Part shown: piece by piece, positions 1 to 64,000 of the stretch
How the letters are laid out: every line of letters begins with the position of its first letter
How positions within the stretch are numbered: the first letter of the stretch is position 1
Source of the DNA: Daphnia carinata
Lineage: Eukaryota
Reading direction: 5' to 3'
DNA length: 64,000 bases
NCBI RefSeq assembly: GCF_022539665.2
Contig: NC_081331.1
Location: 5,642,001 to 5,706,000 of the forward strand
Program-made: the position numbers and the translations under genes
Notes under the pieces: model-generated
Told to the model about the DNA's origin: nothing
Seen by the model: the letters and a program-made list of their open reading frames with translations, nothing else
Databases searched by the model: none

Positions 1-231
1 TGTCTGGAATCGACCTCTGTACCTTTTCCGAATCATTTGGAAAAGGTACAACAACATGCCATTAGCATGTTGTTACATGTCATGCCACATTTGTTTGAAA
101 GCATAAACATAGAGATGGCACTTATTCGCCAAAGCCTATGTTTTCATTATACTCTACCAATGAAATATTATCATGCTTATTATTTTATTATTATTAAGGT
201 TCTGCAATCTCCTGATTTATAACTATTTACA

Positions 232-409
232 CTAGGAGGTCAGCCAATCCGTATTCTTGGTTGGGGTGTTGAAGAAAGTGCTTGCTATTGGCTTAATGCA
301 AACAGCTGAAATACTGATTGGGGTGATAAAGGTTACATCAAAATCTTACGCGGCAAAGGTCACTGTGGCATAGAAAGTCAAATCACAGCTGGCTTTGCCA
401 AAGCTCTGA
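232..409 (+). pseudogene. Cathepsin B-like C-terminal fragment, disrupted
   Basis: Translates [53 protein letters not shown], matching the cathepsin B C-terminus (GGHAIRILGWG...ANSWNTDWG...ILRG..HCGIES). Catalytic His reads Q (241-243), in-frame TGA at 307-309, and an apparent +1 frameshift near 394-396 before GLPKL*-like TGA 407-409. Confidence 0.85.
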
Positions 410-847
410 ATTTCGTCGCGTATTGCCGTTACTTTTACGGACTGAAATCCTGTGTTTTGTTCTCTAAGATTTTTTTTTTCAGTGGCACTGTTTCTTTTGT
501 GCTCTATTCATTTAACTGGATTTGAATTAAACTAGGAGCTTTTAACAAAAATAAATCTATTTGGTTCAAAATTGGTTTCTGGCCACTGGGGGTGTGAACC
601 GTCATTGTTACATTTTGGTAAAACGGAGCTGATGGTTTAGGTTAGGGTAGTAGTAGTTAGTAAGTTTTTTTCTGGAGGCTATTTTTGATAAATGAATACG
701 GAAACGGGTATTAACGAATTTCTCCTAGAAATTCCATTTGCGTTATCACACCAGCTAAAGTTGCATCATAGACGTAATATATTTTTTGTTTTTTAGGATT
801 AATTCATTAACTATAAGGCCCATTGAAAAATGAACTTGATCTGCGTT

Positions 848-911
848 ATTAGCAGTAAAAGAGAAACAAGACCAACATTTTTAAATTTTTTTTTGGGTAA
901 AATGGATTGCC
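848..911 (-). mobile_element. Isolated right terminus of the GGCAATCC-TIR transposon family
   Basis: Ends ...GGGTAAAATGGATTGCC followed by AT (912-913); approximate reverse complement of 980-1045. No partner left end seen in the window. Confidence 0.7.
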
Positions 912-979
912 ATATACTCGAGCTATTGTTGCCTCTGCCGTCATTTTGTGCTGCCTAAGTTCATAAAATATCATTTTAT

Positions 980-1140
980 GGCAATCCGTTTTACCCAAAA
1001 TAAAAATAAAAAATATTGGCCTTTTGTTTCCTATTTACTGCTATCGCCATCTACCGGACATATTTCTAGTTAATTCTCTACGTACACTGACCGAAAACAA
1101 TTTTATGCCCGACTTTTCTCGGTCGGGGTTTTAAAAAAAT
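980..1140 (+). mobile_element. Left end of a GGCAATCC-TIR MITE, interrupted by the foldback element
   Basis: AT|GGCAATCCGTTTTACCC at 978-996; 990-1140 is an approximate reverse complement of ~6203-6337 and a direct copy of ~5902-6020. Confidence 0.7.
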
Positions 1141-1336
1141 GGCAATCCGTTTTACATTAAAAAAAAAGAAATGTCGGAAAAAAAAATCGCACTTTTTTCT
1201 TTTTTCCGACACGTAGCCATCTACCGCTGAGAATCGTTATTACTGGCGTAGGCAATTTCAGTCCATTGGATGCCATTCGCAGTTAGTTCAGTAGCGTGGA
1301 TGGAGAAAAACGCGTGGCTGGAGGAACAATTGAAAA

Positions 1337-2304
1337 ATGGATAAGATAATACAACAAAAGGATGGTAAGTATAAACATTATTATAGTGGTTTTCAATTAT
1401 TAATTATTGTTTATTAGATCAAATTATGAAGCTGCAGGCCCAATTATTGGAACAACACAAAATATTAGATACTGGTTGATCGGCCTATCTAGGAACAAAC
1501 ATTTTCCTTTTTCCCATTCAGGCTGTGAGACAAATTTGATTGTTTGTTATAACTACAACAACATTCCCTGCATAACGAAGGGAATGTTTACATTTTCTTT
1601 AGTGAACTTTTCCCTGAACTGTTGCCTGAAGTTAAAAATGTTTTGGAATATTTGGTTGGAGTTACGCTGATAATATTCAGTTGCAGTAATTGGATCTTGT
1701 CCTCTTTCTTGAGCAGCGTTTTGCCTTTTCAGCCATCGAAGAGGTGCTCAAAGATTATTAATTTTCTATCAATGACTGTCATTTGCCAAACATGTCTTCT
1801 TAAATAATTTGGTAATTGATTGATGGTTTCTAGATCATGAGTTTATTAAACAAAATATAATGGCCCCTAAAGATGTTTCATTTCGTTGGCATTGCAGCGA
1901 TGAACATCATACGTGGACTTTTTAGGTATGAAAGGAATTTTCTTGAAAATTTTTTGAATTTATGACAAAGCATTTCTCCTGCTTTTTGCCAACCATGTCT
2001 AATCTAAAAAAAAAATTTATCCAATAGGAAAGGATTTTCAGCATACTGGGAACACAACTATCAACAATGCAACATTCTAGGGGTGCTATTTTATCATTCA
2101 AGAGCCTTATACAATGATTTTCATCTGCAATTTGTATGGCCTTTCCCAAGCTTCTGCCAGAAGTTGAATCTATAAGGCATGTAAGTCACATGAGCAACAA
2201 TTGAAATGCTTAATGGTGTTGGTTTTCTTTTCTCAGCATAGGTTAATAGTAACATTGGATCTGAAAAGATTCTTGGTTGGGGCAAGACACTGAATAAATT
2301 GTAA
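1337..2304 (+). pseudogene. Decayed spliced gene in left arm of foldback copy 1 (internally deleted or replaced)
   Basis: ATG 1337 MDKIIQQKD|GTAAGT intron|DQIMKLQAQLLEQHKIL; resumes near 1858 and ends ...FPKLLPEVESIRH|intron|VNSNIGSEKILGWGKTLNKL*. Contains in-frame stops. Confidence 0.5.
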
Positions 2305-3054
2305 TGATTGAATGGATGACATGACATTTCTATACTTCATTCGGATTCCCGAGACGGTATTTTATATTTAAAAAATTGAAGTGCATATCTGGGCTCCCTT
2401 CCTTTCCGTAGCCCCGTTTCCCCTTGACTCGTAATAAGCCCGTAGGGGGTCATGCCCCTACTGTACGGTATATATAAAAACAACATATACCGAGGTTTGG
2501 AGGGCTCTGGCCGGAAAGGGGACGTGGGGGTCCGCTTAGTCCGATGATGTGTTCACGGAGGGCGACGTGGCTACCCACAAATCCGAACTAAAGGTTAATC
2601 GCTCCTGTAAAAATGTTCCAAATCTTCAGCTCTTCTTCCGGCTTCTCTTAGCCAATCACCGGGTAATCTCCCCGGTGGGTCAACAAGGCAGTGTCTCCCC
2701 CTGCCTGGGTTGACGGCAACTTTTGAAAGGGCTATTATGCCTTTTTAAAGTTGCAAAAATAATTGTAATGTGCAGAGAATTGTCAATAAAATTTTTTTTA
2801 TAAAATATTTTATCCAAAATTTGTTTCTTTCATTGTATGTTTTAGCCGTGTTCACACATTACATTTATCAACTTTTTTTTTTCTGCGCATTATTTGTTTT
2901 TGTCAACATTGATGGTAAGCATTGTTTCCATTGGTTTATCGTTTATCTGTAAGTATTCAATTATTATTTATTACACTCTTTGAATTTTTCCACTTAGATT
3001 CAAGGAACAACATGTAATATCTGGATATTTTTTAAAGTAATTTTGTACTTTGTT

Positions 3055-3127
3055 TTACCCGTATGGGAACCGATCCCCAGACATTCAGCGTGCAACGCCG
3101 ATGCTCTAACATTGAGCCACGAGATAT
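3055..3127 (-). pseudogene. tRNA-like unit 1 in foldback spacer (TGC at anticodon position)
   Basis: Minus strand GTG-GCTC-AATGTTA-GAGC-A-TCGGC-GTTGCAC-GCTGA-ATGTC-TGGGGATCGGTTCCCA: D arm and anticodon arm pair; T loop and acceptor stem are degenerate. Confidence 0.6.
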
Positions 3128-3222
3128 ATCTAAATATTTTATTATCGCATATTATATGTTATCGTCTAGGATGTTTATGCAGTCTTTCACAACTATATGT
3201 TTATCTTTCTATTTCTTTCATA

Positions 3223-3294
3223 AGGTTCATAGCTCTGTGGTAGAGCCTTCAGTTGCGATACCTGTTACCCTGGGATCAAACCTCAGTAGATGTG
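3223..3294 (+). pseudogene. tRNA-like unit 2 in foldback spacer (tRNA-Cys-like 5' half)
   Basis: CATAGCTCTGTGGTAGAGC...CTGGGATCAAAC; the copy-2 version reads TAGCTCTGTGGTAGAGCATTCAGCTGCA, close to the metazoan tRNA-Cys(GCA) 5' half. Anticodon stem is broken. Confidence 0.55.
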
Positions 3295-3410
3295 TAAAAA
3301 ATGAAGTACAATAAATGTAGAAGAGTATATTGCAGAATTGCATTTCCTTTTTATTCTAAGTGTAAATGCAAGTCCACAAGTAACTAGAAAAAAGCCAACT
3401 TGACATCATA

Positions 3411-3481
3411 TGATTCATGGCTCATTGGTAGAGCATCGGCGCGGTATGCCGAACATCCAGGGTTCGATCCCTGTATAATAA
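3411..3481 (+). pseudogene. tRNA-like unit 3 in foldback spacer with good Pol III A and B boxes
   Basis: TG-GCTC-ATTGGTA-GAGC-A-TCGGC-GCGGTAT-GCCGA-ACATC-CAGGG-TTCGAT-CCCTG: D, anticodon and T stems pair; A box TGGCTCATTGG, B box GGTTCGATCC; weak acceptor stem and no U33. Confidence 0.65.
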
Positions 3482-4135
3482 TAGAATACTAACATATAAA
3501 TGATAAACCAATGGAAACAATGCTTACCATCAAAGTTGACAAAAACAAATAATGCGAAGAAAAAAAAAAAGTTGATAAATGTAATGTGTGAACACGGCTA
3601 ACACATACAATGAAAGAAACAAATTTTGCAAAAAATATTTTATAAAAAAATTTTTATTGACAATTCTCTGCACATTACAATTATTTTTGCAACTTTAAAA
3701 AGGCATAATAGCCCTTTCAAAAGTTGCCGTCAACCCAGGCAGGGGGAGACACTGCCTTGTTGACCCACCGGGGAGATTACCCGGTGATTGGCTAAGAGAA
3801 GCCGGAAGAAAAGCTGAAGATTTGGAACATTTTTACAGGAGCGATTAACCTTTAGTTCGGATTTGTGGGTAGCCACGTCGCCCTCCGTGAACACATCATC
3901 GGACTAAGCGGACTTCCACGTCCCCTTTCCGGCCAGAGCCCTCCAAACCTCGGTATATGTTGTTTTTATATATACCGTACAGTAGGGGCATGACCCCCTA
4001 CGGGCTTATTATGAGTCAAGGGGAAACGGGGCTTCAGAAAAGAAGGGAGCCCAGATATGCACTTCAATTTTTTAAATATCAAATACCGTCTGGGGAATCC
4101 GAATTAAGTATAGAAATGTCATGTCATCCATCCAA

Positions 4136-5534
4136 TCAATACAATTTATTCAGTGTCTTGCCCCAACCAAGAATCTTTTCAGATCCAATGTTACTATTAA
4201 CCTATATTGAGAAAAGAAAAACAACACTGTTAAACATATCAATTGTTGATCATGTAACTTACATGACTCATAGATTCAACTTCTGGTGGAAGCTTGGGAA
4301 AGGACATACAAATTGCAGATTAACATCATTGTATAAGGTTCTTGAATGATAAACTAGCACCTGTAGAACGTTGCATTGTTGATAGTTGTGTTCCCAGTAC
4401 ATGAAAATCCTTGCCTATTGGATAAATTTTTTTTTGGTTGATTAGACCTGGTTGGCAAAAAGGAGGAGAAATTCTTCGTCATAAATTTAAAATTATTTGA
4501 AGAAAAATCCTTTCATACCTAAAGAGTCCATGTATGATGTTCATCTCTGCAATGGCAGCAAAATTAAAACATCTTTAAGGCCATTTAAGTACCCAATTTC
4601 CCCAACACTCTGAACATAAAGGACAAGTTGTTCTTTAGACAGAGAAGCAGAATTATTTGAGGCTTCTAGCTGTGACAGAACTATAAAGGATTGCTGTTGT
4701 ACTGGATTCATTAACACAAGATGGTACTTCTCATTAGGCAATTTGCATTACTCTATTAATTTACCTCACACCTTAACGGTAATGCACTCTCAGTGTTTTT
4801 TCATCTGTAGGCTCACTCTTCCATCCTGTAACACTTCCAGACTTGACTTGATCCCCCCGCTAAAATTCTGTGAATGCAAAATAATAGCATTAAAAATACT
4901 TTTTCGATAGACAAAGAACGGGGAAGTACCTAATCCATGTTTTAGGTTGAACTCATGCCATTTCTGTGTTTCCATACCACACCCATTTTCCGCCCAAATA
5001 CAGTACCACAATTCTTCAGTTCCTTCGCTGCATGGACTTATTACTAACAATTCTTTTAGTGCAGCACTAACAGAATTTAAATTTAACACACTGTCAGGTG
5101 GTGGACTGAATAACTAAACAATAAATAATTGTTTGTTAAAATTCTATACTTATTTGGAATTCTTATTTGGAAAGTTTAGGCACCTGACTGTGTTCACCTA
5201 ATGCCAACTCATCCTCACGTTCAGTTAGGGATGAGTTTTGAAAAACCTCCTTCACTGTTTGGAAACTGTTTTGTTCCAATTTCTTCTTTTCCCCTAGCTG
5301 AGCTTGTAGACTCAAAAATTTGAGCTACAAAACACGAATGAATAAAAGCAAATAAATAGAATCATTACGTATTAGGCCTACCATCCTTAGCTTCGTTGTT
5401 ATCTAATATTTTGTGTTGTTCCAATAACTGGGCCTGCAGCTTCATTATTTGATCTAATAAACAATAATTAATAATTGAAAACCAATATAATAATGTTTAT
5501 ACTTACCACTTTTTTGTTTTATTATCTTATCCAT
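4136..5534 (-). pseudogene. Decayed spliced gene in right arm of foldback copy 1
   Basis: Reverse-strand copy of the arm gene with ATG at 5534 and the same GT-AG intron positions; ORF-track fragments 4790-5089 and 4541-4741 are parts of it. Confidence 0.55.
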
Positions 5535-5901
5535 TTTTCAATTGCTCCTCCAGCCACGCAGTTTTCTCCAGCCACGCTGCTCAATTGAATGCTAATGGCA
5601 TACAATTAACTGAAATTGCATACATACTTGTAATAACGAAACCGACGGGTAGATGGCTACGGGTGGAAAAAAGAGAAAAAAGTGTGATTTTTTTTTTTTC
5701 CGCCATTTTTTTTTTTTTTCCATGTAAAACGGATTGCCATATCTATTGGTAAAGTACTCAGTTTTACTTCACTGAACGGCTCACGATGTTCAAGAAATTA
5801 GGGGCTTGAAAATAAGACCGACAAAATAAATAAGCCCGATTTTTCCCAAACAAAAGTTGGCGCGCCAGTACGGTACAGCGCGCTTGTAGAAAACAGCGTA
5901 T

Positions 5902-6490
5902 TGTATTCCGTTTTACCCCCCCCCCAAATATCGGCCTTTTTCTGTTCACTGCTATCACCATCTCCCGGTCAGATTTCTAGTTAATTCTTTATGTACAGTC
6001 AACCAAACAACCGAACAATTTTTCTGCTGCTTGGCGCTAGCTCTGTCGCGTACTGGTGCGCTAGATTGCCCCAAATATTTGGTGTATTTCAAAAACGATT
6101 AACTTTATGAAAAAATAGCAATTTTCCCCGAATCAGCATTCAGCTTTGCGTGTATCCTGTGATATTCAACCAATTCCTGTGAGTGGCAGTTTTTGCCGAA
6201 AAATTTTTTAAGCCCGACCGGGAAAAGTCGGGCTTAAAATTTTTTCGGTCAGTGAGTAGAAAATTGACTAGGAATGTGACCGGTAGATGGCAATAGCAGC
6301 CAAACAGAAAAAAAGGCCTTTTACTTTTATTTTGGGCATAGTCTTCTATAATAAACGGCCAGTAAGGAAAGTGGTGCTCGATTTGGGGTATTACGCCCTT
6401 CTGGCAATTTTAGTTTTAGGCGCAGGGGGTATTGCGCGCTTACTGGGCGTTTATTATAGTAGGCCATGATTTTGGGTTAAAAGGATTGCC
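5902..6490. mobile_element. MITE of the GGCAATCC-TIR family
   Basis: Degenerate left end AT|TGTATTCCGTTTTACCC; right end GGGTTAAAAGGATTGCC|AT (6491-6492); subterminal inverted segments ~5925-6020 and ~6240-6320. The right end could instead pair with the left end at 980. Confidence 0.6.
6340..6465. mobile_element. 126 bp mini-MITE nested in a MITE end
   Basis: AT|AGTCTTCTATAATAAACGGCCAGTAAG ... CTTACTGGGCGTTTATTATAGTAGGCC|AT: 27 bp imperfect TIRs with AT on both sides. Confidence 0.75.
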
Positions 6491-6526
6491 ATATTGCCAT
6501 ATGTACTCTTGTTTTTGGTTAACGAT

Positions 6527-7206
6527 ATGGATGCAGTTACACTCAATGAGCGATGCCTGGAAGATGACTACTATTACACATTAGGTTGCGATGATTCCTC
6601 CAGTGTGAGTTTCTGTCAGATTTGTGTTGTTTGTTCTTTTTTTTTAATTTTTCATATTCACTTCATACATGAATAGGTTGACCAAATATTAACTGAATAC
6701 AAACACAGAGTATTACTTTGTCATCCTGATAAGAATCCATATGATAAGTCCACTGCTCAGTTTCAAAAACTTCAGGTAAATAGATTCTGCACATTAACCA
6801 AGTAATGTGATAGATACAGTTAATTTCTGGTCATTCCAACAGGAAGCTAAGGAGGTGCTCTGTGACCCAGAAAAGCGAAATGATTATGACAGATGGAAAA
6901 CAAGTGGAATAACAATTTCATACAAGCAATGGATTGTCATAAATAAACAATCTGCTGCCGTAAGTATTACGTGTGCAATATCAGGATGTCATTCTATGTA
7001 GGTTTAAAGTAAAATAGATTGAAGTAATAAAATTAACACAGGTTCTTCACTGGGCCATACCAAAACATGAACAAAAAATGCTACAATCAAGCAGTAGCAA
7101 GTCAGAGATAATAAAACTGAAACAAAGCAAGCTTTCACTTAAAATTGGTTCTCAATATTGTACGTACAATTCCATCCTAGAAAAGTTTAGGAACTATGAA
7201 ATATGA
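6527..7206 (+). CDS. DNAJC12: J-domain co-chaperone, DNAJC12/JDP1-like
   Basis: Exons 6527-6604, 6677-6775, 6843-6959, 7042-7206 join in frame; J domain DYYYTLGC...CHPDKNP...FQKLQEAKEVL..PEKR..YD and the C-terminal KFRNYEI typical of DNAJC12. Confidence 0.92.
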
Positions 7207-7707
7207 AAAAGAAAATCGTGGAACATCTGAATTTATTTTACTAGCATATTCAATATTGACTGTTGCTGTTGCGTAAGATTAACTCGATGTAAAGCTTAAT
7301 AAAATATGTCCATATAAAGCAAGTATTTTTCGAACTGTTCGGTCATGAAGTTGAATGCTACTTAAATGGGTTCCAATCGACATTACTTGTGTATTCTCGA
7401 TCAGGCACTGGCATTTAAAGATGCACTTCTAGTTCTTCAAATGCTAATGTCCAATTAATCTCACCAAAGAAATACAACTGAAGTAGGTCAGTTTACTTTG
7501 TTCAACAACTTAGCCAGCTCCAGCGCCAAAGAAGTAAAATTAGGCGCAATTGTAAAGAGCTCGCATTGCCGATAGACAAATTAATCACCTACTGAATACT
7601 ACTGGAACGGATCTTTATTTCCTAAGGTTCTGCCATAATTGCCAATGATTAAAGTTACATGAGAAACTTGCACAATGCGCAAGAGAAGCTAAAACACGTT
7701 TCTTAAA

Positions 7708-8822
7708 TTAGGCTTCCAATTCCAGCGCCATACCCATTTTGTGACCTCCTTGGTTGAAGTTTTTCAGATCAACCATTGACGATAGGGTAATGGTAACACC
7801 TGAATACGAAAACGAATAAGCCTCAATATGATTCAACTTTCAGTTACAACGTACCCTGGCGGAGTTTTTGCTGATAGCCAAGGCCAAGCTGGGAAGCGTT
7901 ATTGATCTTGGCGCGGACTGCACTGTCGTTATCTAACTGGTACTTGCAACCAATACCGAATCGCGTGGCATTTGAACCGGCGGTCCAGGCAAGTTGGACA
8001 CCTGTTTCTAGATTAGAATTAACCTTTTGGAATAAGGCTCCACCGAATTCTTGTCCGTCGTTACTGTTCAAAAGATAAAATGAGGATTATCACAACGATT
8101 TGCGAATTCAAGCAATATGACGTACACGTTGGTGTGGAGTGCGAAATCTTTTGCTACATAGGCGATGGAGAAATTATTGCGGGTCAACTGGGACTTGGAC
8201 ATGTCGAATGACATTTGGTAGCCAGCTAGCCATCCCATGTAACCGCAAACGGCTGCGCCATTGACTGTTGGGCCACAATTAAGGTCCACATCAGCATTCA
8301 AGGTGGCAGTGTCATGCTTGAATTCAGCTTTGACGACACCAGTTTTCTTGCTGTATAAGAGTGAATGGGTCAAATAAAAAATGTATATATACATAATCTG
8401 ATGAAAATAAAAAACAATAAACATAACAAATATACCCTGTTTGAGGAGCAAAAGTGGAATCAAAGGTTAATTTTAATCCTTGAGCAATTTTATCTTGAAT
8501 GGCAATTTCAGTTCCAAGAGTGTTGTCTGTGTTCCAGCGCTCAGTGAAGGTCAAGCCTGAAAGATAGTTTGTTTTATAAACTGGTGTTGCAGAGAATACA
8601 CAAGCTTAGTCTGTGAACTATACCATATTCTGGAACCTTGTATTTGGTCTCCAAATTTCCAACCACTTTGCCACTGTCAAGGTTCGAAGAACCACCAGTA
8701 GTGAATTCAACTCCATTGGAAGTCTTCGTTTTGCATTCAAGCTTTAGCAGACTAAAATGATAGCCTTTGCCAAACACGTCACGGGAAGATTTGCCAAGAT
8801 CAGCATACACTGGAGGAGCCAT
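7708..8822 (-). CDS. VDAC: Voltage-dependent anion channel (mitochondrial porin)
   Basis: Exons 8624-8822, 8436-8556, 8126-8350, 7855-8063, 7708-7799; [21 protein letters not shown]...WNTDNTL...VNDGQEFGG...[17 protein letters not shown]. Confidence 0.97.
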
Positions 8823-9284
8823 GTTTAAGAGTAATGTACCTAGCAGACAACAAAGAAAATTACTTTTCATTAAATGAAAAAAAATAATAATAAGGAAGAA
8901 GGTGGTGCTACAACTGATAACTTTGAATGCAACTTCTTATATCGTTATTATGAACATCAAATGCATAAAAGAACATATACTTCAGAGAAGTCAGCCATTT
9001 TTGTTCACGTTACGAACCGGTTAAAACGAGTATAAAATGGTACTATCCTCGCATAACTATGGTTAAATTTTATGAACTGAAATCAACCAAGCTGTTTACA
9101 CGTACATTTTAATACTAGTTTACTATACTATGATATAAAAATCGTAAAATACCTGGAGACTTCTGACGACGTAAAAACCAGCTACCTTCGTGTGGCTGTG
9201 TGTGTGGAAGATTTCTGCTGCCGAAGGAAATTGCTTGGGACGAGACCGATTATTTAACCATATACACGATCTCGATACTCCATG

Positions 9285-9535
9285 TATCGATACACACAAA
9301 GGGCGACGCCTTACAATGGATTGTGCAACTCAACGTAGAAATCCTTCGAAGTGCTTACTGCATTGAATCCTTCTCGAAGCCCCTTCCAGTTCGCTATAGA
9401 AAATATCATGTTGATCTGTATAAATGCACGCATGGAGAACCTTTCTTGAATATGCTACTTTAAATAAACATAGCAAATTTTCACATCAAGCTTATCTTGT
9501 CATGTTCCCTCTATAAAAATACCGCATTATCGATA
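9285..9535. promoter_or_regulatory. Two DRE-type elements (TATCGATA) upstream of VDAC
   Basis: Perfect TATCGATA at 9285-9292 and 9528-9535, upstream of the VDAC 5' region; DRE is an arthropod housekeeping promoter motif. Confidence 0.5.
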
Positions 9536-10601
9536 CTTAGTTTTTAAATAATTTAATTTTGCTGTCGCTATTAGTATAAAAATCCTAAAATAAATTGTTT
9601 TTGGATTTGATTGGTTTTGAACAAGACAACATAAGTGAGAACAAACGAATATCGTGGTGACAACTGTATTTATTCATATTCATTTTAGATGGGCTACAGA
9701 CATCGTAGAACATGAGGAATGGGGATGGGGAGGTGTAAGAAACAACCAACTAATAGATAAGAGTAAACAGACAACGTATTTTGGAATAATAAAACCACCA
9801 ACGAAGGGTAAACGGTGAAAGAGACGGAAAGAATTTGTCTTGTGTGTAGGTGTATACAAGAAGGACAAACAAGTGGGGGTGAAAGAGGAGATGGCCATAC
9901 GTTCGCAACATCCACAAAAATGAAACTCAGCTCCTTTTTTTTCATCATTTCTGGAAAAAAAAAAAACTTAAGCCAAGCATATCGTCGTCCCACTCCATAA
10001 ATAAACCAAACGAATTTCTCTTCCGATGACAACACACTTTAGCCAAGACAAGTGGAATGAAAATGTACAAGTTACTAGAACTCGATCAAACCTGGTATGT
10101 GAAGAGTACCGAAAGGTAAGAAATCGCTGGTGGTATGAAAGGTGACGCAAGCGGGCAGCGGAGAAAGGTGAAAAATCATCCATAACTGGTGGACATCGCA
10201 CTACTATGGTTTGGTTTATATCTCCGAAGAGACTGATTCAAGGGACTTTAAGCATCAGAATACATTCACAAACACAAAAAAAAAAAAAAAAGAAAAAAAT
10301 CACCAATCAATCAACTGCAAAAAGAAAACATTTAGCCGTAAATATTGGCTCAGTTGGTTTCCGCCGGCATCGACAGACAGCGGAAGCAGTTGGCTACTAC
10401 TACTTCACTTAGCCTCAGGCCGATAAGTTGTTCTAAAATCTAGCGTCGGAATTTTCTTGTCCGCACACTCCACGAATTTCTAACAATCTTGCTGGTAACT
10501 TACTTCTCATTCTAAAAACACTTGGAAAGGAACGCCAAAGAAAAGAACACGAACGCCGCTGACAAAACCAGTGAAGAAAATGACACCAGAATTTAAATTC
10601 T

Positions 10602-17112
<6,511 letters not shown>

Positions 17113-17300
17113 TATGACGGTCTGATGGTACAATCTAAGTAGGAAAACTCTTCTTTATCGGGATTTTTTTTCCAAATAGCCTCCTGAGAAACCGAACGGT
17201 ATACGAAAGAGACCTCACGATTCTGTCACACCAGTCTTACACACAGGCAAGCCCTATCTCACGGCTTGCCAACGCAAGTTGTGTAGCCTCCGCTGTGACG

Positions 17301-17311
17301 GCCGCCATTTT
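17301..17311. promoter_or_regulatory. YY1-like motif upstream of clathrin heavy chain
   Basis: GCCGCCATTTT ~190 bp upstream of the ATG; motif match only. Confidence 0.3.
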
Positions 17312-17833
17312 TTCCAAATTGATTTAGAAATCCTGCATTTTAATGCATTTTAAAGGAAGAAAATATTCTAAATGACCATTCTATTAGTTTAAATATTCCA
17401 AAATTCAAAATTATGGTGAATTTTAAAAGTTTTTGCAGCTTTTGTTTTGGAACTATATTGTGCGTGAATTTGATATTGAAACCGCCCCCTTTAGTGGACT
17501 AACGATGGCGGGATGTAGACCTCTGAGAAAGAACAAAAATTAAAAAAAATATTTTTAACGCCCCCATTTAAATGTCGAATATCCCGGTGATCGTACCTTG
17601 AAAAAGAAATAGGATAGCCAACCGAGTGTACACGGGGTTTGTTATGAACATGATCTATTTCGCCGTTACGCAGCAACGTACAGATTGAGTATTCACCACA
17701 ACTAGGCATGAAGGTAAGAGAAAAAGAAATATGAAAACAAAATAACAATTAACCAAAGGAAGAAATATTGAGGAAACGGTGCATAGTGTGGAGGATGTGA
17801 ATTCTGGTTCATTGTGGTCAGTTTTGTTTTTGG

Positions 17834-20800
17834 TTATCGGTCATCTTCGTCGTCCTCGTCCTTAATGATTCCCAGTCTTTTGGCAACGGACTTGACAGAA
17901 TTGATGACTTCTTCCTGAACCAAATTGAAGGACATGGCCAGCAGAGCGATACCAAAAAGCAGGTAGAGGGAGCAGAGGGCAATGCTAACTTCGACATTCT
18001 CTTTGACGTTCTGGGCCGGCACAAAGTCGCCGAAACCAATTGTGGTAAGTGTTATGAAACAAAAGTAAGCCGAGTCGAGGAAGGACCACTGCTCCCAACC
18101 GCTGAACAGGAAGGCACCGCCGAAAATGTAGCCGACGACGAGCAGAATGCTCAGCCAGATCGGCACCGGTTTGTTGTGGTGTTGATCGTTTTCCTCTTCA
18201 TCCGAGTCGATATAGTCGTCCTCGTAGACGTAGTCGTCATCGTAGTCCACTTCTTCCTGCTCGGTCAGTCGGCTGAGGCGATTGCTGCCGCCGCTACCAC
18301 TGCCAGCACCAGAAGTTCCAGCTATGCTCACACGTCGTGCGTCATTATTGCGTCACGGAGAGAAATCGATAACGGAGATATCCACACGCCCGACAGTTGA
18401 GAAAAAAAAAAAAGGAAACGAGATTATTATTCAAAGTGTCTCTTTCCTGCCAATTAATTAGGACGAGCCTATATCGACCCAATCTCGTCGAAGACATGCA
18501 AATGAGTCCCGATTTAACGGCGGTAACTTACGTGATCGGTTGGAATAACGATGTGGCGTAGGTCTCATCATCTCTTTGCCTTCAACAACGTCCAGATCAG
18601 ATTCCAATTCTAAACGATCGTGCCGTTTATCACTACCGCCACGATTTCGATCGACCCCCTTTCAAATGATGGAAAAAAGACACTTCACGTCATGTTACTA
18701 TGACGGGCTGGTGTGACACCATAACATAAACATACCGATTTATTATTAGAGTCGATGGGATGGTCGGTTTTAGTTCGTGCGTTATTTTCAACCTGGTCAT
18801 CGGCGTATTTATTAAAGAATCCACTTTCCATGGCGTTGGGATCGCCCGTCTTCGGTGCGTTAGGACTGGACGGGGTTGATGGTGGGTAATCAACCCCATT
18901 ACCCCCAGGACTCGTTTCCGTTTCCGCGTTGTTCCCACGACCTGAGCGGCTCGTTCCGGATGGAGCAGCACCCGACGGTCTGTTGTTCCGGCCGTGATGT
19001 TGAGAACGTCGGCCTCTCTGTGGCCCGTTCATCTGTTGCATCATCTCAAATTCCCGATCAGTCTCGTCGTAAAATCTGCGGTTAAACTTTTTGTCCATCA
19101 GTTTGTCATCTCTTAAAGGATGTGTTGTTTTTTATTTTTTTTTGTTTCGTTACTTGGACTCTTGATCCGTTTCGGAAAAGGATGAACGCGAGACGGCGCT
19201 GTCAGACATGGCTGAGTCGGCCGAACGTTGCGAAAAACGCTGCGAACGTCGCAATGAATTCACTTTACCACCAGGCCCTCCAGCTGCTGAGGATTGGTAC
19301 CTTCACGTTGGTGTAACACTCTTTTACTAGAAATTCATTCAAAACAGAAAACGTGAATGATGAATCACCTGGCCGACTGTCTGCCGCTGTTGGAACGTCT
19401 GGTGCGTTGTCGCCTCAATCGTGACTTTTTCGGCTTTCGGGTGCAAACGTAACAGCAAACTTTCCAATAGAGGAACCGGAACGAGTGGGCCATCTGTGTA
19501 ATATGACGTATATCTAACTGACGACTTTCATTTCTTTTTGATTGATTAAAAGATATTGGGCGTTTTCTTTTAAATGCTTTACCGCATCGCCGATGTTTGC
19601 CAAACAGAGCAGCATCAAAGGGATACCGAGAATGGCGTAAAAGATTGTCACCCTATGTAAATAATAATTTCAATTATTTACCATAAAATGAATTTGAAAA
19701 GAACAGATACTCACATTTTACCCCATGGCGTTTTCGGGGCAATGTGTCCATATCCTGCCATCACAAAATACAATGAAGTAATTAGGGGGGATCGTGTTGA
19801 AAAGCTTTAAAATAGAAACCAATTAATAATATGTAAATGAGGAAAATAAGTCAAGGATATCGGCAGAATTTCGTCAAACTGTTTCAGGGTTTTTTTTCAT
19901 TTCCCCATGTTTCGAAACGTGTCACGCCCACGACTTTGATCGGGAAATGATTATTTATGACGCCATCGGTGCTGGTGAGGGAAAGTTGTTTGGTCTTTTG
20001 CGACAGTTTCGCTTTCAAACATTGTTGTGATATACCCCCCCAAAAAAATACGAGACGTTAGGGGATCCCATCAAATCGAGAGAAAATTGGATGTTGGTTT
20101 TATCCGTACAAACCGCAATGCAACACAAAGACCTCTCTGTATTTATTTATTTTTTTTTTTACATTCAGTACAAACATACACGCACCTATCTAGAGTGCTT
20201 CGATTGCAACACTCTTTAGCCTTCCTGGATATATAAACCAACTCTGCGAAAGTGATCCATACAGTCAGTCGTTCTCCGTCGAGGCATTTACACACATTCC
20301 CAACTTAGAGATGGCAACTACGAGGTATATTAACACAATTTTCAATTGCTAGTAAATCATTCTAATTCATTTAACCAATATTTAATTTAAAAAAAAAAAA
20401 AAAAAGACGCGATTCCGTGATGTGGCATTGCCTATTTCTCCTCATCGTTGCAATTGTCTGCCTGGGCCAAATCGATTTCTTCGACAACCGTTATTCTTTC
20501 GTGAGAACAATGATCACGTTTTTCTTTTGAGCCAATCTCGACTACTAATCATTTTTTTTTTTTTTTTAAATATAAAATATAAAACTTTCTCTATTGTTTC
20601 AAACAGCAACGGCCAGTATCAGCTGTGGTAGACATCAGAGGCACTTCCAAATATCCCGGCATTAGCGGCCAAATTCATTTCACGCAAACGACGGCAGGTG
20701 GACCCGTCATCGTTCGCGGGACTGTCTTTGGCCTGACTCCCGGTCTTCACGGCCTTCACATTCACCAGTTTGGCAGCTTGTCTGACGATTGCAACGCGGC

Positions 20801-22298
20801 TGGACCGCATTTTAACCCATTCAACGTATACAACACAAATACCAACGATATTCAAATAACAATTTATTAAAACTACCCCATTCATTTGTTTGATGCCTCG
20901 ATCCCTATACAGAACGATCACGGAGGCGTGAGCGATCAATCCCGTCATGTTGGTGACTTGGGCAACATCGATGCCATAGGCGACTATCACACCCAAGCTG
21001 ATATCTTCCTGTTTGACCATTTGATTTCCTTGTCACAGAAATCCGAACGCAGCATCCTCCATCGGGCCGTCGTCATCCACGAGAGGGCCGACGATTTGGG
21101 ACTTGGCTATCATCCGGACAGCAAGAAAACGGGCAATTCCGGAAGCCGAGTGGCTTGCGGAATCATTGCGTTAACATCGTCACGTTCTCCTTATCACTAT
21201 TGATTTCACTCGTACGAAACAAAAAATGAGTGTAATGGATGACCAATGATGATGGATATGACGTGCTGTTATCTCTCTGTTTAATGTTTCAAAAATGACG
21301 ATCGTTTTCAACATCGCAGGTGTGTACATACGAAAAAGAAATAGAATACCCCTTTTGTGTGCATCATGGCGTTTTGTTTAGTCTATATAACTGTAAACGG
21401 ATATATGAGCCCCCTGTTAAAAAAAAAACGAGATGAGGGGGGGGGACATAATATCTTGTTGTGCAACTTTTGCTAAGATAGTTCACGCATTTTGTTTGTT
21501 GTTGTTTGCGAAGGTAAAAAAAAAAAAACGACGAGTCAGAGGCAAAAACGATGGTGCGCGTCTCTTGTATCTGGGAGAGAGTTTATATACATCGAACCTC
21601 TTGAACACTGTGCAGCCTCGGAGACGAGGCCAGAAATAGCCCAGCCGTTGAAGATATAGGGTGAGAAGAGACTGTTTTTATCTCTTTCCTTACATCTTTT
21701 GTCACTTCACTATCGTCTGATGCGACTTCGAAACAAAAAAAAAAAAAAAAAGAAAAAGAAAAAACACCCTGGGTAGGCAGTGCTTTTACGTCTTATATCC
21801 TGTTTCAACTCTCTTTACTCATTCAAATTGGCAGTTAAAAGTTTAAAGACGATTCATACCGATGGTCGTAATTAGAATGATGGAGTAGAAAAGAGCTCCG
21901 GCCAGGGTCCATTGAACTTTGTCCGTCTCTTCGCTGCCGTCCCATCCCTTCTTCTTCATCGATTCGATCAGATGCGTCTCGAATTTCTTGAGACGGTCCG
22001 TGACGTTGGTGGTCCACTCCTCCTGGACGAGCACGTCCATTTTGTAGGTGAAACGCCACAGGTCGTCGGTGACGCTCTCGCGGACTTTAATCATTTCGCG
22101 CTTGACCTGCAGCTCGTGCTTGGCTTCCAGCGCTTCGAACGTGAAGGCGCCCATGATGCAATAGCCGACGACGAGGGAGACAAGACCGATGTGCGACACT
22201 AGAAAAGTCGCGATGTTGCGTAAATAAAACAGACACTTGCCCTTTGGTTTCTCGCTAACGCCATTGTCTCCAGGCCCACCACCCGATGAAGAAGCCAT
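17834..22298 (-). CDS. Two-pore-domain (K2P/TWIK family) potassium channel
   Basis: Exons 21860-22298, 19715-19754, 19583-19652, 19369-19493, 19154-19300, 18736-19075, 18532-18658 and a last exon ending 17834 (its acceptor is uncertain). Two pore loops ITTIGYG and LTTIGFGD; GIPLMLLCLANIG; an acceptor just upstream of the ATG implies further 5' exon(s). Confidence 0.92.
20230..20270 (+). promoter_or_regulatory. TATA box plus Inr-like site for the nested SOD gene
   Basis: TATATAAA at 20230-20237, ACAGTCAGTC at 20261-20270, ATG at 20311. Confidence 0.55.
20311..21203 (+). CDS. Cu/Zn superoxide dismutase, probably secreted (SOD3-like)
   Basis: Exons 20311-20324, 20407-20500, 20607-20825, 20913-21203. 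Hydrophobic leader MWHCLFLLIVAIVCLG; ligand motifs HGLHIH, GPHFNP, DHG, RHVGDLGNI, VVIHE and GSRVACG are all present. Confidence 0.93.
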
Positions 22299-25200
22299 CG
22301 AGCTCTAAAATAAATGAAACAATCGTGTTTTCGATAACAATCCAAATGTTTGAAGTGAATGTGACTTTTTTTTAAACCGCGTCTTTCTAGCCGTTGATCC
22401 AACGGCAAACTGGATGTTCCAGCAGTCATGTAGTGCCTGTCCAACTGCAGACGGAAATAAATCGGAACGTTTCCGAAAAATGCGCGCGCTCCGTCCCGAC
22501 TATTTTTGAAAATAGAAAAAAAAAATTTCTTTTTTATCGAGTCGTGCATCAGCAAGTAGCGCCTCCTTGTGTCCCTTGCGCGAGTACGTGAATGAGCCAA
22601 AGTATGTTTGCCATTTTTCTTTTTTTTTTTTTTTTTTTTTTTCCAGACGGATGGTAAACAAGAATTTGGACAGCGTGTAAAAAAAAAGGGGGAAGATCTA
22701 ATTTAACGTAGTAGACAGTTGTTTTAGGGTACATATATCTGTCGTCCTATTCTTATGAGCTCATTGGTGCTACGGGAACAGCTGATGTGTCTACTTGCTG
22801 ATGGCAGGCTTTCTCTCTGGTTCAACATCTGCCGCCTGTTGCCCTTTATAGATCTCGCCCCTTTTGTATTTTTTTTTTTCCTTTAATTAATCACGTCCGA
22901 TTAAAAAATCGGTTCCTGACGAAAATTAGTTGTGACCAGAGAAAGAGACAACTGCGAATCGTAACACATCAAGACGAATAGAAAACAAAATGTGGATCGA
23001 AATGACGAGTTTCCCTTGCGCAGGTCGTAAACATTCATCTCGATTATCTTAATCGATCATGACACATGTTAGGGCTAAAGAGGTCCACTTGTTTTTCAAA
23101 AAAATTCCTTCTTGGAACGATCAAACAGACAGAGACACCATCCAAAAATTCATAACTAGAAAACCAGTTCTCTAGTTTTCGCTTGTTTGTTCTTTGATTT
23201 TATTTCCGTGTTCTCTTTCCTTTTAGTCCGCCTCTGCGATGCAATCATAAAAAAGAAAAAGAAGGCGTCTGCATGTGTGCTATGTGTATACATAACGTAT
23301 AAACTCCTCCAAGCTATCGCCACCGCCTCCAGAAGAAGTCTCGGTGAAACTTTTTTTTTTTTTTTTTTCTTCTTCTTCTTCCTCTTCCTTTAAGTCCACA
23401 ATTTATATCTTTTTTTTTTTTTATTTAACTGGCACTTTCTCCAGTCCGGTAAACTTCCAGCCGCCCATCTCACGATATGAGCTACAAAAAAAAAAAAAAA
23501 AAAAAAAAAAAGGGGGAAATTTGAATAAGTAATTTCCTATTGTTTATTCTTACGATGGGGGATATATACAGTATATATATATATATATTGGTTGGCTTGT
23601 ACTAAAACAAATGATTATCGACACAGTTCTGTTGGCAACTTGTATATACATGCGCGGCGGCCTAGTTTGAATATAGTCCGCATCCGGCTCGTAGAAAGAA
23701 AAAAAAACAAAACATGGAACAGCAGGTGACGAGAGACCGCAACAATAAAAGATGGCAAACATAACCGATGAACTTATTTATAGAACAAATGAATCGCTAT
23801 AGAATTTTTGTTTTTTTTTTTCAGGTGGAGAGAAACAAACTAAAGAATAGGATATGACACACGGGCATATCGATTGCGTAACGAGCAATCAAACAAGTTG
23901 TTCGTTCGTAATAAATCTAGCCAAAAAAAAAAAAATAAAAAATAAAATAAAGATGATGTGATCTCTCTGGCTCGGGCAGACGCACGCACTTTCGCCCTGT
24001 CTGTATGGAAATGCATACGTGTTTAGCGATGCGCGTAGACGTCAATGGGCCTGTTTTTTTTTTTTGCTTACCCAAAAGGAGAAAGTCTCTCTCCTTCTCG
24101 CAATGCAATATGTGCAAGTAGCAAAAAAAAAAAAAAAAAAAAAAACCACCGATCCCGGATCTTTTGCTTCTTCTTCTTCTTCTTCTATTACCGAGAGATG
24201 CTGTGCGATATTTTTGTTTTTTTTTTGTCTTTTCTTTTGCCGACCCAACCGCGACGCCTGTTGACCACCACAACCCACCTATGCAAGGCTGCGGCAGCGA
24301 AAAAACGCGAAATGAGGGCGGAGGCGGAAAAGAAAGTCTCCGCACCTGTCGTCTTCAGCCTGTTTTTTTTTTGTTTTTTTTTTATTTTTTATTATTTATT
24401 TCATTCTTCTCTCTCGAAATACGAGATTCTACTTTACCCGTGTCTTCAAAAGAATCCAATTTAGGCTAAACAACAAGCTCGAAAAGCGACATCCACTTCT
24501 TCCTATAAAAGAAGATGATGAAGAAGAAATAATTAGAAGAGACTGCCCACCAAATCATTTATCATTGGCCTTGACAGATTTTTGTTTGTTTTTTTTTTAA
24601 TGTTGAAAAGAAGAAAAAAAAACAGGCCTAGGATTCAGTTGAAAATAAAGTGAAAGGTCGAGAAAGGTGAAGACCCTGACCTTAAACAAGCGAGCGACAG
24701 TTGTGAGTGGAACCCCATATCGACCTGTACGTACCCTCTCACGCACCTGGCATGAAGGGCGAGATAAAGACAGGCCTATGTGTGAGAGGAACGAATACAA
24801 CGTACCGAAAATCTAGGACACGCATTTTTAGGAGGGGGGCAATCACTTCCAGCTTGAGGTTGGCATCAGAGAGAGAGAGCAGTGTCGCTTGTACTCCAGA
24901 CACATCGTCCTTTCTCACATGAAGCTGTTTGCACTTGTAAGCGATACGTTCTAGTCTTTTCGTTCGCTGCGGTCCATCGCATTCGAAAGGAAAAGTGAAA
25001 CTTTTTATACGACCCGCCTATTGGCAGAACAAAACAATTGCCCTCACTTATGTTTATACTGTTATAATCCTCTGCTGACCCTATAACAAATAAAGGAAAC
25101 TCTATTGCTGCACTTTCTTTTGATTGACCGTTGAACAAAAAGACCTTCAACTTTAGGGGGAAAAGACTTTCTTGAATACCAGCGAAAGAAATCGCCCTTT

Positions 25201-28200
25201 GTGTGTGTGTTCCAATCACGCCATTGTTGCCATGTTAAATAGACGGCAAGTTCAAGGGGAAGCCGACGACAATTGAATGAAAGCGAACCAGAAACGAAAT
25301 GTTTCTTCTCATTTTGTTTGATGGCCCGTAGGGGAGGACGCTTGACGGAAATTGTGTAATGCGCGTCTACCTGCCTGCCGGAGTCTGTCCGTCATCAACG
25401 GTGCAACAATGGCATCTTTTTTTTTTTCACGTACCCTCAATTTCTTGTATCTTTAGAGCAAATTGCCGGTAGGTATGCAGGTGAAAATCATTTTTTTTTT
25501 TTGTTTTTTTTTTTTGTTTTAATAAAAGGGAAAACTGTTGGTGAACGAACGTATTCTTTTCATTTTTTATTTATCGTGTGATTTTTTAAATGGAATTGTT
25601 GATGCTCTTCTTATGGCTTTGTGCGGATGCATAACTCGTTACGTGAATCAAAAACGCACGGGGGCATTGTACGAATCGGCGTGTAGAAAGCGCCAATCAT
25701 ATCGACACAACAATCAGACGTTAGTTTATAAAGACACGCAGCATCAGTTCGCCCTGATTCACGAACGCGGGACGACCTGTTGCCCATTCACCCCTTTTCT
25801 ATTTTGGATGGAGGGCAACGCGTATCCCCCCCCCCTACACTATACTCTGAAGATGAAAAAACTTTCAATGTTTTTCATGCAAATTATGCGAAAATGTGAT
25901 ACTCTTCGTTGAATTTGAAGTGTTACACCATCAGCCAATCGTGTGTGAGTTATTGCGTCACGCCATTTGATTAGCGGTGCATATTTCGTTCCCTTTCTCC
26001 TCCTTCCATAACGATATTGGCTCTTCGATCGTATCGTTCTTTTCGGTAGATGAATACAACCCCCGAGAGCATCATCTCAACAAAAAAAAAAAAAAAAACA
26101 AAAAAAAAAAAAAAAAAAAACGTGTTTGTGAAAACAACAAAAATATCATCATCATCCCGCACGCCCCTTTGCGGAGAAATCGATTGTTCTAATTTTCTCT
26201 TTCTGGTGCGATTCTTCCAGATTCATTTTGGCCGTTATTCTGGTTTTTTTTTTTCGTCTAGTTTTGCATATTAATTAGTCAGGAACAATTGGCGGTTAGA
26301 AAAAAAAAAAAAAAAAAAAAAAGAGATAATCCCGTCCGGCAATTCCACATGAATTGATTTGCTCCAACCACAACGAAACTCTTGACGTGAAGTCCACCCC
26401 CGAATGGTTTGAACTATTTTTCGAATTTCATTGTCGAAAAGAGAACCAGGTCTTACGTTAAGTTGAAAAGCTCAATCGAGAGTGTAGAGTGCAAAATGGT
26501 GTGGACGTTGAACTCTAAGGAAGTATGGAATATTATATACAGTATATATATATTTTTTTTTTTTTTTTTTTCAAAAAATAATTCCTGATTGCGTGTTTTG
26601 CCCACCTGTGTGTAGGGTTGTTCTCCGGGGGCGGATTTATCTTTTTTTTTTTTTTTTTTTCATGTCGGACGAGAGAAACGAATTCCAGTTGAAATAGAAA
26701 GCCGTAGGACGAGTAAAAATTTGTTTTTTCTTTAAGGGGGGGGGGGGAACAAATTAAATGGACGTTGTGTGCCTCTTTTTTCTTAGTAAAAAACAAAAAC
26801 AAAAAAAATTCATAACGAAGCTATTAACTATTTTTTTTTTAAGACACAACCAGTTGCCCCCCCCCCCCCCCCCTCACAGCATCAAAAGGGAAAACAGATA
26901 CACTAAGGCTATTTCGACTTAATCAATGGAGGTCAAAACTCTCTACCCAGTCTAGCTAAAGCCATCTTTTTTTTTTTTTTTTTTTCAAGACATTCTTTCG
27001 GAAATTCTTTTCTACATAAAAAGAACAACATTCCCGATTTGTTTTTTTTTTTTTTTGCTAGTTTTTCTTCTTTTTTTTTTTGCAGCAGCAGCAGCAGCCA
27101 GTTGCCGAGGAAGTGTATAGTGAAACAATGGGAGGAGCTTCGTGCGTACTGTACAAAAAGGCAACGGCAGCCACACAAGAAAGAAAAAAGAAATGAAGAA
27201 AAAGGATGACCCACATATCTCTTTCTTTCTCTCTCTCTCTCTCTGTCTCTCTCAGAGTCTCAGCTGTGAAAATTGTGAAAGAAAAGAAATGAGGAACCCT
27301 CCTTCTCCTCCCATCACCAAGAGGTCAGTCTGCTTCTCTTTTCTCCTGCCTCTCTCTCTTTCTCCAGCTACCACACCATCAGCAAAACTCATTCCACTGA
27401 TTTTTTTTTTTTTTTTTTTCTTCTTCTTTCTTATTCTTCTTCTGCTATAACTTGTACGATAGGCTACTCTATTACCATCTTCTTCTTTTCTCTTCGTCCC
27501 GTTTTTTTTTTTCTTGATAAGAAACCCGGAACAGAGAGACACACACACACACACATACAGGTGAGTCCACGCAATAAGGGCTGATGCGCATAGGCATTTT
27601 TCTTCACCACCGTTCGGCTTCATTGCGTACTCCTCCTCCTCTTGCCTCCCCCTCCTCCTTCCACCTACACGCGGACGCAAAAAAAAATAAAATAAAAATT
27701 ACCATATGGCATTTGTGTCTTTACCGTAAGTAATTCAAGGTCGATGGATGTGTGTCACGCCATATATTCCGGAGAAGCAAAAAAAATAATAATAAGAGAG
27801 ATGCCATAGACCTACAACATGAAAAATAAATAGGCTAATTATATAACAACAACAACAACAACAACAGAAGAAAAGAAAAAAACTTAGTGTGCCCCATTTT
27901 GGAACACTATCCCGTATTGTTTCGACGATCATACAAGGATTTATGGTCCTATTCTTTTTCGATCACCTGAGGGCATCCCTCTTTAATTTGATGTTCTTCA
28001 GTACCGAATCCATTTCGTTCATTCAGATAAGAAACAACGTAAATAAAAATATTACAATACGCAGCCAAAAATATCAATAAATAAATAAATAAAAAGGATA
28101 AAACACTAGAAACGGGAAGAACCTCTGGATTCGTTTCGTTTACATACAGGTTCTTGTGAACGTGTAACCTACACACACACATATTGCATCTATAGTAAAA

Positions 28201-29422
28201 AAAAAAAAGAAAAAAAGACAGTGGGTATAGTATAGTATAGTATAGTAGCACTGTAACTATTATGCTCTCTCTCTTTTTACCCCTGCAGGGTCTCTTTTCG
28301 TCTGCAGGCAAAAAAAAAAAGGGAGGTAGGTGGAGACCACAAGGTGGTAAGGAGGAGGGTCCGTTTTTTTTTTTTGTCTTTCTTCTTATTTTTCTTTCAA
28401 GAAAAAAAGCCAGTTGTCTTGTGTGTGCACGACTGCCTATACACGAGCAAAAGGAGAGGATTATATATATATATATTTCATTTATTTTTATTTTTTTTTA
28501 TTATCCTACTCCCAAAGTGTTGGCACTGGTCTTTTTCGGAGCTTGTTTAGACCCTTTTCGTCCTGCCCTCTTCCTCCGCCTTTTCTCCCAGTCCGATCAT
28601 CTCCCGCGCGTACGAGGAGCACGGCGGACGCAGTCGCCGACGACTACTCACACTGGTCGGTTGCGGGTCATGTTCATGTGAGCCCGTGCTTAGTTTTTTT
28701 TTTTTTTGGAATTGTGAGTGTGTGCCCCAGTGTTTGTTCTCTTCGCCAGCCGATCACCAGCGGCTCATTTCTAATTGTACACTCTAATTCATGTGCTCCG
28801 GTTCATTTTTTTTTAAATAACTGTAAATATCATTGACGACGTATAACGAAAAAATATCATCAATCAAAATCCTTTACCTTTTTTGGAAAGAATTCAAAGA
28901 AGAAAAAAAAAAAGAATTCATTAAACGAAACACACAGAGCTGACATTTGAAAAATTTGCCTTTGAGAACTTGTTGATCCTTCCCTGCCCCCCCCCCCCCC
29001 TCTCAAGTGATTATTGGACACGTACAATTGTGCGCAAACAAGAGGTGGTGAGCGTTGCGAAATTTCCGTAATTATCGTTATTCTCCGTGTTTTCAGCAAG
29101 ATTTCACCCGTAATTAAATGCCTCGCGTTATTGTGCAAACCAAAGGAGACCATGACGACCGGAACTAGTTGACAAACAAGAGACCGCATTTCTCTCCTCC
29201 TCCTCCTCCCTTTTTTTTTTTTTTTTTTTTTTTAATTTTTATTATAAAAGATGCGTTCATTCTTCGCATCCTATTAGTCTATCGTAAAATTCCTTTAGAT
29301 TCAATAGTATTTGAATTATTCGAAGAGGTCAAGTGAAAAAAAAACCTCCAGCAAATAGATTCAAATTACGCGCTACCGTCTTGAAAAAAAAAACAAAAAA
29401 AAAAACAAAAGTCATCACCAGT

Positions 29423-29456
<34 letters not shown>

Positions 29457-29777
29457 GCAATCAATCATCATGTGTTCTTCAGCCAGTAGCGTCAACAAGC
29501 CGTCGCCACCTTCACCGCCTTCTTCTTCCTCTTCTTCCGTTTCATCGGTGGCTTCGTCCGTGCGGAGGCTGAGATGCCTCGAGCCGGCCACTCACCTCGT
29601 CAACGGTGCCATGGAAGCGATATTCTTCAGGTAACAAAACAAGACAAAAAAAAAAAAAAAAATTAACTCGGCTATTTGAAACAAGTGCTACATTAGCAAA
29701 TCAACAGCCATCACTTTCACTCGTAACGAATAGGCAATTTGCACGTTTTCTCCATCTGTCCAATCCATCATTTCTCA

Positions 29778-29808
<31 letters not shown>

Positions 29809-31405
29809 ATAAAAAATCAAACATGAAAAATAGGAATAGGGCGGGTTAAAATTTCGAAAGGGAAAGTAGAGTAACAACATCATTTTCATTAATATATATA
29901 TATTTTTTTTTTTCAAATGAGCTCCCCCCCCCCCCCCCCAAAAAAAAAAAAAATAATACATAATGAGCCAACGAGGCGATTAACGATGAAGAATACATAA
30001 CAATGTCCTAATCGAGTGTTTGTGTGCCTGAAACACATGAAAAGAAAAGAAAAAAAAAAAAAAGTCTATATTTAAAGAGAAACGGGTCGATGCTGTGTGT
30101 GTGTTTGTTAGCTGTGGGAAACCAAAGGAAAAGTGTGTATGTGTGTGCCGGAGAAAATGAGGAGAAAATGCACGCGCCTTTGAACGAAACATTTGATTCA
30201 ATTCGGGATAAACAAGAACAACGATTTTTTTCTTCCATTCAAAAACAAACAAAACAAACAAACAAATGTTTAAAAATCTTGTCGCTAGGCTAAAGAAGAA
30301 TCGTAACGCAAAATACGACGCACCTTTAAATATGCCCGTCTTTTAATTTTATTAACAAAATCAAAAAGAAGAAGGCACTTAAGGTGCTGCGGTAATTTTT
30401 TTTTTTTTTTTTTTTTATGCGTGTTGTCTGGCTTTTTTTTTTTTTTTTTTTTTATCCGGGCGGGCGGACGGTAAGGCAAAAGTGGGCGCAAAGCGGGTGG
30501 AGGGGAAAACGCACGACGACCGAAGCGACGGTGAAGTTGTAGCATTTTGCTTTTAGGGGAATCTGGGTTAGTAGTTGATGGCTCGCAGGTATTCCATCTC
30601 TTTTCTTTTTTTTTTTTTTTTTTTTTTTTTCCTCTTTTTTCTTTCTCTTTCTTTCTCTTTCTGTCCCCCCCCCCCCCCACTCTTCTCGTGTGCGCCGTAT
30701 CAGCTGTTGCTTCGTTCGGATGGCCCTTTTTTTTTTTTTTTTAAACTTGGTCGTCTATTTGTTCTATGGGAAATGGTGTAAATAGATGTCTTTAAAAAAA
30801 AAAAAAACGTGTGCCTCCTTTTCGTTTCACGAAGTCAAAATGGCCGTTGAAGTAGACGACAATTGGCCGGTTCCGTTATACATTCACGAAACTGTTCCGT
30901 TACCGCACACGGCTAAAACAACCGTACAGACGATGGTGTACGTTGACATAGAGAAAAAAAAAAAAAAAAAAAAAAAAAAAGATGTATAGGATGCTCCAGT
31001 CTGACCATACAGCGTAATAACGCCCACAGTCGTTCGGGAAAAAAAAAAAAAAAAATTTCGTTCAATAACGGGAATTCCGGCTGCTGGCGACCTTGTTCCC
31101 CATTCCTACTTGGCCAAACAAAACACACACACACACACACGAAAAAAGATTACTATTCAGCGTTCAAAAAATACGCATGACGCCACTAGATTTTGGAACA
31201 CAATAGTTTGGATGTAACATAATCCCTTTGCGAGTTTGCCAAAAAAAAAAAAAAAAAATTAAATTACTGAACGAAATGTTTTATTTTTTTCGAGGACTTG
31301 ACGCCACACGTCGTAATGTCGGCCAACCCAACCTCCTTTTTTCTTCTTCTTGTACGTATACCACACTGTGATATGTCGAATAATGTTGAAGCGAAGAAGA
31401 GAAAC

Positions 31406-31439
<34 letters not shown>

Positions 31440-31874
31440 ACATAAAAGAAACTAAAACCAAATGTTTTTGAGAACGAAATTTTCGGGGTCACGTTTTAGC
31501 CCGCGGGAAACGCATAGAGAAAGAAAGGAAAAGAATCAAACGTAGGAAATCCGTGTTGATTTGATTCCAAATTTGAACCCAACAAGGAAAAGAATTTTTT
31601 TTTTTTTTTTTTTTTTTTCGTCTTCTTCTACGGTGATGACCGACACATCCACGAATTTTGGGCGCCTTCACCCGAATTAGAAAATGATTTTTCATGGAGG
31701 TTGTACTGGGAGGGGGGGGGGGGGGAGGTTAGGTTATCCTTCTTTCCCCTATAGTCCCGCGGACGGACGAACATTGTCCTTAATCTCCGCCCTTTGACGT
31801 ACACATTTGTGCGATATAAAAGAAGGCAAAAGACGAGATGATGATTTTTATTTTTATTTTTTTTTTCGTTTGTA

Positions 31875-31916
<42 letters not shown>

Positions 31917-34900
31917 AAAGAAAGAGCCGGCCCTGAAAGCAGAAAGCTACAAGAGAGAGAGAGAGAGAGCCTGGACGTATAGAGCCAGGTCAACAACCTT
32001 AAGACTATCGTGACCTCAATTATCCAAAACGTACTACAGCGGCAGTAGTACCAAGACGAAGTCAGGAAATCGAAAAAAAAAAAAAAAAAAAAAAAAAGGG
32101 AGGAATAAAACGCACACTTGGATGGATTTTTTTTTACTGAATTCTAGAAAATGTAAAACATTCAATTATTATGTCTGACCAATTGTTTTTAGCATGTGGC
32201 TATACCTACATGCCAAAAATTGATTTCAAGTGAATATTTTTTGTTGGAAAAGAAGGGAACCGCAAACGAGAGAAAGAGAGAGAAAAAGAAATCAAATTGA
32301 CGTCAGTGTGTGTCTCTATTTTGAATCTTTCGATCGCCGTCTGTTTTCTTTTCTTCTTTTTTTTTTTTTTCCGGTACCGGGAATAAAGGACGCGCGATGT
32401 GGCCGGCCATCAGAATGGGAAGGGAGGCAAGAAAAAGGGAAAAGGTTCTATTAGCCTAGAAACACACTAAATAAAATCAAATAAAAAATAGACGACGGCA
32501 ATACAAAAACAAGCACAGAACTCTATCGCCCGAGTTTTTTTTTTTCTCTTCTTCTGATTTTCAAAAAAAAAAAAAAAAAAAAAGAAAACGCAAACGAAAA
32601 AAAAACAAAACACGTCAAACGCGCACCAATAAGATTACCGGCTGGCCGTTGAAAAAATGATTCGATTCCGGTCTATAGCGAAAGCGAAAGTGAACGTATT
32701 TCTCTAATTGCCATCAGTTTTTATGACGCGTCAATCAAGCGATTGCGCCTGTCGCCAGAGCCATAAAAATAAATTTAAAAAAAAAAAAACATACGGCCAA
32801 ATTGCTAAACAAGGGTACGTCGATGTTTTTAACCGTGTCACCTAATATATAAAAGCCCGCCAATGAAAGAGGACGTCAAGAATCAATGGTGTCACCATGG
32901 GCCAGTAATGATGCACAAACCTTTCGAGAGTGAAAGTCAGTGAAGAGAAAATAGAAATATTTTTTTTTTTGACAAGTTTAAAATTCATTTTGGGATTCGA
33001 CCGCGTCCCCGTTCATTGTACACAGCAATTCCTTAAAGCGCAATTCATTCAAGTCTCGGATGATGATTGCCTATTTTTATTTTATTTTTTGGAGGAGAAA
33101 GCGCCAGTTTCATCATCGCCATTTCTTCTTCTTTTCTTTGCCATTTGTTGTCTGTAAACGGTCCTTTTTTTTTTTCTTCCTTTTCTTCGTGATTTCCTCA
33201 ATCTTTTTTTTTTTTTTTTTGTAATATAAATGAAGCAACACCTTTCTTTTCTTTTTTTCCGCCCCTACCCACACGTTTCTAACGACCATATTTGCGGAAC
33301 GGGCGTCGTCGCTCTATGCGAAAAGAAACTGACAAAAATAAATACGCCATTTTCTTAACGCGAAAGAATTGGCCATAATTTTCCGATTGCGACATACGCA
33401 AATAATTCCAGGAAAAAAATAAATAAAATAAAAATAAAAGTGAACGTGCTCTCTTTTCACTCTCACGTCGAAACAGCTCGAATCGAAGATGAATGTCACA
33501 ATTGACGACCCAATAGCACGCGACAGTCGTAAACACCAATAACTTTTGCTTTCAATTTTTGCTTTTGTTTTACGATCGTCCCAGGACAATGTCAAATACT
33601 GGAACTTATATGAGCGTTTTTTTTTCCCCCTTTATCTTAAACAGATTGGGCTACGTCGTTGGACGGCATCCGTGGTTCACCATCGGCCTCTGCCTGCTGC
33701 TCATCGTGACGCTGGGCGGTGGCCTCTTCTTCTGGGTCGAGGAACACGACAGTGTCGGCCTTTGGACGACGCACGACTCGGTGGCCCGTCACAATTCCGA
33801 ATGGGTCAAACGGCATTTCAGCGACGATGTCCGCTACGAGTCCGTCATCGTGGCCGCTGACCAAAACATTCTCAGACCTGAAGTCCTTGTCCTGGTAAGG
33901 AAGGAAAACACTTGTTTTTGAAATTCTGTTTGTGTTTTTTTTTTTTTTTTTCTTCTCTTGTTTTGATTCAAAATATTTCTCGATAGTTGGCCGAAATGGA
34001 TTTGGCAGTCAGAAATCTCAGCACAGCCGACGGTCATCAATGGACGAATTTATGTTTCAGGTAAAATTTAAAAAGGAATTTCATTATCGAATGTGTTCGT
34101 GATTTTATTGCAAATATTTCTTGTTTACGGTCGGGTCGTGATTGCGTAAAACGGAAAGAGAAACAAAAAAAAAAAAGCCCGACATTATTGGCATTCTGTT
34201 TTTTTTTTTTTGTGTGTGTGTGTGTGTGTGTGTTACCTTTCACTTTCACTTGATGTCGTTTTATAGTCGTTGTATCACGTTATTGCGTCAAGGTGTGCAA
34301 CAACGACTATGGCACGACGTTACGGACACAACAAAACGTGTTTTGTGTGTGTGTGTGTGTGTGTCCGTACAGATCTCTCTTTGTAAACAAAAACAACTAC
34401 CGGAAACACGCGTGTAGACAAAACTTTTTCATTTTGATATTTTTTTTTGCGGGACTTTTTGACGACATGATTTATTTAGTTTTACAACGAACGACCAGCA
34501 TTTCTCTTTGAACGAAACGTTAGACGCACGGCCAATAAAAAAAAAAAAATACGTTAATATAATCAAGAAAATAATAATGAAACGAGAGAAACTTGAAAGT
34601 TGACGAAGGCATTTGCGAAAAATGTTTTTTTTTTTGTTTTTAATTTCATCTGGTATGTTGCTAAAGAACCCAACCCAACTAGATATCCAACTGATCACGT
34701 TCCACCCGGTCCTATTTTGAATGCCACTCATTTTTTGAAACAAGATTATAAAATAACCTTCTGTTTATGGTGATAGGTTCGGAACGACGTTGAAGAAACA
34801 CGAACACAGCAACAGCCAAAACAGGAGGCGACGCCGACGACACATTTCAAACAACGACACATACACGTCGTTAGCGAAGAGCGTTAATCATCATCCGCAT

Positions 34901-37900
34901 CACGCGATCAGCGACATCGCTAATGGCCCAGAAATGGGCGAAGAAGATGAATGGGACGTTGGCGATCTGTCCAAATTGGATTTCAGTCAAGTGTTTGCCG
35001 ATGACGAGGCCGATTACGACACGTCTGCATCGGGAAGTGGAGGACAAGGTGGAGGAGGATTTCTAGGAAGAAGGGCCCAACATTTGGTTAACTTACTAGC
35101 ACAGCCTGACGATTGCCTAGTACGCAATATCCTCCAGATTTGGGACTCGGATTTGGAACGGATCAAGTCACTGGATCAAAGCCAAATCCTAGCTGACATC
35201 AATGCCGCTCTACTTCAAGGGTTAGTTCAAGTTTCTCTTTCACCTCTCTCTCTCTCTCTCTCTTTCTTTTTGCCTTGGTATTTAACAAATGCATTTTCCC
35301 AATTACATAATGGAGGTACTAAACATTCTTTTTTTCCCGGATTTCCCTTTGCTTTCATGTCAGGAACGACCAAGGTGATCCAGTCAATTCGCTGGAATTT
35401 CTACTGTCGGATGTCCGACGTGACGTCAATGGCAGCATTTACCACGTCGGTGCCACTATGATGACCTGGTTGCTAGACAACAACCCACAGGTAAAGAGAA
35501 AAAAAAAAAAAGAACTCAACTGAGCAATAAACATTGGAAACAAGAAAAATTTCGTTTTAACGAACGTGCGTTTCTCCGGTTTTGATTTTTTAGAATGCCA
35601 GCGTTTACACGTTGTGGGAAAAGGATTTCATTCACCAGACGCTGCACAGCAATTTGACTAAACCTGATGACGTCCGTTTGTATTCACTGGCATCAAGCAG
35701 GTAAATGATATGCGTGGACAGAAGAGGAAAAAAAAAATGGTGGAAAAGAGAAAAGGGGGAAATGAAACCGAAGGCCGTTGGTGAAAAGAGGACATCAGTT
35801 TTTTTTTTTTTTTTTTTTCTGGTCGCTTAAAATTTTGTCGCGTCCTTCAGCCCGGTCCCTGGTTTGTTTTCTCTGACAAACGGACGGCGACATATATGGG
35901 ATGGGAAAAAAACCAAAACAAAAAACCTGCTGGTCTATAGATGGCTTATGTCTTACGTATTCTTTCATTGTTTCATTTTCGAATGTTCGAAACAAAAGAT
36001 GGTGGTACTCCAATAGATGTCGCAACAAATCGATAATTAAAAATCAAAGGGCCATGAATGTTTATGATAATTAGGAACAATGTAGTCTGCAATGTGAAAC
36101 AACGTGTTTAATTATCATGTTTTGTTTGAAAATAGTTACGTGGAGGGCATAGCCGAAGCGGTTACCAGCAACTTTACAGTTTTGATGATGGGTTTCTCGC
36201 TCATTATCTTTTACTTCAGCTTCGCTATGGGTCGTTTCAATTGGATCGAACAAAGGGTATGTAACTGTGCTGTCACATCTTGACGAAAAAGAGAAAATCA
36301 TGAACAACTATTGCATTCTATTTTGTAATTAGGTGGTCCTGTCCATCGTAGGTGTTTCAGTCGTCGCCCAGGCCATTTTGGCTTCCTACGGCCTTTGTTT
36401 CTATCTGGGTGTCCAGTATGGACCCATTCATCCCATTATACCGTTCTTGTTACTCGGCATTGGAGTGGACGACATGTTTGTCATCATCCAGGTGAGCACA
36501 ATTACAAATGAACACCACCACTCACCTGTTACGACCTACTTTTCAACTTGCAAACGTTTTTGTATCTCAACTAAGGCACTGGATAATTTATCGAATGAGG
36601 AAAAACAATTGCCAATTCCTGAACGAATGGCTCGAGCCATGAAACACGCTGGAGTTTCGATTACAGTGACATCCGTCACGGACATTGCGGCCTTCGCCAT
36701 TGGAGCCACCACCAGCATGCCGGCTCTCCGATCGTTTTGCATTAATGCCATGTCGGGCATCTTGATGCTGTTCGTCTTGGAAGTGACGTTCTTCGTTGCG
36801 TTGACAGTGCTGGATGAACGGCGCAAAGCTCGTCACAGCATCGGATGCTGCTTCCGCCCTAAAGCGGATAACTGGCAACCAGCACCGTGCTCGCAACGTG
36901 ATTTGCTCAAACTATTTTTCGAACGCTTCTACGGTCCTTTCCTGTTACGTACACCCGTCAAGGTCTTCGTGCTTATCGTAACGGCCGCCGCCGTCTCCGT
37001 TAACATCTGGGGCTTGTTACAGCTGGAGCAAAACTTTGACCCAAATTGGTACCTCAAGGAACACTCTTACCCATCTGAATACTTCAACGCCATGAAGCAG
37101 TACTTTCCCGAGAACGGGGAACGGGCCTCCATCTACACAGGTAATTATTACTTTGCCTTTTATTTATTTTTTTTTTTTTCTTTCTTTCTTTCTTTTCTCT
37201 TTAGCAGTAAAAGCCCCCCTCTATCTTTTCTTTGCCTGAGTTGTTAGCTGTTGATCTACATTCTTCGAACTGGAAAACATACAGAAAAAAACAAAAATTG
37301 CGAGTTTCTTATTCCGGCTTTGGCCGTTCTAGTGTGTAGACTTCCACATGTAGGACGAGCATTTGTAACAATCATTGTTTTACTGCTCTCTCTCTATTTG
37401 CTTTCATCAGCTGTCATTTTTTTTTTTTCCCCCTCTCTTCCTATTTTTTGCTAATTAGAAGAACGATTGATTTATAGTATGTTGAAGACAAGCGCACATC
37501 GGTGAATTATTTATGAGTGTTGCTTGCCATTAAATATGCACAATCAAAACGATGGATGATTATGATTGATGTGGAAAAATTCGAGAAAACTTTTATTTTC
37601 CAGTTATAGTTTTTTTTTGTTCTTTCTTGGAATTTTGCGTCTCACGCTTGATTTCGTATTTCGGAAGACCGGCTGAACTTTCCCCTTGATTAAAATCAAA
37701 GTGGAAGAAGAAATAATTAGTAGATTTCTTTAGAATTTTTTTTTTTTTTAAATGAACAAAATAGTTTTAAGAAAAATCGATTTCCCTTTCTGTTTATCAT
37801 ATACACCTGACTGGGATAACGAGACGTTAACTCGTGTTGTGCCAATCAGCAATCTGATATGCTTTTTTCGCCTATGCTTTGTCTAATTCCAACGTGTGTG

Positions 37901-40900
37901 TTCTTTTGGCCGTGGTGCAAAAATATTTTAGGGAGGATCGACTACATAGGTCAACGCGACCAGTTGAACCGGATGACCGAGCTGCTGCGAACGAATCCAT
38001 CCATCCAACCGAACTCGGTCAACTTCTGGTACGACGACTTTCAAAACTGGCTCAACCGAACCAGACAAGGTAATGCACAGCAGCAGCTTCTAACTTTCTT
38101 CTAATGCTCGTCGTTATTTTGTTGTCCTCTTCGCGCTTGCTCTACTGCTGTTCATATTAACGTCCTTATTGGCTTTCTCCCGCGAGTCGTTACACACGCA
38201 CGCACGCTGCAAGTCGGAAACCCCAAATTTGAAAAGAAAATCTGATTTTTTTTTTTTTTTTGGTTGTTTTTGTTGTTAGAAATTCCCCAAAAGTATCACA
38301 ATATGTTAATAAATAATTAGAATGCCTTTTTTTTTTCTTTCTTTCTGGTCTGTCTGGTGAATCACAACGCCCGTGCAAACAGTCGATTTTCCCGACGATG
38401 AGCCGCTTTTCAAGGAGCTCGTGCAAGAATATCTCTTCAGCCCCGAGGGCCGCCACCACCTGCAAGACCTCAAAGTGGAAGGCAGCATTCTCGATCTCGA
38501 AGGCAACTTCAACATCACCGTAGAGCTCTATTGATATTTCTTTTCTTTTTTTTTTATTATCTCATTTAATCAATGATCTTATCGCCACTGTTTTTGTTTT
38601 CTTGATCCTCAAAAATGAAAATAGGGTTCGAGAGCTCGTTTTCACCACCTGTCGCTGAAAAATGCGTCGGCCAAGAACAAGGCATTAGAGTCCATCACGT
38701 CCCTGTCGAACAACATCATCTTCGGTGACGCAACGGACTTGTCCAGTCCCATCATTTTCACGCACAGTTACATCGAATGGGAAGCTAATCGAGTGAGTAT
38801 TTTTCACCTGACCAGCGGACGTGAATGTGGGCGTAAAAGAAGAATGGCTAATTGTTGTTTGGGTTTGCAGGTAATTAGTAGCGAATTGATCCGTAACTTG
38901 GGTCTAACAATGGCGGCCGTGGTCTGCGTGACTCTGATCCTCATCTCGGATCTGGTGACCGTCTTTTGGGTCTTCACGTGCATCGCTTTCACGCTGATCG
39001 ACCTGCTCGGTCTCATGTATTTCTGGGGCCTGACCATCGAGATCTCCTCTTCGATCATCGTCATCCTGGCCGCCGGATTGGCCATCGACTACTCAGCCCA
39101 CATCGGCCATACTTTCACCACCATCCGTGGATCCAAATCCAGTACGAAATCCGCTTTCTTCGTCTTCTTTCCTTCCATGTGATTCCCTCTATCGCGTACA
39201 CATTTATTTCAGTTTTTTTTTTTTTTTTTTTTTCTTTGTGGTTTGACTCTCGTTCTCGTCCTCGATTCCACCCGACTTCTCGTCGGTTTCCTATTTCTCT
39301 CTCTGTTCTTCTTCTCAGTGCAACAGCAGTCGCTTCCACCGAATGTGGAACGCACTGTGTACGGCATAATTACAACCTGAAACAAGAAGAAGAATGAGAG
39401 AGAAGAAAAAAACAAAACAAAGAGGAGAAACAAGTTTACCTTTTTGTTTTGAGGGCGAAATATTAAAATGAAGGAAACAAAAACTTTCATTGATATCTTA
39501 AACCGCGTTGCGTTAGTGTTCAGCGACGAAAGACGTCTAACAAAATTTGATATACGACCTACGGTGTTTGTTGCGTTATCGCTTGAGCCCAATCTTTTTT
39601 AAAAAATGTTTATTTGTTTTTCGTCGTATTGACAATATTTTGATCATAAATTACAGCTCGTGCCAAAGTGACGCTGACCCGAATGGGGCCAGCCGTCTGG
39701 AATGGAGGCTTTTCCACTTTCCTTGCCTTTGTCCTACTCGTCAATACCGACTCGCACATCTTCACCACATTCTTCAAGGTATTGTACACGCTGAATAGAG
39801 GATCACATCTTTCCAGCCTATTATTGCTTGTGTTTATATAGTTAAACAAAAAACAAAAAAACGTCAACAAATTCCTTCCTTCCCTCAAAAAAAAAAAAAA
39901 ATGCAGCTCTTTTTCGGCGTTGTCGTCTTCGGTCTATTTCACGGACTGGCCTACCTTCCTGTCGTGTTGAGCTGTTTGGGACCGGACGAGTCGGGCGGTT
40001 CGGGTAGCGGTGCGGCTAGCGGATCTAGTGATTCTATATCAACAGAGTTCTCATCGACGCCGTCTTCCAACTCGTCCGATTCATCCGCTTCGACGCCCAT
40101 CCAGAAAAAGCAATCGTCCATTTCGGCCCTGGCCCTCGACAATCCCATATTCATATCCGACATTCAGGTATGTAACCGGATCTTAATGTTGTCTCTCTTA
40201 ACGACGTGTTGACAATTGCACGAGTACAAAAAAAAGGGCAGGGAGAACGTTTCATTTGTTGCCGTTGTTTACAACTCAGCGTGTTATTATATTAATAGGT
40301 TTATGTGTTCGTGATGGTAGAACATGCTAACGCATGAGATAAGGCATAACGCATAAGTTACAATGCCAATCGCACCGGTTCCAGGCGGTCAAGTGAATGC
40401 GTGCGGGAGTGTAAAATGGCTCGAGCCAAGGCCCTTCGTCTTTTTTATCTGCGTCGTTATCGGGATTTTCGAACGCGGCTTTTACAGCCATTAAAAAAAA
40501 AACAAGGAGCAGGTCGAAATGACCCGCTGACGTGGGTACTGTATTTTAATACGTCGGCGTTGCGTGCTTTCTCACGTCAAAAGAGCTCATCTCGTTTGTC
40601 GAGGCTCAATACTTAACGGCCGTTCAAAATGGACGGCCTTGTGTGCTAACGCATAATCTATCCTGTAGCCGATCGTAGATTTCCGTAGGAACGAATGCAG
40701 GTGCGTGAAAGGAAGTGACTACGTGCGGTTAAGCAAAAGCCTGTTAGAGTCATCGCAGCGCATTTATCGCAGCTACACGTACTAGGCTCACTTCCGTACC
40801 TCACTTATTTGAGTAGGTTCGTCACCGTTCGAACAATCCACAACCTGATTTTTGCCGTTATCGCCAAAGTGGATAATTCGAGAGATTATGTGATAGCCTT

Positions 40901-43139
40901 TCGCATATATAAGTGAACAGGTTGAAAATTTGTGAAGAGGTTACTAGGACGTACTAGTAACGTTCACACCATCTATCGTGCTTTCACGGTTCCTTTTGTT
41001 TTTCGTTCCGGCAGATTGTTTGCTACCCAAATTTGCATCCGCTGGACATCATGAACGGTCAGAAAAACAACAACGCCTGGAAGAATAGCCGTGCGGTTGG
41101 CGGATTAGTCGATACTCCGCAACAATTGCAACAACAGCAGCCGAATAAAGTACCATACATTCCGCAACCGGATTACACTCCTCTACCTACTCGCCGGTTG
41201 GACTCGGTCGGACAAATTGCGCAGAGGACTCCACTGGGTTTGCTCACAGCTGTCCAACAGTCGAAAAGCAAGACGAACGCCGTCGGCCGAAGCAACAGCA
41301 GCGTCGTCGTTTTAGCGTCGAGCAACATGGGCGCATCTGTGGAATCTTGTCGCAACACAATTCCACGCGTCGCCGAAGAGAAACGAGTGAAAACCGTTCC
41401 GATCACTGCAATTACGAACGGTGGACCGAATGTGTCGATTGCGGCCGTCGAAGAAACCGCCGAATTGGAATCTGCGGCATGTGTGCCCGTCGAGCGGGTG
41501 TGGCATCACCCGCAGTGGCATTCGAGCCAATTTCTGGCCAACGATTGGAGTGCGGCGCTGATGAAGCGATTGTCGGTCGAGGCGCAAAGCCATCGCGAAG
41601 AGAAAATCCTTCGGGAGGCCAATAAAGAATTGGAGCGCTTCGAGTCCGAGATCGAGTCGTATCTGGAGGATGTGGAAGAAGAGGAAGAGGCGCAAGGAAC
41701 ATTACCAAGTGCGCCGGTGAACGTTGACGAGGGCCAAGACAATTGTATTAATACGGCCGTCAGTTCGTCGGCATCGCGTCCTGTAAGCCCGGCATTGGCG
41801 CTTAGTTCCTCGCCCCAACGAGTTTATCAAAAGCACGAGCAACACGTTAGCGCCAATGCCGTAGCTGCTTCATCTTCCTTTTCTTCGTCAGTTTCCAGTG
41901 TGGAACGGAAGCGGCAGAACGAACTCGAACGAAGAAATCAGACGCTCACGACGTGATCGCGATCAGATTCAAGTCTGAACGCTGGTTACGTACACATCAA
42001 CTCGTACATAAAACACACAATAGATGTCCTGTTTTTCTACCCAGGCGACGCTCAACGCCACATTACGGCGCCTTCTTCTGAATTATTCATTTGTTTTATT
42101 ATTATTACCTTTTTTTTTTTCTTGTTTCAAAAATTGATAACACAGCATCCATCCATATTACTGCGCCTTTATTATAATTATTTTTTTAACCGCACACCCA
42201 CACACCCGTGTCGCTCGTTGAAATTGTTTGATAATATTATATTATACAGTACCATTATCTTTTATAATCCGAAACAATATTAATAATTTTATGAAATAGT
42301 ATCGCGTCATGTTAGTGAACTGTGTTTTCTTTGTGCATTTTTTTTTTTTTTTTTTTCTTGATGTCATTGAGTGAATGTGTGAGATTGAACCGCAAGTTGG
42401 GCCCGGTCGTCGTCGTTGTTCAAATTTTGAATTGTAGATTAATTCAAAGTAACCAAAATTAGAAAAGAAAAGATAAAAGACGAAAAAAAAAAACAAACAA
42501 AAAAAACAAACACAAAAACAAAAAACAAGACGGTTAAAGACCTGAACTAAAACGAAACCTTGCCGAGGGTTTATTATGTATTGCTGACTGACTAATCATT
42601 TGTTTGGCAGTATAGTGATTTACCCCATTTGTTTCCTTTGGATTCTTGTAATCTTATGGCATTCTTGGCATTCTTTGGCGCTCTTGTCTGCTAGCCACAC
42701 GACGACACCGATCATTCCAAATATTTCGTGAGCATAAATGTTGTTCACTGTGTTCTGTACTTTTATTTTGTTTTTCCCCGCCCAGATTTTCCATCGTATA
42801 TTTTCCCCCCCATGTGTGCCGTAGTCGTGAAGTGTACATGATACGAGAGAGATGAAAAATTGCGTGTGTATTTAAGACAAGCAAATAAGCGTCGCGTACG
42901 TTCCACACCATTCCACCATGTTGATGGCCCCCTTTTTTTTTCTTTCATTATGTGGAACTCGACTCTTATTTCCGATGGTTTTTGCTTCTACCTTACAAGC
43001 GCTGTCATCTATAATTTTTTTTTTATCTGTGTGAGACTCTTTATCATCATGCCTTGTTTTCTCCATCTGTCCATTTTCCTTGTTTTCATTATCGACATAC
43101 CTATTTCACCTCATCGTCTATTTTCTCTAGTAACTTCCG

Positions 43140-43175
<36 letters not shown>

Positions 43176-43200
43176 ACTTTCTCTGTCTCCAGCTAATGCA
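21400..43200. repeat. Domain dense in homopolymers and microsatellites
   Basis: Dozens of poly-A/T runs of 15 nt or more, poly-G/C runs (e.g. 29777-29807, 26857-26873) and (CA)n/(GA)n tracts, confined to introns and intergenic DNA around the K2P and Patched-related genes. Confidence 0.85.
29470..41956 (+). CDS. Patched-related / NPC1-like sterol-sensing-domain RND transporter, ~1348 aa
   Basis: 16 exons join in frame: 29470-29630, 33645-33894, 33987-34060, 34777-35220, 35364-35490, 35594-35700, 36136-36256, 36333-36491, 36576-37140, 37932-38069, 38383-38519, 38625-38792, 38871-39141, 39657-39778, 39907-40167, 41015-41956. Motifs PFLLLGIGVDDMF, GVSITVTSVTD, GLAIDYSAHI, FGLFHGLAYLPVVLS. Confidence 0.9.
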
Positions 43201-43911
43201 GCTCGTCTTACTTTGATTGTGGTCAAAATGTGTAGCATTTTATTGGGATCGGCTTGGCTGGCCAGGAAAGTGCTTCTGCTCCAATGATTGTTTCTGTTTG
43301 ATTTTTTTCAAAGCATTCATTGAGCATTACAAAGTGTTTGCTCCCATAAAAACTGGACTTGGCTTCTAAATTTCTTGTCCTGTTATTTGTCTTGTGATTT
43401 GCATTTACAGAAGAGGAGCTGCTGGTAAGAAATCTAGCAAAGCTAGCAGTCAACACGATAATTGAAGTAGTCAAATTGATTACGTGTTCCAATTTGAATC
43501 GACTCCAAGGTATCCACCGCCAAAAAAATATGCAATCCAAACGTTTTCCAAGAGAGTTACGGAACAATATACCAGTGTATCGATGCGCGAAAATTTTCGT
43601 AGATTCTAGGCGGCTAACTGCTCCAGCTTGTGACTGATAATCTGTGTTTACACGGTTTTCCAAATGTCTTTGGAATATGGTCAAACGACACAATTTTTTC
43701 TTCTAGATGGTGTTTGTGTCGCTTCCCGCCAATTATTATGTCGTTGTGTGCTCGCCCTCGCGAAGGGGCGAATAGTCTGATCTGAACCGTCTGCAATCCT
43801 ACTTCTCACACACCTACCGACGTATCAAGTTGTCGTCTAACCATTGTGCATATTTAACGGCTTTTTCGTTTATCCATTTGTTGCGTTTGTAATTTTTGCG
43901 TTGGAGAAAAA

Positions 43912-45728
43912 ATGGCAGACATTCCCTCCACTGTGGACGGAGCATCGGCGGAAACTGCCACTGCTAGTGGCGCTGTAGAATCGTCATCAAAAAAAGAGTA
44001 TTTAACTTCTTTATAAGATTGGCTAGCACGTGATGACGAGATTGTTTTCCGTTACTGATCACAGGCAAATCACCGAAATTGCCATGAACCTATTGGTACA
44101 AGGTCGTCGCCATCTCCTTGTATCTGATATTCCATCTGCCATTGCTGCTCTAGCAGAATCATCTCAGTTACTTGTTGAGCAGTATGGAGAGTTTGCAGAT
44201 GAATGTGCTGAGTCCTACTACTATTACGGCATGGCTCTTTTGGAAATGGCTCGAACCAATACTGATGTCTTAGGAGATGCTGTAGAAGGTAATGAGTTAC
44301 TATGTCTTATTTGAGTTTTTGTGCATAGGCTTTTCGCTATAGGGGAAAAAGAAGGTGAAGACAGCTCTGAATCGGAGGATGAAGAAAATGGTGATGATGA
44401 AGACGAAAGTGAGGAAGAAGAGGAAGAAAAGGTTGCTAATGGAGAGATGAAGACAAATGGAGAAGCTGAGAAATCAGCGGAATCTGAATGTAAGGAGAAC
44501 ATTGATGGTTCAAAAGAGGAAAAATCAAGTTCTGAGGATGCTCAAGAAAAAATGAAACCTAAAGAAGAGGAGGGAAAATCTGGGGATGTCGAAATGAAGG
44601 AAAGTTCTGAACAGACAAAAGGAAATGACTCAGAGTTGAACTCGGACAGAAAAGCTCTTGAAGATATTGATGGAAAATCTGAAGAAACAATTGTTGCAAA
44701 ACCCAAAAATGAATCAAAAGGCAAATCTTTGAAGGCTGCTGGCCCTGCTACAGGAGACAAAGTTGATTCTGCTGATGAAGATATCACAGCAGATGAAGTT
44801 TCAAATCTTCAACTTGCTTGGGAAGTCTTTGAATTGGCCAAAAATATTTATCAGAGGTAGCATTTTTGCTTCATATTTTTACTTGTCCTGAGATGATTTT
44901 TAAATCCAAATGTGCGATTCGTTAGGAAAGCTGAAACAGATCCGCTAGCAAAACCAAAGCTGGCCGACGCTCTTATTAGATTGGCTGAAGTAGCAATTGA
45001 ATCAGAAAATTATGCGTCAGCAATAGAGGATTTGCAAAAATGCCTTGAGATCCAAAAAGCGTCATTCCCAGCTGATAGCAGGTTTTGATTCCAGTTAAAG
45101 CGTGTTGATTAGCTTCTCCTTAAAAAAAAAAAATGATTTGCATAACTATAGATCTGTGGCCGAAACGCACTATCAACTTGGTGTCGCATACACATTTACG
45201 ACCGACTTCAAGGAAGCTGTGAATAGTTTTGAAGCGGCGGCGTCTGTAATCCAACTTAGAATAGAAAACCTCAAGTGAGTTATAAAAATTTACTATTTTT
45301 ATCAAAACATATGACAATGGGTGATCTTGATATCTAGGAATCCTGCGGAGAAAAAGCCATCCATGGAAGAGCCTAAAAACTTGTTTCATACTATTGAGGG
45401 TGAAATTGAGGAGCTGGAAACTTTGTTACCTGATATTCGTGAAAAAATTGCCGATACAATTGATTTGGAGAAGGAGGCACTTCGCAAAATTGCCGAAAAC
45501 GGCACAAGCGAACCAGGAACATCTACCAATTCAGCTGCAGGGAATGGTAGTATGGAAACTGAGGTGGCTACACTTTCTGGAGAATCACCGAGTGCAGGAA
45601 AGCCTGCCACCGATATCACGCACTTGATTCGAAAAAAAAGAAAGCCAGAGGACAATGCTGAAACTGATGCATCGGCAGCCAAAAAAATCTGTCCTGGTGT
45701 CGCTGTTGCAGACGCAGCGGTTGTTTAA
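43912..45728 (+). CDS. NASP: Histone chaperone NASP (N1/N2 family, interrupted TPR)
   Basis: Exons 43912-43997, 44065-44288, 44343-44856, 44926-45081, 45153-45274, 45338-45728; LVQGRRHLL, YGEFADECAESYYYYGMALLEMAR, acidic insert, SNLQLAWEVFELAK, AETHYQLG, DITHLIRKKRKP. Confidence 0.93.
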
Positions 45729-46625
45729 TCGTCAGAGAAGATGGAGTATAACTTCCCCGTGCTCTTCTCAACTCAGTTTTAAAACTTGCTAATATTAATC
45801 GTACTCGAATAATACAACCTACATGTTTTTCGTAGTATTTATCATATCGAAGGTCCAATATCGTGTAAGTTGTAAAAGTTCGTTCGGAAAAATTTATGTC
45901 ACAGGCGGTATCACAGAACTAACATTTATTCATTTTTAATTTGTTGCTTATACAATACTAGAGATATGTAACATTTTGTACAGGAAAAAATTGAGCACTC
46001 GTGCCGTGAAGAGGCCGACTAATGTATAAAGTTATAGAACCAATAGGCCTTTGAAGTTCAACACTAAATCGCCAATGCCTGTAGCAGTAAATTTTGGGAT
46101 ACTTTTTCATTGCGCGATCAAAAATGTTCTTGCTGTGACTATTTTAATCTATCGCTGTTTATTTGTTGGCTTCTGATTCAGTTTTCCAAGCATTGCGTTA
46201 AAAATCATCGTAACGGTTTTACATATCGGATAATTTCAAGAGATTATTCAAATCGATTCGTCGTCAGTAAGCTATGGTTTTAATTGAGGTGAACTTTTCG
46301 TTTGAACATCGCCATTGCTAAATTAACTTGAATCGTTTTTGAGTCAAAAGGTGCCGAAAATACGAAGTTGACTATCCCTTTCAATCCAGATCCACTCAGG
46401 CTGTCTGTCACGGTGCCATCTATCGCAGCAGACCGTACACCTCAGCGCACACTATCGCCGTAATAAATAGAAAGTATACATAACATGACAACAGTGGAGT
46501 AACATTTGCTTACCACGTTACCGGTCCATTGAGCATTTAGCCCATCAGCAAGAGTTGAGTCAGTGATGATTCTGAAGTCAACTATTTACAAGTTTTTCTT
46601 TATTAATAATTGAATTTCACTAGAA

Positions 46626-47106
46626 ATGGCGGCAATGACACCACGCTTCACCGTTGGTGTAAACAAGGCAAACGGACGAAGACCTTGTAGGGAACCGGTT
46701 CCGTTTCAAGAAATTTTACCGTTGAAGTTGAAGGACTCAGTTTCTGGAAAGGGTGACAGAACATCAGGTATAAATTCTTTAACCTATAAACATGAAATTT
46801 GACCTTAAAAAATTATGCATAGAGGTGGCTTGTCTCCAAGACATGGCTGTAATGTTGGCCTGCTTCAAAAAGCATGATTTCAACCAAGCATTGTGTTCAA
46901 AAGAGATCGGTGCATTTCAGTCATGCTATACAAATTTTACGGTAAGTCTTCATACCTTCACATCTTGCAATATAGATTGACAATTTCGACATTTACAGAA
47001 TGATCATCAACAAGCCAAAAATATGGAAAGTACCATGGCTGGAACGAAATCCAAGTTGCCATATAGAACCTTGAACAAAATTTTAAAGAAGTACCCGTCT
47101 GCTTGA
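46626..47106 (+). CDS. CHCHD1: Twin CX9C mitochondrial protein, CHCHD1/mS37-like
   Basis: Exons 46626-46767, 46823-46941, 46999-47106; ILPLKLKDSVSGKG...ACLQDMAVMLACFKKHDFNQALCSKEIGAFQSCY (two CX9C). Confidence 0.85.
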
Positions 47107-48059
47107 GTAACTTGAGGTTAAATGTAGAGGATTTAGGCATTAATAAATCGTTCGTCCCATTCTAGTAAGTATCATTTTGAAGGAAGATTATTTGAAGGAT
47201 TACTATGACAATAAATTGTAAAACTAGATAATAAAATGATATTGATAAATAGCTCTTATTAGAATTTGCAGTCCTCAAACAGCAATCATTTTTATTTCAA
47301 CTTGTGTAGGGCCAATATTATTTGTATCCAGTTTAAGCTTTTTCAGTAAGAATAATGAGTAGCCTAATTAATTTTTATTTGTAAAGGACCTGCAATTCAT
47401 ACTTTATTATACTCTCTCAATAGCTAATATATTCATCTACTTGCGAGAGGAACGCTCTTGTTAACCCTATGCTTTTGCATGAGGGAAAAGCCAAAAACGT
47501 ATATCACGCACGGTCGCGACGGTCGTTGCAAAATAGGTAACCTACCACCGCGACGCTGTTATCAAGTTGTGTAGATCTGCCACTGCGTGCAGCTCTAGAG
47601 CTGCGCTTGTCCTGTTTTTTTTTATGGCGTGTACAATTTCCCAACTAGCCTATTCGTTTTATGACACTACGCTAAACTACGCTAAATTTCACTCAGCTCC
47701 AGCAGTGAATTTTAAACAATAGTTTTAAAAATGAGTGTTCGATTAGGCTCACTGAAACGAATTTATCGTACCTGAAGTATTTCCCATGGATTAATTACCT
47801 AAGACAATGTTTTCAAGACAACGCCATCTAGCAGCGAAAACCTAAAATTACGACCGATTTACGATTTCCTAGAAATCTTTTGATATACTTCAATAACGGT
47901 TGACTTAGCGCACATATTTGGGTTTGTTGTTTGTTACGCTTTATTCCATAACTATAAGCACTAGGAAAAAAACAAACGACATATTTTTTATTGTTGTTTA
48001 ATTTCGAATCAAAATCACGTATTTTTATAGCTACATCTCGATGTTTCGACAAAAATATT

Positions 48060-48385
48060 AAATGGTCGAAAAAGTCGGGGTTATTTTGTCGGGCTTAATT
48101 TTGAGCATGGCGGAAATTCAGTCTTGTAATTTTGACATTAAATTTGGTTTAAATTAACCTAAAATAAAATGCTGATATCAGGAAAAATTTTTGCTTTCTC
48201 GTCCAACCAGATGTTTTTATAATAAATGGAATTAATGCGCTACTGGTGCGCCGGCATTTATGACCCGTTTCATCCGTTTATTTAAAAATTTATAAGCACT
48301 ACGTGAAAGCAAACTTCATTTCTGTGAATCTCGACGAATTCCAACAAATTTAAATTTTGGCCAAAATTGAAAAAGTGGGAAGGCT
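48060..48385. mobile_element. Right part of a MITE ending ...AAAAGTGGGAAGGCT
   Basis: Terminus at 48385 followed by AT; shares GTCGGG and TACTGGTGCGC motifs with 5760-6250. Left end not identified. Confidence 0.45.
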
Positions 48386-48387
48386 AT

Positions 48388-48925
48388 AGCCTTCCCACTT
48401 TTGTCAAAATCGGTCAAAAACGAAATCTCTTGGAATTCGACGAAACTCACACAGTATAATAAAACTGAACGCAGATTTCAATTCAGCTATTACTTTTTTC
48501 CCTAACCCAGCCGTTTTGAAAATAAAAGAAAACAAAGTGCTGTTAGCGACACTTTTTTTGCGCCGTAGCGTACTAGCGCGCTAACGTTATCAATTATTCG
48601 GTGTTTTTCAAAAACGATTGACTTAATGGAAAAAAGAACAAGTTTATCGAAATCAACATTCAATTTTAAGTATATCCTGTGATTTTCATCCAATTCCAAT
48701 AAGTGTCAATTTTTTTATGTATAAATTTTAAGCCCGACAAAATAAGCCCGACAAAATAAGCCCGACAAAATAAGCCCGACTTGTGTTTTTGACGTATAAT
48801 GTTAAAACTATAAGACCTATTGAAAAATAACCTTGATTTCCGTGGCAAGCATTCGATTCTGAAACGGAATCATGTACTTTTAATCAAATTTCAATTTTGG
48901 CCAAAAATGAAAAAATGAGAAGGCT
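48388..48925. mobile_element. 538 bp MITE with AGCCTT...AAGGCT termini
   Basis: AT|AGCCTTCCCACTTTTGTCAAAATCGGTCAAAA ... TTTTGGCCAAAAATGAAAAAATGAGAAGGCT|AT; internal 48560-48700 resembles 6036-6200. Confidence 0.7.
48729..48780 (+). repeat. 14 bp tandem repeat (TAAGCCCGACAAAA) x3.7
   Basis: Exact tandem copies; the core recurs singly at ~5832, ~6210 and ~48088 (reverse). Confidence 0.9.
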
Positions 48926-49155
48926 ATTATGGCAATCCGTTTTATATGGCAATTCGTTTTACACCAAAAAAAAAAAAAGTTCGCCAAAAAAAAAAAAAAA
49001 AATCACACTTTTTTCTTTTTTTTCCGACACGTAGCCATCTACCGCTCAGACTCGTTATTACTGGCGTAGGCAATTTCAGTCCATTGGATGCCATTCGCAG
49101 TTAGTTCAGTAGCGTGGATGGAGAATAACGCGTGGTTGGAGGAACAATTGAAAAA

Positions 49156-50552
49156 TTGATAAGATAATACAACAAAAGATGGTAAGTATAAACATTATTA
49201 TATTGGTTTTCAATAATTAGTTATTGTTTATTAGATCAAATTATGAAGCTGCAGGCCCAATTATTAGAACAACACAAAATATTAGAGAACAGCAAAGCTA
49301 AGGATGGTAAGGCCTAATACGTAATGATTCTATTTATTTGCTTTTATTCATTCGTGTTTTGTAGCTCAAATTTTGAGTCTACAAGCTCAGCTAGGGGAAA
49401 AAAACAAATTGGAACGGAACTGTTCCCAAAACAGTGAAGGAGGTTTTTCAAAACTCATCCCTAACTGAACATGAGGATGAATTGGCATTAGGCGAACACA
49501 GCCAGGTACCTAAACTTTTCAAATAAGAATTCAAAATAAGTATATAATTTTAACAAACAATTATTTATTGTTTAGTTATTCAGTCTACCACCTGACAGTG
49601 TGTTGAAGTTAAATTCTGTTAGTGCTGCACTAAAAGAATTGTTAGTAATAAGTTCATGCAGCGAAGGAAGTGAACAATTGTGGGACCGTATTTGGGCTGA
49701 AAATGGGTGTGGTAAGGAAATCCAGAAATAGCACGAGTTCAACATAAAACATGAATTAGGTACTTTTCGGTTTTTTGTCTATCAAAAAAGTATTTTTAAT
49801 GCTATTATTTTGCATTCACAGAATTTTAGTGGGGGATCAAGTCAAGTCTGGAAGTGTTACAGGATGGAAGAGTGAGCCTACAGTTGAAAAACACTGAAAG
49901 TGCATTACCATTAAGGTATGAGGTAAAGTAATAGAGTATGCAAATTGTCTAATGAGAAGTACCATCTTGTGTGAATGAATCCTGTGTAACAGCAATCCTT
50001 TATAGTTCTGTCACAGCTAGAAGCCTCAAATAATTCTGCTTCTCTTGCTAAAGAACAACTTGTCCTTTATGTTCACAGTGTTGGTGAAGCTGGGTACTTA
50101 AATGGCCCTAAAGATGTTTTAATGTTGCTGCTGTTGCAGAGATGAACATCATACATGGACTCTTTAGGTATGAAAAGAATTTTCTTCAAAATTTTTTGAA
50201 TTTATGATGACGAAGCTTTTCTCTTCCTTTTTGCCAACCAGGTGTAATCTACAAAAAAAAAAAAATTTTATCCAATAGGAAAGGAATTTCAGCATACTGG
50301 GAACACAACTATCAACAATGCAACATTCTAGGGGTGCTATTTTATCATTCAAGAGCCTTATACAATGATTTTCATCTGCAATTTGTATGGCCTTTCCCAA
50401 GCTTCTGCTAGAAGTTGAATCTATAAGTCATGTAAGTCACATGAGCAACAATTGAGATGCTTAATGGTGTTTTTCTTTTCTCATTGTAGGTTAATAGTAA
50501 CATTGGATCTGAAAAAATTCTTGGTTGGGGCATGACACTGAATAAATTGTAA
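49156..50552 (+). pseudogene. Decayed spliced gene in left arm of foldback copy 2 (most complete version)
   Basis: GT-AG introns at 49182-49234, 49307-49364, 49506-49575, 49760-49821, 50432-50489 (53-70 bp) separate coding-like segments; ATG mutated to TTG; several stops and frameshifts. Confidence 0.6.
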
Positions 50553-51224
50553 TGATTGAATGGATGACATGACATTTCTATACTTCATTCGGATTCCCGA
50601 GACGGTATTTTATATTTAAAAAATTGAAGTGCATATCTGGGCTCCCTTCCTTTCCGTAGCCCCGTTTCCCCTTGACTCGTAATAAGCCCGTAGGGGGTCA
50701 TGCCCCTACTGTACGGTATATATAAAAACAACATATACCGAGGTTTGGAGGGCTCTGGCCGGAAAGGGGACGTGGATGTCCGCTTAGTCCGATGATGTGT
50801 TCACGGAGGGCTCTGTGGCTACCCACAAATCCGAACTAAAGGTTAATCGCTCCTGTAAAAATGTTCCAAATCTTCAGCTCTTCTTCCGGCTTCTCTTAGC
50901 CAATCACCGGGTAATCTCCCCGGTGGGTCAACAAGGCAGTGTCTCCCCCTGCCTGGGTTGACGGCAACTTTTGAAAGGGCTATTGTGCCTTTTTAAAGTT
51001 GCAAAAATAATTGTAATATGCAGAGAATTGTCAATAAATTTTTTTTTTTTAAAATATTTTTTGCAAAATTTGTCTCTTTCATTGTCTGTGTTCGCTGTGT
51101 TCACACATTACATATATCGCCTTTTTTTTTAATTAGCTTGCTCAATTCACCTATATTGTTTTATGCCAGCTTTGTTGGTAACCATTGTTTCCATTAGTTT
51201 ATCGTTTATCTGTAGGCATTCAAT

Positions 51225-51647
51225 TATTATCCAGGGATCGAACGCTGGATGTTCGGCATACCGCGCCGATGCTCTACCAATGAGCCATGAATCATATGAT
51301 GTGAAGTTGGCTTTTTTCTAGTCACTTGCGGACTTGCATTTACACTTTGAATAAAACTGAAATGCATTACTGCAATATTCTTTTCTCCATTTAGATATAG
51401 ATCTTTATACATCTAGTAAGTTTTGAACCCAGGGTAACAGTTATTGCAGCTGAATGCTCTACCACAGAGCTATGGACCTTACGAAAGCAATAGAAAGATA
51501 AACATATAGTTGTGAAAGACTGCAGAAACATCCTAGACGATAACATATGATATGCGCTAATAAAAATTTTAAATATATCTCGTGGCTCAATGTTAGAGCA
51601 TCGGCGTTGCACGCTGAATGTCTAGGGATCGATTCCCATGCCAGTAA
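51225..51647. pseudogene. Three tRNA-like units in the copy-2 spacer
   Basis: Unit 3 at ~51225-51294 (-), unit 2 at ~51409-51479 (-), unit 1 at ~51576-51647 (+); homologous to 3411-3481, 3223-3294 and 3055-3127. Confidence 0.6.
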
Positions 51648-52387
51648 AACAACATATAAATACAAAATAACTTCAGAAAATATCCAGGTATTACACGTTG
51701 TTCCTTGTCTAAGTTCAAGAATTCAAAAAGTGTAATAATAATAATTGAATACTTACAGATAAACGATACAACGGTGGCAAAAACAATAAAGATGAATTGA
51801 GCAAGCTAAATAAAAAAAAATTGGTAATTGTAATGTGTGAACAAAGCGAACACAGACAATGAAAGAGACAAATTTTGCAAAAAATATTTTATAAAAAAAA
51901 ATTTATTGACAATTCTCTGCATATTACAATTATTTTTGCAACTTTAAAAAGGCACAATAGCCCTTTCAAAAGTTGCCGTCAACCCAGGCAGGGGGAGACA
52001 CTGCCTTGTTGACCCACCGGGGAGATTACCCGGTGATTGGCTAAGAGAAGCCGGAAGAAGAGCTGAAGATTTGGAACATTTTTACAGGAGCGATTAACCT
52101 TTAGTTCGGATTTGTGGGTAGCCACAGAGCCCTCCGTGAACACATCATCGGACTAAGCGGACATCCACGTCCCCTTTCCGGCCAGAGCCCTCCAAACCTC
52201 GGTATATGTTGTTTTTATATATACCGTACAGTAGGGGCATGACCCCCTACGGGCTTATTACGAGTCAAGGGGAAACGGGGCTACGGAAAGGAAGGGAGCC
52301 CAGATATGCACTTCAATTTTTTTAATATAAAATACCGTCTCGGGAATCCGAATGAAGTATAGAAATGTCATGTCATCCATTCAATCA

Positions 52388-53571
52388 TTACAATTTATTC
52401 AGTGTCATGCCCCAACCAAGAATTTTTTCAGATCCAATGTTACTATTAACCTACAATGAGAAAAGAAAAACACCATTAAGCATCTCAATTGTTGCTCATG
52501 TGACTTACATGACTTATAGATTCAACTTCTAGCAGAAGCTTGGGAAAGGCCATACAAATTGCAGATGAAAATCATTGTATAAGGCTCTTGAATGATAAAA
52601 TAGCACCCCTAGAATGTTGCATTGTTGATAGTTGTGTTCCCAGTATGCTGAAATTCCTTTCCTATTGGATAAAATTTTTTTTTTGTAGATTACACCTGGT
52701 TGGCAAAAAGGAGGAGAAAAGCTTCATCATAAATTCAAAAAATTTTCAAGAAAATTCCTTTCATACCTAAAGAGTCCATGTATGATGTTCATCTCTGCAA
52801 CAGCAGCAACATTAAAACATCTTTAGGGCCATTTAAGTACCCAGCTTCACCAACACTCTGAACGTAAAGGACAAGTTGTTCTTTAGCAAGAGAAGCAGAA
52901 TTATTTGAGGCTTCTAGCTGTGACAGAACTATAAAGGATTGCTGTTACACAGTATTCATTCACACAAGATGGTACTTCTCATTAGACAATTTGCATACTC
53001 TATTACTTTACCTCATACCTTAATGGTAATGCACTTTCAGTGTTTTTCAACTGTAGGCTCACTCTTCCATCCTGTAACACTTCCAGACTTGACTTGATCC
53101 CCCACTAAAATTCTGTGAATGCAAAATAATAGCATTAAAAATACTTTTTCGATAGACAAAAAACCGAAAAGTACCTAATTCATGTTTTATGTTGAACTCG
53201 TGCTATTTCTGGGTTTCCGTACCACACCCATTTTCAGCCCAAATACGGTCCCACAGTTGTTCACTTCCTTCGCCGCATGGACTTATTACTAACAATTCTT
53301 TTAGTGCAGCACTAACAGAATTTAACTTCAACACACTGTCAGGTGGTAGACTGAATAACTAAACAATAAATAATTGTTTGTTAAAATTCTATACTTATTT
53401 TGAATTCTTATTTGAAAAGTGTAGGTACCTGACTGTGTTCACCTAATGCCAATTCATCCTCATGTTCAGTTAGGGATGAGTTTGGAAAAACCTCCTTCAC
53501 TGTTTGGAAAGTGCCCTGTTCTAATTTGTTTTTTTCCCAGTAACTACTTAATTGTAGACTCAAAATTTGAG
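52388..53571 (-). pseudogene. Decayed arm gene in right arm of copy 2, first two exons deleted
   Basis: Near-exact reverse complement of 49365-50552. Confidence 0.55.
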
Positions 53572-54039
53572 CTAAAAAACACAAATGAGAAAAAAAAGAA
53601 AAAATTGTGATTTTTTTTTTTTGGGGGGGGGGGTAAAACGGATTGCCATAGTATTTAACAGTATTAAGCGTCGAATAAAAAATCAGTACCAACTTTCTAT
53701 CAAGAATTTTTACTGCAGACGATCCCCCAAACACTATAGCCACCTATTGGTACGATATTCAGTTTTCTGCATTGGGTTTCAGCGATCGTCCGGGGCAAGA
53801 CTAAGGGCTGTAGCAACTTTCACTTCTAATAATTCAAATGCCATAAGGTTCACGTGTAAAAGATATCAATTTTCGTAATCCTTGCTTAATTTAGCTTAAA
53901 ATACATTATTCCGATTTGAAATTGAACGCTGATCACGAATATCGGCTTTGTTTTGACATTGGGCATAACAAAACGGAGAAAAACGAAGAAAATGACCGTG
54001 GAAAAATTGCCTCAAAAACCGTCAAAAATTGACCATCGT

Positions 54040-54450
54040 TGGAATTGCTTGAAAATGCCAGAATATACTCAAAATCGAATACTGATTTCGAGAAAATTGC
54101 TATTTTTTTTCATAACATCAACAGTTTTGGAAAAACACCGAATTAAAATACGACTGGCGCGCCAGTACGCTACAGCGCTAGCATGACACATCAAAGTTAT
54201 TCAATTCGATATATTTCCAAAACGATGATCTAATAAGCAATAATAAATAATTTAAAACCAATATAATAATCTTTATACTTACATCCTTATCTTTTATTAT
54301 CTTATCCATTTTTAAATATTTTTCTCCAGCCACGCGTTTTTCTCCAGCCACGCTACTCAACTCACTGCCATTGGGATCCAATGGACTCAAATTGCCTACA
54401 TGCCTGTAATAACGAGTCTGACCGGTAGATGGCTACGGTCGAAAAAAAAA
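54040..54450 (-). mobile_element. Diverged fragments of the same transposon families
   Basis: 54050-54182 resembles the reverse complement of 6036-6190; 54225-54450 is a diverged reverse copy of the foldback subterminal region including the MDKIIKDKD exon. Confidence 0.65.
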
Positions 54451-54871
54451 GAATTTATATATTTTTAACTAAGTCTCAAATTTAGCCAAAATGAGACAAT
54501 AATTAGTAGGCATAAATGTGAAGAGATTGGGGGCTTCTTTTAATCTTTACCTTAATTCATATAGAAGCCTTTTCCCTAACCTGGTAACATAAAGGTGAAG
54601 CAAAACTTTTTTCCCTACCAATCAACAGAACAATATCATTGATCAAATTCAATTGATGGAATTGATGAAGCAACACGTCAATGAAAGTTTATCACCGTTT
54701 CGGTTTATTATTGAAATTGCACAAAGAGAACTGAATTCTTTTGGAAGTCCGACATCGCCACTGTGATGAATACACGGTTGCTTTCTTCAGGTAAAACAAT
54801 TATACCCCCCAATTTTATGGTAAACGTGAAATTCTGAATCGCTTGTGAAGTTCTAGTTTTAACATACTTCT

Positions 54872-57800
54872 TTAGTCCGGTGGTATATTAGAAGAAGTTG
54901 CGTCGTCATTATGTGACGTGTTTTCTTTGTTGATACCCATTCTTTTCAAAAACGATTTGGCCCAGTTAGTTGTTAATTTAACAGGGCCACCAAATTCTGG
55001 TAAAAGAGATGGCTCTTTTTGGAGGAGAACCTTAGTATAAAAAGACATATTGATCAGAAGCAGAATCACAAGCAACGGTAATCTGTGAAAGTACCTGGCG
55101 GGCAGTAGCCATAGCGACAAACGCGTTGACACGTTCTCCGGAGCGTTTGAGTTCCCGAATGCATTCCTGAACGGCTTCGTCGTGCGGTCCTAGACGGAGT
55201 GGTCTTCCGCGGGGAAGTACGTTCAGGTTGGTGATTTGTTCTTCGGAAGTCCTCTGCTGTGCAACGTATTTGTCTCGCAATCCTCGGACTGTGCTCTCAG
55301 GAATTTCGTGGCCTACTCTTTCCTTAAAAAGTGAAAACAATCAACTTACGAAGTGCGTACTCAGAAGAAATTCTTTTACGTACTTTGAAATAATCTGCTG
55401 CTTCTTGACATCCATACTCGGCTGCAAAGCGTCCAATTTCTAAACGAAATTGTGGAGGGTACGTCGCATAGCTACCTCGACCATTTTTTTTTGACGTTTT
55501 AGTTTTCTGAGCTGGCATCTCATGTCGAACGGATGTTTGAACAGCGGGATTTAATTCAAGCGGTGGAGGAGGAGGAGGAACAATCGCTGGGGAAGGAGTT
55601 CTAGGAACAGGAAGGCAAGTGGACGTGGGAGGATTTTCCGAAGGATGGTGAACTATGGACGCTGAAACGTCAGAACACTCTTCATTCCAGTTCCTTGAAT
55701 ACGCTGGTAGCTGGACAGAGCTAAAAGATGGCTGATATTGGGGAGGTGGTGGCAAAGAACTGTAGGACGGATAAGGGGGGACTGGCTGGGACATCACATG
55801 GTACATGTTCTGGTGTTGGTTATGGTAGTTGTTTGCTGACTGATGACCGACATACATGTGTGTGTTGGTGTAGTGCCCATAAGGTTGGTGATAGTAACCA
55901 GCGTCCGGATGTTGCTGAAGAACTGGTAAAGAGGAAGGAGGGGCGACCGATGAAGGTGGTGAAGGGGGAGGAGGTGGAGGATGCATAGATGATGCTGACG
56001 AAAGCTTACGACGAAGCTCTGATGCTGGGGTCCCAAATATTTTTTTGAATTTCCGCACCGTGCTTTCTTTTACAGAGAATTGCAATTTGTCACTGAAATG
56101 CTGCACAGCTGCTGGTACTCCATGTACAGCCGCATATTTTCCAATTTCTTCTCGGACTGAGGCGCAAAATAGATGGCGTGCGAGTGATATCGATTTCCGT
56201 GATCCACTGAAAATGTACACCCCAATGAAAACAAGTTTTAACAGAAAAACTAAGTAGTTACCTATGATCAAGTTGATTGGCTGGAGTCATACGGAGATAC
56301 ATACGACGAAACTTTCTTATTAAGGAGATGCTGATCGTTTTTTCCAACTTAGTTGAATAAAGCTTTTGGGTAGCGTCAAGCCCACATTCTGCAGCATGGC
56401 GTCCAATTTCTGCCTTAAGTTGAGAACTGAATGCATGGTGGGCCTGAACGAAATTCCTAACACTGCTGTAGCTCACCGGGAAACCTGATTATTGTTAAAT
56501 GTGCAGCAAAGCGTAATGATTTTACACGAAGGATGCCCAACATACTACCTAGAGAGGTACTGAAAGTGCGTGCGGCATTGTGAGTACCATGACGCATGGC
56601 ATGTATTGCGATTGCTTCCTTCATTTCAGGAGTGTAGCGGTGATATTCACCCCGCTTATGACCTTCATTTCTTGATTTGCGCACATCCTTTGTTTGGGCG
56701 ATTAAAGCTCTAACGGCGGCTACGGCAGTCGAAGTAGACGTTCTGTTGTCCAAAGATGGGTTTGCGGATGTATCATCTGTTTCATGGAGCGTGCTCCCAG
56801 CGCCCAACATCCGATGTTTTAAGTTAGACCTCCGCGTCAATCGGTTTTCACTAGATGATGTTTCGTCACATGGGGGACAATCGAACAATTTCGATTTTTT
56901 CCGTGTTTTTGGGAATAGATTTCCGGCATCGCTTGTTTTCGTAAAACAGCGTTTGGATATGGTGTCCAACGCCGAAGTGTTTTTGACAATCTCGTTCCTT
57001 AACTGGAAATTGAACAAATAGTTGCAATCATTTCCTCCTAACATTATGAAGTCTACAACATTACCTTCCATAACCAACCGAGTATCGTTGGTCGTTTGTG
57101 CCAATCATTAGGATGTTCCGCTAGATACGTGTCTATTCTTGTTTTAATATTGGCATCAAACTCAGCAGATTCCTTCTCCGAGAATTTTAAGTGGGTTTCC
57201 GCATTTAGAACAGTAGCTGTTTCTGTCGCAGAAATCAGCTTGGTGAACCTTAGTGATAATTAATCAGTCAATCAACTATCCTTTACTTTTACTGATAATC
57301 ATAGTATCTTACTCTCCTTTGAGTTCCATGAATTCAAATGAATTCAATCCATACACTGTGCATATAGCTACACCATAGCTGCACAAATTTTCAAACAAGA
57401 ATTCAGCCATGTCATAAGAACTAGGTTTGATTGCTGCTACTGAAATCCAAAAGGATACTGGATCATAAAGTATCAACAGCAAGAACTTCTCTTGAGAAGA
57501 TTGATTTGGTTTGATTTGATGAAATTCAATTTCAGTCCAAGGAGACGTAACTTTGTTTGGTTTCACAAGGTGAAGAGTTGTTGTGGAATTTGACTTACAC
57601 ACCATACAATTTTGGACATATTCGGTTATGCTTTTATAAGAGTATCTCCAAAAATGTGTTTGCTGTAACATCCTGTGCATTTTTTTAACTCCATTGTGAA
57701 AGCCTAAGATTATAAGCATGTTAAGCACTCCTTTATGTATCCTATTCACACTTACCTTTAGTTCCATCAACATGAATCTGTTCTAAAATTGAAGCTTTAG

Positions 57801-58080
57801 CATTCTTATCGAGTACAACTTTTCGAGGTTTGCGCCTACCATAGTACAATTCTCCATTTTTCAGCTTCAAAGAATTAGCATAAGAATTATGAAATAACAA
57901 CTGTATATGAGATGCAAAAAAAACACAATAGCATACGAAATAATTTGCGGCTTGTGTTCTGATCCATTGGGCTTTTGTGCTGGTATTGATGTTCACCCCA
58001 GTTGGATCTTCAAGATAACGAAGAATTTCTACATAATACTTTTCGTTGTCTAATTCGTGGTCATCATTAAAACACGCCAT
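54872..58080 (-). CDS. Chimeric protein: degenerate Gypsy/Ginger-like integrase plus four transposase-type HTH repeats (~904 aa)
   Basis: Exons 57937-58080, 57756-57864, 57313-57703, 57065-57248, 56549-57002, 56262-56484, 55384-56206, 55095-55322, 54872-55030 total 2715 nt in frame. H2C2 motif IHVDGTKGFHNG...FW...YVQNCMVC; repeats of the type YPPQFRLEIGRFAAEYG.....F.......ESTVR. Confidence 0.8.
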
Positions 58081-58790
58081 TGTTTGTACGTAATATCATT
58101 TTAAACACAACGCTCAGTAACGCAAATGTTCCAAACAGACAGACGAATTTCCCGACAGGGACTCTCTTTCCTGTCAACAGTTTTATCGTTCACCAGACAT
58201 AGGGATCCGGTTCTCATTTACTGTAATCGGGGTTCCCACCTCACGGTTTTCGAAAAAAAAGCTACTCGGGTACGATTAAGTAACTTTTTTGTCAAAGTGG
58301 GGCAGGAAGTAGGATAGCCCTAAAGGTTGACCATCGTGCCATGTACCCCTGAATTCATTTTAGAAGATCAAAATCAAGTTTGTTGATACATTAATAAAGT
58401 TCTACCCAGTTGAGATTTCATCCCCGATTACCTGTAATCTACCGCACCGGTCTGCCTGAAAAAGTATTAATCGTTTACAACCCGGGTAGATTTGTTTCAA
58501 GCGATTCAGTTCGGTGTAAGTGGTCAAAGGAAGTAGTCACCTTTAAAAATGGCGGCTTAAGTGGCGCCAAATTATTTAAAAAAAAAAAAAAATTAGCGTG
58601 ATTTGCCTACCAACGAAATTGAGCCCTGATAAGTCAAGCGGCGTCAAGTTATTGGATTGACCAAACAGGACCCTTTTGCCCGTAACGGGTCCGCATATAC
58701 TTCACTTGTTTCTTGGCTGGAAGTCAAATGGGCACCTTTACATTGTACCCTCGTATTTTAGATGCAAAAAGCATTTACCTACAATGCTAG

Positions 58791-58822
58791 AAGTTTAAGT
58801 TTAAGTTTAAGTTTAAGTTTAA
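58791..58822 (+). repeat. (AAGTTT)5 hexanucleotide repeat
   Basis: Five exact copies downstream of the JARID2 stop codon. Confidence 0.85.
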
Positions 58823-59088
58823 CTATAATTAATATTTTCTGTTTTCTGAAAATTAGGGAAAAGACAAATGTCGAAGGAGCCGACGATACATTCGTTGCTC
58901 TTCGATTTCCACGGTTGTTTTTTTATTAAAAACCTAGTTACACATGTCAAGGAAATTATTACAAACGAGTTTCTGTTTTCAAATTCCTGAGGTTAAATAC
59001 TTACACACTTGGCAACTGTAATTTGTAAACCAATTGCTTGAAAGTTTGATTAATGAATCCATAAAATCTATTCTGGAGCTTGTTTTCA

Positions 59089-62000
59089 TTACAAAGTCGA
59101 GCTTCGGTGATGCACCGGCGCCCTTCGCAAGGCTTTACTTTTTACGTGATCTTGCAGACTTTGCACTGTTTTACGAAGCTCTGCTTCATCGTGAACGTAA
59201 AACACCCTAATATGTTGTGTGACTCGAGGGTGGTCTTTGATTTTCTTAAGAGCATGCATTAGACACCAAGTTACAGGTGAATCTGCTTTGGAATGGCATT
59301 CAGCTCGCGAAAAGAAGAGACTAGCTTGGCATATTTCACACTCCATTTCACCGTCATCAGTGACAGAAGTCTGCCGTCGCTTTTTCCCATCTTTTGAGCT
59401 CGACTCAGTCGTAACTGGCAACTTCCGCCACTGCTGAACACCAAAGTCTCTTAGACTGGATCGCAGTTGAATTTCCTCGTCAATGTCCGGTTTCAATATG
59501 GGTAGGACACGTTTCAAGACGTTGACAGTTGAGCGAGTGTCATGAGCGATACTCCAAAGTAACTGCTGCAAAGAGAAAACAGTGGGTTCGTTGTTGATTC
59601 TAAGTTCTTTGAAACAAGCGTCCCCAATAGAAAGCCAATCCATAGGAGCGAAGCAGACGCTTTCCGAAACGCTATAACCTGTGAGTAAACAAACAAATTT
59701 GTTTTTAAATCCCATATTTTGACTTAGATTTTCTGTATGCTCTAAACCATACCTGTAGACAGCGAAGAAGTAAACGCGCGTGGCCATACGACAACAAACT
59801 GGCCAGACTTTTGTATGGTGCGACTCAGGCTGACTTTCTGATCGGCTAACATCGTAGGAGGAACCATGACAGTATCTGAAGACAACCAGACGGATTTGTC
59901 ACCCTTTACGAGATCCGGAACAAGCTTATTCATGGCTTGATGTAAAACAGATTCCTGTAGTGAAGGCACTCCGTACCTGAGATAGCCCAAAATAGTGTTT
60001 AGAATATACTTAACTTTATGATTAAACTGGTAGATTGCTAAGTTACCATATTTTATCTGCCCCAGTGTGCAAATAATCAATCCATGGAAGGCCATGAGGG
60101 TCACGGTACCAACACGAGGCACTGAAAAGCATACTGACGTGTAGCGTGGGAACAGTGCAACCCGGAACGGGACCAAGACTGCGTAAAACCGATCCATTAT
60201 TGTTGGTTAACACTACATGATAAACAATTTAAAAAAAAAAGAGAATGAGAAAAAAGGGATAATCACATAGCTCTGGCTCAATCTTTTTACAAAAATACCT
60301 TTTAAGTTCCATGGATGTCTAGATGTCTTGTTGCAAGGAAATCCATAACCAGACTGGCCTGAATCGATGTTACCAGAATGGACACACACATGTGCAGCAC
60401 GTCTTGTGACTAGCTTCCAATAAGCGGCTTCCACCTGCAATAATAATCTCTTTGCTTTGGGAATGCTTAGAAGTTATGTTTTTTTTACCTGCGCTGGTTC
60501 TAAATCAGATGCATCAGTGGCTGATGAATTAGCATTGGGAAACCAAATCGATAAAGTATTGCGCGCAATACGATAAAACGTACTCAGTGACATACTGCTG
60601 CCCTTAACGACGCATTCGTTTTCATCTTCGTCATCAGTTAAATGTCGGTTCTTCTGGGATTCAATCTTGTGCATTAGTTTTTTGCGCTCTTCGTCCGATA
60701 GAGTCGCATAAGGGAGCAGGTACTTGCAATAGATAGAGTCCAATTTTGAAAAACGATCGTGGGCACCTTGAGGAATCTGGGGTTGGACATTGAAGAAAAA
60801 AGATTTTATTAAATGTTTCAAAAGACAATCGGATTGAGATGTGGATTACTTTCAATGTCTCTGCAACTTTAGACCACAAATCGTTCTCGAGGACGTGTCC
60901 TGGACCTCCTAAATCTTGGACAGCTTCATAGAGGCCAGGGAGATCTACTTCGATGCCACCAATGCAAGGGGGCGGTTGGTAATCTATGTTGAGTTCTCTA
61001 AGATGACGGTGAATGGCTTCTAAAATACACGAGTTTGTGCCTCTCCGGCGAAACATTCGATGAACATATTGGTTGTTGGCAGTGAAACGCATTCCATCTG
61101 CTACTTGGCACTCGGGTTTGAATGAAGCTGGAGGAACTATGCGGCAGATGCCAAAGCGTTCACATTCATTTTGAATTTTCTCTAAATATTCGATGGGGTC
61201 ATTAAACTCTTTTTCGTCCGGATGGAAAACGGGTGCATCGATCAACGAACTCAGGTCATAATTTAATGGGGGAGTTTCCACCGTCCTCTTGATATTGGTA
61301 GGTCGCTTGCGGGTGTTGGCCTCCGATTTTACTATGTTGGTGGATTTAGTATTTTTGGTTTCCAATCGCGCTGGCTTTTTTGTATTTGTTTCTTGCGCTT
61401 GGCTCAATGATTTCTTCCTCGTCATAATTGCTCGTGCACCGCGAGTGTCATCTTTCTTTGTTTTGCTAGACGAAGTTTTGGTACAACGAGTAGGATCAAA
61501 TGATCGCGTTCTTATACTGCGAACAGGTGCATCGTCTTCGCTTGACGAAGAAGATAAAGAGCGCAAAGAAGAAGAGAGTGAGGATGATGAATCGTCCTTT
61601 TCAGAATCTGAACTGTCGCTGGAGCTCTGCGATTCTGTGAAACGTTTGGCTGCTTCTTGCAAGATAGTTGATCGACGTTTTGCACGACTGCTTGACAATT
61701 CAGCACTGTTTCTTTTTCCTCGAACAACAGGAGATGGCGACGGGTGCGGTTTCGAATTGCGTTCAACAGGAATCCGACTTTTCTTCTTAGGGGGTGATTT
61801 CTGTTCGTCTTCCAAACATTGAAGTATATTGTGATCGTCTAATTCGGATGAATAAAATTCTTCTTCCTGACCGATAAGCGTCATAAAGAATGTGGCAGCT
61901 TCTTTAGTTCGTCGTGATGGACGTCGCGTTGGGGAAGCAACGACTGGGGGGCTTTTGAGTCTTTTAGATGATTCTCGAGTCTGTTTTGCTGCTACAGTCG

Positions 62001-63284
62001 ATTTAACTGTGTCAGAATCCGATACCAAGTTTTTGTTTTTTTCCCTCAACATCGTTGTTTTCGAATTTTCTTTGATAGATGAGACTTTTGACTTCTCGTT
62101 AACAGAAGAGCGTTTCGATTCCGAATCCAATGGCTTTCGTTGTAAGTGAACAGATTCGGCTTTAGCAGGGTCTTTGGAAGCTTTTTTTGGCGGATGATTA
62201 GATGCTACCACAGTTTTTAAAGACTGACGAGTATTTTTGCTCACGGGGACGCTGGGATTCTCCGCCTTGTTACGGATTCGAGTTTTCATTGTCACAGGTT
62301 CTAAGTTTGAAGTTATTTTCTTGGCGGATAAGGTACGATTGTTTTGCGACAGTTTTCTTTTTTTCACAGTAGCAGAAGATGGAGTTGGCCCATCTGAGCT
62401 TTCTGCATCCGAATCTGAATCGCCGTTAGATGACGCTGAACTCGAACTGGACTGAAATTTTGCATTTCGTAACTGCGAACGGGTGGATACTCTCTTCGGC
62501 AAGGGACTTGCTTTACGAACCTTTTTATTTTTATGAGTTAGGTTTCTCGAGGTTTTGGAAGCCGAAAGATCTGTGCAAGATTTCATAAGACCCATACGAG
62601 TCATTATTCCGGAATTGACGATAGTTTTGCGAAAGCTGGAATGAATCCGGCCAACTGAGATTTTTGTTTGATTAACATTAGGTATTTTCTTTACTTGTGA
62701 TGTTTGTTTAAGTGGCTTTGATTTGGAAGCCATTGGCAGTTTGGCTTCTGCCTGTTTCAGATCAACTTTGCTGCAAATTTCTTGCTTGGTAATTGTGCTT
62801 CCAGATGGAATGACAGGCTCTGAAGAGGGAACTCCATTAGGGAAATTGTGATGTACAGGATCCCCAAAATAGTTTAAGGAACTTGGAAGAAAATTTGGGC
62901 AACTTCGAAAACACAAAAATTCTAAAAAATCTTCAGTCTTCGGGCAAACGTCCGGAACAACATAATTTGCTGGGTCATTATATGTAGAACCAGGTGCAGT
63001 TGATTGATTTGTTTGGTATGTTGATCCACTTTCCTTTTCTCTGTCTTTTAAAAGGGTAAAACTTGGACTTCCTTGAGCAAATTTTCGTTGTGCATGCACT
63101 TTAGTTCTGAAAAGAAAAAAAAAGAATTTTTGCAATTGAAAACTATGCCTTCAATGGGACAACTTACGTAAAGGTAAACAATATATAGCAAAATCAAAAA
63201 GTACTTTCTCTCTTCTGTCATCCCACCAGACTCTCTCAGCTCTGCCACTTTTGTTTTCTTTTTCAGCAACATAATGGCACACAT
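59089..63284 (-). CDS. JARID2: Jumonji/ARID protein JARID2
   Basis: N-terminal [11 protein letters not shown]; JmjN ([18 protein letters not shown]...FGICRIVPP); ARID ([14 protein letters not shown]...WSKVA...YCKYLLPY); JmjC with WYRDPHG lacking the first Fe-binding His; C5HC2-like CEIC...CLMH. Start uncertain (63284 or 63272, or an upstream exon). Confidence 0.92.
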
Positions 63285-64000
63285 AAAATTAATTTACATA
63301 AAGGAAAAGATCAAACATCTTCAGCTAAAAACAACTTCGTGCCAACACTCGAATATACCACCACTAGATATAATGGAAAACTAAAGGAAGTTTTTATGTC
63401 AGTGAGTTTACGCGCGACTTGGCTGTTCCATACGGCGCAACGCATAAACAAAGTAGTTCTGCCGACGTTGCCGCTTTGCTTGTGCCCGTCAATCAACCCA
63501 ATCTACAAACTAATTTGGGGATCTGCCCCGCGTAAATCGGGTAGTTTTTTGGTCGATTGGTTTGGTTGTTTTGGGTTTCGGTGAGATTCTGCAGGTTTCG
63601 GTGCATCTTTTTCCTACCCATAAGCATTCAAATTGCTTATGGAGAGGACGAGTCGAAAAGAAAAATCGAGAAAAAGAAAAATTCGATTACGAATCCTGGC
63701 TACTGGATAGCAGTATCACAATGTTTTTTTCCCCCTGATCTTGCACGATTTAGTTAAGGGCGTTGTTTGGAAAATGACTGGGCTTCGAGTGAGTTTCGTT
63801 ACGTTTCGGAAGTCCACACGTTCCTCGTGCCATTGCGAAAAGGAAAAAAAAATGGTTTGCTAGACAAGAAATAACATAACGGTGAAATCAACATCGTCAA
63901 ATCTTGGAACTAACACATTCCATCCTTCATGCCATGAAAGACGTCTATTTCAGGTCGTTGGATCTATCGCCGGCCACTGAAGATTAACAGTTACCAGAGC

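Follow-up and report, generated by a model that had tools for sequence, protein, structure and literature searches.

The 64,000-nucleotide stretch of Daphnia carinata contig NC_081331.1 analysed here (the window) contains two copies of a palindromic element that is probably a non-autonomous foldback of the IS3EU/GingerRoot superfamily. One end of such a transposon, with its spliced gene, would have been duplicated in inverted orientation, a transposase encoded elsewhere would mobilise the product in trans, the arms would be renewed by copying from each other, and the two convergent transcripts would be ended or blocked before the loop. We infer the superfamily, the trans mobilisation and the end-duplication origin from the two copies, which form the whole study base for this reading. 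Foldbacks are known; the new part is the duplicated spliced gene together with constrained non-coding modules.

Architecture of the two copies and similarity of their arms

Copy 1 (1138–5741) has the ends AATGG..CCATA, and copy 2 (48945–53650), found by self-BLAST 43 kb away within the window, is inverted relative to it. A second copy with the same loop had been noted in the initial annotation, and the loop is indeed common to both, at 507 bp each and with 450 of 500 positions identical. The element had also been described as one inverted repeat over almost its whole 4.6 kb; the repeat is large, but only ~63% of copy 1 pairs (about 2,896 of 4,604 bp) and ~83% of copy 2 (about 3,891 of 4,706 bp), the better palindrome of the two. 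The pairing segments of copy 1 are 1139–1471 with 5400–5740 (87%) and 1859–2967 with 3475–4585 (~94%), and nothing else pairs. Long inverted arms around a short spacer, with no transposase, give the element the structure of a foldback. The arms are not internally repetitive, self-BLAST returning a single internal repeat of ~85 bp at 67–69%.

The left outer arm of copy 1 (1138–1471, plus strand) comprises the terminus, a poly-A/poly-T subterminal region with the GCCATCTACC motif, and exons 1–2 of the arm gene, located by tblastn with the protein P0001. A foreign segment of 387 bp (1472–1858, plus strand) then stands in place of exons 3–6; it is unrelated to 4586–5399 and has no match elsewhere within the window. 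The left inner arm (1859–2967, plus strand; 93.6% identical to 3475–4585) holds a remnant of exons 6–8, a GC-rich block, a poly(A) signal and an AT-rich tail. The loop (2968–3474) follows, and the right outer arm (5400–5741, minus strand) ends in the terminus CCATA, as located by self-BLAST and an end scan. In copy 2, the right arm lacks about 330 bp beside its end. A third, partial arm (54226–54453, minus strand) contains the subterminal region, exon 1 and intron 1, and continues into another terminus, close to 54515.

The two copies are homologous up to their termini and no further (1859–5742 against 52833–48944 in self-BLAST). The unit, loop included, has been duplicated with boundaries that coincide with its ends; because no target duplication survives, it is from the boundaries alone that we infer that it moves as a unit, as had been proposed.

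The two arms of copy 2 are 97.9% identical, against 93.1% for same-side arms of the two copies. Of 27 informative sites, 26 group the arms by element and one by side, with none supporting a third grouping, so the arms have been copied from each other, presumably by arm-to-arm gene conversion or template switching. In sex-chromosome palindromes, too, the arms of one palindrome resemble each other more closely than they do those of relatives, but such palindromes are host structures, much larger and not bounded by transposon ends. A dispersed family of this kind provides many natural replicates for measuring arm-to-arm conversion. Neither the homogenisation nor the conservation of non-coding modules over the open reading frame (ORF) appeared in the initial annotation.

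Termini, flanks and the arm gene

Of the window's eight good ends, seven have TATGG, the exception being the left end of copy 1 (AATGG). A TAYGG..CCRTA-type terminus is present at both ends of copy 2 and at one end of copy 1; the family end sequence is TATGGCAATCCG. Eight ends with at most two mismatches to the 18-bp terminus occur in the window, compared with none in each of five base shuffles. Fungal IS3EU termini are given as TAYGG..CCRTA (PMC12730594), and a TA..TA terminus rule is stated for IS3EU (PMC10045372). The element had been annotated as a possibly undescribed foldback family with terminal inverted repeats flanked by AT. The inverted termini, the foldback shape and the lack of a transposase stand, and AT lies directly outside GG at all eight ends, but the same letters belong to the IS3EU terminus and are more likely to lie inside a TATGG..CCATA end. 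Because the ends match the published terminus, an undescribed family with AT flanks is unsupported.

No 6-bp target-site duplication is found at either copy (in 15 end pairs, at most 4 of the 6 positions agree), nor any target duplication of 4–8 bp. As the 6-bp duplication is absent and the flanks appear rearranged, we do not file the element as a proven IS3EU member. Its absence counts against the preferred assignment, as does the perfect fit of an AT duplication at both copies. The low IS3EU share reported for the D. magna and D. pulex assemblies (0.00% and 0.05%; PMC8594854) also counts against it; the superfamily is described as little studied (PMC11934779).

The immediate flanks of the copies differ, as annotated, yet both are nests of related end fragments. 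These include a 17-bp extra end beside copy 2 (48928–48944), another TATGG end, belonging to a related short element (897–914, minus strand; end scan), a truncated short relative that shares the terminus and adjoins copy 1 (977–1137, plus strand), and a related short element with a degenerate left and a good right end (5899–6493). Flank identity between the copies is just 61–80%, and part of the similarity has an orientation that a larger segmental duplication would not give; such a duplication was rejected. At neither copy do the left and right flanks make up two halves of a single sequence; they thus appear rearranged, and any longer duplication would have been lost in the process. The idea that copy 1 inserted cleanly into a short element spanning 977–6493 was rejected on flank comparison. 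Matches of sequencing runs X3 and X4 near 5690–5720 are poly-T and were rejected as evidence of shared ends. The terminus-plus-subterminal pattern gave no matches in a metagenome scan.

Each arm carries the arm gene, which has eight predicted exons (4138–5534, minus strand, in the right arm of copy 1) and matches 143-residue D. carinata gene models. Exon 5 contains the end of the 143-residue ORF, which in this arm has a frameshift in exon 3. The gene is multi-copy in D. carinata, with three proteins under five accessions on three contigs. P0001 joins exons 1–5 in tblastn, and contigs of run X1 join across six of the seven predicted introns in the tables shown; from these intron-spanning joints, X1, which is listed as 'DNA?', appears to be RNA. 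None of the four arms has an intact ORF, and in exon 4 the same-side arms of the two copies differ by 12 amino-acid-changing and three silent codon differences. The arm ORF is drifting, a decaying gene outlasted by the non-coding modules.

No Pfam family was detected in three arms in three sense frames at E values up to 5, coding remnants of the DDE_Tnp_4/THAP or YqaJ/Myb type included. In agreement with the initial annotation, neither the arms nor the scanned flanks contained a recognisable transposase family. P0001 gave no matches in a sequence search of the PDB; its AlphaFold model (mean pLDDT 59.9) contains one confident N-terminal helix (2–60) and gave no Foldseek matches. The ESM Atlas returned only GCR1_C, at 0.76 and under the bar, and a metagenome scan yielded 597 candidates and none confirmed. 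Searches for longer homologues gave 0 of 163, 0 of 387 and 0 of 754 candidates, which is weak evidence. Three of five phmmer matches (P0002–P0004) were dropped as chance matches to bacterial repeat proteins. Kolobok-like motifs, seen by eye in exons 6–7, gave no match and were rejected. The exon-4 domain occurs in the D. magna protein P0005 (51% over 59 residues). The rest of P0005 is similar to helix-turn-helix regions in clusters associated with integrase-core proteins of the rva_4 type (0.96 and 0.92 by ESM Atlas features; TM 0.63 and 0.52 by structure). We take rva_4 to be the IS3EU transposase family. P0005 has no Pfam match, and this single gene model may be chimeric, built from adjacent fragments.

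Conserved non-coding modules

The modules listed in the initial annotation, namely a spliced gene, a GC hairpin block (fold z −3.3) and tRNA-like pieces with Rfam tRNA matches, are all present. The hairpin block and the two outward-facing tRNA-like units show 3–5 times the conservation of their surroundings. The block spans 373 nt and occurs at 2382–2754 (plus strand, the sense of the arm transcript; fold z −3.27) and at 3689–4061 (minus strand). Relative to copy 2, the left block has 6 differences in 373 positions and its surroundings 33 in 599; the right block has 10 in 373 and its surroundings 123 in 1,599 (p 2e-4). A predicted poly(A) signal, AATAAA, lies 30 nt after the block (2785–2790, plus strand), with its mirror at about 3653–3658 on the minus strand.

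In run X3, from a second organism, the block is found in many contigs with varied flanks. Where the sense fold is paired, six transitions occur, each of them C-to-U opposite G (p 0.03). Four of ten variants at paired sites break the pair, the number kept equals the expectation from substitution types, and no double compensatory change was seen among the X3 variants. Rfam gave no match to the block at E values up to 10, and the hairpin pattern had no matches in viral contigs. Hammerhead and HDV-like ribozymes were considered, and a rough pattern scan gave no candidate. The block is a candidate new structured RNA; its conservation could also reflect conversion between copies rather than selection.

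The loop contains an older, decayed inverted repeat (about 2975–3167 against 3181–3381, 67%) that scores 72.5 against a shuffle maximum of 53 in copy 1 and is not significant in copy 2. This inner palindrome may be the oldest stratum of the end duplication. Unit A (3055–3126, minus strand) faces the left arm and matches the Rfam tRNA model at 22.6 bits, below gathering, with two inter-copy differences in 64 positions. Unit C (3411–3481, plus strand) faces the right arm and scores 37.1 bits, above gathering, with one difference in 64; it has A- and B-box-like motifs, and its acceptor stem is unpaired or absent in the fold. Together, units A and C have 3 differences in 128 positions against 47 in 372 around them (p about 2–3e-4). 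The degenerate unit B (3225–3290, plus strand) aligns with unit C at 55 of 79 positions (score 51 against a shuffle maximum of 30.5) and is not conserved (9 differences in 64). ARAGORN called no tRNAs, and no full cloverleaf with an acceptor stem was found. Downstream of unit A and of unit C, the first T4 run lies in each case beside AATAAA, at mirror positions. The heads of tRNA-derived SINEs and tRNA-gene barriers keep A- and B-box-like motifs and the D, anticodon and T arms while losing the acceptor stem. In contrast to SINE heads, the units here point away from each other at the centre of symmetry, with no recognised SINE tail.

From the signals in the arms, the convergent transcripts are likely to stop at the predicted AATAAA ahead of the loop, and the ~2-kb double-stranded RNA (dsRNA) proposed earlier is therefore not the default product. 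It would require read-through past AATAAA and across the loop, and read-through RNA from copy 1 could pair over only ~1.1 kb plus 0.33 kb. Without read-through, both arms give the same sense RNA. The hairpin block and the outward-facing, putatively Pol III-type units would end or block the two transcripts before the loop, a barrier role that we propose tentatively and regard as doubtful. The further suggestion that the payload is non-coding, in that a ~370-nt structured RNA and back-to-back Pol III units insulate the symmetry centre and let IS3EU palindromes avoid hairpin dsRNA and copy their arms, is improbable. With 507 bp between the arms, duplex DNA is on general grounds unlikely to form a cruciform, contrary to the extrusion envisaged in the initial annotation; a hairpin in single-stranded DNA is plausible. 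X1 contigs give little depth across the loop and X3 contigs next to none across the arm exons, but contig depth cannot rank the parts and carries no weight here. One X1 contig spans 3123–3298 in the loop; X4 gave almost no matches and X2, a wetland metagenome, short pieces.

Alternative readings and known systems

ISL2EU elements have a 2-bp AT duplication, RR..YY ends, and DDE_Tnp_4/THAP or YqaJ/Myb coding parts. A non-autonomous PHIS/ISL2EU-type element with GG..CC ends, a 2-bp AT duplication and a TATA insertion preference would explain the AT outside GG at every end and the perfect AT 'duplication' at both copies; ISL2EU is present in Daphnia, and Harbinger-related elements are reported to make 0-, 2- or 3-bp duplications (PMC12730594). 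We consider this assignment unlikely: the T before AT at seven of eight ends completes the exact IS3EU pentamer, the sole transposase-like link leads to rva_4-type proteins, and the unmatched flank halves indicate rearrangement in which a longer duplication would be lost anyway. The element might instead act like Mu killer of maize, an inverted duplication of a DNA-transposon end including gene sequence, which is a single locus and acts via hairpin RNA; read-through of the inverted arms would then silence the parent family. The arms are kept 94–98% alike, read-through RNA would pair over 1.1–1.9 kb, and each end has its own gene start. Such a silencer is quite unlikely given the poly(A) signal ahead of the loop in each arm, the conserved outward-facing tRNA-like units and the family's intact spliced RNA in X1, if X1 is RNA. 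Unlike Mu killer, this element is also multi-copy, with signals that are predicted to prevent read-through.

There is little probability that the element is not mobile and arose by local fold-back repair in a nest of transposon ends, then was copied once by ectopic recombination. The missing target duplication, the swapped termini in the nests of related ends around both copies and the chimeric left arm of copy 1 would fit such a history, but homology stops at the termini on both sides, the flanks are 61–80% alike and partly misoriented, and the gene family occupies at least three D. carinata contigs. Fold-back reads can yield false palindromes, but an assembly or chimeric-read artefact is extremely improbable, since the arms differ by 2–6% plus large indels and both arm–loop junctions recur in the second copy at 10% divergence.

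As an IS3EU/GingerRoot foldback, the element shares with published members the TA..TA termini (here TATGG..CCATA), a size range of 4–13 kb, passenger or accessory genes, and many copies with unpaired or broken ends; their inverted repeats are given as 30–150 bp, compared with gene-bearing arms of 1.4–1.9 kb here (PMC10045372, PMC12730594, PMC6839031, PMC10853768). The 6-bp duplication of that superfamily is absent, and its integrase-like DDE transposase was found neither in the arms nor in the scanned flanks. Galileo, Tetris and FB similarly have inverted arms of up to 1.2–1.7 kb, a short middle, a non-autonomous character and signs of homogenisation, and foldbacks are described as having arisen in several superfamilies independently, through loss of the transposase and lengthening of the arms (PMC2775673, PMC4079207). 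Those families are reported to be P- or Mutator-related, with 7–10-bp duplications and internally repetitive, non-coding arms (PMC2775673, PMC4079207), whereas the arms here consist of a spliced gene and a structured 3′ block, and the middle contains tRNA-like units. Neither palindromic IS3EU elements nor foldbacks of Daphnia turned up as the subject of a paper in our literature search, whose scope left out Repbase Reports and most subscription journals; family sequences in the supplements of Daphnia transposon papers and of PMC10045372 may bear on novelty.

Instability and silencing would be expected of long inverted repeats that are transcribed, and here a dispersed family keeps them. The family could be used to ask whether tRNA-like units protect a palindrome against surveillance of dsRNA; should the barrier proposal prove wrong, the element is still a tidy new foldback of a known superfamily. 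The element family sits in gene-dense DNA, beside promoters.

Palindrome structure and exchange between arms

The element occurs in two copies (1138–5741 and 48945–53650), each with two arms around a loop. In copy 1, self-BLAST pairs 1139–1471 with 5400–5740 (87%) and 1859–2967 with 3475–4585 (94%), leaving a 507-bp loop. The inverted repeat and loop of the initial annotation are therefore upheld, but not its extent: only ~63% of copy 1 pairs, where almost the whole 4.6 kb had been described as doing so. In the left arm, 387 bp with no match elsewhere in the window replace 814 bp of the right arm. This foreign segment contains a 29-bp hairpin (1560–1588), has a short CAAAATAT repeat at its borders and encodes the peptide FPELLPEV. 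The likeness of this peptide to FPKLLPEV of arm-gene exon 7 suggests that the segment may derive from a paralogous gene. Copy 2 is inverted relative to copy 1, and its loop, equal in length and identical at 450 of 500 positions, bears out the earlier claim of a second copy with the same loop. The copy 2 arms are 97.9% alike, with a ~330-bp deletion inside the right end. Because the arms have diverged and the junctions are common to two diverged copies, a chimeric-read artefact is ruled out for practical purposes.

Loop orientation sets the correspondence between arms, such that the left arm of copy 1 corresponds to the right arm of copy 2. Arms evolving separately should yield sites that group by side; 26 of the 27 informative sites group by element and one by side, indicating that the arms were copied from one another, either in the course of the duplication or later, presumably through conversion or template switching. 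In copy 1, 31 changes are private to the outer right arm, making exchange with further copies likely as well. Within the loop are three tRNA-like units and a further decayed inverted repeat (67%) that is significant in copy 1 and not in copy 2, features that fit a palindrome once reaching the centre and eroding where copying fails.

The arm gene and conserved non-coding modules

Each arm contains a gene that reads inward from the end, with seven predicted introns. Contigs from sequencing run X1 span six of these seven in the tables examined, and also span introns of the adjacent DnaJ gene; X1 is therefore likely RNA, though catalogued as ‘DNA?’. The closest relatives of the arm gene are D. carinata and D. 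magna gene models, which makes a Daphnia host likely: a phmmer search of the full library with exon 4 returned five matches, two of which we took as real. The D. carinata protein (P0001; 143 residues; three sequences, five accessions, three contigs) corresponds to spliced exons 1–5. Structure prediction gives it a long N-terminal helix, and family, structure and PDB searches matched it to no family. The D. magna protein (P0005) aligns with the exon-4 domain over 59 residues at 51% and has, beyond these, a region resembling the HTH parts of rva_4 integrase-core proteins. We take rva_4 to be the IS3EU transposase family. P0005, which may be a chimeric gene model, thus ties the arm gene to transposase-type proteins through one indirect link. 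The reading frame is broken in all four arms by frameshifts, loss of the start, a stop, deletion or replacement; in exon 4, same-side arms differ at 12 amino-acid-changing versus 3 silent codons.

Two kinds of non-coding module are conserved. The first is a 373-nt hairpin block (50% GC), one per arm, whose sense strand, in the inward direction of the arm transcript, folds better than all 100 shuffles. It differs between copies at 10 of 373 positions versus 123 of 1599 in its surroundings (p ~2–3e-4). The second comprises tRNA-like units A and C, facing the left and right arms, respectively, with 3 differences in 128 positions versus 47 in 372 for the remaining loop (p ~2–3e-4). Because units A and C match each other at only ~71%, their conservation is not explained by arm copying. 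Unit C has no acceptor stem, yet exceeds the Rfam threshold for tRNA.

The block also appears, ~90% identical, in many contigs of X3, a run from a second organism (organism B), where its flanks vary and internal deletions occur. Among these variants, all six transitions that fall on paired positions of the sense fold yield G–U pairs (p 0.03), and 4 of 10 changes at sense-paired sites break pairs, compared with 13 of 14 for the antisense fold; none is doubly compensatory. This pattern lends modest support to a role of the block as RNA, in the direction of the transcript. Neither Rfam families nor simple ribozyme patterns matched the block. At least 37 X3 contigs have in common a tRNA-like head matching 3408–3453, which leads into a different sequence that they also share and that may represent a SINE family of organism B. 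In two single contigs, this head is joined to the GC block.

Termini, superfamily and origin

Eight ends in the window lie within two mismatches of the 18-bp terminus (none in five shuffles), and seven of them start with TATGG. Fungal IS3EU termini are described as TAYGG..CCRTA with 6-bp duplications (PMC12730594), and complete IS3EU families, grouped with GingerRoot (PMC10045372, PMC6839031), as having TA..TA ends (PMC10045372). Given this match, the AT that the initial annotation placed in the flanks is likely part of the terminus itself. We did not find a 6-bp target duplication, the best of 15 end pairs agreeing at four of six positions. ISL2EU elements generate AT duplications at GG..CC ends, and this reading, which matches the end letters as well as IS3EU does, stays a rival. 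All six occurrences of CCATCTACC in the window (1047, 1217, 5648, 6282, 49035 and 54424) lie 50–230 bp inside element ends, where the motif is likely a binding site for transposase or a host factor; it resembles a CTCF core.

The element most likely arose by inverted duplication of one end of an IS3EU-type element with its accessory gene, which would leave equivalent termini on both sides but no transposase; an enzyme encoded elsewhere would move it. Foldbacks in several superfamilies are thought to arise by such end duplication (PMC4079207). Foldbacks and IS3EU are already known, and in the literature listings searched, neither palindromic IS3EU elements nor foldbacks of Daphnia were described. 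The unusual features of this element are its duplicated spliced gene and its constrained non-coding modules.

Transcription of either arm yields the same sense RNA, with AATAAA located 3' of the block. Transcription of units A and C would be directed outward and end at T runs beside AATAAA. Together, the block, AATAAA and tRNA-like units are predicted to halt Pol II before the centre, the opposite of the dsRNA proposed earlier.

Genomic setting and flanks

The window consists of gene-dense eukaryotic DNA whose introns are short. The element nest around copy 1 begins shortly after a papain-family gene (region 231–407), an exon of which ends near 400, and stops 34 bp (6493–6527) before the predicted start of a DnaJ gene at about 6527, thereby occupying a host promoter region. 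In neither copy do the left and right flanks represent two parts of a single sequence; they form nests of related end fragments whose termini have been swapped, and the original insertion sites therefore appear lost. Inverted repeats that are long and spaced favour breakage and rearrangement (PMC2775673), consistent with these ruined flanks.

Terminus swapping is seen at 54226–54515 and 784–914, in the form of arm-type subterminal sequence combined with a second end type and of the reverse combination. Related ends, among them the second end type TATAGCCTTC, lie head-to-head or abut without duplication at 48323–48451, 48885–48945 and 850–1043. These abutted ends recall the junctions described for bacterial IS3-family circles (PMC2909936) and, by analogy, might hint at the IS3EU mode of movement.

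At 6337–6468, a short element of 132 bp is nested within the related short element adjoining the DnaJ start; its CATRG inverted ends and its perfect 8-bp duplication (ATTTTGGG) mark it as hAT-like. Adjoining copy 2, a gene at 54872–58095 (minus strand) looks transposon-derived: it encodes an H2C2-type zinc-binding domain of integrases as well as short helix-turn-helix-like segments that are repeated.

Follow-up and report, generated by a model that had tools for sequence, protein, structure and literature searches.

A conserved, hairpin-rich block in palindromic repeats of Daphnia carinata as a candidate 3′ end of a spliced transcript

What is the role of a GC-rich block that recurs four times in a 64,000-nucleotide stretch of Daphnia carinata DNA (the window, from here on)? 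An earlier note had placed this block just past the stop codon of a cargo gene, and had left three options for it: a structured non-coding RNA, a cis element for replication or resolution of the palindrome, or a promoter.

The four copies are indeed found at the positions already named, and a model of the 5′ part returns exactly four strong matches in the 64-kb window. The GC-rich island is equally clear, with a GC of 0.50 at 2370-2760 against 0.31-0.35 in the arms, and both the GC and the CpG of the block are higher than those of the cargo gene. There is one copy per arm of two palindromic elements, with the 3′ ends facing inward. These elements are about 4.6 kb each, and their 2.2-kb arms each carry a spliced gene. 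The order within an arm is outer end, spliced gene, block, AATAAA and AT-rich tail, and the arms meet tail to tail. The bounds given before need correction: the unit is real, but the first 30 bases lie outside the conserved part, which starts near 2370 and ends at the AATAAA of 2785-2790 (about 420 bases). The “cargo stop” is also only partly what it was taken for, since the frame that stops at 2302-2304 is a broken one further downstream, about 700 bases past the end of the annotated protein. The main features are the following.

1141-5738, no strand: palindromic element A, with inverted GGCAATCC ends and AT outside (end motifs, arm comparison).
48931-53647, no strand: palindromic element B, with GGCAATCC ends as in A; it is A inverted, with the spacer in common.
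2370-2791, plus strand: module copy A1 with corrected bounds (cover in other organisms begins at 2364-2373 and ends at 2791; 5′ edge common to metagenome contig L002).
3652-4073, minus strand: module copy A2 (match to the 5′-part model).
50618-51039, plus strand: module copy B1 (match to the 5′-part model).
51901-52322, minus strand: module copy B2 (match to the 5′-part model).
2785-2790, plus strand: AATAAA, a likely poly(A) signal that ends the unit, present in 4/4 arms (similarity in runs X6 and X20 stops at 2791).

The block is more conserved than the adjacent arm sequence. Among the four arms, 13/391 columns are variable in the block versus 32/321 upstream and 18/151 downstream (Fisher p 3e-4 for each flank). 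When A2 and B1 are compared over the whole arm, the differences amount to 10/390 in the block, 134/1658 upstream and 22/160 downstream. The block is therefore kept about three times better than its flanks (10/390 vs 134/1658), and these counts also place it above the cargo coding exons. The inner arms of element B (50256-51070 and 51870-52684) are 99% identical to each other and have 0/318 differences upstream of the block, where A1 and A2 differ by 8%. This homogeneity of B1 and B2 fits arm-to-arm gene conversion.

In terms of structure, all five stems named before are present, together with the CCAAT and CTTCCGG motifs. The list was right in what it held but missed a sixth hairpin, of 16 pairs, at 2716-2754; the GGGCT..AGCCC stem exists in the sequence, but it has several possible partners and is an unstable call. 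Predicted folding is weak at the earlier bounds (z of -1.9 on the plus strand and -2.7 on the minus strand, against shuffles). At 2370-2760 it beats the shuffles, with z -4.2 for RNA on the plus strand and 0/100 shuffles as good. As DNA, the same interval gives z -4.2 on the plus strand and -4.5 on the minus strand, again with 0/100 shuffles as good in each case. Five local hairpins (2442-2461, 2466-2492, 2657-2677, 2679-2714 and 2716-2754) are predicted with p of at least 0.93 in 4/4 copies, and the long-range helices vary among the copies. Windows of 120 bases over the last three hairpins (2657-2754) reach z -3.1 to -4.7 on the plus strand, and the most conserved 120 bases alone fold no better than shuffles (z 0.15).

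2370-2465, plus strand: 5′ domain with pyrimidine tracts and the first hairpin; most conserved and most abundant part (by the L002 match and X6 depth).
2399-2521, plus strand: predicted long-range helix 2399-2408 / 2512-2521, p 0.87 in A1.
2442-2461, plus strand: predicted hairpin GTAGGGG..CCCCTAC, p 0.98 in 4/4 copies.
2466-2492, plus strand: predicted hairpin CGGTATAT..ATATACCG, p 0.96; C2490T retains the pair as G·U.
2657-2754, plus strand: three adjacent predicted hairpins, 2657-2677, 2679-2714 and 2716-2754, p 0.93-0.99 in 4/4 copies.

The long-range helix has p of about 0.67 in B1 and B2 and is absent from A2; both C2402T and C2407T retain it as G·U. As for L002, the hairpin at 2442-2461 shows one two-sided change and two broken pairs there, and other sequence stands in the place of the hairpin at 2466-2492. 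In A1 the two ends of the block may pair with each other (2382-2388 with 2768-2774, p 0.82), with a different pairing in other copies. When read by hand, the pyrimidine tract 2417-2424 can be matched in parallel to the purine tract 2515-2522, and L002 keeps both tracts. Such a match would allow an internal triple helix, in which 2399-2405 might also take part.

Good folding of both strands as DNA (z -4.2 and -4.5) invites the reading that the hairpins act as single-stranded DNA, either as a rolling-circle terminus or as a site of palindrome resolution, and the location of the block near the symmetry centre and the homogenised B1/B2 arms (0/318 differences upstream) are in line with it. We consider this quite unlikely. 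The canonical Helitron 3′ end has CTRR and then T after a hairpin, and no CTRRT end is found on either strand of 2341-2900, nor any subterminal inverted repeat beyond A/T runs. Furthermore, the sequences beyond the edges look by hand like diverged homologues, not insertion sites, and the substitution pattern leans to the transcribed strand. Nothing positive points to the role of a DNA-level replication or resolution element.

That pattern comes from 39 substitutions, taken from contig variants in other runs and classed against the fold of each strand; variants that duplicate these or agree with copy A1, and one further change at 2707, were left out of the set. Against the plus-strand fold, 26 are unpaired, 9 keep the pair and 4 break it (2640, 2656, 2716 and 2717); against the minus-strand fold the counts are 22, 5 and 12. 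Within Watson-Crick pairs of the plus fold, 8/10 transitions give G·U on the plus strand. At unpaired sites C>T (5) and G>A (4) are about equal, which is evidence against a plain mutation bias. Each of the tests is borderline (p 0.063 by Fisher, 0.055 by the binomial and 0.055 for the excess at unpaired sites) and the substitutions are not independent, so that the lean of stem substitutions to G·U-tolerant pairing on the transcribed plus strand is suggestive only. Changes at 2683-2685 and 2707-2708 in X6 and X20 turn an internal loop into a continuous stem (read by hand). Covariation, which the earlier note had looked to, appears in part: 5/58 consensus pairs change on both sides in a four-row alignment that includes L002, but there is one divergent row and the structure comes from the same rows. 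Taken at the level of sequence, the evidence for an RNA structure on the sense strand is consistent but not proven.

Evidence on transcription comes mainly from run X1, which is labelled “DNA?”. Its contigs skip GT-started stretches at the cargo exon ends, and the junction of exons 1 and 2, as the RefSeq protein implies it, has a depth of 1502. Over the gene and the block the depth is in the thousands; at the AATAAA it drops from 1561 to 163, and in mid-spacer it is down to 1-2. Because of these exon-exon joints and the near absence of mid-spacer cover, X1 is probably RNA; processed DNA copies are less likely. The best-supported description of the block is then the 3′ end of a sense, spliced cargo transcript, from contigs that give no strand, ends or level. 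The earlier suggestion of a structured non-coding RNA stands in so far as structured, transcribed RNA is the best supported of its three options; what the data favour is the 3′ end of the spliced cargo RNA, not a separate small RNA. The depth ratio between the block and the element ends is about 20 in the RNA run X18 and about 28 in the DNA run X5, so no special RNA abundance of the block is shown.

The same data bear on the promoter option, under which the block would be a GC-rich promoter or enhancer with TATA, CCAAT and ETS-like motifs. These motifs are present in 4/4 window copies, and GC and CpG exceed those of the cargo gene. Outside the window, however, CCAAT has become CCACG in 8930/12398 of the X6 depth and 449/458 of the X20 depth, and CTTCCGG varies. 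Both motifs lie outside the part common to L002, the TATA-like loop is absent from L002, and X1 depth drops after the block rather than starting there. A promoter or enhancer is very unlikely, and as the main function of the block we reject it.

Upstream of the block lies a gene with matches of 63-96% to Daphnia carinata RefSeq proteins. Its family consists of 12 clusters with 92 member sequences, all of them named D. carinata among the matches listed, which are spread over many large scaffolds, several with neighbouring locus numbers. All four copies in the window arms are broken, for example these two.

4804-5534, minus strand: spliced orphan cargo gene of arm A2, with a coiled-coil start and an additional base in exon 3 (exon-wise identity to P0002 77-89%; X1 joints).
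49155-49881, plus strand: cargo copy of arm B1, with the start codon lost and in-frame stops (alignment to the family).

No Pfam match was obtained for any of 5/5 cargo fragments. A search among 1.84 billion representatives returned one match, in the same family, and no relative outside it; no longer relatives were found, and an atlas search gave no usable match. The AlphaFold model of the protein is poor (mean pLDDT 47, pTM 0.23).

Some rearrangements of the cargo were also observed. In arm A1 an unrelated segment (1472-1858) replaces exons 3-5 and encodes FPELLPEV, which is close to the FPKLLPEV of a late exon at ~2140-2165. A detached 5′ end of the cargo gene (exon 1 and intron 1) lies at 54226-54453 on the minus strand, just outside element B, whose right arm is without the part formed by exon 1 and intron 1.

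The block is present in part in 23/24 listed runs, from 13 studies. Eight of the 24 runs were compared in detail (X1, X5, X18, X22, X6, X2, X3 and X20), and the absent cargo cover in X18 and X22 was left out of the evidence. For X5, a DNA run of organism B compared over the whole arm, the summed depth of the block is 3,700-21,500 and most of the cargo gene has none. For X6, from organism C and compared over the block alone, the first 100 bases have a summed depth of 43-61 thousand and 2466-2754 have 1-23 thousand, with single long contigs at about 50. Although a summed depth cannot be read as a copy number, these values point to hundreds of block variants. Similarity in other organisms starts at 2364-2373 and stops at 2791. 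Since the loose ends resemble the flanks in the window itself when read by hand, these edges look like limits of constraint and not like insertion points. X5 and X6 each have a contig without the inner 264 bases (2392-2657, or 3786-4051 in A2), where the first 21 bases are joined directly to the three 3′ hairpins.

A pattern scan of metagenomes gave two loci. One, L001, is a match of 23 bases that arose by chance within a bacterial coding region, and we excluded it from every count. The other, L002, is a true relative, with the common 5′ edge, 88.6% identity over 105 bases and motif islands to ~2605. It keeps the single-stranded linkers of the block and has an unrelated, spliced, intron-containing gene upstream. 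After the shared part, L002 has a hairpin-rich 3′ domain of its own (730-925, minus strand; z -3.1 for the whole stretch), a hint at subfamilies in which one 5′ domain is combined with different 3′ domains. In viral contigs and prokaryotic genomes, pattern scans gave no match.

We read the block, with its ~420 bases and many predicted hairpins, as the RNA 3′ end of a spliced transcript of the palindromic element, which would finish and protect that transcript, and we give this reading a probability of about 0.5. Transcription would start at each outer end of the palindrome and pass the cargo exons before it enters the module, which would then fold on the nascent sense strand, stabilise the RNA against 3′ decay and end the transcript before read-through into the opposite arm, and less long double-stranded RNA would, we propose, be made from the palindrome as a result. 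A transposase acting in trans could move the whole unit by its outer GGCAATCC ends. Cargo genes would turn over fast, with the module kept and reused by different ones.

The module might instead be a functional RNA in its own right, released from the precursor as a ribozyme, RNP scaffold or decoy, with the orphan genes as interchangeable host transcripts. Its conservation above that of the coding exons and its occurrence behind unrelated genes would suit such an RNA, as would the linkers kept in L002, the A1 ends that can pair and the possible triple-helix tract match. Against this, no Rfam match is better than E 2.6, no hammerhead or HDV core is seen in three copies, X18 has no RNA enrichment over the DNA pattern, and the end pairing differs among copies. 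We regard an excised RNA as unlikely. A bolder proposal, possible though doubtful, is that the block is a ~420-base, undescribed class of structured RNA, perhaps triple-helical or catalytic, which is itself the selfish unit: it would exist in hundreds of copies throughout water-flea genomes, recruit interchangeable orphan spliced genes as hosts for its transcripts, and drive or protect amplification of the tail-to-tail palindromes.

For the elements themselves, mobility is inferred from their dispersal and their ends, as the analysis found neither a transposase nor a target duplication nor an empty site. AT lies outside 8/8 ends of this type in the window, and TA fits 7/8 equally well; the base before AT is T at 7/8 ends and A at 1/8. 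A second pair of GGCAATCC ends (window 980-6490) encloses element A, and a further end at 911 (850-911) faces outward; the GGCAATCC family seems to insert into or beside itself. Beside element B, at 48730-48780, a 14-base unit that begins AAGCCCGAC occurs four times in tandem, in the manner of the subterminal repeats of DNA transposons. Related copies lie at 1107, 5815, 6207 and 48085. Intronless ORFs are found at 55324-58080 on the minus strand, between element B and a JmjC gene. Among them is an ORF with an integrase zinc-binding domain (Pfam E 1e-8); the others in that interval gave no match. The host genes of the window (porin, clathrin, Patched-type and JmjC) have short introns.

The centre of element A has a feature of its own.

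2968-3474, no strand: central spacer with three decayed tRNA-like pieces (3055-3126 minus, ~3228-3298 plus, 3411-3481 plus).

Rfam tRNA values are E 3.9e-5 and 0.39 for two of these pieces, an alignment supports three, and ARAGORN calls no tRNA on them. The pieces are mirrored at 51220-51660, and the outer two point from the centre toward the 3′ end of each block. They could be insulators or antisense Pol III promoters.

Daphnia genomes contain many orphan multicopy genes. In the present case, about 90 annotated proteins of one orphan family seem to be carried as cargo by a palindromic mobile repeat, and it is a structured, non-coding 3′ module, rather than the protein, that relatives have retained. 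If this is true, the module would be a marker by which to recognise pseudo-families of this kind among annotated genes, and an RNA structure that Rfam lacks. The many diverged genomic copies and the shortness of the RNA make it amenable to covariation, probing and reporter work.

The Rfam scan that had been proposed did not place the block in a family: there is none at E up to 5, the best values being 5.7 for a short stretch and 2.6 for L002, all far below gathering (membership in Rfam 15 is a covariance-model match at the gathering score). Hammerhead cores (CUGANGA, then GAAA within 80 bases) were found on 0/6 strands of three copies, and the one CTGAAGA present, on the minus strand, is not followed by GAAA within that distance. 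HDV-like ribozymes are described by a P3 stem with an L3 loop motif, and this core was likewise found on 0/6 strands of three copies. TTAGG telomere repeats are copied from a telomerase RNA template of about 1.5 repeats; the only match to such a template is 6 bases long, on the minus strand, and is absent from L002. Resemblances to 7SK, RNase MRP, group II intron domain V, twister and pistol, judged by eye, were dropped: they have no Rfam backing, and those compared with L002 failed there.

The literature search found no description of the element, with three sequence motifs in no main text searched. The searchable part of the PMC2884549 supplements, where the D. pulex consensus set is only partly covered, has none of five motifs. 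The structured module of this Daphnia palindromic repeat is apparently undescribed; the repeat may already be catalogued, for example in the D. pulex consensus set, without its RNA structure.

Among known systems, ISL2EU and Spy, cut-and-paste elements of the PHIS group with long TIRs, have, in the accessible portions of PMC4482050 and PMC4122938, inverted ends with AT outside, as elements A and B do; for Spy, TIRs of up to ~1.5 kb are reported. The ISL2EU target A|AT|T (available part of PMC4482050) is not what we see, with A before AT at 1/8 element ends. Elements A and B also differ in that their ends are not GGANNNNG, their 2.2-kb arms hold a spliced gene, and no transposase was found.

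Helentrons, HINE and DINE-1, going by the accessible part of PMC4067079, share with the block elements a high copy number, a conserved core, 3′ hairpins and gene capture. Helentron and HINE have subterminal inverted repeats of 12-15 bp and a 3′ stem-loop in that source, whereas the longest inverted matches of the arms are A/T runs. In addition, the block has six hairpins over 400 bases, in contrast to the one short 3′ palindrome given there for Helentron.

Non-autonomous Penelope-like copies, in the part of PMC8557442 available, have common 3′ ends, retained introns and inverted arrangements, all of which recall the block elements. By analogy, the module could be a 3′ handle for a reverse transcriptase acting in trans. 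It ends a spliced transcript at AATAAA, its copies retain introns and exist in many variants, and the variant without the inner 264 bases keeps both ends, all as such a handle might. The geometry is opposite, however: the block elements are arranged tail to tail, and the inverted Penelope-like copy of that source is at the 5′ end. Both elements have defined inverted 5′ ends instead of random truncation. There is no upstream block copy (pseudo-LTR), hammerhead core or reverse transcriptase to be seen, and no poly(A) tail in the DNA. We hold the handle to be improbable, at about the level of the single-stranded DNA reading, and prefer the 3′ end that finishes and protects a transcript.

Lastly, the nearest functional counterpart is the ENE, a triple-helix element that the Evade retrotransposon carries in its 3′ UTR. 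This ENE makes the RNA more stable and increases mobility, and it requires a U-rich internal loop flanked by G-C pairs (accessible text of PMC12501189). The block has no run of four U at 2364-2720 and no U-rich internal loop; U runs of at least 4 are confined to the sequence ahead of the module, the last hairpin and the part that follows the AATAAA. It is also GC-rich, multi-branched and about 420 bases long, in an element with inverted ends and introns. Because the U-rich loop is absent, the block is not an ENE, but it may act like one: with X1 read as RNA, its place is the 3′ UTR, ahead of the poly(A) site, and like the ENE of Evade in that text it is a structured RNA that a mobile element carries between its coding end and its poly(A) site.

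Follow-up and report, generated by a model that had tools for sequence, protein, structure and literature searches.

A palindromic element of Daphnia carinata with outward-facing tRNA-like units in its loop

Three tRNA-like units were found in the loop of a palindromic element that occurs twice in the window (the whole stretch of Daphnia carinata DNA analysed here, 64 kb in length). We see about an even chance that these units are decayed tRNA-derived repeat heads, similar to the heads of SINEs, which were caught in the loop as passengers before the element was copied. The element itself is likely an ISL2EU-like non-autonomous foldback transposon, judging from its ends and its arms.

The tRNA-like units and their divergence

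All three units face outward, unit 1 (u1) into the left arm and units 2 and 3 (u2 and u3) into the right arm. Their orientation agrees with a preliminary description of this DNA. As that description held, u1 is related to u3 (77% over 57 nt, E 1.5e-5) and all of the units persist in the second copy of the element (Table 1). The six units, three per copy, were aligned without a gap over 73 columns, which is the length of a tRNA. u1 and u3 have 39–42 of 55 core columns in common, and u2 has 25–32 of 55 in common with either of them. The likeness of u1 and u3 lies in the head and the anticodon stem and does not extend to the loop, the T arm or the flanks.

An A-box plus B-box pattern, built from a consensus, was employed to search the window. 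It matched five of the six units, each with one mismatch in the A box, and nothing else in the 64 kb. The chance rate of the pattern was 0.42 per shuffled window and 0.003 per 510 bp. The two boxes stand at tRNA spacing, which is the layout of a type 2 Pol III promoter, and the full B-box core was retained in five of the six units. This unit-sized arrangement occurs three times within 430 bp and not in the other 63 kb of the window. A covariance model of the six units detected no other unit-like head elsewhere in the window.

The stems have been kept to different degrees. All 24 D-stem cells of the six units are paired, compared with 73% in the anticodon stem, 70% in the T stem and 61.9% in the acceptor stem, where one column is never paired. 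ARAGORN called no tRNA gene in the window. The Rfam scores (Table 1), the above-chance A/B pattern and the paired D stem support the earlier view that the units are tRNA-derived and SINE-head-like, and the ARAGORN result and the acceptor stems support its judgement that they are not functional tRNAs. The anticodon position of u2 reads GCA in copy 2 and GCG in copy 1, so the earlier label of a Cys-like unit fits copy 2 but not copy 1. u3 has a purine at position 32 and no U33, and neither u2 nor u3 has a stable canonical anticodon loop. The head of u1 and u3 presumably resembles tRNA-Asn or tRNA-Lys as much as the isotype its loop spells. Isotype labels drawn from these sequences are weak.

The divergence between the two copies was also quantified. 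Over all three units, 17 of 209 sites differ, versus 36 of 293 in the spacers (8% vs 12%, p=0.14); the sequences give no clear sign of selection on the three units together, the difference being not significant. With u1 and u3 taken together, a grouping chosen post hoc, 7 of 136 sites (5%) differ versus the same spacers (p=0.024), and this level is no better than that of the broken gene in the arms (7%). The A box, D arm and anticodon arm of u1 and u3 are identical between copies. u1 has two core changes, one of which abolishes the invariant A of the B box. u2 is 13.7% diverged, which is comparable to the spacers, and its pattern leans toward neutral change. The AT-rich inner arms are 16% diverged.

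Table 1. Positions of the element, its loop units and its arm features in the window
Feature	Position	Strand	Remarks
Palindromic non-autonomous element, copy 1	1141..5738	.	inverted termini GGCAATCCG; AT outside both ends; pairing arms
Unrelated segment in place of left-arm middle	1472..1858	.	387 nt; no other match in window; right arm has 4586-5399 there
Conserved GC-rich hairpin block, left arm	2381..2750	+	fold z -4.2; 1.5-2.6% diverged; motif at 23 loci; covarying hairpin
Predicted poly(A) signal, left-arm transcript	2785..2790	+	sole AATAAA of inner arm; putative function
Palindrome loop	2968..3474	.	507 bp; arms stop at 2967 and 3475
u1, copy 1	3054-3126	-	A box 3119-3109, B box 3076-3066; B-box A lost in copy 1; Rfam tRNA model 22.6 bits, E 0.31; alignment
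u2, copy 1	3223-3295	+	A box from 3230; A/B pattern match; alignment; no match to Rfam tRNA model
u3, copy 1	3411-3483	+	A box from 3418, B box intact; Rfam tRNA model 37.1 bits, above gathering score 29
A-rich tract without TTTT	3475..3623	+	then T4 3624-3627 and T5 3651-3655, predicted Pol III stops
Predicted poly(A) signal, right-arm transcript	3653..3658	-	sole AATAAA of inner arm; putative function
Conserved hairpin block, right arm (mirror)	3700..4062	-	same block
Inward spliced gene, right arm	4063..5533	-	exon 3 frameshifted vs D. carinata model; tblastn of P0002
Element copy 2, inverted, with all three units	48931..53647	.	90.7% over 3924 nt; same termini and AT
Block copies in copy 2	50629-51000, 51945-52311		mirrors of 2381-2750
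u3, copy 2	51222-51294	-	54/55 core columns equal to copy 1
u2, copy 2	51407-51479	-	48/55 core columns equal to copy 1
u1, copy 2	51576-51648	+	53/55 core columns equal to copy 1

The element, its cargo and its hairpin block

Comparison of the window with itself showed that copy 1 is a palindrome of 4.6 kb. Its arms pair at 87% between 1139-1471 and 5400-5740, and its inner arms pair at 94% between 1859-2967 and 3475-4585. Copy 2 is the reverse match to 1859-5742, and its arms are complementary at 96.8%. Both copies terminate in GGCAATCC repeats, and the terminal inverted repeats of copy 1 start with GG, giving GG…CC ends. AT was found outside all seven GGCAATCC-type ends in the window, four of which come from the two copies and three from neighbouring small elements. 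At six of the seven, the base outside AT is T (T/AT/A), which equally fits a TA duplication with TGG termini. No DDE/THAP transposase and no YqaJ ORF was found within the element, yet its termini are shared and its two copies lie in unrelated flanks, and we infer from this that it was mobilised in trans.

Several further observations were made around the two copies. The swapped 387-nt segment in the left arm of copy 1 may reflect an exchange of cargo. Older small elements, which have either GGCAATCC-type ends or related inverted arms (71-81% identity), surround the two copies (850-1140, 5739-6490, 48070-48930 and 53650-54450) and may mark an insertion hot spot; a tandem 14-mer lies at 48730-48780 within the nest beside copy 2. 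A CTCF-like motif, scored against a consensus, was found about 75 nt inside the termini of the element and its neighbours (1057, 1227, 5646, 6280, 47834, 49045, 53750 and 54422). The pattern has 15 matches in the window, with these 8 near termini and 4 more in the hairpin block. Judged by eye, the 3' end of a cathepsin-B-like gene lies at 240-410, just left of the element nest. The window also carries intron-split clathrin and porin genes.

The arms carry a spliced gene that reads inward, with introns in the right arm at 5454-5506, 5325-5381, 4868-4929, 4694/4702-4764 and 4415-4518. These five introns, predicted as GT-AG, are spanned with single-base precision by contigs from run X1 (at least 15 joints), which shows that there is a spliced inward form, either in RNA or in processed copies. 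The closest protein is an uncharacterised D. carinata protein of 143 aa (P0002, about 85% identity over four right-arm exons), which is present at several loci (three cluster members, five accessions). Compared with the D. carinata model, the cargo is broken in all four arms: exon 3 in the right arm of copy 1 has 139 nt with one extra base, the left arm of copy 1 is truncated after exon 2, and the arms of copy 2 have a frameshift or a stop. The cargo protein has no Pfam family. A search of 1.84 billion representatives gave two matches, and no longer relative was found. One of the two, the lysozyme repeat protein P0003 (matched at 29% over 45 aa), was rejected as spurious, and an atlas match of 0.76 was below noise.

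Each arm also contains a conserved hairpin block, in which the copies differ at 16 of 777 sites, compared with 144 of 1962 in the part that holds the gene (p=1e-8). The block motif was detected at 23 metagenome loci (L001-L023), with a core that is 70-98% alike, a sharp 5' edge and unrelated flanks, and it had no match in viral contigs and none in prokaryote contigs. No protein link was found between the cargo and the gene side of these loci. In a 23-pair model of 14 sequences, 91.6% of the pairs were formed and six pairs were altered on both sides, with many G-U on the inward strand. This covariation supports but does not prove one block hairpin, the structure being derived from the same, related sequences. 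The whole-core fold z of the block relatives spreads from -2.0 to +1.5, so only one hairpin is supported; the distal hairpins vary among loci. A donor-like GT lies 18-27 nt upstream of the block at 15 of 21 loci versus 3.1 in shuffles, a pattern chosen post hoc.

The block had no relevant Rfam match at E up to 10 (window 900-6500 and seven loci) or at E up to 1 (20 loci). It was therefore rejected as RNase P or MRP, including the intron-embedded RNase P RNAs of Daphnia, which, according to passages of PMC4287351, were located with Infernal. HDV-like ribozyme, hammerhead, LTR, MITE and telomerase RNA also gave no Rfam match, and motifs compared by eye did not fit. The block may be a new structured RNA, or a cis element, carried by Daphnia repeats. 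As a multi-copy, apparently covarying non-coding element without an Rfam match, it is a separate lead.

Some of the block loci have features of their own. L009 contains a second palindrome (2200-3044 and 3424-4249), whose inward arms end in the distal part of a variant block, and a further inverted pair at about 535-845 and 1175-1480. The distal block end of L011 has a G/C hairpin and, 9 nt beyond it, CTAG and then T, which we take to resemble a Helitron 3' end; L009 and L020 fit less, and the window copies do not. In L007, bacterial purH and tRNA-Pro (73-1224) are joined to the block, probably in a chimeric contig. Judged by eye, pieces of a hAT-like transposase with a BED finger lie near the block in L002 (1-820) and an RNase H-like piece lies in L022 (765-1037).

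Origin and possible roles of the units

Sequences resembling the units were found outside the window. In run X3 (organism B), u3 is matched through the anticodon stem (to 3453) by 37 contigs, whose B-box arm and tail beyond that point are different; eight more contigs diverge at the anticodon loop, and eight have other upstream sequence. This head evidence consists of loose ends of 30 letters, with at least six loose ends among those listed. By these matches, the u3 head is probably one of a family with members in other settings. The preliminary description had named, as grounds for giving up a role for the units, that they were dispersed SINE fragments absent from most element copies; the heads with other continuations in organism B bear this out in part. 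Joints in X3 between two heads or between head and block have sides of 20-32 nt at 80% likeness and were set aside. The exact pattern of the u1/u3 head gave no match in the metagenome contigs. Contigs 1 and 2 of run X1 carry the loop centre with the flanks of u2 and u3 at 92-94% identity.

The covariance model of the six units detected none in the 23 hairpin-block loci (57,924 bases). Seven of these loci (six independent) extend at least 940 nt on the loop side, and the units of the window lie at 570-730 nt. The AT-rich palindrome loop of L009 (378 nt) also had no unit by the six-unit profile. These comparisons of sequence showed that the units are not general to this architecture. The 23 loci have the block but not the cargo in common; they therefore do not represent this element, and the lack of units in them cannot tell whether its own family lacks them.

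Contig depth was recorded over the loop. In X1, the summed depth drops from 477 (3076-3113) to 7.5 (3114-3151) at the A box of u1 and climbs through 8, 75 and 292 across u3. In X3, the unit cores are covered and the inter-unit spacers are without cover. Run X4 has almost nothing of this stretch and bears on none of these points. The X1 and X3 patterns come from contigs of one study each, in which depth cannot rank parts, and are a lead only. The X1 depth steps at u1 and u3 would fit short Pol III RNAs or a barrier alike.

Pol III terminates at runs of four or five T, and cleavage is expected 10-30 nt past AATAAA. u3 is followed by an A-rich tract of 149 nt without TTTT, as described earlier, and the first T4 on the outward strand lies 150 nt past the unit; after u1 the first outward T4 is at 2819. 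The tracts are unremarkable, with TTTT lacking in 86% (u3) and 56% (u1) of composition-kept shuffles, and 9-24% of window positions have a T4-free run as long as that of u3. A T5 lies 62 nt past the B box of u2, before u3. Each arm has one inner AATAAA (2785, 3658, 51033 and 51907), and a T4 sits 31-32 nt past its start in all four arms. With outward stops so near AATAAA, outward RNAs would share no more than a few dozen bases with the mRNA, and with the T4 and T5 after u3 they would end before the hairpin block and the coding exons.

These stops count against the earlier proposal that the units are Pol III promoters giving RNA antisense to the cargo gene and silencing it, which we consider very unlikely. 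All units do point against the arm transcripts, with 149-244 nt free of TTTT after u3 and u1, but the outward T4/T5 stops stand about 30 nt from AATAAA in all four arms, about 400 nt short of the nearest upstream exon border and 1.3 kb short of the coding exons. Moreover, the T-free tract is expected from composition, and the product of u2 would end before u3. It is extremely improbable that the units are working tRNA genes: u3 exceeds the Rfam gathering score, but ARAGORN called none, the acceptor stem is 62% paired with one column never paired, and the anticodon features of u3 and u2 are not those of such genes. If the units were instead heads of true SINEs, inserted independently in the loop or carried as a SINE master by the element, with Pol III transcripts still able to retropose, the 37 contigs of organism B with their common continuation, the A-rich sequence after u1 and u3, and the tRNA-type and unclassified SINEs listed for Daphnia in passages of PMC8594854 would fit. 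However, the surroundings of the units yielded neither a SINE body nor a tail or target duplication, the flanks of u1 and u3 are unrelated both upstream and directly downstream (scores as high were reached in 499 and 421 of 500 shuffles), and the continuation in organism B is unlike that in the window, so we hold true SINEs to be improbable.

A TFIIIC-bound boundary had also been suggested and is possible; the geometry of the units fits it. In its stronger form, the units would be a selected two-way roadblock, at which TFIIIC/TFIIIB would halt Pol II overrunning either poly(A) site and prevent an RNAi-triggering hairpin RNA. The arms are 94-97% complementary and spliced inward, so read-through would yield kilobases of hairpin. 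Pol II from either side would meet at least one unit from behind and one head-on, five of the six B-box cores are intact, u1 and u3 are less diverged than the spacers, and in yeast TFIIIB/TFIIIC stop Pol II at nearly half of the tRNA genes (PMC5052057, in the passages on roadblocks). Against this, selection over all three units is not significant, the L009 palindrome loop is plain and AT-rich, each arm has its own AATAAA, and the yeast precedent concerns intact tRNA genes. We regard such a roadblock as possible but rather doubtful. The broader proposal, that a foldback transposon recruited three outward tRNA-derived TFIIIC sites as a two-way barrier, with convergent spliced arms expressed without a joint hairpin RNA to dodge RNAi and ending in an undescribed Daphnia-wide structured RNA block, is unlikely in our analysis.

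The passenger reading is favoured by signs of decay from a tRNA (an intact D stem beside broken acceptor and T stems, and no gene called by ARAGORN), the u3-like heads in other contexts in organism B, the lack of clear selection with one A-box mismatch per unit, the unit-free architecture of the block loci and L009, the element type with GG termini and AT flanks at seven of seven ends, and the cargo broken in all four arms. Against it stand the lower divergence of u1 and u3 than of the spacers (p=0.024, post hoc grouping), the identity of their A box, D arm and anticodon arm between copies, the five full B-box cores, the loop found at 92-94% in X1, and the failure to find a SINE body, tail or target duplication beside the units. 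Three outward units in 430 bp also look ordered, though 1 in 4 random orientations would. If the units are passengers, dispersed tRNA-derived repeat remnants were likely caught in the loop ahead of element copying, and a DDE transposase supplied in trans would have acted on the GG…CC ends of the element and mobilised it. Pol II would read the arms inward and end at the AATAAA beside the loop. Should Pol III fire from the units, its products would be short, A-rich RNAs of about 215-245 nt (u3), 310-370 nt (u1) and 125 nt (u2), which would stop at T-runs beside the poly(A) site, with no silencing of the cargo and no selection.

Comparison with known systems

The element has several features in common with foldback and Pack-type elements, namely long arms that are homogenised inside each copy, internal segments that have been exchanged, and broken spliced cargo read inward. 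To our knowledge, neither tRNA-like units in the loop nor a hairpin block in the arms is a feature of such elements, and we know of no transposon that has a TFIIIB/TFIIIC roadblock as its own device. With tRNA-derived SINE heads the units share A and B boxes at tRNA spacing, a broken acceptor stem and related heads in many contexts in organism B. They differ from these in having no common body, tail or target-site duplication, and in that three different heads are clustered in one transposon loop.

The passages on Helenus non-autonomous LTR retrotransposons (Kojima 2024, PMC10886601) describe a non-autonomous mobile element with a tRNA-derived sequence that is non-functional but has kept boxes A and B, as seen here, and make no mention of Daphnia or crustaceans. 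The present element differs from Helenus as described there, with repeats that are inverted rather than direct, no PBS/PPT or 5-bp duplication, and units that occur once, in the loop and outside the repeats. The arrangement of Helenus/Cassandra-type TRIMs, with a small-RNA-derived sequence in direct LTRs together with PBS and PPT, is therefore not that of the element. KolobokP, as described in parts of PMC9587614, does not apply to it. In the literature covered on ISL2EU, tRNA-like units, SINEs, ribozymes or tRNA genes in Daphnia, with most subscription papers and Repbase outside its scope, the element was not described; repeat libraries in supplements or in Repbase may already include this family.

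The ISL2EU group of PHIS DNA transposons is the closest in its ends. According to passages of Han et al. 2015 (PMC4482050), ISL2EU has GG termini and an AT duplication with the target A/AT/T, and parts of PMC8594854 report it as active in D. magna. GG-starting termini, AT on both sides, an animal host and a length of about 4.6 kb are in common (PMC4482050). The present element differs in having no DDE/THAP or YqaJ gene, in its arms of 1.5-2 kb compared with ISL2EU TIRs of 6-259 bp, and in its T/AT/A at six of seven ends rather than A/AT/T (both as given in PMC4482050).

For the yeast tRNA-gene roadblocks, passages of Roy et al. 2016 (PMC5052057) report that TFIIIB and TFIIIC stop Pol II at 132 of 272 tRNA genes. 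Pol II units run into A/B-box elements in yeast and would do so here, but the yeast elements are intact tRNA genes (PMC5052057). If the units are passengers, they are another case of tRNA-derived debris in a non-autonomous transposon and matter for Daphnia repeat annotation only. If they act as a barrier, they would give a palindromic element a new means of not producing double-stranded RNA from itself, and would offer a compact and testable animal example in which tRNA-like boxes terminate Pol II.

What the first reader, a model, noticed from the sequence alone, without database searches (positions are those of the whole stretch)
54872..58080. Candidate doubly domesticated gene: dead retroelement-type integrase fused to DNA-transposase DNA-binding domains
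Seen: uninterrupted ~904 aa frame over nine exons with short introns and no LTR, RT or flanking TIR. N-terminal third follows integrase order: H2C2 zinc motif, PWTEIEFHQ (first catalytic Asp position reads His), LILYDPVSFWI, FENLCSYG..CTVYG (second Asp lost), HPNDW. Known: GIN1/Ginger-like genes derive from such integrases. Inference: a host chimera from two transposon classes acting as a transcription or transposon-control factor.
Basis: partly seen in the sequence, partly recalled or inferred. Interest (0 to 1): 0.8.

Follow-up and report, generated by a model that had tools for sequence, protein, structure and literature searches.

The report
Ancient gene built from two transposons
This spliced water-flea gene, shared with crayfish, barnacles and insects, joins an integrase that has lost its cutting residues to DNA-binding domains of a second, unrelated transposon family, and it likely works as a gene regulator rather than as a jumping element.

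Summary
A minus-strand gene of nine exons encodes 904 aa, identical to Daphnia carinata LOC130691442. RNA-type contigs of a close relative show the questioned 57065/57002 junction in 8 of 8 runs laid. The N-terminal third is an integrase (YPYY-type segment, H2C2, core) with no catalytic triad. The rest holds four HTH repeats and a Tc5-type HTH that match DD35D pogo transposases, cut off before their catalytic core. The same architecture occurs in decapods, barnacles and four insect orders, under purifying selection in daphniids, with trees that follow host groups. It is a fixed pancrustacean gene, not a transposon. One correction: the integrase sits nearer RT-less Ginger1-like proteins than the Gypsy Pol rows sampled, so both donors are probably DNA transposons. 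It also groups with dead-integrase zinc-finger genes of molluscs and a brachiopod, so the first domestication may be protostome-old (moderate support). It is not Imagin, and nine literature searches found no description. The likely role is sequence-specific DNA binding with the zinc/integrase part as a scaffold; this is inferred, untested. SCAND3 is a precedent for multi-transposon genes.

The parts
54872..58080 (-). Whole coding span, nine exons, 904 aa (D. carinata LOC130691442)
   Evidence: junctions
57937..58080 (-). Exon 1 (aa 1-48): start of the YPYY-type segment; RNA contigs extend to about 58165 (5' UTR)
57597..57774 (-). H-x7-H-x29-C-x2-C integrase zinc motif (H79, H87, C117, C120), split by intron 2
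56976..57542 (-). Integrase-like RNase H core (aa 139-285) without the catalytic triad, exons 3-5
56811..56879 (-). Decayed C2H2 finger (aa 318-340; the CxxC is kept, the first His is lost); intact in 19 of 28 full-length family proteins
56438..56651 (-). HTH repeat 1 (aa 394-443), split by intron 5
56291..56437 (-). HTH repeat 2 (aa 444-492)
56032..56178 (-). HTH repeat 3 (aa 512-560)
55480..56031 (-). Pro/Ser/His-rich linker (aa 561-744), predicted disordered, poorly conserved across the family
55263..55476 (-). HTH repeat 4 (aa 746-796), first half of the pogo-type bipartite DNA-binding module, split by intron 7
54935..55211 (-). RGRP linker and Tc5/CENP-B-type HTH (aa 814-884), the most conserved part; the protein ends 20 residues later, without a DDE_1 core
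58900..63300 (-). Neighbouring JARID2-like gene (JmjN, ARID, JmjC, C5HC2); also adjacent to the orthologue in daphniid-like locus L014, there on the other side

Best explanation
It is a spliced, conserved host gene of crustaceans and insects that joins a catalytically dead integrase, likely from a Ginger1-type DNA transposon, to the DNA-binding region of a pogo-type transposase, and its protein likely acts as a sequence-specific DNA-binding regulator of transcription. Shown: one transcript, loss of both donors' catalytic parts, conservation of the architecture, purifying selection. Inferred steps: (1) HTH4 plus the Tc5-type HTH grip DNA as in CENP-B, with the RGRP linker in the minor groove; (2) HTH1-3 are duplicates of HTH4 that add a second DNA contact; (3) the zinc-bound YPYY/H2C2 domain and the acidic dead core serve as an oligomerisation or cofactor-recruiting scaffold, as the related motif does for repression by ZBTB11. 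Order of assembly, inferred: integrase plus C2H2 first, pogo cassette second.
For: Transcript. Orthologues with both ends in 15 named species: 3 Daphnia, 3 decapods, 2 barnacles, 7 insects (Odonata, Phasmatodea, Blattodea, Hemiptera). Of 20 arthropod rows all keep H-H-C-C, 0 keep the first Asp, 1 has Asp at the second place, 1 has Glu at the third, none has two. Of 28 full-length proteins 27 keep RGRP, 26 end within 30 residues of the Tc5 HTH, 0 continue into a pogo core. Mean identity across 20 family rows: Tc5 66%, HTH4 57%, HTH1 50%, zinc domain 35%, core 27%, linker 18%. pN/pS 0.165 over 520 codons against L002 (0.058 in HTH4+Tc5), 0.19 over 349 codons against L001, about 0.16 against the close relative (approximate). 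Both domain trees recover the family (integrase 100/99; C-terminal module 94/87) with host groups intact (Hemiptera 99/91 and 100/97). C-terminal module 38% identical over 151 aa to DD35D transposase P0180 (E 8e-26); best fold match of a family fragment is CENP-B bound to DNA (Foldseek E 0.022, prob 0.97); model of the whole protein matches PFV and Ty3 integrases (E about 1e-7). ZBTB11's HX6H-X29-CX2C motif is needed for TP53 repression (PMC5384227, passages).
Against: No binding, localisation or knock-down data exist; function rests on domain homology. The HTH repeats miss Pfam cut-offs (no hit in P0001; HTH_Tnp_Tc5 at E <= 0.1 in 8 of 25 members of A3) and the CENP-B fold match is above E 0.001. 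The nearest studied case, Imagin, is cytoplasmic, and Jerky's similar tandem HTHs bind RNA (PMC12863088). In Daphnia the core is the least conserved folded part (19% to other family rows; exon 4 ratio about 0.48), the core-end motif and the C2H2 finger are lost, and a D. magna isoform starts after the first two zinc ligands (P0034), so the integrase half may be dispensable there. Copy number could not be counted: no genome is held.
Confidence: 0.62

Rival explanations
1. Same origin, but the job is transposon or centromere control: the HTH modules still recognise pogo terminal-repeat-like sites and recruit silencing or organise repeats, as CENP-B-related proteins do.
For: The C-terminal pair is the transposase's own end-binding module and the most conserved part; pogo domains were repeatedly domesticated into CENP-B-related proteins, and Drosophila CAG likewise lacks the DDE core (PMC4231638, passages).
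Against: A module kept at 57-66% mean identity across crustaceans and insects fits a stable host target better than a chase after changing transposon ends (inference). No target sequence was identified.
Confidence: 0.18
2. The protein is mainly an RNA-binding or cytoplasmic scaffold, for example in germ cells, using tandem HTHs as Jerky does and the dead integrase as Imagin may.
For: Imagin, another dead Ginger1 integrase of crustaceans, is cytoplasmic in oocytes; Jerky binds mRNA with tandem HTH motifs (PMC12863088).
Against: Basic clusters precede HTH4 and the finger in most orthologues (alignment) and a C2H2 finger is kept in 19 of 28; both fit nuclear DNA binding better (inference).
Confidence: 0.12
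3. Origin rival: the integrase came from a Gypsy LTR retrotransposon, making this a retroelement plus DNA-transposon chimera.
For: Best solved-structure match by profile is Ty3 integrase (E 5.9e-14); some Gypsy lineages share the YPYY motif and cluster with Ginger1 (PMC2836005); in the core-only tree Gypsy rows fall among the RT-less rows, so that half does not separate them; RT-less rows could be Pol fragments.
Against: 14 RT-less rows score 130-151 bits with the family integrase profile against 55-97 for 9 Gypsy Pol rows (biased by how rows entered the top 150); two of them carry the OTU or Ulp1 tails typical of Ginger1; family plus Gypsy Pol as one clade is rejected, p-AU 0.0016. No Ginger transposase turned up among the PDB hits, so the Ty3 match does not discriminate.
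Confidence: 0.25
4. It is a composite or non-autonomous transposon, or a mis-joined gene model.
For: It changed side relative to the JARID2-like gene between two daphniid-like loci; a repeat element ends about 400 nt downstream.
Against: Single spliced contigs, no flanking repeats, purifying selection, host-like trees, and the 15 listed members of the 26-member D. magna/D. sinensis cluster carry one locus tag per assembly where a tag is given.
Confidence: 0.02

Closest known systems
Imagin (PMC12863088)
   Same: Crustacean host gene from a Ginger1-type integrase: YPYY, H2C2, core kept, DDE lost, introns, purifying selection.
   Different: Imagin is 585 aa, 3 exons, inside an MMUT intron, reported from malacostracans only, no HTH array. 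This gene is 800-1400 aa in most species, carries a pogo-type cassette and occurs in branchiopods, barnacles and insects. No Imagin sequence was available for direct comparison.
GIN1/GIN2 (PMC2836005)
   Same: Host genes from Ginger1 transposases with the same N-terminal anatomy.
   Different: Vertebrate; no second transposon domain described. The fish GIN-named row P0137 falls in a different clade from this family.
SCAND3/ZBED9 (PMC3575427)
   Same: Host gene assembled from more than one mobile element (gag-derived SCAN, Ginger2 integrase, hAT transposase).
   Different: Mammalian and far younger; different donors; described as keeping well-preserved transposase cores, whereas here both catalytic parts are disabled or cut off and the DNA-binding part is multiplied.
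ZBTB11 (PMC5384227)
   Same: Integrase-like HHCC zinc motif of nearly the same spacing used in a transcriptional repressor.
   Different: Has BTB plus C2H2 array, no HTH cassette; not compared by sequence here.
CENP-B-related and Passer-derived genes (CAG, POGK; PMC4231638, PMC7386202)
   Same: Bipartite pogo DNA-binding module; CAG also lacks the DDE core; Passer transposases have DD35D with BrkDBD + HTH_Tnp_Tc5.
   Different: None is reported fused to an integrase; here the first HTH is present four times.

Membership tests
Domesticated transposon gene | No terminal repeats or target-site duplication | tested here: met
   no bracketing repeat beyond chance-size matches within 1.5 kb
Domesticated transposon gene | Intact frame under purifying selection | tested here: met
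Domesticated transposon gene | Expressed and spliced | tested here: met
   in a relative 90-95% alike; no run of the window's own organism was offered
Domesticated transposon gene | Orthologues in distant species, conserved neighbourhood | tested here: met
   adjacent to JARID2-like gene in L014 but with order swapped; no shared neighbour in the other 19 loci, most of them short
Domesticated transposon gene | Single copy in the genome | not testable with these tools
   no genome held; one copy in the window; one locus tag per assembly among listed members
Ginger1 transposon (active) | YPYY motif and H2C2 finger | tested here: met
   H-H-C-C in 20 of 20 rows; YPYY-type segment read by eye in alignment A1, clearer in decapods than in Daphnia
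Ginger1 transposon (active) | DDE triad | tested here: not met
Ginger1 transposon (active) | GPY/F motif and OTU or Ulp1 tail | tested here: not met
   no such Pfam hit; the C2H2 finger follows the core end within about 45 residues; GPY/F pattern recalled and judged by eye
Ginger1 transposon (active) | 40-270 bp TIRs, CCGG/CCGT TSD, several copies | tested here: not met
   for repeats; copies not countable
Ginger1-derived (descent) | Integrase nests among Ginger1 transposases | tested here: inconclusive
   apart from Gypsy Pol rows at 98/96 and p-AU 0.0016, but no curated Ginger1 references and only 5 Gypsy rows; core-only tree unresolved
Imagin | About 585 aa, 3 exons, nested in MMUT intron, no HTH array | tested here: not met
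pogo transposase (Passer-like) | BrkDBD-type + HTH_Tnp_Tc5 DNA-binding pair | tested here: met
   38% to DD35D transposase P0180; Atlas neighbours Tc5/BrkDBD at 0.90-0.92; below Pfam cut-offs
pogo transposase (Passer-like) | DDE_1 core with DD35D | tested here: not met
   0 of 28 continue into a pogo core
Transcription factor | Nuclear, sequence-specific DNA binding, effect on target genes | not testable with these tools
   needs experiments

The most novel reading that the evidence does not exclude
A Ginger1-type integrase was domesticated once in a protostome ancestor as a dead-integrase/C2H2 gene, which survives in molluscs and brachiopods with three H2C2 domains and a finger array; in the pancrustacean stem it captured a pogo DNA-binding region as an alternative terminal exon and multiplied its first HTH, giving an undescribed regulator built by serial capture of two transposons, with cockroach isoforms still switching between finger array and HTH cassette.
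Probability: 0.4. Interest if true: 0.75.

Novelty: new variant of a known kind. Interest (0 to 1): 0.58.

Why it matters
Few transposon domestications are documented in crustaceans and insects outside Drosophila. This one predates the split of branchiopods, barnacles, decapods and insects, so it is older than the 490-440 million-year malacostracan radiation cited for Imagin. It keeps only the non-catalytic parts of two different transposases, which makes it a clean test of what a dead integrase fold does for a host. It can be knocked out in Daphnia magna. If the link to the mollusc and brachiopod genes holds, it would be among the oldest integrase domestications described in animals and an example of a host gene swapping its DNA-binding part by capturing a second transposon.

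Tried and rejected
Whole-genome copy count: no genome held. Single-sequence PDB search found nothing (3 hits, E > 0.8); the C-terminal profile found nothing either. C2H2 fingers downstream of the HTH cassette in L011 looked like a retained array but lie behind a BTB-type reading frame of what appears to be a separate gene (BTB recognised from memory), so they are not used. Homology of the family's single finger with the first finger of the mollusc/brachiopod arrays: inconclusive, top rank in 2 of 7 proteins; the Periplaneta array shows no finger-by-finger match to them. No array found up to 4.5 kb downstream in insect-like loci L004 and L008. L002 selection values had a wrong exon boundary and are superseded. 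A second copy upstream of the JARID2-like gene was considered; none is seen up to the window edge. Dimer prediction for the dead core was not available, nor were the VIA fold searches or a second Atlas search, so oligomerisation is untested. Earlier scan findings: none returned. Absence in holometabolous insects, chelicerates and myriapods is not claimed: none was named among the hits, but most hits are unnamed and the searches are word-limited.

Full report
Gene model. The finding is a minus-strand gene of nine exons with eight GT..AG introns of 52-72 nt that reads as 904 aa without a stop. A search with exon 3 returned a protein identical to this model, NCBI's uncharacterized LOC130691442 of Daphnia carinata, and a 92% identical D. 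magna protein; D. sinensis has one too. No whole genome is held.

One transcript. I laid 8 of the 24 runs listed; all are assembled contigs of a relative 90-95% alike, from 6 studies, and only 2 are on record as RNA. All 8 skip intron 4 at 57065/57002, the junction between the integrase half and the HTH half; 6 of 8 show all eight joints; 5 of 8 hold one contig of 2.9-3.0 kb from the integrase exons to exon 9. One run lacks the intron 3 joint and one retains the in-frame intron 1. Since introns are missing these contigs are spliced products (inference).

N-terminal third. Pfam finds Integrase_H2C2 at 67-124 (E 7.8e-11) and no rve. A family profile matches Ty3 integrase over the whole region (E 5.9e-14) and PFV integrase, and an AlphaFold model (mean pLDDT 62, folded parts mostly 70-90) matches PFV and Ty3 integrases at E about 1e-7. 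Aligned with intact integrases, all 20 arthropod rows keep H-H-C-C; none keeps the first Asp, one has Asp at the second place and one Glu at the third, whereas 11 of 16 RT-less integrases and 9 of 9 Gypsy Pol rows keep all three. The columns labelled GPF in that script are the core-end TPF..MFGR motif, not the GPY/F module; it is kept in most orthologues and lost in Daphnia.

C-terminal two thirds. Four repeats of about 50 aa are predicted as three-helix units, and the last is followed by an RGRP linker and a Tc5-type HTH. This pair is 38% identical over 151 aa to the N-terminus of P0180, an unnamed 508-aa protein with a DDE_1 core and D-x35-D spacing. DD35D with BrkDBD + HTH_Tnp_Tc5 is the signature given for Passer-type pogo transposases (PMC7386202, passages), so 'Passer-like' is a fair label but not a tested placement. 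Atlas neighbours are Tc5/CENP-B/BrkDBD clusters at 0.90-0.92, and the best fold match for a family fragment is CENP-B(1-129) on DNA, at E 0.022 only. Repeat 4 is as close to the transposase HTHs (43%) as they are to each other (42%); repeats 1-3 are 29-36%.

Range and constraint. Proteins with both ends occur in 15 named species: three Daphnia, Cherax, Procambarus, Petrolisthes, Amphibalanus, Pollicipes, Ladona, Timema douglasi, Blattella, Clastoptera, Lycorma, Macrosteles and Rhynocoris, plus unnamed ones. Among 28 full-length proteins I selected, 27 keep the zinc motif, 19 a C2H2 finger after the core, 27 the RGRP, 26 end within 30 residues of the Tc5 HTH and none continues into a pogo core. 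The C-terminal tree of 40 rows holds the 18 family rows together (94/87; bootstrap not fully settled) with barnacles plus decapods at 97/92 and Hemiptera at 100/97. pN/pS is 0.165 over 520 codons against L002, which shares introns 5-8, and 0.058 in the last module (synonymous sites are near saturation, so the true ratio is lower), and 0.19 over 349 codons against L001. Against the close relative, exons 3-8 give about 0.16, an approximation that pairs nucleotide counts from contigs with residue differences from D. magna proteins; exon 4, the end of the dead core, is relaxed at about 0.48. Of 20 listed coding differences classed exactly, 17 are synonymous. The gene is next to a JARID2-like gene both here and in L014, though on opposite sides.

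Origin of the integrase. The profile search of 1.84 billion representatives returned, after the family, RT-less integrases, Gypsy Pol proteins and a set of mollusc and brachiopod proteins. In a tree of 47 rows (7 of 54 dropped as near-duplicates or gappy) the family is a clade at 100/99 and is separated from the five Gypsy Pol rows at 98/96; forcing family plus Gypsy Pol together is rejected (p-AU 0.0016). Two RT-less neighbours carry OTU or Ulp1 tails, the marks of Ginger1 transposases (PMC2836005, parts 1-3 of 5 read). That paper also says some Gypsy lineages share the YPYY motif, and my set has no curated references, so I put a Ginger1-type donor at about 70-75%.

A possibly older layer. 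The sister group in that tree (100/95) is eight rows with a dead integrase and three or four H2C2-type domains, seven of them with a C2H2 array; four were looked up and are from Lingula, Sinanodonta, Haliotis and Patella. Holding them with the RT-less rows and away from the family is rejected (p-AU 0.0043). Long-branch attraction is a real risk, as both groups lost catalysis; other dead rows such as the fish GIN-named P0137 do not join them, and both halves of the domain recover the link on their own, but weakly (62/68 and 71/90, 32 rows). A finger-level test was inconclusive. Periplaneta isoforms X2 and X3 join the integrase and first finger to a C2H2 array without HTHs, and the Blattella model has the HTH cassette followed by a related finger tail. 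In insect-like loci L004, L006 and L008 the whole cassette is one reading frame. This fits capture of the pogo region as an alternative terminal exon, but rests on gene models of two cockroaches.

How it likely works. Shown: no catalytic capacity by sequence, and the strongest conservation in the DNA-binding pair. Inferred: the basic HTH modules bind specific DNA; the basic zinc domain and acidic core form a scaffold. Precedent: ZBTB11 needs its integrase-like HHCC motif to repress TP53 (PMC5384227, passages). Rivals are transposon or centromere control in the manner of CENP-B relatives (PMC4231638, passages) and RNA binding as discussed for Jerky and Imagin (PMC12863088).

What is known. Imagin (PMC12863088; parts 1-3 of 8 and section 21 read) is a different gene; its text does not mention Daphnia, insects or copepods. 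SCAND3 is the precedent for a gene made of several mobile elements (PMC3575427, passages). A metazoan survey of transposon-derived factors has no Daphnia or H2C2 entry in text or five supplements (PMC10027918, passages). A screen of domain fusions (PMC12062965, passages) does not mention it in the text; its supplementary table was not opened and could list members. Nine library searches, one by locus tags, showed no description; the library lacks most subscription papers, including Marin 2010, which I did not see.

Verdict. Real, conserved and apparently undescribed; a new variant of a known kind. Interest 0.58.

Noticed in passing
window 1140-5740 and 48940-53600: Two copies, 91-92% alike, of a palindromic element of about 4.6 kb with arms up to 1.8 kb (97% complementary in the second copy) and almost no coding capacity; a 230-340 nt repeat flanks both and also lies at 54226-54453. 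Foldback- or MITE-like (label recalled).
   Followed up: partly
window 58900-63300 and L014:800-4968: JARID2-like gene lies upstream of the gene here but downstream of the orthologue in L014, same orientation: a local swap of order, unexplained.
   Followed up: partly
P0100, P0103, P0108, P0115, P0116, P0125, P0133, P0148: A gene family named here from three molluscs and a brachiopod, with a dead integrase, repeated H2C2 domains and mostly a C2H2 array; annotated as uncharacterized and not found in my literature searches.
   Followed up: partly
P0168 (Engraulis): Fish protein with three Integrase_H2C2 domains, THAP domains and a D-Tyr deacylase domain; another possible multi-transposon gene or a fused model.
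   Followed up: no
P0158/P0191 (Patella), P0169 (Capitella), P0107: Pogo-like proteins with altered catalytic motifs or repeated HTHs of the same type; possible independent domestications.
   Followed up: no
window 57865-57936; P0034, P0037, P0039, P0041: Intron 1 is in frame and retained in some contigs; D. magna records include an isoform starting after the first two zinc ligands and intron-retaining forms.
   Followed up: no
window 8000-46000: Ordinary host genes recognised from memory: porin/VDAC, clathrin heavy chain, a two-pore potassium channel, a Cu/Zn superoxide dismutase-like gene, a patched-related gene and a NASP-like gene.
   Followed up: no
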